This document shows, piece after piece, positions 1-32,000 of a DNA stretch of 32,000 nucleotides (its first letter is position 1; each line of letters starts with the position of its first letter). The DNA lies in contig NC_014408.1 of assembly GCF_000145295.1 (NCBI RefSeq), forward strand, positions 810,001-842,000. Direction: 5' to 3'. This DNA comes from Methanothermobacter marburgensis str. Marburg (GTDB lineage: Archaea; Methanobacteriota; Methanobacteria; Methanobacteriales; Methanothermobacteraceae). The position numbers and the translations under genes are program-made. The notes beneath the pieces are model-generated. The model was not told the DNA's origin, did not search any database, and saw only the letters and a program-made list of their open reading frames with translations.

Positions 1-1510
1 GGTTCTCATGGAGGGGTGGGAGGAGTTCTGCGAGTTTTGCAAGGTTTCTCAGTTCCACCAGGGCCTCGTCCCACTCATCGGGGGTTATGGTCTCAGGTGA
101 GGGTATCCTGACGAATGGCAGCTCACCATTGAAGTATCTCTCTGAGCTCTCCTTCATCCCGAATAACTGGAAGGGTGAGAGCTGTATGCTGTACAGTGGC
201 TCATGGAGGGCTCTCCTGTACTCGTTGAGCTCATCGCGCAGCTTCTCAACCCTCCTGAATTCCCTCTCGGCGTCTGGCCTCTCTGCCTCTGCCTCCATGA
301 GGGTTGACTCCAGTTCATTGAGGACGTCCTTCTTCCTGGCCTTGTGGGAGTGGAGTTCAAGGCAGAACCTCCCGAGGCCTATGGAGTCAAGCCTGCTCTT
401 CACAACCTCGAGGGCCGCCATCTTCTCACTCACAAAGAGTACCGTCTTTCCTGCGGCCATGAGCTCGGCTATGAGGTTCACTATGGTCTGGGACTTCCCT
501 GTCCCTGGTGGCCCCTCAACCACAAGGTTCTTACCCGCCTTTACATCCTCTATAACCGCGATCTGGGATGAGTCGGCGTCAACCACGTGGTAGAGGTCCT
601 CGTAGGGGATGCTGTCTATGTCCACCTCCCCGTCGTCCTCATCGATTTCAATGGAGAATAGGGCCTTAAGGAGGGGGCGTTCAACTATCTCATCCCAGTT
701 TGAGTAGGATGCCGGGTCAAGGTCCATGTACATGAGGAACTTGGTGAATGAGAAGAAACCCAGCTGGACCTCATCGGTGACCCCCCAGCCATCCATGGAT
801 TTCACCGCGTCCTCAACCTTCCTGAGGTACTCCGAGATCCCTGACGGACCCTGGGGCATCCTGAATTCAGGTAGTTCGATTCCCTCCTCCCTGAGCCTGG
901 CCTGGAGTGACATGTTGGTTATGATCTCGCTGCCATCCCAGCGTAGTGAGAATGATGAGCCCGCCCTTCGCCTCTCAAGGACCACCGGGACGAGAACCAG
1001 GGGGGCCCTCCTGATGTCAGGTTCATCTGCGGCCATCCACTCAAGGAAACCCAGGGCGAGGTAGAGTATGTTGTAGCCCTGCTCCTGGATCATCGTCCTG
1101 GCCCTCTGGTTGATGTAGAAGAGCCTCCTCTGGAGTTCAGATTCTGTGAGGTCGGTCAGTAGGACGTTCTCATCATCGGGTTTAAGGTCCTCCAGCTCAT
1201 CACCGGGGTCAAGCTCCCCTTCACTTTCAGGGTCCTCCAGCTCGTTAACGGTATCCACTTCACCTTCAGGGTCCTCCAGGTCATTACCGGGGTCAGTCTC
1301 TTCTTCAGGTTCCCTCCTGGGGGCCAGTTTCATCTTACCCCCGTTGAGGACAAGGTATGTGTATATGTATTCAGGGTCGTGGTTCACAACCTCAACCGTC
1401 CTTGACCTTGGCCTGAAATTCAGGAGCTGGTTTCGCATTGTGAGGTCAAGGAGTTTCTCCCTCAGGTTCTCAAATTCCCTCTCGATGATCTTCCTCGCAG
1501 ATTTATCCAT
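1..1510 (-). CDS. SF1 (Upf1-like) DNA/RNA helicase with DUF4011-type N-terminal region; only the N-terminal ~503 codons are present and the ORF runs off the left edge
   Basis: I translated the minus strand from ATG 1510..1508: MDKSARKIIEREFENLREKLLDLTMRNQLLNFRPRS (LLDLxxRNxLLNF is the DUF4011-like signature), QGYNILYLALGFLEW, and Walker A GPPGTGKS (nt 491-514). There is no stop down to position 1, so it is missing from the ORF track. The + strand track ORFs here are antisense shadows. Confidence 0.85.
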   Translation of the reverse strand, partial: MDKSARKIIEREFENLREKLLDLTMRNQLLNFRPRSRTVEVVNHDPEYIYTYLVLNGGKMKLAPRREPEEETDPGNDLEDPEGEVDTVNELEDPESEGELDPGDELEDLKPDDENVLLTDLTESELQRRLFYINQRARTMIQEQGYNILYLALGFLEWMAADEPDIRRAPLVLVPVVLERRRAGSSFSLRWDGSEIITNMSLQARLREEGIELPEFRMPQGPSGISEYLRKVEDAVKSMDGWGVTDEVQLGFFSFTKFLMYMDLDPASYSNWDEIVERPLLKALFSIEIDEDDGEVDIDSIPYEDLYHVVDADSSQIAVIEDVKAGKNLVVEGPPGTGKSQTIVNLIAELMAAGKTVLFVSEKMAALEVVKSRLDSIGLGRFCLELHSHKARKKDVLNELESTLMEAEAERPDAEREFRRVEKLRDELNEYRRALHEPLYSIQLSPFQLFGMKESSERYFNGELPFVRIPSPETITPDEWDEALVELRNLAKLAELLPPLHEN

Positions 1511-1606
1511 TCAGATTCTCCCTCAACAGTTATATCCCGCACCGAGGTACTGGGCCCTACATTCAGATTCTATTATAAAGATCATTAGCTGTCTGCACTC
1601 ATCCCA

Positions 1607-1933
1607 TCAGATCTTCTTCTCCTTGGGTGCTGTGGTGGCTGCAACCCTGTAGAAGACATAGACAAGGACGATGTCAACCAACCATATTATGGAGGCTATT
1701 ATCTCATCATTCCAGGGTATCGGGTGGAATAGGTCAATGAGGTCCATCACCCTCGTGGCCGAGAAGAATATCATTGAAACAGCGAATACCCTCAGGAGGA
1801 ATGTGGTCTCATTGATGTTGGAGAAGAGCATTCCCAGGGCCGCCTCACTGTATCTCAGGTTGTTGAAGAGTATCCTCGCTGCAAAGTACAGGGTCAGGAT
1901 GGGTGGTATCATGATGAGCCAGCCAGGGACCAT
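1607..1933 (-). CDS. small integral membrane protein (108 aa), function unknown
   Basis: Track ORF with three long hydrophobic segments (WLIMIPPILTLYFAARILF, FLLRVFAVSMIFFSA, IIASIIWLVDIVLVYVFY). ATG 1933..1931 shares one base with the TGA 1935..1933 of the upstream ORF (TGATG), which suggests translational coupling. Confidence 0.5.
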   Translation of the reverse strand: MVPGWLIMIPPILTLYFAARILFNNLRYSEAALGMLFSNINETTFLLRVFAVSMIFFSATRVMDLIDLFHPIPWNDEIIASIIWLVDIVLVYVFYRVAATTAPKEKKI

Positions 1934-2256
1934 CAGGCATCACCCCCCATGACCGAGGCCAGGAGTCCCACCGCTACAAGGAGAAAGAGGGCGTTGAGGT
2001 TCAGCAGGCCCTCAACCACGAACTCTGACTGTCCCCCCACGAATGTGAGGCCCACGAGTACCGTGAAGATGGATGATATGAATATGGATGCAGCTATAAT
2101 CCTGGACTCCCTCCTCTTAAGGAAGAGCATGGAGACCGCAAGTTCCCTGGACCTCAGCTCCGAGATTATCATGAGACATGAGACTATTATCATGACCCCC
2201 AGGATGAGCCCTGCCACGCGGTTTACAAGAATCAGGATATCCATGTAAAACACCAC
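1933..2256 (-). CDS. small integral membrane protein (103-107 aa), function unknown
   Basis: Track ORF with three hydrophobic segments. GTG 2256 gives the longest ORF. ATG 2244..2242, preceded by GGTGGTG 6 nt upstream, is the more likely start. Confidence 0.5.
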   Translation of the reverse strand: MVFYMDILILVNRVAGLILGVMIIVSCLMIISELRSRELAVSMLFLKRRESRIIAASIFISSIFTVLVGLTFVGGQSEFVVEGLLNLNALFLLVAVGLLASVMGGDA

Positions 2257-2330
2257 CAGATATTATGTTAAAGGAAATATTTATTTATTGGGTTTTTCAC
2301 CTCCAGAATCCCCATCAGCACCATAACCGT

Positions 2331-3263
2331 TCAATCAGTGGACCCGGAGTTAATGTGTGAGAGGAGGAGGGCCATGTTGATTATATCCTCCCTGTTGTGC
2401 TCCACCACGGGTACGAGGGGTCCCGGGTTACCGGTTGAGAGGTAGGTGTGGTAGTAGTCAGGCACATATGCCCCTGGAATGTCAAGGTCCCTCTCCACAC
2501 CCAGTATATAGCTCTCAACTGTGCAGAGTTTGCAGTCAGGCAGACTGCCACCCCAGAGGCGCCTTGACACATGGTAGAGGTCAACGTGGCACTGCTCCAG
2601 CCGGTTACTCAGGTTATGGAACTCTGACCTCCTCCTTATATAGGGAATGTCGAAGCTCGCCCCGTTGAATGTTACAAGGACCGAATCGGGTGGGATGTGG
2701 TGGAATATCTCAAGGACGGCGGCCTCCATGGAGGGTTCAGGGGCGAGGCGCTGCCTCACATGGATCTTATCATCCTCAATCCAGGCCATGCCAGTGAGTA
2801 TCACCGGTTCGTCTGAGAGCCCGAGGGTCTCGATGTCAAGGAAGGTGAACATCTCACCCTCAAGGAGTCCCAGAGCAGTGAGCACCCTCTCATCGGATGA
2901 GGAGGCGTTGAGGTAACACCTAAGGTTGTAGACATCCCCTGACTGGATCATGGAAAGGACCCTGGAGGCCTCATCCCTGTACCTCTCATGTGCAAGGAGG
3001 TCGGGAACCGTGAGGTACCCCTCAGACTTCAGCCGCTCCTCGGTGACCGGCCCAACACCCCTGAGGAGCTTGAGGTCAGAGAGGATGTCATCCACTGATT
3101 CCCGCACCCTGAACCTCACCTTCCTGGTGAAGGATACCTCAAGTGCCTCTGAACCAGCAGCGGTCACCCTGGATGCCCCGATGGCCTCCTCCAGCTCCAC
3201 TCCATCGTACTCCATCATGAGGTCCCATTTGAGTTTTTCAAACATCCAGTACCCCCCATTCAA
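2331..3263 (-). CDS. RNase H-fold 3'-5' exonuclease, YprB/MrfB-like, with N-terminal helix-hairpin-helix
   Basis: 310-aa track ORF. It has an HhH-like segment LKLLRGVGPVTEERLKSEGYLTVPDL followed by exonuclease motifs FLDIETLGL (DxE), VTFNGASFDIPYI and VVEHNREDI. TTG 3263 overlaps the stop of the upstream helicase (TGA 3262..3260). ATG 3245 is an alternative start. Confidence 0.7.
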   Translation of the reverse strand: MNGGYWMFEKLKWDLMMEYDGVELEEAIGASRVTAAGSEALEVSFTRKVRFRVRESVDDILSDLKLLRGVGPVTEERLKSEGYLTVPDLLAHERYRDEASRVLSMIQSGDVYNLRCYLNASSSDERVLTALGLLEGEMFTFLDIETLGLSDEPVILTGMAWIEDDKIHVRQRLAPEPSMEAAVLEIFHHIPPDSVLVTFNGASFDIPYIRRRSEFHNLSNRLEQCHVDLYHVSRRLWGGSLPDCKLCTVESYILGVERDLDIPGAYVPDYYHTYLSTGNPGPLVPVVEHNREDIINMALLLSHINSGSTD

Positions 3264-5737
3264 TTCATTCCATTCCTGGCCCTCTCATGGAAGTAATCGG
3301 CCATTTCAGCCTCCCCCTGCTCCCTGAGGATGGCCCCCATGAGGTAGCATGCCCCTGCATTTTCTGGCTCCTCCTCAAGGATCTCATGCAGCTTCAGTTT
3401 GGCATCAGAGAGCCTTCCCTCACTGCAGAGGAGTTCAACCTCCTCAAGGACAGCTGGGGCCTCCTCACTGCTTTCCTCCTTGGCATCTCCAGAGACCATA
3501 CCCATGAGGTGTTCGAGTATCATCACTGTGGCGTCCCTGTGGAGCGGTGAATTGTCGTTGCCACATTTTGGGGAGTAGATGCATGACGGGCACCCGTCAC
3601 TGCAGCCGCAGGATGATACAAGTTCAAGTGTCGACCTGAGAAGGTCCTCGAAGACCTCAACACCCTTCTCAGCAAGTCCTATGCCACCCTCAAAGCCGTC
3701 GTAGATGAACACCGTTGCCTCCTGTGTGTCCTGGTGCCATGGGGTTGACAGTCCCCCTATGTCCATCCTGTCGCAGAGCACATGGAGGGGGAAAAGTGCT
3801 ATGAGCGCGTGTTCAGCCCCGTGGAGTCCGCCCTCAAATGTTTCATCATCCCCGTACTCCCCTTCAACCCTCTTTCTGAGAGTTTCGGGTACCGTGAACC
3901 AGAGTGCCCTGGTCCTGAACCTGATGGGTGGAAGTTCAAGGTCCCTCTTACCCAGGACCCTGCTGTAGTTCATGACCCTGTAACCGGTGTAGTGCTCTGT
4001 AACCTCAACCTCCCCGAAGTTGACCTCAAGGCTTCCCACCCGCCTCCTTCTGAGTTTCCTGATCACCCTGAGCTCAGTCTCCCTGAGGACCGATGTATGG
4101 TACTCCACGTCCCTCCTCTCAACGGTTATCCTCCTCTTCTGCAGGTCAAAGTCCCGTACGATGTAGGTGTTGCCGTGGTTCATGAGCACAGCCCCCTCAT
4201 GGGCCTCCCTGTAGGCCTGGGACCTGCTCATGGTCTCAAGTGTCCTGCCCTCACATATCACCGTGAAGGTATCTGATGAGATATCATCCAGCCCATACCT
4301 GAAATGGGGGTCGGTGCTGCACACCAGTCCCTCCTGTGAGATTTCAAGTTCCCCCTCCTCGAGCATCTCCCCTGCCACCGCCATGCTGAAGTCGTGGTCC
4401 AGGAAGTCGTCGAGGGTGAGGGGTAACTCTGATGCCGCGCAGGCCGTATGGTTCCTGAGTATTAACCTGTTTTCAGGGTTGATTATGGCGTTCTCATGGG
4501 GCCTCTCGAAGATGAAGGAGGGGTTCTTCATGATGTACTGGTCCAGGGGGTTCTCGAATGCCACCAGGATAACAAGGGAGTCGTTCCTGTTCCTCCCTGC
4601 CCTCCCTGCCTGCTGCCAGGTGGATATCATGGTGCCAGGGTACCCTGATATTATGACGGCGTCCAGTGACCCGATGTCTATTCCAAGCTCCAGAGCGTTG
4701 GTGGTGGTGACGCCCAGGAGCTTCCCGGATCGAAGCCCTGACTCTATCATCCTCCTCTGATCTGCAAGGTAACCTGCCCTGTAGGATGTCACACGGTCAA
4801 TGAGCTTCCTGTTTTCCCTGTCAAGCTGTTCCCTGGTCCACCGGGTTACAAGTTCAGCCATCTTCCTTGAAACGGTGAAGCAGAGGGTCTGAACACCCCT
4901 CAGAACAAGGTAGGTGAGTATGGATGATGTTTCAAGGTGTGCCGATGGGTCCCCCCTCTTGCTGTAGGGGTTGTAGAGTACGAAGTGCCTGGGGCCGGAG
5001 GGTGACGTGTCCCCTGAGATAACATGGAAATCCAGGCCAGTCAGTTTACCTGAGAACTCCTCAGGGTTGGCAAGGGTTGCACTTGCAAGGATGAACCTGG
5101 GATCTGAACCGTAATGCCTGCAGATCCTCCTTAGCCTCCTTATGAGGAGCGCCACACTTGATCCAAAGACACCCCGGTACTGGTGGGCCTCATCTATCAC
5201 CACGTACCTGAGGTTACTGTAGAACCTCCTCCACTGGTGGTGCCATGGGAGGATACGGTGGAGCTGGTGGGGGTTGGTGAGGACTGCCCGTGAGTTCTCA
5301 CGTATCCATGGCCTCATCTCCCTGGGGGTGTCCCCATCGTAGGTTGCCGGGTTCAGTGTGATTCCAAGCTCAGATTCCAGGTGCCTCAGAACCTTCAGCT
5401 GGTCCCTTGAGAGTGCCTTGGCAGGGTAGATGTAGAGGGCCGTTGCACTCCCATCGAGGGTTAGGGTCTCCATTATGGGGAGGTTGAAGGCCAGGGTCTT
5501 CCCTGAGGCCGTTGGGGTTGTTATGAGAATGTTCCTGCCCTCCCTTATTGCCTCGAGGGCCTCTGCCTGGTGTCGGTAGAGTCTGATGCCATTTCCCTCA
5601 AGGTACTCCATGATGTTCTCAGGGAGATCCTTGACCTCTGCGTATTCAGCTCTCCTTGCGGGGACCGTCTCAACGTGTTCCACCGCATCCCTGAAGCGCC
5701 AGTCCCTGGTGAACCTCTCAAGCACCCTTTTAACCAT
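3260..5737 (-). CDS. DEXH-box SF2 helicase with C-terminal DUF1998 metal-binding domain (YprA/MrfA family)
   Basis: 825-aa track ORF. Helicase motifs TPTASGKT (I), VVIDEAHQYRG (II), ASATL (III) and QQAGRAGR (VI). DUF1998-type Cys cluster CGCSDGCPSCIYSPKCGNDNSPLHR. An extra acidic, TPR-like tail. TATA-like TTTAATAG (minus strand, 5768..5761) lies ~23 nt before the ATG and there is no SD, so the mRNA may be leaderless. Confidence 0.9.
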   Translation of the reverse strand: MVKRVLERFTRDWRFRDAVEHVETVPARRAEYAEVKDLPENIMEYLEGNGIRLYRHQAEALEAIREGRNILITTPTASGKTLAFNLPIMETLTLDGSATALYIYPAKALSRDQLKVLRHLESELGITLNPATYDGDTPREMRPWIRENSRAVLTNPHQLHRILPWHHQWRRFYSNLRYVVIDEAHQYRGVFGSSVALLIRRLRRICRHYGSDPRFILASATLANPEEFSGKLTGLDFHVISGDTSPSGPRHFVLYNPYSKRGDPSAHLETSSILTYLVLRGVQTLCFTVSRKMAELVTRWTREQLDRENRKLIDRVTSYRAGYLADQRRMIESGLRSGKLLGVTTTNALELGIDIGSLDAVIISGYPGTMISTWQQAGRAGRNRNDSLVILVAFENPLDQYIMKNPSFIFERPHENAIINPENRLILRNHTACAASELPLTLDDFLDHDFSMAVAGEMLEEGELEISQEGLVCSTDPHFRYGLDDISSDTFTVICEGRTLETMSRSQAYREAHEGAVLMNHGNTYIVRDFDLQKRRITVERRDVEYHTSVLRETELRVIRKLRRRRVGSLEVNFGEVEVTEHYTGYRVMNYSRVLGKRDLELPPIRFRTRALWFTVPETLRKRVEGEYGDDETFEGGLHGAEHALIALFPLHVLCDRMDIGGLSTPWHQDTQEATVFIYDGFEGGIGLAEKGVEVFEDLLRSTLELVSSCGCSDGCPSCIYSPKCGNDNSPLHRDATVMILEHLMGMVSGDAKEESSEEAPAVLEEVELLCSEGRLSDAKLKLHEILEEEPENAGACYLMGAILREQGEAEMADYFHERARNGMN

Positions 5738-5877
5738 GTTAATAGAATTGGGGGACGATCCTATTAAATGTTTTTCAGTTCATGGATCTCTCCCCACGTG
5801 ATTCAAAATTAATATATACGTGTAAACCCATATTATTTAACAGTGAAGAGGGGAGTGTTAATATCAGGAGAGTAATT

Positions 5878-6354
5878 GTGATTATCCTAGCACTTGCCGT
5901 TCTTGCAGTGGCGGGCTGTGTATCAGAGGAATCAGAATACCAGGACCAGAACCTCAGTAATTACCCGGATGTGAGTCCAGAGGATTACATGACCTCGGAT
6001 ACAGGGAATGCCTCTGGAAAAGGCGAATATGATGCTAGTGGAGTCTGCACCTACGTTGTTGATGGGGACACCATCGATGTTTCAGGCACAGGGAGGATAC
6101 GCCTTGTGGGTGTCAACACCCCTGAGAGGGGGGAGCCTGGCTACAGGGAGGCGAAGGACTTCATGAAATCAATGTGCCTCTCAAGGACCGTGCAGCTCGA
6201 CATAGACGATGCAAAAAGGCATGATAAATACGGGAGGGTCCTCGCCGTGGTCTACGTGGACGGAGTCAACATAAACCGGGAACTCCTCAGGAGGGGATAT
6301 GCTGAGGTCATGTACATTCCACCATCCGAGTTCAACCCATATGAGTGGACCTGA
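5878..6354 (+). CDS. secreted/lipoprotein staphylococcal-type nuclease (thermonuclease family)
   Basis: Track ORF 5782..6354. SNase signature GDTIDV..GRIRLVGVNTPE..GYREAKDF..KRHDKYGRVLAVVYVDG..NRELLRRGYA. In-frame GTG 5878 lies 7 nt after AGGAG (5866-5870). It yields (M)IIILALAVLAVAGC, a lipoprotein-type signal peptide. The ATG at 5782 has no SD. Confidence 0.85.
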   Translation: MIILALAVLAVAGCVSEESEYQDQNLSNYPDVSPEDYMTSDTGNASGKGEYDASGVCTYVVDGDTIDVSGTGRIRLVGVNTPERGEPGYREAKDFMKSMCLSRTVQLDIDDAKRHDKYGRVLAVVYVDGVNINRELLRRGYAEVMYIPPSEFNPYEWT

Positions 6355-6390
6355 ATATCATATCTATATAAAATTAAGGGGGGTGATAAA

Positions 6391-6636
6391 ATGGGGGAAT
6401 TTAAACTCGAAGTTCTTAAGACCATGGGTACACTGATAACTACTGCATTCGGCCTAATAGCGGCTCTTGCCTGGAACGAGGCCATAAAGGCACTGATAAC
6501 ACAGTTCTTCAAGGCAGGCAATGAACTCACCGGACTATTCGTCTATGCGCTCATTGTGACCATCCTTGCAGTCATTGCAACCATCCTAATTGCAAGGAGC
6601 CTTGCTCATTACGGGATAGAACTGCCTGAAGAGTAA
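6391..6636 (+). CDS. small two-TM membrane protein (DUF5654-like, from memory)
   Basis: 81-aa track ORF. SD GGGGGGTGAT sits 3 nt before the ATG. Sequence TAFGLIAALAWNEAIKALI plus a second hydrophobic helix YALIVTILAVIATILIA. Confidence 0.7.
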   Translation: MGEFKLEVLKTMGTLITTAFGLIAALAWNEAIKALITQFFKAGNELTGLFVYALIVTILAVIATILIARSLAHYGIELPEE

Positions 6637-6639
6637 AAA

Positions 6640-8403
6640 TCAAGAACTGTCCCAAGCATCGATTATCTTTTTCTTAAATTTTTTGAGTTCATCGTCACTA
6701 ACTACTTTTCCATTTATAAGTAAGTACCCCTTTAAAGTTCTAAGAATAAAAGACACTATTGCGTGACCTATCATATCCCCCTTAAGGCCATATGGTGGCT
6801 TAGCAAGAAATATTAAATCCTTTTCATTTATTGCACCCCTTTTGGATACTCTTTCTACAGCCACCTCAATCATAGTTTTTACTGGATGGTAGATATTTTC
6901 CATGAAGCGAAGATCATCATCGACAATCCAGTTTCCATTGGAATCACGTAATAGATAAGATAAATAAGATATAATACCTTTTTTAGTCTTTGATTTGAAT
7001 TCATTGAGATTTTCAGAAAGAAGAAATATTTCCGAGATTTTTGGATAATTTCCATTCTTCCATAAGTTTCTATTCTTACGTATATTAGTAATATTCTCAG
7101 GACCTAAAGGGAAAATTCTTCTTGAGAAATCATTGTTTATCATTTTACTAATATGCAAAAGTTTGTTACAATAGCCTGATTCACCATTAATATGCCAAAA
7201 AAAGCCAGAATGCAACATATCAATAATCCATAGGGAAACTATTTGATCCGCTTTTTCATGGTATTCTTCATTTTTTAATGTAAATCCACGTGTTTTGTTA
7301 TTGAGAAACAATTCAAATTCTTTAAAATGTTCACAAGGCACTATAGAAACTAGATTTTTATAATTAAATAACTTTTTCGCTTTATCATTCAATAATATTA
7401 CATCTTCTTTATTTATAGATAAAAAGAGGACTATATTTATGTTCTGGTTGTTGAATTTAAAATTTTGTAGCTGTTTTTCTATCAAGGTAATATTTTTGAA
7501 ATCTAGAAGAATTAAATTAACATCACGATTTGTTGAGTTCTTGAAAAGATTTTTAAATTCTGTTTTATTTCTAAGAATGGCAGAAGGTCTTTTATACATA
7601 TTTTTTATCAATTTTTCTTTGATTTCTGTTTCATATTTCCTAAGTTTTATTTTTTCGTGGTTTTTGAGGGACTTCAAGTAAAATTTAAGTATATTTTTTG
7701 ATTCTAGCTCTTTAAGTTCAACAAAATCTTCATTGAAGTTGGAGATAATTTTAAGTTCCTCTAATATCTTTAAGTGATTTATTAAATTCTTTTTTGATAT
7801 TCCAAATAACTTATACGGCCCTCCAGGGCAGCCTTTATCATAGAGTTCTTCAAAGGAAATTCTAGAGGTTTCAAGATACTCCGCTAATTTATAAAGGCTA
7901 TATCCAACCATATATGACTCAACATTAACTGTTTTTCTGATTATATGTCGAACATAATTACCCTTCATTTCAATAGAAACTAGTTTTCTTAATCTTGAAT
8001 GTCTAAAAAGGTTAAATAAAGCGCTTACAGAGTTCATTGCTGACTTTCTTCCTAAATTTCCATTTTCCAGGACAAGATTTAAAACCTCCTTTTTTGTTAC
8101 CTTTACATTAAATTGTATGAAATCACAGAAAAAATTGACAATAGGAGATCCATAATATAGGTTTATCCATAAAACAAAAAATGTAAAATCTGGATTCAAG
8201 AAATAAATTTCTAATAAATCCTGAGATAAATCTTTTGAGCTTAATAAATTAGCATCTAAAAGCCAGTTGATTACTGCTTTTCTTTGAATAGGGCCAAGGT
8301 TACTCTCAGATTTTATCCAATCTTCACCATAAATCAGATAATCGATGAGCCATTCTTCCCTTAAGCCAAATGTAGAATATCTGTCAAATCCTTTTTTAAG
8401 CAT
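6640..8403 (-). CDS. 587-aa island protein; N-terminal region DUF4007-like (tentative), function unknown
   Basis: Track ORF with GTGAT 3 nt before ATG 8403. FDRYSTFGLREEWLIDYL..LGPIQRKAVINWLLDANLL..FFVLWINLYYGSPIV resembles, from memory, the DUF4007 pattern (F.GHETF.LR.GWL.K..LGVGKNMV.S.RYWL.A.GL..LWLLHW). The C-terminal region contains AKPPYGLKGDMIGHAIVSFILR. I recognised no catalytic motif. Confidence 0.7.
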   Translation of the reverse strand: MLKKGFDRYSTFGLREEWLIDYLIYGEDWIKSESNLGPIQRKAVINWLLDANLLSSKDLSQDLLEIYFLNPDFTFFVLWINLYYGSPIVNFFCDFIQFNVKVTKKEVLNLVLENGNLGRKSAMNSVSALFNLFRHSRLRKLVSIEMKGNYVRHIIRKTVNVESYMVGYSLYKLAEYLETSRISFEELYDKGCPGGPYKLFGISKKNLINHLKILEELKIISNFNEDFVELKELESKNILKFYLKSLKNHEKIKLRKYETEIKEKLIKNMYKRPSAILRNKTEFKNLFKNSTNRDVNLILLDFKNITLIEKQLQNFKFNNQNINIVLFLSINKEDVILLNDKAKKLFNYKNLVSIVPCEHFKEFELFLNNKTRGFTLKNEEYHEKADQIVSLWIIDMLHSGFFWHINGESGYCNKLLHISKMINNDFSRRIFPLGPENITNIRKNRNLWKNGNYPKISEIFLLSENLNEFKSKTKKGIISYLSYLLRDSNGNWIVDDDLRFMENIYHPVKTMIEVAVERVSKRGAINEKDLIFLAKPPYGLKGDMIGHAIVSFILRTLKGYLLINGKVVSDDELKKFKKKIIDAWDSS

Positions 8404-8487
8404 GATATCACTGATAACTACCTTTTTGTTGCTTCATTGACTATAATATGGAACATCGAAAGTATTTAAAAGTAGAAAATTTAATTT

Positions 8488-8502
8488 ATCTATATAAAAT
8501 TT
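8488..8502 (+). promoter_or_regulatory. archaeal TATA-box candidate for the 8542 gene
   Basis: TATCTATATAAAATT, with TATATAAA at 8491-8498, lies ~45 nt upstream of ATG 8542 in the divergent 138-bp spacer. Confidence 0.4.
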
Positions 8503-8541
8503 TCCCCTCATTTATAACGTTATTACTAATATGGTGATTTC

Positions 8542-9642
8542 ATGCAAAGATTGGAATTCAAAAAAGACGCCATATTTTTACCTTATCTCGCAGGATACTT
8601 TGATGCAAGAGGTTCATTCATTGTTGACAAATATAATAACATTATAATGAATTTTTATGGAGATGAAAAATTCTTAGAAGAACTTAATTCTCTTTTTGGC
8701 GTTGGTACTGTTACCTTAATGCCAAGTGCTAGTTGGAAGATTATGAACAACGATATTTCTGTCATTTTAGATCAGCTGATATCCTATATAATAATAAAAA
8801 AGGACCAAGCATTACAAGTAAATAACACTATAAAAGATAAAGAGTTCTGTTTTGTTATAAAAGAACCTCCTGAGGACATAAATTTTTTTGATTATGTTAA
8901 AGAGGAATGGTTTTATTTATACCTTGTTGGCTATTTTGATGGTTCCTCCCGCTGGAATTTAAAGAAATATAAGAAATCAAATGAATATTATCTTCAGATC
9001 AGCCTCATATCCAAATATGAAGAGCTGGTTGTACTTCTATCTGAGGTTTTTAATTCAGGTTATATAATCCCCTACAATGATAAGTTTAAATTTATAGTTA
9101 TGTTCCAAGATTCACTCAGATTAATCGATGAGTTAGAACCTTTATTGATAAATAAAAGATCTGAATTAGAAATGGCACTAAAATTCAAAAAACTTCTTTA
9201 TTTAGGCAAATACGAAGAAATAGAGAAACTTATGGACGAATTTAAGTCAGAAAAACAAAATTTATCGAATAATACAACAAGAATAATTAATGTGTGTGAA
9301 AAGTTATTTAGAAAGGTTCAGTCTAAAATTAAATACCTCGAAATAAGTAAATCAAAATTCTGTCAGGAAGCCATCTACTATTCCTATGACAACTTAGACC
9401 TGTTTAAGAGCACCGAAGATTTGTGTGAGGGTAAAAAAAAGGAATTTCAGATAGCAGTCAACATAAACAACCATGTTGAGGAAAAAATAAATGCTTTATC
9501 TAATTTTGATGAATCTAAAAGTTCTGCAATAAGAAGGGCCATAACGTTCTATTTAAATGATTTAGACTCTGAAAATGATGATAACAAATTAAATAAAGAT
9601 ATTGATCCATTTGATTTGCTTGATCAATTAAAAAAACAATAG
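8542..9642 (+). CDS. double-LAGLIDADG-fold protein with degenerate catalytic positions, fused to a C-terminal ribbon-helix-helix (CopG-like) domain
   Basis: 366-aa track ORF with SD GGTGAT 3 nt before the ATG. Motif 1 is LAGYFDARG (nt 8587-8613). Motif 2 is LVGYFDGSS (nt 8923-8949), 112 aa later, which is typical single-chain spacing. The C-terminus KEFQIAVNINNHVEEKINALSNFDESKSSAIRRAITFYLNDL reads as strand-helix-helix. Confidence 0.75.
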   Translation: MQRLEFKKDAIFLPYLAGYFDARGSFIVDKYNNIIMNFYGDEKFLEELNSLFGVGTVTLMPSASWKIMNNDISVILDQLISYIIIKKDQALQVNNTIKDKEFCFVIKEPPEDINFFDYVKEEWFYLYLVGYFDGSSRWNLKKYKKSNEYYLQISLISKYEELVVLLSEVFNSGYIIPYNDKFKFIVMFQDSLRLIDELEPLLINKRSELEMALKFKKLLYLGKYEEIEKLMDEFKSEKQNLSNNTTRIINVCEKLFRKVQSKIKYLEISKSKFCQEAIYYSYDNLDLFKSTEDLCEGKKKEFQIAVNINNHVEEKINALSNFDESKSSAIRRAITFYLNDLDSENDDNKLNKDIDPFDLLDQLKKQ

Positions 9643-9652
9643 GAGGACTCTA

Positions 9653-10153
9653 TTGGCTCCCCCCAAACTTCCAGCTTCAAAAAAATGGAGAGAATCTCTA
9701 GAAAAAGATTTTGGATTTACCTACATTTCATCTAGAAAAGAATTACCTGATCCTGATAGTGTCATATGGACTACCTCCTGCTCAAAAACAAAAAAGACGC
9801 AGAGATTAGGAAGGCCTAGGGACTTTTACAATGGACGTTATCACAACCGATTTTATGAGTACGTCGAGAATAATAAACTCACATATGGCATACTTTCTGA
9901 TAAATATGGTATTCATATGTTTGATGAAGAATTAGGATACTACGACATACATCCACAGGAATTAACACTAGAAAAAAAGGAAGAACTTGGAAAATTTATC
10001 AATAGAAAAGCAAAAAGATATGGGTTTGACGAAATTATTTTTTATTACCCAAGCCCACTAATGTCCAAACCTTACTTTGAAATTCTATGGTTCTCTAATT
10101 TAAAGGTGTATTATATGACTAAATTTAATTTAACTAGGGAAATAAAACCCTAG
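9653..10153 (+). CDS. 166-aa island protein, function unknown (DUF6884-like pattern, tentative)
   Basis: Track ORF. TTG start lies 6 nt after AGGAGG (9641-9646). VIWTTSCSKTKK..PRDFYNG..YGILSDKYGIHMFDEELGYYDIHPQEL resembles, from memory, the CSxxK...LY...ILSAKYGL...PYD pattern. The 3' end overlaps the convergent 1411-aa gene by 24 nt. Confidence 0.6.
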   Translation: MAPPKLPASKKWRESLEKDFGFTYISSRKELPDPDSVIWTTSCSKTKKTQRLGRPRDFYNGRYHNRFYEYVENNKLTYGILSDKYGIHMFDEELGYYDIHPQELTLEKKEELGKFINRKAKRYGFDEIIFYYPSPLMSKPYFEILWFSNLKVYYMTKFNLTREIKP

Positions 10154-13100
10154 TTTGATATAACCCTTCTTAATGAGCCCCTCCTGAGCTTTTTTAAAGT
10201 CTATATTTTCTTTTAACGCTCTTTTTTTAAGTTTCTCATAATCAATAATTCCCGCTTCACTCAGGGAATTTATAGCCTTTAAAAGGCCCAATTCGTCAGG
10301 ACTGAGATCATCTTTCATTTGATATTCAAATTCTTTCTTAATTTTTAACTTTAAATCATCTATTTGTGACGCTGAAACTTCTTGTTCCGTTATATCATTT
10401 TTTAGTTTTGAAGCGAACTCTTTTATTAAAGCCTCAAGAGCCACTCTCGAATCAGCACTAATTTTAACGCGGTAAAGAACATTTTCATATTCTTTAATAA
10501 ATTCTAACTGTTTTTTCCTATAATTCCTCCAAATTTCTTTTATAGGCTTGTTAATATCATAATTCAAGTCATGATTCAAATTATCCAATAGTTCAAGCCA
10601 ATTTCCGTGATCCTTCCCATAAGCTCTTAAGTCTTGCAAACGTAGATCCTCATACTTCTCTTTGATAGAATTAAATTTCTCTCTATGTTTATTTAATTCG
10701 TTTTTTTCTAATTTACCATCATCAAATACTTTATTAGAAATATCTAATATTTCATGAGTATGGCCAATTGTATCCAATAGCATCTTTTCCTTATTCATTA
10801 AGGCATTCAAGTAGTTTAATAACATGTCGACATTATCTAACTTATCTTTTAGTTCTTTAATCCTTTCTTTTATTTGATCCCTTAGTTCTCTCAAAGAAAT
10901 GGGAGATATCCTCTTTTCAGTCACATTTATGCTAATCGAATTTATCTCTTCAAAAAACTCCGTTGTTAGTTTTAATTTTGGGTCAATCTGAATACTTTTT
11001 AGCTTACCAGCGACTTTATTTCTTCTTTTTTTAAGTTCATCAATATCCAAACTTTTTAAAAGTGAGTAGGGTGTTCTAGACCTGAATTCTTCTTCCTTTT
11101 GTTTAATTTTATAGAACTTTAGGTTATAATAATATGCTGTTGATGGAGATTTATCAAATTTGAAGTGATCAAAATCGTCAAGATTTGAAATTGCATTTTT
11201 TAATTCTTCCTTTGTGCAGGAACTTTCGTATAGTTTTTTTATTCCTTCAAAATCATTTAACATGTTGGTATATTCCTTAATACTTTTAACTCCACCATCA
11301 ATTTTTAATTTCAGTATAGTTTCACAATCCTTAGAGATTGTTTCAAGGAATCTTTCAAAATCACTTTTTATCTTTTTAATTTCATGAAAAGATTCTTTAC
11401 TTTTTCTGGCCGCGCCTTCAAAAAAGGTTTTTAAACAACGTTGGTTTTTGCCGCAAGAAAATATTTCCGTTAAAAGCTTTTTACATATGAAAATTTTTGT
11501 TGAAACTGCTTCTTTATAATCTGGGTGTCCATAATATTCTTTTATAAAATCAGAATTTTCATTAACGAAACTAGTAAACTCATCTAACATGATAAGTTTA
11601 TGACCCTTCTTTTTGGTCATGAAAATATGTCCAAAGAGTTTGTATAACTCTTTTCTTTCAAGCTCTTTATTAAATTTATCTAAATGTTTCAAAATCTCTT
11701 TGTATTCCTCTTCTATGTCTGTAATTTCTATTTCATCTCTATTTCTCTTTATTTTATTTTTATATTCTAAAATATTCAGAAATAGATCAGAAAAAATGTT
11801 TTTACTTTTTGATTTGAGTATAAAATAAAGATTGAGGTCGTTCTCTTTAATTTTGCCTTCCTTCTTGATTATTTCATATATTCTCCTTTCAACAGGATGT
11901 TCAATGACTTTATATTTACCATCTAATTCTTCTAAAAAGCCATGTTCACGTAACTCAATGGATATTTTCTTGACATCCTCTGGGGAATCTTCAAGGTCGC
12001 TTCTAATAAAACCTTTCTTAGTTCCATAAAGTTTAAATTTTAATATGCCATTCAGGTTTTTCTCTAAAACTTCATTTGCAGACAGTGGTTCATTAATATA
12101 ATTTAAATATAATTTAAGCGTATCAGCAAATTTACTTAAGTTTTCGGTTGCTACTTGATCTACAACTAATCCCTTTTTCTTCTGGATTTTAAGCCATTCT
12201 CTAATATTTTCTTGAAGCTTAAGATCATCAAAAATATTTTTAAATTCTATATTAAGTAATGACTTGTCAACAGATTTATTGCGTGACTCGTATGCACAAA
12301 GAAGCCGTTTAGTTAATGTTTGATGAAGATGGATATCTATAAGTTGAGATGTCCCTTTTTTACCTAATCCCTCCAATTCAAGGCGTTCGCGGGCTCTTTG
12401 TGTAAACTCTCCATTATATACTAGGAGACAGCCATGAATACTAAAATCATTTTTTAGAGTTTCCGAAATTTCTTTAATATGAGTTTCTTTAATGTCTCCC
12501 TGCACAAATTTAGTTAATAATCTAATATCAACTTCTAGATCAGGATCATGTAACTTTAAAACCACTTCGTTTTCTCTCAACTCCGAACCTGTAACCTCAA
12601 CTTTCTTGTAGGTAACCTTAATTTTTTTATAAGTTTCAAGTCCTTCAATAAATGCACTTTCGATATTGTTTTTATACTCCTCTGCAAGGTTTAATGAGAT
12701 TCTCCGCCAAATTGATAATCTCTCTTCTTTCTTGAGAATATATCCTAAGAACCTTGGGATAGGAGTAGGATACAAGATTTCTGCAAAGGTATTTGAAATT
12801 ATGTAATAGCGCTCACTTTCATCCACCATGTCCCTGAAAAGTGCCTCTATCTCGTTTAAATAATCTTCATTTACCTCATTCTTGAATAGTTCTTTAAGGC
12901 TTTCTGATGTAGTTGGAATAAATATTCTCGTATTTAAAGCATCTGAATTGCCTTCAAAAAATGTTATAGAATCTTCGAATTGATCCAGTGGTTCCGAGTA
13001 ATCACCTATCTGAAGAACCTCTTTTTGCAGAATGTCATCGGTTTTTATATAATCACTCAACTTTTCTTTTATATCTTCAAAACTTAGATGTTCTTTGAGC

Positions 13101-14365
13101 GGAAATACAGGTATAATAGCGTTATCGATACCATGTTCATTTTCTACCTTCTCATTGATGATACGAATAAATTTATATACGCTGGCTTCTTCGCTATCGA
13201 TGAATTTAGATAAATCTCCTATGGAAATAGGCCTCATATAAGCTATTAAAATGTTAAATAGGTTTATTAAAGATTTTATTTTATCTTTGGACACTTCCGA
13301 TGTATCTTTAAGATATCTTAAGATATTTTTATAATTTTCCACATCAACACAAAGTGTTTGGGCTCCAAAAACGTATATTCTAGTCTCTTGTAGAAAATCA
13401 ATAAAGTGGTCATATTCAACTACTTCGAAAAAGTCTTCATCATAGTTCGCAAATTTAGTAAAAAGTTCAATAAACAACTTCTTCAAGTTACCCAAATTTC
13501 CCAGGCTTAGTCTATGAAGAGTATCAAATATTCCACTATCTCCCAGCGGATAAGGAGTTGGTTCTGATCCATCGTACAATCTTTTAATAAGATTTCTCAA
13601 AAATTCTATGGATTCCCACTTTCTTATAGTGCTTAATTCTACCTCATGAACTCTCCTTTCATAACCACCCGCAATTAAACTTAGTTCTTCATCTGTTTCG
13701 AGCCTATATTTAGCATCAGGTGTTAATGAGATAAATAAATGTACAGAACCTGAAAAATCACCATTAGCATCTATTTTTTTATAACTGCCATTAATAAGCT
13801 CTTTAATCCCTGAAATCATACTTTTAAGAGTCTCAGGAGTATTTAAAAGCTCTTCAAATTCGTCTATGAATATAAATATCCTTTGAGATCCATTGTAATC
13901 TCCCAAGATGAAGTCAAGTGCATCCTCAAGATAGTCCTCTGGAAATTCGTAACTTTTAATTGATGGTAAACCAATTTCATTTTCAGCGTTTACGCCCTCA
14001 AATATCGTGGAAAGTATTCTTACAGATGAAAGAGAGCTTCTTTCAATAACATTGATCATTTCTTTGGTCTTTAAAATATTAGAAAGAGTTGATGCGGACA
14101 CAAAGAAGGCCATATGGCCCTTTTCTTCTAGTTCTTTTCTAATAAAGCCATTATAAAGCTCAGTTTTTCCCTGACCCCATTCTCCTATAATATTACAAGC
14201 GTTAAGACCTTTTGAAACTTCACACATTTTTATATAATCTCTTAGCTTGTTTATAACATGTTTTCTACTTTCTATCTCCTCAAAACTTGTTCCATTTTCC
14301 TCTTTTGAAACCCAAGAAGTTAAATTTTCTTTTTTGTATATCTGAGTTTTCATAAAATCACCCAT
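10130..14365 (-). CDS. giant (1407-1411 aa) P-loop NTPase with a long K/E-rich, helical-looking C-terminal region
   Basis: Track ORF. Walker A GEWGQGKT (aa 61-68, nt 14162-14185). Walker B IFIFIDEFEE (aa 163-172, nt 13850-13879). ATG 14365 overlaps the HerA-like stop by 1 nt (TGATG). The second ATG at 14353 sits 3 nt after GGGTGAT and may be the real start. Confidence 0.85.
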   Translation of the reverse strand: MGDFMKTQIYKKENLTSWVSKEENGTSFEEIESRKHVINKLRDYIKMCEVSKGLNACNIIGEWGQGKTELYNGFIRKELEEKGHMAFFVSASTLSNILKTKEMINVIERSSLSSVRILSTIFEGVNAENEIGLPSIKSYEFPEDYLEDALDFILGDYNGSQRIFIFIDEFEELLNTPETLKSMISGIKELINGSYKKIDANGDFSGSVHLFISLTPDAKYRLETDEELSLIAGGYERRVHEVELSTIRKWESIEFLRNLIKRLYDGSEPTPYPLGDSGIFDTLHRLSLGNLGNLKKLFIELFTKFANYDEDFFEVVEYDHFIDFLQETRIYVFGAQTLCVDVENYKNILRYLKDTSEVSKDKIKSLINLFNILIAYMRPISIGDLSKFIDSEEASVYKFIRIINEKVENEHGIDNAIIPVFPLKEHLSFEDIKEKLSDYIKTDDILQKEVLQIGDYSEPLDQFEDSITFFEGNSDALNTRIFIPTTSESLKELFKNEVNEDYLNEIEALFRDMVDESERYYIISNTFAEILYPTPIPRFLGYILKKEERLSIWRRISLNLAEEYKNNIESAFIEGLETYKKIKVTYKKVEVTGSELRENEVVLKLHDPDLEVDIRLLTKFVQGDIKETHIKEISETLKNDFSIHGCLLVYNGEFTQRARERLELEGLGKKGTSQLIDIHLHQTLTKRLLCAYESRNKSVDKSLLNIEFKNIFDDLKLQENIREWLKIQKKKGLVVDQVATENLSKFADTLKLYLNYINEPLSANEVLEKNLNGILKFKLYGTKKGFIRSDLEDSPEDVKKISIELREHGFLEELDGKYKVIEHPVERRIYEIIKKEGKIKENDLNLYFILKSKSKNIFSDLFLNILEYKNKIKRNRDEIEITDIEEEYKEILKHLDKFNKELERKELYKLFGHIFMTKKKGHKLIMLDEFTSFVNENSDFIKEYYGHPDYKEAVSTKIFICKKLLTEIFSCGKNQRCLKTFFEGAARKSKESFHEIKKIKSDFERFLETISKDCETILKLKIDGGVKSIKEYTNMLNDFEGIKKLYESSCTKEELKNAISNLDDFDHFKFDKSPSTAYYYNLKFYKIKQKEEEFRSRTPYSLLKSLDIDELKKRRNKVAGKLKSIQIDPKLKLTTEFFEEINSISINVTEKRISPISLRELRDQIKERIKELKDKLDNVDMLLNYLNALMNKEKMLLDTIGHTHEILDISNKVFDDGKLEKNELNKHREKFNSIKEKYEDLRLQDLRAYGKDHGNWLELLDNLNHDLNYDINKPIKEIWRNYRKKQLEFIKEYENVLYRVKISADSRVALEALIKEFASKLKNDITEQEVSASQIDDLKLKIKKEFEYQMKDDLSPDELGLLKAINSLSEAGIIDYEKLKKRALKENIDFKKAQEGLIKKGYIKLGFYFPS

Positions 14366-16047
14366 CAGTACTCAAATCCTTCACGTAGTCTTTTTAGAGT
14401 TGAAACAACATCAGTTGTACCCATAGGATGTGGAACTATCCTATCACTCTTAGGAATTTTGATCATCATTGGAAAGGGTAATTTGTTCATCTGACCTGTT
14501 ACTATCATATGGCCCTGAGTTAGACGTGTTAAGCGATTTTCAAGTGAAGAAGGAAGACCCCCAGTGGCTGTTCTAACATAAGAAACATCATCGGGAGAAA
14601 TCCTATGTATAAAAAATGTGTTGCACATAGACAAAACTATTTTATCAATAAATGAAGGTCTTTGAGTTACAATGCATAGCGACAATCCAAATTTTCTACC
14701 CTGAGTTGCAATTAAAGATAACTTATTTTTAGCTAAACTGGAGCTTATAGGATAACTCCTATCTGGAATAAAGTTCTGGGCTTCCTCTATTAAGAAAATT
14801 AAATATCTTGTTCTATTTTCAATTTTATATTTTGAGAATTTGTTAAAAAGCAAATTAGCCAAATATGTCATTACAAGCTGTTTTACTTGAATATCAACAC
14901 CAGTAGCCCCCTCCTCAGAAAAATCAATTATTGCAATCCCGCCGTTTTCTGTAATGTCATCAATAAAGTCATCTCTGGTTAATTCTGATTCAGATTTCGC
15001 TGATAATATCCCATAATTATATTCTATTTCCCTAAATTTTTCGAATGCTCTTTCAATAGCAGGTTTAGTGGCAGAGGCTATTCTTTTGTTATCAAAGTTT
15101 CTTAATTCTCTTATCAATTCTTCATAGCTATCATCATCCACAAAGAAATCATGTAGTGACTCATAACCTAAGTTTTCTTTTATATACTCGAAGAGAGTTA
15201 CTATTCCATTTACTTGAAGTTCTGCACCATCTAAACTTCCTTTATAATACATTACAATTGTTTCAGCCATTTCTTTAACTGAAAGGCGGTCTAAATCAAT
15301 ACCAATGACAGGTTCTCCCATTAATTCATGGTTTTCATTAGCTATGTGAGGAAATACAAATCTTTTAACCCATCCTACAGGACTTATTCTGGGGTCTACA
15401 TCCCCATAATCATGTTTTTTAAAATATTTATCATACTCTAAGTAATCTCCATTTGCATCTATGATCATCATAGGAAATGAAACAGCACGACTTTCACTTG
15501 CTTTAATACCCATAAACTTCTCAATCAAGACTCCTGTACTAAAAGATTTTCCACTACCTGTTGTACCGAATACTGCCATGTGCATTGGGACTTTCTCAAT
15601 ATCTAAAGGTATTGGTGCCTTTTTGTAACCAAATAGTGTTCCAAACCATATATAACCAGGTTCATCCCTTGAAATACCAAATATATCTTCATAGTGCTCT
15701 TCAAGATCTATCTTTAAAACTTCATCCCCTGGTTTTGGAGGATAATTGACTTCAGTGTTAGGAAGTTGAATTAAAAGATCCAATTCACATATCTCATACT
15801 TGCGGGCGATGTTATCCGGAATATGTAAACCTTTACGACGTGCCTCAGACCAAGGATCATCTTCAGTATAATAAGCGTTAAATGGAACTATTTTAGCTAC
15901 TCGTGCAAGGATCTTACTGCCCATTTTTGTAGCAACTAAAACCAGCATCCCCTCATAAATATTTCCTGACTCAGAACTCTCCAATAGTTGAAATTTAGCA
16001 GTCCTTGTTGTCGCACCGCTTAAAACAATACCAATTTTATCTTTAAT
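14365..16047 (-). CDS. HerA-like (FtsK-HerA superfamily) hexameric ATPase/translocase
   Basis: The track ORF runs 14365..15984 from a TTG start. Walker A GTTGSGKS, Walker B YLIFLIEEAQNF, and CIVTQRPSFID. The frame stays open upstream to TAA 16050..16048. It encodes IKDKIGIVLSGATTRTAKFQL, which resembles the canonical HerA N-terminus (IGYVIG.ATT...). The only start-like codon is ATT 16047..16045, 4 nt after GGGGTGAT. Confidence 0.85.
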   Translation of the reverse strand: MKDKIGIVLSGATTRTAKFQLLESSESGNIYEGMLVLVATKMGSKILARVAKIVPFNAYYTEDDPWSEARRKGLHIPDNIARKYEICELDLLIQLPNTEVNYPPKPGDEVLKIDLEEHYEDIFGISRDEPGYIWFGTLFGYKKAPIPLDIEKVPMHMAVFGTTGSGKSFSTGVLIEKFMGIKASESRAVSFPMMIIDANGDYLEYDKYFKKHDYGDVDPRISPVGWVKRFVFPHIANENHELMGEPVIGIDLDRLSVKEMAETIVMYYKGSLDGAELQVNGIVTLFEYIKENLGYESLHDFFVDDDSYEELIRELRNFDNKRIASATKPAIERAFEKFREIEYNYGILSAKSESELTRDDFIDDITENGGIAIIDFSEEGATGVDIQVKQLVMTYLANLLFNKFSKYKIENRTRYLIFLIEEAQNFIPDRSYPISSSLAKNKLSLIATQGRKFGLSLCIVTQRPSFIDKIVLSMCNTFFIHRISPDDVSYVRTATGGLPSSLENRLTRLTQGHMIVTGQMNKLPFPMMIKIPKSDRIVPHPMGTTDVVSTLKRLREGFEY

Positions 16048-16052
16048 TTAAA

Positions 16053-17147
16053 TCACCCCATGTTATTCATTATAATCATGTCCTCAATGCTGCCTGTTGC
16101 ATGTGTTCTTGCAAGAATCTCTTCGTAAATAACCTGCGCAGCACCCCCCCTTATTTTACACTTCTCGTGGGCAATCTCAATAGGTACCGGTATATTCTGG
16201 CCTGGAAATGTCCACTCATATGACGCAGTAACTGCCCGTTGCACTCTCAAGTTAACATCACCTTTATCATACTTCATTGGAATATCAAGCCGGATAATTT
16301 CTGAAGAAAAATCTTTCTGGAAGAAAACAGAAAATATTCTGATACCATAATTAGAATATCTTCTACTTATTTCATCCTTTAATTCAAGAGGATGTGTGAA
16401 AAGAACATCATCATAATTGTTATCAAGCCGGTATGCAGTGAAAAAGTAAGCAAAAAGGTTTTTATCTACTGAGAAATTTTTGAGTAACTTATTTCTCTCT
16501 AATTTTAAAATCCTTTCATATTCCCTTAGGAAATGGGAATCAATACATTTTTTAACACATCCTACTAGCAAAGACTGGGATGTAGCTTTTTTTATTGCAT
16601 CACATCTGTATTCAACATAATTTTCATCAATATAACCTGGTGGATCTACAACTGGCCCGTCAATAAATACAATTGATTCTGTGTTCTTCGTATTCCAATC
16701 TTCTAAAGCCTTGGTTTCCCCTAAGAGCATTCTTCTTGAAGCTTCACCATCAATAGATTTGTGTTTATTCTCATCAATTTCCTCTATTCCTGCAGCATAA
16801 ACGTCAACAACAGGTTCACCAGATAATCCTTTTTCAAAAAGTATCCTCACAATTGAATAAGGAGCGTACCATTTAGAACCAATAGGCCCTACACTATAAA
16901 AACTGCCATCGATACCAACGCTACACCATTTTCTAAACTGACCATAATCTTTAAGGTCATCGATAGTAAAAATGATTTTTTTTAGAGAAGATAAGTCTTT
17001 AAATACCTTTTTTGATTGTTTCTTTATCAAACGAAAAGTTCTACTTATTTCATATCCCTTTTCATTGGCACTATCAATTAAATTTATTAAAACTTCTCCA
17101 TCGGTTTCATTGAATTCTATTCTTTTTTTTATTTCATCTATATCCAT
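16053..17147 (-). CDS. NurA-like (RNase H-fold) nuclease
   Basis: 364-aa track ORF. NurA-type motif order: VGIDGSFYSV (Asp), LLGETKALE (Glu), IVFIDGPVVDPPGY (Asp), PVPIEIAHEKCKI (His). It lies immediately upstream of the HerA-like gene, as in canonical nurA-herA pairs. Confidence 0.7.
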   Translation of the reverse strand: MDIDEIKKRIEFNETDGEVLINLIDSANEKGYEISRTFRLIKKQSKKVFKDLSSLKKIIFTIDDLKDYGQFRKWCSVGIDGSFYSVGPIGSKWYAPYSIVRILFEKGLSGEPVVDVYAAGIEEIDENKHKSIDGEASRRMLLGETKALEDWNTKNTESIVFIDGPVVDPPGYIDENYVEYRCDAIKKATSQSLLVGCVKKCIDSHFLREYERILKLERNKLLKNFSVDKNLFAYFFTAYRLDNNYDDVLFTHPLELKDEISRRYSNYGIRIFSVFFQKDFSSEIIRLDIPMKYDKGDVNLRVQRAVTASYEWTFPGQNIPVPIEIAHEKCKIRGGAAQVIYEEILARTHATGSIEDMIIMNNMG

Positions 17148-17159
17148 TATAATACACCA

Positions 17160-18299
17160 TTACCCCAGTTTCTGATGAACCACTTCCTGAAGAGCGTAAT
17201 TAAAATGTTTTGAAAAAAATCCTTTTTTTAATCTTTCATTGCAGAAATCAAAACAACTGCCGTCCAATAATTTTTCATAATACAAATCCCTTTCCCTCAT
17301 AAAAACCCAAGCGTTATGTATTGCTCTGCTCTTAAAATCAGAGTCTAATACTTCTATTTTCTCTTTTAAAGATTTGTATCTGCAAATTGGGCATTCACAA
17401 AGATCTAAGAGTTTTTTGTCATCTTTACTTAAAGAAGGCCTTCCATTGTTTTTATTAAGAGGATATCTATCACCTACTCCTGGCAGTTGAATACAGCCAT
17501 AGGCCGCTTTTAATCTCCAACCCATTGAGTCAAGGGAATCAACACCTAAGGAGTACATCAGATGCATGGATTTCGCGCTACCAATACCAAAAACATGCAA
17601 TAAAGAATCTGGGAATTCCTTCCTTACCATTCTTACCGAGTCTATTATGAAGTTAACACTATTTTTAAATTTTTTACTCCCTCTGCATTTAAAAATCAAA
17701 GGAACTATACTGCCCAATCCAATAATAGGAGGATTCTCATGAATCTTCTTTATGTCATTACAACTATTTCTAAGATCTTCTAAAGAATAACCATGAACAA
17801 CAGGTATTAACGGAATTTTACCATTTTTTAACATTAAATCAGAATTTTGAAGAGTTTTCATCCATCTATCCTTATTCTTCATCTCATTTTCCAAGGGATT
17901 GAGCGGATGATCAAGCACAACACCTAGATCTGGCTTGGACATTTCATAAAGTTCAAGTATGTCTTCTGGATCAACTTCTAAACTATCCTTTTTCTGAAAG
18001 GAGAATCCTCCAGAGTCCATTATCACTAAACCATCGAAGCCCAGATATTTGTGGATCCCTTTTTCGCATATTTCTTCGTATACTCTTCGATTTCTAATAA
18101 TTTCATATGCACTAACCATGATGGTCTCAATATCAAAATGATTCCATATATGTGGCTGAGCTGAGGGAAGGTGCCCTAGCCATAATAAAGGTGTATAAAC
18201 TGATTTTTTGTTAATTTTTAACTTTGCAGATCTTACAAGAGGAAATATATCATCAACATAATAATCTTCAAAGGAAACTTTACTACTCCACAAGCTCAC
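17160..18299 (-). CDS. TGT-fold base-exchange enzyme (tRNA-guanine transglycosylase superfamily; DpdA-like catalytic-domain-only protein)
   Basis: 379-aa track ORF with a GTG start 3 nt after GGGTGAT. Motifs in TGT order: VIMDSGGFSF (D95), VVLDHP, PVVHGYSLEDLR, IIGLGSIVP, LLHVFGIGSAKSMHLMYSLGVDSLDSMGW. Zinc motif CECPIC...H (C301, C303, C306, H328; nt 17316-17399). No PUA or other tRNA-binding extension. Confidence 0.8.
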   Translation of the reverse strand: MSLWSSKVSFEDYYVDDIFPLVRSAKLKINKKSVYTPLLWLGHLPSAQPHIWNHFDIETIMVSAYEIIRNRRVYEEICEKGIHKYLGFDGLVIMDSGGFSFQKKDSLEVDPEDILELYEMSKPDLGVVLDHPLNPLENEMKNKDRWMKTLQNSDLMLKNGKIPLIPVVHGYSLEDLRNSCNDIKKIHENPPIIGLGSIVPLIFKCRGSKKFKNSVNFIIDSVRMVRKEFPDSLLHVFGIGSAKSMHLMYSLGVDSLDSMGWRLKAAYGCIQLPGVGDRYPLNKNNGRPSLSKDDKKLLDLCECPICRYKSLKEKIEVLDSDFKSRAIHNAWVFMRERDLYYEKLLDGSCFDFCNERLKKGFFSKHFNYALQEVVHQKLG

Positions 18300-18486
18300 C
18301 TAATCACCCGCGCTTGATATGATAAATTATTACTGTAATGAATACATTGAGTTAGTAGCACTTCTATATATTCTCTAATCTTTACTATTAAATGATAACT
18401 ATTAACAAAAAATAAAAAAATTAAATAATAGCTACAAAGATAAATGTCATGTTACGAAAAATAACCATGATAAAAATAAATTAATA

Positions 18487-18840
18487 TTATCCGAGAAGGT
18501 CACTTAACCTCTCGGCGCTCCTCTTCATCTCTATCCTGATCATTCCCAGGTTCACATCCACGTCGGTTATCACGACGAGGATCCCCTCACCGGCATCGAT
18601 CATGAGGGTCTTACCACGTTTACCCTCAATCATGACCTGCTCGAGGGGCTCATGCTTTATCTCCTCGGCCGACCTCTCGGCTGTACCGAACACCGCTGAG
18701 GCCATTGCACCCACGAGTTCCGCGTCGATGTCACCTGAAACCTCACTCTCTATTATGAGACCGTCCTTTCCAACAACCAGGGATCCGTTAACACCGTTCA
18801 CCCTTCCAAGGTCCTTGAGTATCCTTTCTATCAACTTCAA
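18487..18840 (-). CDS. Roadblock/LC7 (MglB-like) domain protein
   Basis: 117-aa track [22 protein letters not shown]...[17 protein letters not shown]...[10 protein letters not shown] is the typical Roadblock/LC7 pattern. G+C is normal. Confidence 0.8.
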
Positions 18841-18845
18841 ACCCC

Positions 18846-19880
18846 CTATTCAAACATCTTCCTCATGCACCTTCTTATTGTACCCTCAGCTGCACGGTCC
18901 CCCATGACGGTTTTGAGTTCACCTGTGAGGGCCTGGGCAGCCACAAGGTCCGTGTGTTTAACTTCGGCGCCCTCGATCCATTTCATGACATCATCGTTGA
19001 GCTGGGAGATCTTCCTGAGGGCCGCGTCCAGTTCCTCCTGTTCATCAAGGAGGTGCATTGACTTTGCGCTTTTCACTAGGAGTTCAGGGTTCATGGCCCT
19101 GGCCATTCCATCAACACCTGATGTCTCAACCAGGGATGCCATGGTCTGGAGTGTCATGAGTATCTGCTTCTCAACCATCTCCTCAGGGGCCTTTATTATC
19201 TGGGTACCCACATAGTAGTAGTCCAGGACACCTGCAAGTGCCACCGCAGTGACCAGGGAGCCCATATCTGCAACTGCTGAGGTCACATCCGCCGGGACCA
19301 CGTAGGCGGTCTTACCAGTGCTCTCTGCGAGTTCAGCGCACCTTGCGATCTGTTCATCTGTTGCAATGTCAAGTTCCGCTGTGGGCCTTCCGCCTATAAC
19401 GTAGTGTTCGTGCTGCGGTGTCCCTGGCACAGCCGCAGGGTGCATTGAGGACACCCCTATATCTGTTCTGTCCATTTTTAATTCTTTTTCGAGGACATAG
19501 TATAACACCACCGGTGATACCGTACAGGTGTTGGCTATAACAGCCCCCTCTGGTAGCTCAGGGAGTATCTCCCTGGCTATCCTTACGGTTCCCTTTCCGA
19601 ATGGTGTGAAGAGCACAGCAACATCGGCTTCAGCTGAGGCCTCCTTATCATTATCTGTGACAGTTACACCTGCTTCCTCAACAAGGTTCCAGTGCCCATC
19701 TTCCAGTACGTCCCTTACAGGTTCTGCAAGTGTAACCTCGTGTCCGGCCTGTGCGAATTCCATGGCCATTCTGCTTCCGCCGTATGGAGCCTCCCCGCCG
19801 TACTTTTCAGGGAGGTTCAGTTCCTCAGTATATAATTTCTGATTACCAGCACCGTAAACTGTCACCTTCATTGTTATCAC
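18846..19880 (-). CDS. Hmd paralogue (H2-forming methylene-H4MPT dehydrogenase-related protein, HmdII/HmdIII type)
   Basis: Track [53 protein letters not shown] (compare Hmd GAIVTHACTIPT with the Fe-ligand Cys), [29 protein letters not shown]. The probable start is ATG 19871 (GAGTGAT 4 nt upstream) rather than GTG 19880. Confidence 0.85.
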
Positions 19881-19970
19881 TCTTTCATGTGAAAGTCTCC
19901 AGAAGAAAAAATAGGTTATAGAAACTCACCCTATTAAAGTTTTTCCATGAACGGGCGGATAATATCATGT

Positions 19971-20020
19971 TATTACTCATTCAGAACATTGATATTCTAT
20001 TATTACTTATTCGAAACATT
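19971..20020. repeat. imperfect 20-bp direct repeat (17/20) with 30-bp period in a divergent promoter region
   Basis: TATTACTCATTCAGAACATT (19971-19990) and TATTACTTATTCGAAACATT (20001-20020). They lie between the Hmd-paralogue start (19871/19880, minus) and the K+ channel start (20129, plus). Confidence 0.5.
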
Positions 20021-20128
20021 AAATGGAGTTTTAATCTGAAAGATTTCATTTTCCGCTTGTGAAAGGTTATAAATAATCCATGATATAAATTAGTATCCAG
20101 TTCATGCTTTCTTCGAGGGGGTTCCGAT

Positions 20129-20890
20129 GTGAAAGATCTTCAGAAAGGTGTCAGGGTACTGTCTGAGGTTATTATTCTGCTTCTACTTGGACTCGATGGG
20201 CTATCACTGCTTGTCAGCACATTTCTTCCCCTTCAGCCCGGGACATTCTCAAGGATAGTCCTCCTGGACCTCCTCACCAGTATCACGGTTGTGACAGCCT
20301 ACATACTTCGGCCAGGAGTCCGCGACAGGTGGAACATTCCCGTTGTGATGGTGCCCTTCTACTTCATTGGCGTGAACCTCCTGGGGGCGAACCCTGATTC
20401 TGTCATACTTGCAGTTCTTAACCTCATAAAGGTTGTGGGGCTTTTCATTGCATTCAGGGACCTTGCGGGGTCTGTTGGGGAGTTCATAAGGACAAGCCGC
20501 CTAGGCTATGGCCTGGGGCTCTTTGTATCTGTGCTTTTCGTATTCACAATCGTCTTCTACCTGGTTGAGAGTCCGGTGAACCCCCTTGTGAGGACATATG
20601 AGGACTCATTATGGTACGTCCTCCAGACCATCACAACGGTGGGCTACGGTGATATAATACCCGTAACATCCCTTGGCAGGCTTACAGGTGTGATCATAAT
20701 GATCAGTGCCATTGCATCCACAAGCCTGATAACCGCGTCCGCTACATCCACACTCCTTGAGACCCTGAGGAAGGAGCAGGAGAGGATAGATTCCACACGG
20801 AGGGATGAGTTCAGGAGGCTCAGTGATAAGCTGGATGAACTCGAGATGAAACTTGAGAGAATAGAGGACATGCTTGAAAAACGCAGATGA
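20129..20890 (+). CDS. potassium channel family protein (TVGYGD pore) with a C-terminal coiled-coil tail
   Basis: 253-aa track ORF with a GTG start 7 nt after GGGGG. Selectivity filter TITTVGYGDIIP, several TM helices, and a charged C-terminus RKEQERIDSTRRDEFRRLSDKLDELEMKLERIEDMLEKRR. No RCK domain. Confidence 0.85.
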   Translation: MKDLQKGVRVLSEVIILLLLGLDGLSLLVSTFLPLQPGTFSRIVLLDLLTSITVVTAYILRPGVRDRWNIPVVMVPFYFIGVNLLGANPDSVILAVLNLIKVVGLFIAFRDLAGSVGEFIRTSRLGYGLGLFVSVLFVFTIVFYLVESPVNPLVRTYEDSLWYVLQTITTVGYGDIIPVTSLGRLTGVIIMISAIASTSLITASATSTLLETLRKEQERIDSTRRDEFRRLSDKLDELEMKLERIEDMLEKRR

Positions 20891-20903
20891 AGACTAACCC
20901 CCC

Positions 20904-20910
20904 AAAAAAA
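20904..20910 (-). terminator. oligo-T tract downstream of the 20921..21577 gene
   Basis: A7 on the + strand is T7 on the minus strand, 11 nt after the minus-strand stop. This fits archaeal oligo-T termination. Confidence 0.4.
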
Positions 20911-20920
20911 CACAGACAAA

Positions 20921-21577
20921 TTAACCCTTCACAGCTGTCCCGGTGGCTGTCACAGCTAGAACCTCCCCACCGAGGCCCCTGAGCACCGTGACCTCAACAT
21001 CGATGTCAACCACCCCCACAGCCCCCATGGACTCAGCATTCTGCAGCATGCGCTCAACAGCCAGCCTTCGAAGTTCGGTGATTTCATCGGGTTTCCCGAC
21101 AGCCTCCCCTGCGGCTATACATATCATTTCACCTCCAGCATCATATCCAAGGAGTATGGTCCCGTTTTTTGGCACCAGAAGGTCACCAACACCCTTACCT
21201 GCGAGTCCAAGGAGGTATGTTATGATTGCCGCGAGGAGGAAGTTCACTGCTGTGGGAAAGGCCGCCTGGAAGGCCAGCATCAGACCCCCCACCGTGAACA
21301 CATTCCACTCGATGGGTTCGGCCGGGAAGAACCAGCCGTAGATGTTCACGGCAAAAAAGACCAGGATCGCGCTTACAGCACCGGTGCTTGCCCCGTACTT
21401 CCTCCCTGCAATGTATGACTCGACGAATCCTGCGAGGAGGGGGGATACTATGTACATGATGTTGAAGCCGAATACCACAAGCTGGAACCTTACAGAGAGG
21501 ATGGCTGATAAGAGGCCCGCTGCAAGGCCCGCTGCAACCGCAATGACGGCCCACCTGTACCTCCCCACAGAAAACAC
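20921..21577 (-). CDS. membrane protein with a C-terminal YbjQ/UPF0145-like domain
   Basis: 218-aa track ORF with about four N-terminal TM helices. The C-terminus GEMICIAAGEAVG..AESMGAVGVVDIDVEVTVLRGLGGEVLAVTATGTAVKG parallels the neighbouring YbjQ-type protein. Confidence 0.7.
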   Translation of the reverse strand: MFSVGRYRWAVIAVAAGLAAGLLSAILSVRFQLVVFGFNIMYIVSPLLAGFVESYIAGRKYGASTGAVSAILVFFAVNIYGWFFPAEPIEWNVFTVGGLMLAFQAAFPTAVNFLLAAIITYLLGLAGKGVGDLLVPKNGTILLGYDAGGEMICIAAGEAVGKPDEITELRRLAVERMLQNAESMGAVGVVDIDVEVTVLRGLGGEVLAVTATGTAVKG

Positions 21578-21583
21578 CCCGGT

Positions 21584-21919
21584 TCACTCCTCAAGGGACA
21601 CCGCTGTCCCGGTGGCGGATACGAGGATAGTGTTACCCATTGTACCCCCAAGGTTGTGGTAGTCAATCCTCACCCCTATAATTGCGTCAGCCCCCAGCTT
21701 CTCTGCGGCCTCCCTCATGGAGGATAGGGCCAGTTCCCTTGCCCTTGCAAGTTCCCTCTCATAGGCCGATGTCCTCCCACCAACCACGTCCCTCACACCC
21801 GAGAAGAGGTCCTTGTATATGTTGGCCCCTATGAGCGCATCCCCGGTCACGATACCATGGTACCTGCCTATCACCTTACCCTCAACGGTATTCGACGTTA
21901 ATATGAGCATCAATAACAC
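21584..21919 (-). CDS. YbjQ/UPF0145 family (heavy-metal-binding-like) protein
   Basis: 111-aa track [68 protein letters not shown] is the typical family pattern. Confidence 0.8.
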
Positions 21920-22039
21920 CCCACTCTAACCATAGCCACTTCGTAGTCCCCATGCATTATTCCCCCCATCACCAACACCCACTCTAAATATATCCACAAT
22001 GGGATACATAGTTAACTGTACAGATAAAGGGGGGTTTAT

Positions 22040-22591
22040 ATGAGGGAATATTTTTTTCTGCTCCTCATCGTTGTGGCCGTTGCTGTCTCAGGCTGCACCG
22101 TCACAACCGAGGGCAACAATACAGTCCCGGACGTTCCATACAGGACGTACTCTGACAGTGAGATCTCATTCAGGTACCCTGCGAACTGGACCTCAGAGAA
22201 CCTGACGGTTGCAAGTCCAAACAGCATCGCAGCGGTCGCTGACCCATCAGGGGTGGATGAGGCAGGTAACCTTGAGACCCTGGTCATCATACAGAGCATT
22301 CCACTGCCATCAGGGAGGACCCTGAAGGACGTCTATGATGAAACCTACCGGGCCTTTTCAGGTGAGCCAGGTTACAGGCTGATCTCTGAGAGGACGCTCA
22401 CAGTTGACGGTGTAACCGCATATGAAAACATACACACCATCAACGTGGATGGGGTGGCGAAACAGGAACGTGCAACCTGGCTTGAGAAGAACGGGAAGAT
22501 CTACGTCATACTCTGCGGAACAACGCCTGAGAGGTTCGATTCTGAAAAGAGGAACTTTGACCTTATCACCTACTCCTTCCAGGTGAAGTGA
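22040..22591 (+). CDS. lipoprotein, function unknown (paralogue of the next gene)
   Basis: 183-aa track ORF. Signal peptide plus lipobox LLLIVVAVAVSGC. ISFRYPANW and the C-terminal NFDLITYSFQVK are shared with 22641..23105. Confidence 0.75.
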   Translation: MREYFFLLLIVVAVAVSGCTVTTEGNNTVPDVPYRTYSDSEISFRYPANWTSENLTVASPNSIAAVADPSGVDEAGNLETLVIIQSIPLPSGRTLKDVYDETYRAFSGEPGYRLISERTLTVDGVTAYENIHTINVDGVAKQERATWLEKNGKIYVILCGTTPERFDSEKRNFDLITYSFQVK

Positions 22592-22640
22592 TGAGAACCC
22601 TCACATCATTTTCTATCACTGCATCAATATCCAGGGTGAA

Positions 22641-23105
22641 GTGATGAGGCTCATTCCCCTTCTTTTTCTGATCATTGTATCTGTATCATGCTGCACAGCA
22701 GGCTACAGGGTCTTTGAGAACCATGAGATCATATTCCACTACCCCGCATCCTGGAGGCAGGTCTCCTTCATCCACCCACCATATGATGTGGAACGGGGTT
22801 ACGAGTATGCCATCACCGTTGCAGAGCCTGGCGGGGAACTCAGGACCATGGTCACGGTTGAAAAACTGAAGGCTGACTACAGGTTCCCTGTACCGGATAA
22901 TCTCACCGGAGAAAGGGAGGTCACAGTGAACGGCTACCGTGGGGTTGAGTTCATTTACCCTGAAAATGGTAGCATGGTGAGGGCGACCACAATTGTCACC
23001 CCCAGGGGGCGGTATGCCGTGATATGTAAGGCAGATAGGGGTGACTTTGAAATGGAGAAGGAAAACTTCGACCTTGTAACATACTCATTCAGGGTGAAGC
23101 AGTGA
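22641..23105 (+). CDS. secreted protein, function unknown (paralogue of the previous gene)
   Basis: 154-aa track ORF. The likely start is ATG 22644, 3 nt after GGGTGAA. Signal peptide LIPLLFLIIVSVSCC, then IIFHYPASW and the C-terminal NFDLVTYSFRVKQ. Confidence 0.75.
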   Translation: MMRLIPLLFLIIVSVSCCTAGYRVFENHEIIFHYPASWRQVSFIHPPYDVERGYEYAITVAEPGGELRTMVTVEKLKADYRFPVPDNLTGEREVTVNGYRGVEFIYPENGSMVRATTIVTPRGRYAVICKADRGDFEMEKENFDLVTYSFRVKQ

Positions 23106-23108
23106 AAA

Positions 23109-25865
23109 CTAAAGGGTCCCATAGAGCCCTGCTACATGCTCACATATGGAGTGGAAGGTGCACCACCTGCAGAAATCGTTCTTCCTTGCAGGGAATTCCT
23201 CCCTCCTCACCCTACCGGCAACCTCAATGAGAACCGCTTCAACATCATCCAGTGGTTCTATCTCATGCCACTCTGAATCCTCAAAGGTGTAGGCAAGGAA
23301 GCCATCAAAGTCCTCTTCAAGGGCGTGCCTGTAGAGTCCAAGCTGAAGAGAGATATCAGTCGCCTCTATACCTTCCCCTGTCATTGCCTTGAAGTCAACG
23401 AGTTCCAGTCCGCCATTGGGGTTTTCTATGATGAGGTCTGTCTGACCTGTCAGCATGAAGCCATCCCTCATTATACTGAAGGGTTTCTCTGCAGAGATTA
23501 TTCTGGCTGCACGGGACCTTATATCCTCAATGTAGCGTTTCAGTTTTGATTTGAAGGCATCAAACGCCTCCCTGCTTAAATTCAGATCCCTGAGGGTTTC
23601 TGATGCCAGCTCATGTATGTAGCCATCGGTTATGACCTCACCCCTCATGAGGCGCCTGTTTATCCTCCTGAGGCACTCATGGACCGCCATACCATAGATC
23701 TGGTTCATGGTTGACGGGACATCGAAGCCGTACTCATAGAGCATCATGTACCTGAATGGGCACGTGAGGTAGGTGTTGAGTTCTGTGAAGCTCATCCTGA
23801 AGGTCTCCATGGATTCAATATCCCCCACCTCACAGGTGTTCTTTATGACCTCTATCCTGGCATATTCAGGGTCTATCCTCCCCAGCTTATCGCTTGTTAT
23901 CCTTGAAGCCGAGAGAAGGTCCTCTATGAATGGTGAATACCCCAGTCTTCCCCTGTGGTTCTCTGTCGCAGAGATTATGAGCATGTCCTGGGCCCTTGTC
24001 ATTCCCACATAGAATAGCCGTCTCTCCTCAAGTACATCACCTCTTCCAGTACTCTTTCTGAGTTCATCAGGGATGCTGAGGTCCTCCTGTTCATCTCTAT
24101 TCTTCCTTGGTAGTTTTCCATTGAAGACAGAACAGATTATGACAACGGGAAACTCAAGGCCCTTTGCCCTGTGCATGGTCATGACATTGACCGAGTATGG
24201 GTTGTCAAGGAGGATCTGGTCGTACTTCTTAACGCTTCCATTCATCGCCATCCTCACAAACTCCATGAGCCCCTCCACGGTGGGCTCTGAGGATACCCGC
24301 TCATAGTCCTTGATTATTGAACTGAACCTTGCAAGGTTGTAGAGTTTCTCCCTTGACTCATCATCACCCCTCTCAAGGAGCCTGTGGGGGTACCTGCTGA
24401 TCTCAAGGATCTCATAATACCTCTCAAGGACGCCGAGTTCACTGTCTATGAGTCTGTTGAGGGCTACGAGTTTTTCGATGTCATCATGATCTGTGAATCC
24501 AGCCTCCCTGAATTCTTCGTGGGTTCTGAGTGACCTGAAGTCCTCATCACCCATATTTTTGATTATCTCAATGCTTTCACCGGTGAGGTCCATGAATTCA
24601 CTCTCAAAGTGTTCGGTGTTTTCATTGCTCAGTCTAACTATCCTCCGCCTTATACTCCTTGTGTGGTGGAGGAGCTGTATGATGTAGAGTATCTCCTCCC
24701 TGTCAAAGAATCCGCCCTCACCGTAGACGTTGAAGGGTATGTCCTCCCTTCTGAGTTCATTCATTATCTCGACTGCATCGTGTTTAACACTCCTGAAGAG
24801 GAGCGTCACGTACCCCTGGTGGGGGATCACATCGTGGTCCACGAGGGCCCTTATTATGCTGACTATGTTGCGTGGCTCATCCTGATGGGTGGGGTTGTCG
24901 AGGATGAAGACCCTGTTTTTTGAGTTCCTCACCGGCCTTATGGTCTTGGGGTAGTCCCTGTACCCCTCCATGAACCTCTGGGTGATGTCCACTATGCTGG
25001 GTACTGAGCGGAAGTTCCTTTCCAGCATCACAACCTCGGCACCGTACTTGTCCTCGAAGCCAAGGAAGTTCTCTGGCGTGGACCCCCTGAAGCCGTAGAT
25101 GCTCTGGTCCTCATCCCCAACTGCGAATATGTTTTTTTCATCACCTGCAAGGAGCTCCAGGAACCTCTCCTGTATGGGGTTGGTGTCCTGGTACTCGTCA
25201 ACCATGAGGAACCTGTACCTTGCCCTGAGGTCCTCGAGGACCCTCTCATCACTTTCAAGAAGTTTTACGACCTGCCACTGCATCCCTGAGAAGTCCAGGA
25301 CCCTCTTTTCCTCCATGAGTTTGAGGTATTTACCATATGCCTTTGCAGCGACGATTTCGATTCTTTTTGAACCATGGGAGCGGTGGTATTCCAGCAGGGC
25401 CTCGGGTTCAATCATGTTCTCCTGGCATTCGCTGAAGAAGGCCTGGAGTTTGACGAAGCGTTCCCTGGGTGTGTGTGCCAATCCAAGTTCTTCCCTGTGG
25501 TCGTAGATGAACATGAGCTGTTTCTCCTCATCCAGGACATGGAAGTGGGAACCCAGGGGGTGGTGGTCAGGGTACGTGCGGAGTATGCGGTTGCAGAATG
25601 AGTGTATGGTGGATATCTGCATCTCCTCTGCCCTTGAACCCACACGCCCCAGTATCCTCTCCTTCAGCTCATCGGCAGCCTTCTTTGTGAAGGTTATCAC
25701 CACGAGGCTCCCTGGATCAACCCCCCTTTCCTCTATGAGCTGGGCCACCCTCTCAACTATGATCCTGGTCTTCCCGGCCCCTGGCCCTGCAACAACCAGC
25801 ATGGGGCCGGTGAAGTGTTCCACAGCCCTGCGCTGTTCATCTGTGAGTTGAATCTCCCCTCCCAT
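23109..25865 (-). CDS. UvrD/PcrA-type SF1 helicase fused to a C-terminal PD-(D/E)XK Cas4/RecB-like nuclease with a Cys cluster
   Basis: 918-aa track ORF. VVAGPGAGKT, FLMVDEYQDTNPIQ, ERNFRS, TMHRAKGLEFPVVII, LFYVGMTRAQDML. The C-terminal domain has CPFRYMMLYEYGF ... LVDFK ... CRWCTFHSIC, which is one Cys plus CxxCxxxxxC as in Cas4/AddB-type Fe-S nucleases. Confidence 0.9.
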   Translation of the reverse strand: MGGEIQLTDEQRRAVEHFTGPMLVVAGPGAGKTRIIVERVAQLIEERGVDPGSLVVITFTKKAADELKERILGRVGSRAEEMQISTIHSFCNRILRTYPDHHPLGSHFHVLDEEKQLMFIYDHREELGLAHTPRERFVKLQAFFSECQENMIEPEALLEYHRSHGSKRIEIVAAKAYGKYLKLMEEKRVLDFSGMQWQVVKLLESDERVLEDLRARYRFLMVDEYQDTNPIQERFLELLAGDEKNIFAVGDEDQSIYGFRGSTPENFLGFEDKYGAEVVMLERNFRSVPSIVDITQRFMEGYRDYPKTIRPVRNSKNRVFILDNPTHQDEPRNIVSIIRALVDHDVIPHQGYVTLLFRSVKHDAVEIMNELRREDIPFNVYGEGGFFDREEILYIIQLLHHTRSIRRRIVRLSNENTEHFESEFMDLTGESIEIIKNMGDEDFRSLRTHEEFREAGFTDHDDIEKLVALNRLIDSELGVLERYYEILEISRYPHRLLERGDDESREKLYNLARFSSIIKDYERVSSEPTVEGLMEFVRMAMNGSVKKYDQILLDNPYSVNVMTMHRAKGLEFPVVIICSVFNGKLPRKNRDEQEDLSIPDELRKSTGRGDVLEERRLFYVGMTRAQDMLIISATENHRGRLGYSPFIEDLLSASRITSDKLGRIDPEYARIEVIKNTCEVGDIESMETFRMSFTELNTYLTCPFRYMMLYEYGFDVPSTMNQIYGMAVHECLRRINRRLMRGEVITDGYIHELASETLRDLNLSREAFDAFKSKLKRYIEDIRSRAARIISAEKPFSIMRDGFMLTGQTDLIIENPNGGLELVDFKAMTGEGIEATDISLQLGLYRHALEEDFDGFLAYTFEDSEWHEIEPLDDVEAVLIEVAGRVRREEFPARKNDFCRWCTFHSICEHVAGLYGTL

Positions 25866-26266
25866 TCACTGCACCACCTGGATGTTATTTCTATGGTATC
25901 CCTTTACTTTTATAGTTTTTCTGTTGAATAATGACGTATTACAAATTTACTTTAATTAATTAAAAAAATTAGGTGTTTAATTTTCAGGAAAAATCTAATC
26001 ATAAAGAGATGTGAAAAATGCGTGTTAGAAAACACATTGCAGTGATGCTATTTCTGGTGCCGTTATGCACTAAGAGCACCTTTATCAGCGACTAACAGTA
26101 CATATTGTGAAAACAGAGGCATAATCCAGTTTTAAAGATGTTAAAGATTACTTTAAGTCATATAATCTCGCAGCATCAAGTAAAAGCAAATCATGGTCCA
26201 CAGAAACCTGCTCTACCCCATATATTGTATGGTTTAAATCCTGGCACTCCTCAAAGCAGTTAACCT

Positions 26267-26310
26267 GGGGTTGCCAGCAGCTGTGGTGTGGCATCCCCAT
26301 TTTATTTTTT
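26267..26310 (+). terminator. hairpin plus oligo-T terminator-like element with no annotated upstream gene
   Basis: GGGGTTGCCA (26267-26276) pairs with TGGCATCCCC (26289-26298): 10 bp with one T-T mismatch and a 12-nt loop. ATTTTATTTTTT (26299-26310) follows. Confidence 0.4.
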
Positions 26311-26390
26311 AGAATATCAGGAAAATTTAGCTATGCTTTTTAATCTCATGGTTTAATAAATAAACTCTTTTCATCACCTTCACCGCAACC

Positions 26391-26422
26391 TTTATATTCA
26401 ATAAAATACATATACAGTGCTA
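26391..26422 (+). promoter_or_regulatory. TATA-box promoter module, copy A (upstream of the 26498 gene)
   Basis: TTTATATTCAATAAAATACATATACAGTGCTA matches 28/32 with copy B at 27531-27562. Confidence 0.5.
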
Positions 26423-26457
26423 CATATATGATTGTTTTATTCAGGATATTTATGTAT

Positions 26458-26479
26458 AGGGAGGTTCAGTGACCTCCCT
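26458..26479 (+). promoter_or_regulatory. 5'-leader hairpin pairing an SD-like sequence with an anti-SD-like sequence
   Basis: AGGGAGGT (26458-26465) / ACCTCCCT (26472-26479), an 8-bp perfect stem with loop TCAGTG. It lies between the promoter module and ATG 26498. Confidence 0.4.
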
Positions 26480-26497
26480 CTCTCTTCTAGAGGTGGT

Positions 26498-27340
26498 ATG
26501 TTGGACATATTTGAAGGCATAAAATATAATGAGGCTGCAGAGAGAATCCTGAAATCTGGATACACCGGCCTTGAGGGGTGGGAGGAATTCCTGAAATACC
26601 ATCCCTCCCTCCTGAACACCCCTCTGGGGCGTAAAACCGCCGAGGATATCAGAATAAAATACTTCACCGACTGGACGTCCCACATACGGTTACGGGACAT
26701 TATCCTCTTTGAGGCCTTCCAGGAGACCCGTGAAGACCCGGGAAAACACGATACAGAGGAGCTGAAGATGGAAATGAAATCCAGGTACCCCCACTTCTTT
26801 GACCTAACCGATAAACCCTTTGAGGTTAGGAAGGTTGTGGAGGCCACGCTGAACGACCTCGAAGACCCCCAGAGCGGCTGGATGAAGACCTCCCTGAAGA
26901 AACTGCTGGAGTCAAGCCTGGGGGTTACAGGCAACCTGAGGTCAAGTCCATCGGCGGTATCCCACGGTATTCTATCCCTCATATCCGGTTACCTTGAGGG
27001 GGCAGAGGATAAGAGGGGGTTCATCCTGGGACTCTTCAACTGGGAGTACGATATCTTCACACCCGCGGTGATAATGGATGATGAGAGGGACGTGGATGCC
27101 CTTGAATACCAGGAGACCCTGAGCTCATTCATATCAAACGCCAGGAAATGCCTTAAACTTTCAAGATCCCTTGTTAAAATCCTTGATACCGCCTCACCAC
27201 AGTTTCAGGTGCTTGCAGAGCTCTTCAGGGTTGCCATGTGCCTAACACCTGAATCAACACTGGCATGGCTTCAGCGGGTCTGTGAAACATACGATGTGTC
27301 TGTTGAGGACCTGAGGGCCGCCCTCATGGATAACAGCTGA
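26498..27340 (+). CDS. hypothetical protein (280 aa from ATG 26498; track ORF from TTG 26432)
   Basis: Track ORF 26432..27340. In-frame ATG 26498 is preceded by AGAGGTGGT. The TATA module at 26391 would place the transcription start near 26420. I recognised no motif. Confidence 0.65.
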   Translation: MLDIFEGIKYNEAAERILKSGYTGLEGWEEFLKYHPSLLNTPLGRKTAEDIRIKYFTDWTSHIRLRDIILFEAFQETREDPGKHDTEELKMEMKSRYPHFFDLTDKPFEVRKVVEATLNDLEDPQSGWMKTSLKKLLESSLGVTGNLRSSPSAVSHGILSLISGYLEGAEDKRGFILGLFNWEYDIFTPAVIMDDERDVDALEYQETLSSFISNARKCLKLSRSLVKILDTASPQFQVLAELFRVAMCLTPESTLAWLQRVCETYDVSVEDLRAALMDNS

Positions 27341-27357
27341 TATACCCTCTGAATACC

Positions 27358-27370
27358 TTTAATTTTTTAT
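27358..27370 (+). terminator. oligo-T tract after the 26498..27340 gene
   Basis: TTTAATTTTTTAT, with T6 at 27363-27368, lies ~20 nt after the stop codon. Confidence 0.4.
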
Positions 27371-27530
27371 TAAATGCCTACAGGCTCTCAGAGAAGGAAA
27401 CCCGAATCACAGCGCACCCCTGTGAACACTTCAAATCTTTCAGAATATCAGATTTTAAATTAAATTCTTTCATTAAACAACTATTTCACTCATATTTGAA
27501 TAAAATATTTTCAATTATTCAGTAAAAATA

Positions 27531-27562
27531 TTTATATTCAATAATTTACATATACATTACTA
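27531..27562 (+). promoter_or_regulatory. TATA-box promoter module, copy B (upstream of the 27608 gene)
   Basis: TTTATATTCAATAATTTACATATACATTACTA matches 28/32 with copy A. Confidence 0.5.
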
Positions 27563-27607
27563 GAGTCAGAGTGAATTATCTGGCTGTTAACATTAAGAGG
27601 TGATGTT

Positions 27608-28693
27608 TTGAATGAGATAGTTAAGAGCTGGCTGGGAAGCCTGGAGTTCCTCAAACCCCAGGTTTCAGGGCAGATGGAGGTAATCCCTGTTAGGGCACCT
27701 GAAGGGAGCCAGAACTACCTTACACTGAGAGAGGCGATGGGCAATAGCCTCATAAGTATAGGTGAGGTTGACGAATATGGCTCAGTACCCAGGGTACTTG
27801 CAGTTAACCGGGCTGCTGAACCCGTACTCATAATTGACGGGGAGGAACTGGAGGGTGCCAAGCAGAACCGGGTGGCCAACGTTACCGTTCTGGTTCCTGA
27901 GAAGTCAGAAACCATTATACCTGTAAGCTGCGTGGAGCAGGGCAGATGGTCCTACGCCTCAAAGGAGTTCAGGGACCCTGAAAGGGTCGCTGCACTCAAC
28001 GTAAGGGTTACCAAGACAAGGACCGTGACAGAGAACCTTGAGAACATTGGCAGAAGAGCTGAAATAGATGATACACCTGAGGATGAGCAGGTAATACGTG
28101 ACACCTTTGGGAATAACCGGGAGGTCAACATCAGAAACCAGGAAGAGTTACTGACGGCGTACTGCTCACGCCAGAGCAGCGTATGGGATGAGGTTAACAG
28201 GCTTCACAGAAGGACCGGCTCAACCTCAAAAACAGGTGCAATGGCAGATGCCTACAGAAAGAAGAGAAAGACACTGGAGGAATTCAAAAAACCATTCAAA
28301 CCAGTGAAGGGGCAGAACGGAGTGCTTGTTGCAATTAACGGTAGAATTGCAGGATTTGAACTTGTATCAAGAAGTTCATCCTACAGGAAACTCCATGATA
28401 AGATCATAAAGAGTTATGCAATTGAGGCCATGCTCCATGATGAGGTAAAATACGACCCTGTGGACCCTGAAGGCTTCATTGAGAGGATTATGAGCGCAGA
28501 GGAACACCGTTACCCCTCCCCAGGCTACGGGATAGACCACAGGTACACTGCCGAGGGTCTTGTGGGCTCAGCCCTGACACATGCAGGTGAGGTCATACAC
28601 TCGGTGTTCTTCAACCTCCAGGAGGAGAGCAGGAGTATTAGAGGCTACAGGGAGAGGGCTGAGACCATGAGGAGGAACAACCACTACATTTAA
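27608..28693 (+). CDS. conserved hypothetical protein (361 aa)
   Basis: Track ORF with a TTG start 3 nt after GAGGTGAT. The N-terminal region YLTLREAMGNSLISIGEVDEYGSVPRVLAVNRAAEPVLIIDGEELEGAKQNRVANVTVLVP..IPVSCVEQGRWSY looks like a conserved DUF-type domain that I cannot name with confidence. Confidence 0.7.
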   Translation: MNEIVKSWLGSLEFLKPQVSGQMEVIPVRAPEGSQNYLTLREAMGNSLISIGEVDEYGSVPRVLAVNRAAEPVLIIDGEELEGAKQNRVANVTVLVPEKSETIIPVSCVEQGRWSYASKEFRDPERVAALNVRVTKTRTVTENLENIGRRAEIDDTPEDEQVIRDTFGNNREVNIRNQEELLTAYCSRQSSVWDEVNRLHRRTGSTSKTGAMADAYRKKRKTLEEFKKPFKPVKGQNGVLVAINGRIAGFELVSRSSSYRKLHDKIIKSYAIEAMLHDEVKYDPVDPEGFIERIMSAEEHRYPSPGYGIDHRYTAEGLVGSALTHAGEVIHSVFFNLQEESRSIRGYRERAETMRRNNHYI

Positions 28694-28859
28694 CTCCAAT
28701 CACCCTCTTTTATTATCAGTGAATAGTAAAAAATCTCCGACGAATAACCTGAAAAACCCCATCAACTTCTTTATTATCAGCAAAAGCATTTAATCGGACC
28801 ATATGAATAACCATATTTAAAATTTGTTTTAAAATAATTAAAGTTAATTTTAAATATCG

Positions 28860-28897
28860 CCTCCCTTAAAGTAAACCTGAATAAAATTAAAGGGAGG
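28860..28897 (+). promoter_or_regulatory. candidate SD-sequestering hairpin upstream of the CobN-like gene
   Basis: CCTCCCTT (28860-28867) pairs perfectly with AAGGGAGG (28890-28897) across a 22-nt AT-rich loop. The 3' arm is the gene's Shine-Dalgarno sequence. Confidence 0.35.
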
Positions 28898-28904
28898 TGA
28901 AAAT

Positions 28905-31900
28905 ATTAAAAGATTCATCACAGTAATGGCGGTGATACTCGCAGTTGCACTGACTGGCACAGCCAGCGCAGCGGAGGTTTCAGGACACATAAAGGAGATC
29001 TACAATGAAACATCAGGAGGATACACCACACTCCAGGACGCGCTGCCAGTGAAGAATGCCACCATCACCGTGATATACAATGGTTCGGTTATCAATGAAA
29101 CACGAACAGCAGCAGACGGATCCTACAGGGTCACATTCAGTGACACATTCCCTGTTGAGGTGAGGATAAGCTACCACACCTACCGTCCGGTGACATACAC
29201 CGTAACCGCGAGCAGAACACTGAACCACACATTCATGCCGGATATAGCCATCATAAGCTCGGTCCCTGAGAAGGGACGCATACTGGAGTCAATGGGTAAC
29301 AGGAGGATAATCTACCATGACATGTGGGATCCCTCCTCAGCGGCCAGTGACTGGATCATGGAGTACGTGAACTTCGCCTACCTGGACATGGCAATGCCCG
29401 GGACAGGCTGGGGCGACTCCTGGTATCCATACCTCCTGAGGAGTCCCGCGAACCAGAGGAACATGATAGCAGCTGCCTTCGGTTACCCCACAGACACAGA
29501 CACTGACCCCTACGGTGGAACAGGCCTGAACCTCCTTGGTGGAACACCCGGAAATGACACGCCCGATACAGTGGAGAACACCTACATTGCAAGTTACTAC
29601 GCCCTTGCATCAGGAGGGGCAGCCAGGGAGAACCTGGAGAACATGATAAAATACATCCAGTATCTCCTCGGTGAGACCACCTTCAACCCGGTTGAGAACA
29701 ATCAGGGGCCGGTCATGGCAGCCCCTGACTGGGGACTCTACCACCCTGACCTTGGAGTCATGAGTGTGGTTGCAGAAAGATCCAGAATAAAGGCCTGGAT
29801 AGAGGGCAACCCTGGTCTCATACCACCATATGACAGCCTCAGATGGATAGACCAGAACTTCTCAGCATGGGCGGAAGACCAGAGGGCAGATATCTACAGA
29901 CAGTTCGAGAACTGGTACACAGCAAACAAAAACATGACAGGACCATTCATCGTCGTTGTAAGCTACAATCCATCACCAACCGTGGACGCGATAATACGCC
30001 AGGCAGAGAAAGAGGGAAGGGCCATATTCAACCTATACCAGGGCGCCACAAACCCTGCTGTGAGTTCACTCCTTGAGGAACTCGCCCTTGGTGTTAACGG
30101 TAAGGGACCCCTCACAAGGAGGATAGACGCGGTGATATCCCTCTACTCCTGGTCACTCAACTACGCCAACCTGCCATCAGGTGGGGCGGTTGCAGAGTTT
30201 GAGAGGATAAACATCCCTGTGATCAAGGGGGTGCAGCTATACAGCAACTCAAGCCTCACAAACCCGCTGGGTGCCCAGTACGAATGGACATGGCAGGTCA
30301 CGATACCCGGGTTCGAGGGTGTCTTCTCACCCATCGTTGTATCCTACACCGACGCATCATGGAACGAAGTTGTGGTACAGCCCGGCGTTGAGAAGATCGT
30401 CAAACTGGCCGATGCCTGGGCAAGGCTCAGGGAACTCAGTAATGCAGATAAGAAAATCGCGGTGATACTCTACAGCTACCCGCCGGGTAAGGATGGGTTT
30501 ACGGCATCATACCTGGACGTCTTCAGGAGCCTCCACGACCTCCTGGTGAAGCTCAACGAGACAGGGTACCGGGTTGAAAGGATACCCGACGTGGAGGAGC
30601 TCTACAGGATAGTCTCAGAGTTTGGTAACAAGGGGACCTGGGCCCAGCCACTCCTTGAAAGGTACGTGAGTGAGCACAGGGCAGAACTGCAGGCCAGCGG
30701 ACAGCTCCTTGATGTGCAGAAATACCTGGAATGGTTCAGCAAACTCCCTGAAAAACTCAGGTCAGAGGTCATATCAAAATGGGGGACCGCACCAGGCAAC
30801 ATAATGACGGTGAACGGCAGCATCGTGATACCGGGTATAATGCTGGGGAACATCTTCGTGACGGTCCAGCCGGCACGTGGATGGGACGAGGTCACAGACT
30901 ACCACAACCCCTACCTGCCACCACACCACCAGTACATAGCCTTCTACAGGTGGCTGGAGAACGTCTTCATGGCAAACGCAATGATACACCTTGGAACCCA
31001 CGGGACACTGGAGTTCCTCCCTGGAAGGATGATAGGGCTCATGGAGGATGACTGGCCATTCCAGCTCACAGGGATACCCAACATCTACCCCTACATAGTC
31101 TCAAATCCAGGGGAGGGTATGGTTGCAAAGGACCGGAGCGGGGCACTCATAATCGACCACATGACCCCTGCAATGGTTGAGAGCGGACTGTACGGTAAAC
31201 TCATTGAGATACATGACCTCATCCACCAGTACGAGAACGCCCTAAAGGTTGGTAACAGCCAGATACTCCCAGCCCTTGAGTCCCAGATCAGATCCAGAGC
31301 CTCAGAGATGGGCTTCAACATGTCAGGAAACTTCACAGATGCCCTGGAGAGGCTTCACCTCAGTCTCCATGAGATAGAATCAGACATAATCCCCCTGGGA
31401 CTTCACAGTCTCGGAAGGGTGCTTGAGGGTGAGGAGCTGGTTGAGGAGGTTCTCACCATAGCATCATCAAGGTCAGAGTTCCTGGAGAACATCAGGAAAA
31501 CCATTTACCCATCAAAGCCAGCCTACACTGAAATGCTTAAGGACCCCCTGAGATACAGCGACGAGATAGCCTCGGTTAAGAACCTTGCACGGACATGGAT
31601 CAGGAACATCATAAACGGCACTGCCCCTGCAGGTATAAACGGCACCGACCTTGAATTCATCAATGAGACAATCAGAAAGATACGTGGAAACACCGAATGG
31701 CAGAGCCTGCTTTCAGCCCTTGGAGGGGGCTTTGTGAGGCCAGGCCTTGCAGGTGACCCTGCATGGTGTGATGTGCTTCCAACAGGCGCCAACTTCTACG
31801 CCACCAACCCCAAGAAGATGCCAACAAAGGCCGCCTGGGAGACCGCAAAGAGAATCACAGACACCCTCCTTGCAGAGTACTACATGAAGCACGGAAAATT

Positions 31901-32000
31901 CCCTGAACTCGTCGGAATGGTGATGTGGGGTACAGAGCTTCTGAGGACCGATGGTGTTGCCATTGCAGAGTTCATGTACCTCCTTGGGGTTAAGCCACAG
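28905..32000 (+). CDS. CobN/Mg-chelatase-H family protein with an N-terminal signal peptide and a carboxypeptidase-regulatory-like beta-sandwich; 3' end lies beyond the window
   Basis: By my own translation the frame is open from 28881 to 32000, with no stop, so it is absent from the track. Motifs: AVILYSYPPGKDG, MIHLGTHGTLEFLPG, IIPLGLHSLG, VRPGLAGDP, VLPTGANFY. The N-terminus (I/M)KRFITVMAVILAVALTGTASA is a signal peptide. It is followed by GSVINETRTAADGSYRVTF. The conservative start is ATG 28926. ATT 28905 lies 4 nt after GGGAGGTGA. Confidence 0.9.
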   Translation, partial: MKRFITVMAVILAVALTGTASAAEVSGHIKEIYNETSGGYTTLQDALPVKNATITVIYNGSVINETRTAADGSYRVTFSDTFPVEVRISYHTYRPVTYTVTASRTLNHTFMPDIAIISSVPEKGRILESMGNRRIIYHDMWDPSSAASDWIMEYVNFAYLDMAMPGTGWGDSWYPYLLRSPANQRNMIAAAFGYPTDTDTDPYGGTGLNLLGGTPGNDTPDTVENTYIASYYALASGGAARENLENMIKYIQYLLGETTFNPVENNQGPVMAAPDWGLYHPDLGVMSVVAERSRIKAWIEGNPGLIPPYDSLRWIDQNFSAWAEDQRADIYRQFENWYTANKNMTGPFIVVVSYNPSPTVDAIIRQAEKEGRAIFNLYQGATNPAVSSLLEELALGVNGKGPLTRRIDAVISLYSWSLNYANLPSGGAVAEFERINIPVIKGVQLYSNSSLTNPLGAQYEWTWQVTIPGFEGVFSPIVVSYTDASWNEVVVQPGVEKIVKLADAWARLRELSNADKKIAVILYSYPPGKDGFTASYLDVFRSLHDLLVKLNETGYRVERIPDVEELYRIVSEFGNKGTWAQPLLERYVSEHRAELQASGQLLDVQKYLEWFSKLPEKLRSEVISKWGTAPGNIMTVNGSIVIPGIMLGNIFVTVQPARGWDEVTDYHNPYLPPHHQYIAFYRWLENVFMANAMIHLGTHGTLEFLPGRMIGLMEDDWPFQLTGIPNIYPYIVSNPGEGMVAKDRSGALIIDHMTPAMVESGLYGKLIEIHDLIHQYENALKVGNSQILPALESQIRSRASEMGFNMSGNFTDALERLHLSLHEIESDIIPLGLHSLGRVLEGEELVEEVLTIASSRSEFLENIRKTIYPSKPAYTEMLKDPLRYSDEIASVKNLARTWIRNIINGTAPAGINGTDLEFINETIRKIRGNTEWQSLLSALGGGFVRPGLAGDPAWCDVLPTGANFYATNPKKMPTKAAWETAKRITDTLLAEYYMKHGKFPELVGMVMWGTELLRTDGVAIAEFMYLLGVKPQ

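What the first reader, a model, noticed from the sequence alone, without database searches (positions are those of the whole stretch)
10130..18299. TGT-like / NurA-like / HerA-like / 1411-aa NTPase operon: candidate undescribed defence or DNA-modification system
Four minus-strand genes are packed with gaps of 12 nt (17160 -> 17147), 5 nt (16053 -> ATT 16047; 68 nt if TTG 15984 is used) and a 1-nt overlap (TGATG at 14363-14367). They sit behind a single AT-rich promoter region (18300-18486). In order they encode a 379-aa TGT-fold base-exchange enzyme, a NurA-like nuclease, a HerA-like ATPase and a giant P-loop NTPase. A base-exchange enzyme combined with ATPases and a nuclease fits either a modification/restriction system or a sensor/effector immune system. 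The gene content differs from the systems I know that recruit 7-deazaguanine-pathway enzymes. Those are Dpd (DpdA with DpdB/C and the DpdD-K helicases), QatABCD (QueC-like + ATPase + TatD) and type IV CBASS (CD-NTase with QueC-like/TGT-like/OGG ancillaries). The operon lies in a foreign-composition island next to repair and nuclease genes.
Basis: partly seen in the sequence, partly recalled or inferred. Interest (0 to 1): 0.9.

Follow-up and report, generated by a model that had tools for sequence, protein, structure and literature searches.

The report
Archaeal deazaguanine DNA-marking defence island
A foreign, low-GC island in a methanogen carries a conserved gene set that probably marks the cell's own DNA with a 7-deazaguanine base and degrades unmarked invading DNA with a NurA–HerA nuclease motor; I found no description of this combination in the papers I could search.

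Summary
The four minus-strand genes are a catalytic-domain-only TGT, a NurA nuclease, a HerA ATPase and a 1411-aa ATPase. They sit in a 27-35% GC island in a ~52% GC hydrogenotrophic methanogen.

The operon has at least one more core gene, a convergent DUF6884 gene (9653-10153). It also has a lineage-specific LAGLIDADG/RHH accessory gene (8542-9642).

The set TGT + NurA + HerA + giant + (DUF6884 or DUF5591) recurs as an 8.4-9.3 kb block in 44 distinct loci from many archaeal phyla and several bacterial phyla.

- The TGT keeps all arcTGT catalytic and zinc residues but lacks the tRNA-binding domains.
- Its small partner is either DUF5591, the ArcS core that makes dG+ in DNA for a phage, or DUF6884, which has the same fold.
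- Bacterial versions place a YhhQ-type preQ0 transporter directly upstream of the TGT.

Best reading: a Dpd-like restriction-modification defence system with a new restriction module. It fails the membership tests for Dpd, BRC, Qat and type IV CBASS. No paper in the searchable library links NurA to a TGT. I rate it a new variant of a known kind. No biochemistry was done.

The parts
18300..18486 (-). AT-rich upstream region of the TGT-NurA-HerA-giant operon. It contains a TATA-like AATATATA and a GGTGAT Shine-Dalgarno three bases before the GTG start. It also marks the island's GC boundary.
   Evidence: Sequence read; GC profile. Promoter function is inferred, not tested. The sigma-70 scan is uninformative for an archaeon.
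17160..18299 (-). 379-aa TGT-family base-exchange enzyme with the catalytic TIM-barrel and zinc subdomain only. Predicted DNA-guanine transglycosylase that inserts a 7-deazaguanine base (preQ0-type pocket).
   Evidence: Pfam TGT 4.4e-18. Best PDB match is arcTGT 1iq8 at 1.9e-23 over residues 20-337 of 582. D95, D130, D257, C301, C303 and H328 are invariant, and C306 nearly invariant, in 24 clade members. GSIVPL aligns with the arcTGT GGVVPL motif. Scores are below the curated cut-offs for TgtA (108 vs 350 bits) and DpdA (50 vs 200 bits).
16053..17147 (-). 364-aa NurA-family nuclease, the predicted restriction effector.
   Evidence: Pfam NurA 7.1e-10. D80 (GIDGS), E144 and D163 (IDGP) are invariant in 63 homologues from related loci. 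It lies next to HerA in all complete loci.
14365..16047 (-). HerA/FtsK-family hexameric ATPase-translocase. The ORF is called from TTG 15984 (539 aa), but the likely start is ATT 16047 (560 aa).
   Evidence: Pfam DUF87 2.5e-24; PADLOC HerA 2.9e-36; NCBIfam HerA models all below cut-off. Walker A G140-S147 and Walker B E400/E401 are conserved in 62 homologues. A conserved N-terminal peptide is encoded upstream of the TTG.
10130..14365 (-). 1411-aa giant protein. It has an N-terminal ORC/Cdc6-clade AAA+ ATPase with winged-helix modules, a beta-rich possibly inactive-REase-like domain at about residues 583-680, and about 700 residues of C-terminal coiled coil. Predicted hub that loads on DNA and couples modification to restriction.
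   Evidence: Walker A/B invariant. The AlphaFold model of residues 1-720 has pLDDT 84.5. Top Foldseek PDB hits are Cdc6/Orc1 (2qby, 1fnn), paby2304, TnsC, MuB and BrxC 9zdx. Family members hit AAA_22, nSTAND_NTPase5 and WHD_MCM8. The C-terminus matches only helical bundles. The family has 178 representatives among 1.84 billion proteins.
9653..10153 (+). 166-aa DUF6884 protein (YaaA/DpdC-like and ArcS-core-like fold), convergent with the giant gene and overlapping it by 24 nt. Predicted to act on the inserted 7-deazaguanine (nitrile chemistry) or on the flipped base in DNA.
   Evidence: Pfam DUF6884 4.6e-8. The CxxxK motif (C43..K47) and LSDKYG motif (81-86) are invariant. The model has pLDDT 91.9. 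The best PDB fold hit is 2q07 AF0587 (prob 0.99), which the DUF5591 profile hits by sequence at 3.6e-10. BFVD hits are phage DUF6884 proteins and one 'YaaA'. It is present in all 12 architecture-A loci and replaced by DUF5591 in 31 architecture-B loci.
8542..9642 (+). 366-aa LAGLIDADG-like protein with a C-terminal RHH-like region, 10 nt upstream of and co-oriented with DUF6884. Lineage-specific accessory, possibly a DNA-binding or regulatory factor.
   Evidence: Weak Pfam LAGLIDADG_1 (2e-4) and PADLOC HEase (1e-3). Homologues occupy the same position in L056, L057, L061, L062 and L027. The L061 homologue shows LAGLIDADG_1 plus RHH_1.

Best explanation
This is a mobile, restriction-modification-like defence system with five core genes, plus one accessory gene in this lineage. 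It uses a 7-deazaguanine base as the mark of self.

Proposed mechanism:
1. The TGT-like enzyme exchanges guanine in double-stranded host DNA for a 7-deazaguanine precursor. The precursor is preQ0, which methanogens already make for archaeosine and which bacterial versions import through a YhhQ-type transporter.
2. The small DUF6884 protein then processes the inserted base in DNA. In most relatives a DUF5591/ArcS-core protein takes this role. This parallels DpdC (dPreQ0 to dADG) and phage ArcS2 (dPreQ0 to dG+).
3. The giant ORC/Cdc6-type AAA+ protein loads on DNA. It supplies the ATP-dependent DNA handling that DpdB supplies for DpdA. It reads the modification or sequence state and serves as the hub.
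4. On unmarked DNA the hub licenses the HerA hexameric translocase and NurA nuclease to thread and degrade the invader.

Shown here: the gene set, its conservation, intact catalytic motifs, the folds, and the link to the transporter and ArcS core.

Inferred: DNA rather than RNA as the target, the chemical identity of the mark, self/non-self logic, the role of the giant, and the antiviral function itself.
For: (1) Conservation. There are 44 distinct complete loci spanning 8.4-9.3 kb, in two gene orders. Of the 11 TGT-centred metagenome loci with at least 8 kb on both sides, 10 carry the full set and the eleventh carries giant + DUF6884.

(2) Patchy spread. The set occurs across Methanobacteriaceae, Archaeoglobales, Thermoplasmata, Bathyarchaeia, Nitrosopumilus, Aenigmatarchaeota, Korarchaeia, Chloroflexota, Bacillota, Bacteroidota and Cyanobacteria. 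In the window it sits in a low-GC island. Both fit a mobile defence cassette.

(3) The TGT. All arcTGT catalytic aspartates and the zinc site are kept, but the C1/C2/PUA tRNA-binding domains are absent. DpdA shows the same reduction.

(4) The partner protein. In 31 loci it is DUF5591 (Pfam 1e-11 to 5e-18), with C, K, P and S of the ArcS PC-X3-KPY-X2-S motif invariant. Phage nt-1 DpdA2 + ArcS2 (DUF5591 core) makes dG+ in DNA (PMC10516641). DUF6884 occupies the equivalent slot and shares the fold. It is described as a YaaA/DUF328 relative (PMC11701544), and DpdC is DUF328 (PMC12839542).

(5) The transporter. A PF02592/YhhQ gene lies immediately upstream of the TGT in 7 loci of this system and in 2 BRC-like loci. 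YhhQ is the preQ0 transporter (PMC5372724).

(6) Active enzymes. NurA and HerA catalytic motifs are invariant.

(7) Modularity. In Methanobacterium-type loci, TGT-giant-DUF6884 is kept while NurA-HerA is replaced by a DUF499 / SNF2+NOV_C / HEAT gene cluster. This fits a modification module with exchangeable restriction modules.

(8) Viral relatives. The only viral relatives of the TGT are the DpdA genes of Sulfolobus viruses STSV1/2, which pair with ArcS2 and carry deazaguanine DNA.
Against: No experiment was done. No modified base was shown in any host DNA and no virus-resistance phenotype is known.

- The TGT scores below the curated DpdA cut-off and is closer to tRNA arcTGT, so an RNA substrate is not excluded by sequence.
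- The DUF6884-DUF5591 link is weak at sequence level (hhalign probability 7%, E 0.005). It is modest at structure level (TM 0.45). YaaA 5caj was not among the top PDB hits.
- The B. subtilis DUF6884 protein YfjM was reported as a binder of abasic or RNA-base lesions. That would also fit a repair or damage-sensing role.
- Distant giant homologues in Desulfurococcales occur with NurA, or HerA + NurA, without any TGT. The nuclease arm can therefore work without a modification arm.
- No preQ0 biosynthesis genes are in the window.
- The family was not found in viral contigs or plasmids, so the route of mobility is unknown.
Confidence: 0.6

Rival explanations
1. Invader-directed base attack or modified-DNA sensing, with no self-marking. 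The TGT and DUF6884/DUF5591 proteins act on incoming DNA. They would either excise guanine to leave covalent or abasic lesions, or recognise viral 7-deazaguanine-modified DNA. The giant and NurA-HerA would then degrade the damaged or recognised DNA. This is type IV-restriction-like or glycosylase-defence-like logic.
For: Archaeal viruses and phages do carry dPreQ0/dG+/dCDG DNA made by DpdA-ArcS2. DUF6884 member YfjM binds abasic or RNA-base lesions. Glycosylase-based defences against modified phage DNA have been reported (title and abstract of bioRxiv 10.1101/2025.10.29.685425, listed). Distant giant + NurA sets exist without a TGT.
Against: A preQ0 importer directly upstream of the TGT in 9 loci argues that the enzyme consumes a free 7-deazaguanine base. 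An attack-only enzyme would not need one. From established TGT enzymology (my own knowledge, not tested here), insertion of 7-deazaguanines is effectively irreversible, so a TGT is a poor eraser of them. The ArcS-core partner is known only to process an already inserted preQ0.
Confidence: 0.15
2. It is simply a member of an already named system: a PglZ-less form of the BREX-Related Capture (BRC) system, or an archaeal Dpd system. If so, nothing new is present.
For: BRC is defined with HerA/FtsK, TGT, an ORC/Cdc6-type ATPase (DUF6079) and DUF4007. BRC-like loci L082/L083 carry a TGT of the same clade (47% identity), the YhhQ-type transporter, HerA and DUF6884. The window's neighbouring 587-aa protein matches the BrxP C-terminal (DUF4007-like) region. 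The giant's fold also matches BrxC.
Against: None of the seven island proteins matches PglZ, DUF6079, a BrxB-like STAND NTPase or GNAT. NurA, DUF6884 and DUF5591 appear nowhere in the BRC paper or in its supplements held as text. The giant HMM does not recognise the 1302-aa ATPase of L083. The 587-aa gene is absent from all relatives, including the syntenic L056. For Dpd, the DpdA score is a quarter of the cut-off and no other Dpd protein is matched.
Confidence: 0.1
3. Housekeeping or repair function. It would be a HerA-NurA end-resection paralogue with a Rad50-like coiled-coil ATPase (the giant), linked by chance or by regulation to tRNA archaeosine-pathway enzymes (a split TGT and an ArcS core).
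For: In archaea, HerA-NurA normally work with Mre11-Rad50 in double-strand-break resection (abstracts). The giant has a long coiled coil, as Rad50 does. The TGT is closest to arcTGT. Split ArcS/TGT domains exist in some archaea.
Against: The window copy is in a foreign-GC island. The system has a patchy cross-domain distribution that includes bacteria, which have no archaeosine. HerA scores are far below the repair-HerA equivalog cut-offs (102 vs 800 bits). There is no PUA or other tRNA-binding domain. No Mre11/Rad50 genes are in the loci. The family is rare: 178 representatives in 1.84 billion proteins.
Confidence: 0.05
4. Protein deazaguanylation, as in type IV CBASS. The TGT-like protein would bind or install a 7-deazaguanine on a partner protein, for example the giant, to regulate it.
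For: Cap10 shows that TGT-family proteins can be repurposed for nucleobase-protein conjugation in defence.
Against: Cap10 has lost the zinc site and remodelled its nucleic-acid surface, and it needs the QueC-like Cap9. Here the CxCxxC...H zinc site and all catalytic aspartates are invariant. No QueC-like gene or CD-NTase is present in the window.
Confidence: 0.03

Closest known systems
Dpd system (DpdA-DpdB-DpdC modification module plus DpdD-K restriction module; Salmonella Montevideo and other bacteria)
   Same: It uses a TGT-family enzyme reduced to the catalytic domain. It has a small YaaA/DUF328-superfamily-like partner (DpdC there, DUF6884 here). An ATPase is needed alongside the transglycosylase (DpdB there, the giant proposed here). 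The whole is coupled to a multi-gene ATPase/nuclease restriction arm in a genomic island.
   Different: The TGT is a different clade, nearer arcTGT (DpdA model 50 bits vs cut-off 200). There is no ParB-like DpdB. DUF6884/DUF5591 are not detected by DpdC models. The restriction arm is NurA-HerA plus an ORC/Cdc6-type giant, not the DpdD-K helicases and nuclease. The system is mostly archaeal.
BREX-Related Capture (BRC) system (PMC12839542, NAR 2026): PglZ, DUF6079, STAND NTPase, DUF4007, HerA/FtsK, GNAT, TGT
   Same: It combines HerA/FtsK, an ORC/Cdc6-clade giant ATPase and a TGT. The TGT clade is shared: BRC-like loci L082/L083 were recovered with the TGT alignment. Those loci also carry the YhhQ-type transporter and DUF6884.
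   Different: There is no PglZ, DUF6079, BrxB-like STAND NTPase or GNAT. NurA is the nuclease. The giant is a separate family. DUF6884/DUF5591 is a constant member, whereas the BRC paper reports no DpdC counterpart.
Viral DpdA-ArcS2 pair (Vibrio phage nt-1, Sulfolobus virus STSV2; PMC10516641)
   Same: A TGT-family enzyme sits next to a stand-alone ArcS core (DUF5591), exactly as in the 31 architecture-B relatives. The STSV DpdA genes are the only viral relatives of this TGT. The pair was shown to give dPreQ0 and then dG+ in DNA.
   Different: The viral pair protects viral DNA and has no nuclease or ATPase partners. Here the pair is cellular and fixed to NurA-HerA-giant. The window itself has DUF6884 in place of DUF5591.
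Orc/Cdc6 + HerA/FtsK 'capture systems' and DndFGH (PMC10853773)
   Same: A HerA/FtsK translocase is coupled to an Orc/Cdc6-family AAA+ protein with winged helices and possibly an inserted inactive REase domain, together with a nuclease effector in mobile neighbourhoods.
   Different: Those systems use REase-fold nucleases and have no base-modification module. NurA and TGT are not mentioned in that paper.
Archaeal HerA-NurA-Mre11-Rad50 end-resection machinery
   Same: NurA and HerA folds with intact catalytic motifs. They are adjacent and probably translationally coupled, next to a long coiled-coil ATPase.
   Different: These are divergent paralogues, far below the equivalog cut-offs. There is no Mre11 or Rad50. 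They are island-borne and linked to a TGT.

Membership tests
Dpd system | DpdA: DNA-guanine transglycosylase matching the DpdA equivalog model | tested here: not met
   NCBIfam NF041059 DpdA scores 50.3 bits against a cut-off of 200. PADLOC DpdA gives 3e-13 over a partial region only. PDB DpdA 7ui4 gives E 0.066.
Dpd system | DpdB: ParB-like ATPase partner | tested here: not met
   No DpdB or ParB hit for any island protein in PADLOC, Pfam or NCBIfam.
Dpd system | DpdC: DUF328/YaaA-family protein that converts dPreQ0 to dADG | tested here: inconclusive
   DUF6884 is present (4.6e-8). The literature describes it as a distant YaaA relative. No DpdC or PF03883 hit at sequence level. One BFVD fold hit is annotated YaaA.
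Dpd system | DpdD-K helicase/nuclease restriction genes | tested here: not met
   No PADLOC or NCBIfam Dpd hits inside the island. The only DpdJ/DpdF-like scores belong to the host-GC YprA-like helicase at 3260-5737, outside the island.
BRC (BREX-Related Capture) system | PglZ effector | tested here: not met
   No PglZ hit in any of the seven island proteins. PglZ is present in the BRC-like locus L083.
BRC (BREX-Related Capture) system | HerA/FtsK translocase (universal in BRC) | tested here: met
   DUF87 2.5e-24; PADLOC HerA 2.9e-36.
BRC (BREX-Related Capture) system | DUF6079 (BrxC-like ORC/Cdc6 ATPase) | tested here: not met
   None of 23 giant-family members hits DUF6079. The fold is ORC/Cdc6-like with BrxC among the hits, so the resemblance is at fold level only.
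BRC (BREX-Related Capture) system | BrxB-like STAND NTPase and DUF4007 triple-wHTH protein | tested here: inconclusive
   There is no small STAND NTPase gene. The neighbouring 587-aa protein matches the BrxP C-terminal region at 2e-39, but it is absent from all related loci.
BRC (BREX-Related Capture) system | TGT (present in a subset of BRC loci) | tested here: met
   Pfam TGT 4e-18. The clade is the same as in BRC-like L082/L083.
Archaeosine tRNA-guanine transglycosylase (TgtA/arcTGT) | Full-length enzyme with C1, C2 and PUA tRNA-binding domains, matching TIGR00432 | tested here: not met
   108 bits against a cut-off of 350. The protein is 379 aa against 582 aa, and the alignment ends at residue 337 of 1iq8.
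TGT superfamily (catalytically competent) | Catalytic Asp residues, base-binding Asp and the CxCxxC...H zinc site | tested here: met
   D95, D130, D257, C301, C303, C306 and H328 align with 1iq8 D95, D130, D249, C279, C281, C284 and H307. They are invariant or nearly invariant in 24 sequences.
Viral DpdA-ArcS2 modification pair | TGT-family gene adjacent to a stand-alone DUF5591 (ArcS core) gene carrying the PC-X3-KPY-X2-S motif | tested here: not met
   The window has DUF6884 instead. The feature is met in 31 architecture-B relatives.
HerA-NurA double-strand-break repair module | NurA and HerA equivalogs encoded with Mre11 and Rad50 | tested here: not met
   HerA scores 102 bits against a cut-off of 800 (NF040937). 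There is no NurA equivalog hit and no Mre11/Rad50 in the window or loci.
Type IV CBASS (Cap9/Cap10/Cap11) | CD-NTase plus QueC-like Cap9 and a zinc-less TGT-like Cap10 | tested here: not met
   No CD-NTase, QueC or OGG hit. The zinc site is retained, unlike in Cap10.
QatABCD | QueC-like QatC, ATPase QatA and TatD nuclease QatD | tested here: not met
   No PADLOC Qat hits and no QueC or TatD domains.
Restriction-modification logic (functional class) | Host DNA carries the mark, and unmodified DNA is restricted | not testable with these tools
   This needs LC-MS/MS of DNA and genetics.

The most novel reading that the evidence does not exclude
This would be the first cellular 7-deazaguanine DNA-modification system of Archaea. 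A widespread but rare five-gene machine writes a dG+/dADG-like mark into chromosomal DNA, using a new TGT clade, an ArcS-core or DUF6884 finisher, and an ORC/Cdc6-type loader in place of DpdB. A HerA-NurA resection motor, steered by that same coiled-coil giant, destroys unmarked DNA. The mark would work like a self signal that stops a processive degradation machine. DUF6884, a large family of unknown function, would then be an enzyme acting on deazaguanine in DNA.
Probability: 0.4. Interest if true: 0.85.

Novelty: new variant of a known kind. Interest (0 to 1): 0.72.

Why it matters
- 7-Deazaguanine DNA marks are so far known from the bacterial Dpd system and from phages and archaeal viruses. 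A chromosomal system in archaea would extend this epigenetic chemistry to the third setting and explain what archaeal-virus DpdA/ArcS2 modifications are competing against.
- It gives HerA-NurA, a classical archaeal repair motor, a defined role in immunity. It also provides a tractable case of an ORC/Cdc6-type ATPase coupling a DNA writer to a DNA shredder.
- It assigns a testable function to DUF6884 and to stand-alone DUF5591 proteins.
- It suggests that the published BRC system has an overlooked DpdC-like component and a precursor importer.
- A TGT that inserts bases into dsDNA, with a separable specificity/loader protein, could be useful as a site-directed DNA base-replacement tool.

Tried and rejected
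- PADLOC, NCBIfam and Pfam scans gave no named system.
- Literature searches for NurA with TGT, HerA with transglycosylase, DUF6884 and DUF5591 found no description of this set. The BRC paper's main text and its supplements held as text contain no NurA, DUF6884 or DUF5591.
- Sequence-only PDB searches for the giant were uninformative, returning coiled-coil noise.
- The TGT clade was not found in IMG/VR viral contigs. The giant was not found in PLSDB plasmids.
- I looked for island att sites. There is no tRNA in the window and no flanking direct repeats above AT-rich chance.
- I looked for preQ1 riboswitches or other Rfam RNAs in the window and in six transporter-bearing loci. None were found.
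- The sigma-70 promoter scan found fewer sites than the shuffles and is irrelevant for an archaeon.
- I considered the 587-aa BrxP/BrxC-like gene as a system member and rejected it. It is absent from all 135 loci, including the syntenic L056.
- I considered the host-GC YprA-like helicase, thermonuclease and UvrD-Cas4-like genes as part of the island and rejected them on composition and on synteny with L056.
- The direct DUF6884-DUF5591 profile comparison gave only weak support, so that link rests mainly on the shared 2q07 match and on operon position.

Full report
**1. What is in the window**

Window positions about 6.6-18.4 kb have 27-35% GC, against about 50-56% on both sides. The flanks encode an Hmd-related protein (TIGR01724, 1.7e-192), a roadblock-like protein, a YprA-like DECH helicase, a thermonuclease and a UvrD/Cas4-like helicase-nuclease. 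All of these have host-like GC. The host is therefore a hydrogenotrophic methanogen, and the 'repair and nuclease' neighbours are not island genes.

The island carries these genes:
- On the minus strand: TGT-like (17160-18299), NurA (16053-17147), HerA (14365-15984 as called) and a 1411-aa protein (10130-14365).
- On the plus strand, converging on them: a 366-aa LAGLIDADG-like gene (8542-9642) and a 166-aa DUF6884 gene (9653-10153).
- At the far end: a 587-aa minus-strand gene (6640-8403).

**2. Check of the observation**

- The TGT-NurA gap is 12 nt.
- The HerA stop and giant start overlap in TGATG at 14363-14367.
The 21 codons upstream of TTG 15984 encode IKDKIGIVLSGATTRTAKFQL, which aligns with the N-termini of homologues. 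The only in-frame candidate after the TAA at 16050-16048 is ATT 16047. The NurA-HerA gap is then 5 nt.
- The 187-nt upstream spacer is AT-rich, with a GGTGAT ribosome-binding site before the GTG start. Promoter activity is inferred only.

Its 3' end overlaps the 3' end of the giant gene by 24 nt. It turns out to be part of the conserved set.

**3. The set is conserved**

Homologues of the TGT number 209 proteins, mostly archaeal. Homologues of the giant number 39 in one database and 178 cluster representatives among 1.84 billion proteins. I used them to fetch 135 loci and annotated the loci with profiles built in-session.

Two architectures dominate:
- Architecture A, which includes the window: TGT-NurA-HerA-giant-DUF6884.
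- Architecture B: NurA-HerA-giant-DUF5591-TGT.

After collapsing loci whose TGTs are at least 95% identical, there are 44 distinct complete five-gene blocks of 8.4-9.3 kb. Of these, 12 are A, 31 are B and one has both small proteins. Of the 11 TGT-centred metagenome loci with at least 8 kb on both sides, 10 have the full set.

Carriers include:
- Archaea: Methanobacteriaceae, Archaeoglobales, Thermoplasmata, Bathyarchaeia, Nitrosopumilus, Aenigmatarchaeota, Hydrothermarchaeum, Methanodesulfokora and Thermoproteota.
- Bacterial MAGs: Chloroflexota, Bacillota, Bacteroidota, Cyanobacteria, Poribacteria and an actinobacterium.

A 248-kb metagenome contig (L056) is syntenic with window 8520-29002 at 71-81% nucleotide identity. 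It has the same low-GC block from TGT to the LAGLIDADG-like gene. Beyond that point it carries a DUF2357/PD-(D/E)XK gene where the window has the 587-aa gene. This sets the unit's limits at 8542-18486 and makes the 587-aa gene separate cargo.

**4. The parts**

*TGT.* It aligns with the catalytic domain of arcTGT 1iq8 (residues 20-337 of 582). It keeps D95, D130, the D249 equivalent (D257), the GGVVPL-like preQ0 pocket (GSIVPL) and the CxCxxC...H zinc site. These are invariant or nearly invariant in 24 clade members. It lacks the C1/C2/PUA domains. It fails the curated cut-offs for both TgtA and DpdA, so it is a distinct TGT clade. Its only viral relatives are the DpdA genes of Sulfolobus viruses STSV1/2.

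*NurA and HerA.* NurA has invariant D80, E144 and D163. HerA has invariant Walker A and B motifs. Both look active.

*Giant.* The N-terminal 720 residues model well (pLDDT 84.5). They match Cdc6/Orc1, the archaeal Walker ATPase paby2304, TnsC, MuB and BrxC. Family members hit AAA_22, nSTAND_NTPase5 and MCM8-type winged helices. A beta-rich domain at about 583-680 gives a weak NA-iREase1 hit. The last ~700 residues match only helical bundles.

*DUF6884.* The model has pLDDT 91.9. Its best PDB neighbour is AF0587 (2q07). The DUF5591 profile from architecture B hits that same protein by sequence at 3.6e-10. A direct profile-profile comparison is weak but lines up CSKTK with PCxxxKP and LSDKYG with ISEPFG. 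Phage DUF6884 proteins and one 'YaaA' are the best viral fold matches.

**5. Links to 7-deazaguanine chemistry**

- DUF5591 is the catalytic core of archaeosine synthase. The stand-alone viral form, ArcS2, converts DpdA2-inserted dPreQ0 to dG+ in DNA when co-expressed in E. coli (PMC10516641).
- DUF6884 is described as a distant relative of YaaA/DUF328 with CxxxK and LSAxxG motifs (PMC11701544). DpdC, which converts dPreQ0-DNA to dADG-DNA, is DUF328 (PMC12839542).
- In seven architecture-A loci of bacterial type, the gene immediately upstream of the TGT is a PF02592 transporter. The same is true in two BRC-like loci. PF02592 is the YhhQ/COG1738 family shown to transport preQ0 (PMC5372724).
- Archaeal carriers presumably make preQ0 for archaeosine. 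This is general knowledge and was not tested here.

These three independent lines point to a free 7-deazaguanine base as the TGT substrate, followed by processing on the polymer.

**6. Why DNA and why defence**

This part is inference. It rests on:
- loss of the tRNA-binding domains;
- obligate linkage to a DNA translocase, a DNA nuclease and an ORC/Cdc6-type DNA loader;
- a foreign-composition island and patchy cross-domain spread;
- modularity: Methanobacterium-type loci keep TGT-giant-DUF6884 but replace NurA-HerA with a DUF499 / SNF2+NOV_C / 877-aa / HEAT cluster;
- precedent from Dpd, and from the Orc/Cdc6 + HerA/FtsK 'capture systems' proposed by Rakesh, Aravind and Krishnan (PMC10853773).

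I therefore propose that the giant has two roles. It plays the ATP-dependent role that DpdB plays for DpdA. It also gates HerA-NurA on unmarked DNA.

A caution: distant giant homologues in Desulfurococcales and Pyrodictiaceae occur with NurA, or HerA + NurA, and no TGT. The degradative arm may therefore be older and able to work alone.

**7. Comparison with known systems**

- *Dpd.* The logic is the same, but membership fails on DpdA, DpdB and DpdD-K.
- *BRC (NAR 2026).* This is the closest published composition: HerA/FtsK + TGT + ORC/Cdc6-type DUF6079 + PglZ + STAND NTPase + DUF4007 + GNAT, found in 45 taxa. My TGT-based scan recovered BRC-like loci: L082 (transporter-TGT-PglZ, where the contig ends) and L083, which shows the full run of transporter, TGT, PglZ, 255-aa, 133-aa, a 1302-aa ATPase, HerA and DUF6884. 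The two systems therefore share a TGT clade, the importer and DUF6884. The window system has no PglZ, DUF6079, BrxB-like STAND NTPase or GNAT. It uses NurA and a different giant family.
- *Type IV CBASS and Qat.* Both are excluded.
- *Literature.* No paper in the searchable library mentions NurA together with TGT, or NurA + HerA + transglycosylase + defence. That library omits most subscription journals, so prior description elsewhere cannot be ruled out.

**8. Verdict**

The system is a conserved, apparently unnamed, Dpd-like and BRC-related defence cassette. I rate it a new variant of a known kind.

My confidence levels:
- that the five-gene set is a functional unit: about 0.95;
- that the TGT handles a 7-deazaguanine base: about 0.75;
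- that the target is DNA and the logic is restriction-modification: about 0.55-0.6.

Everything downstream of sequence, fold and gene context remains to be shown experimentally.

Noticed in passing
window 15985-16047 (minus strand): HerA appears to start at a non-canonical ATT codon. The 21 residues upstream of the called TTG start are conserved with homologues, and no ATG, GTG or TTG is available after the in-frame TAA. The close relatives L056/L057 show the same truncated ORF call.
   Followed up: partly
window 6640-8403 (minus strand): A 587-aa protein at the island edge (27% GC). It matches the C-terminal, DUF4007-like part of BrxP (2e-39) and the middle of BrxC/PglY (4e-31), and has no ATPase domain. 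It is absent from all 135 related loci. It is possibly an orphan BREX/BRC-type DNA-binding component or separate cargo.
   Followed up: partly
L019:5216-5923, L098:3-707, L100:1885-2592, L104:180-566, L112:314-1195, L113:659-1540, L114:309-965, L082:7601-8224, L083:3073-3696: A YhhQ/COG1738 (PF02592) 7-deazaguanine-precursor transporter gene sits directly upstream of the TGT in bacterial-type versions of the system and in BRC-like loci. No preQ1 riboswitch was detected there.
   Followed up: yes
L083:3815-14811 and L082: BRC-like loci. L083 runs transporter, TGT, PglZ, 255-aa, 133-aa, 1302-aa ATPase and HerA, and ends with a DUF6884 gene; L082 shows only transporter-TGT-PglZ before the contig ends. 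The paper that defined BRC reports no DpdB or DpdC counterpart, so DUF6884 may be an overlooked component of BRC.
   Followed up: partly
L001/L002/L065/L066 (Methanobacterium sp. BAmetb5 type), locus positions 1-16001: A variant in which TGT-giant-DUF6884 follows DUF499 (BrxC-like), SNF2+NOV_C helicase, an 877-aa protein and a HEAT-repeat protein, with no NurA or HerA. The arrangement is conserved between contigs whose TGTs are only about 50% identical to the window's. The strain is listed among type 3 BREX BrxHII helicases in the BRC paper's supplement.
   Followed up: partly
L061:7199-9989, L062:2-1838, L027, L001:8098-10041, L066:7876-9945: One or two PBS-lyase-type HEAT-repeat proteins lie immediately upstream of the TGT in several architecture-A loci, but not in the window. 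Their role is unknown.
   Followed up: no
L028-L055 (Desulfurococcales, Pyrodictiaceae, Ignicoccus pacificus CP006868): Distant homologues of the giant (20-26% identity, about 1400-1600 aa, sometimes split in two genes). They occur with NurA alone, with HerA + NurA, or alone, and mostly without a TGT. This is possibly an older modification-free version of the degradative arm.
   Followed up: no
window 10130-10153; L056:18132-18155; L003:18219-18229: The 3' ends of the giant gene and the convergent DUF6884 gene overlap by 24, 24 and 11 nt respectively. This is conserved in methanogen-type loci, whereas bacterial-type loci have DUF6884 co-directional. It may allow antisense or transcriptional-interference control of the writer and nuclease arms.
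   Followed up: no
window 8520-29002 vs L056 (Ga0134100_1000010, 248 kb): A related methanogen carries the same island at the same chromosomal position. Island identity (76%) is similar to flank identity (71-81%). The island is therefore old in this lineage, yet it has kept about 33% GC in a roughly 52% GC genome.
   Followed up: partly
window 3260-5737, 5782-6354, 23109-25865: Host-GC genes flank the island: a YprA-like DECH helicase (TIGR03817, 3.6e-229), a secreted-type thermonuclease, and a UvrD/PcrA-like helicase with a C-terminal Cas4-like nuclease domain. The island may have landed in a pre-existing defence or repair neighbourhood.
   Followed up: partly
window 14351-14365: The giant gene has a second possible start (ATG 14353, M5). 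It fits the N-terminal consensus of homologues about as well as ATG 14365. With it, the HerA-giant junction would be an 11-nt gap rather than a 1-nt overlap.
   Followed up: no
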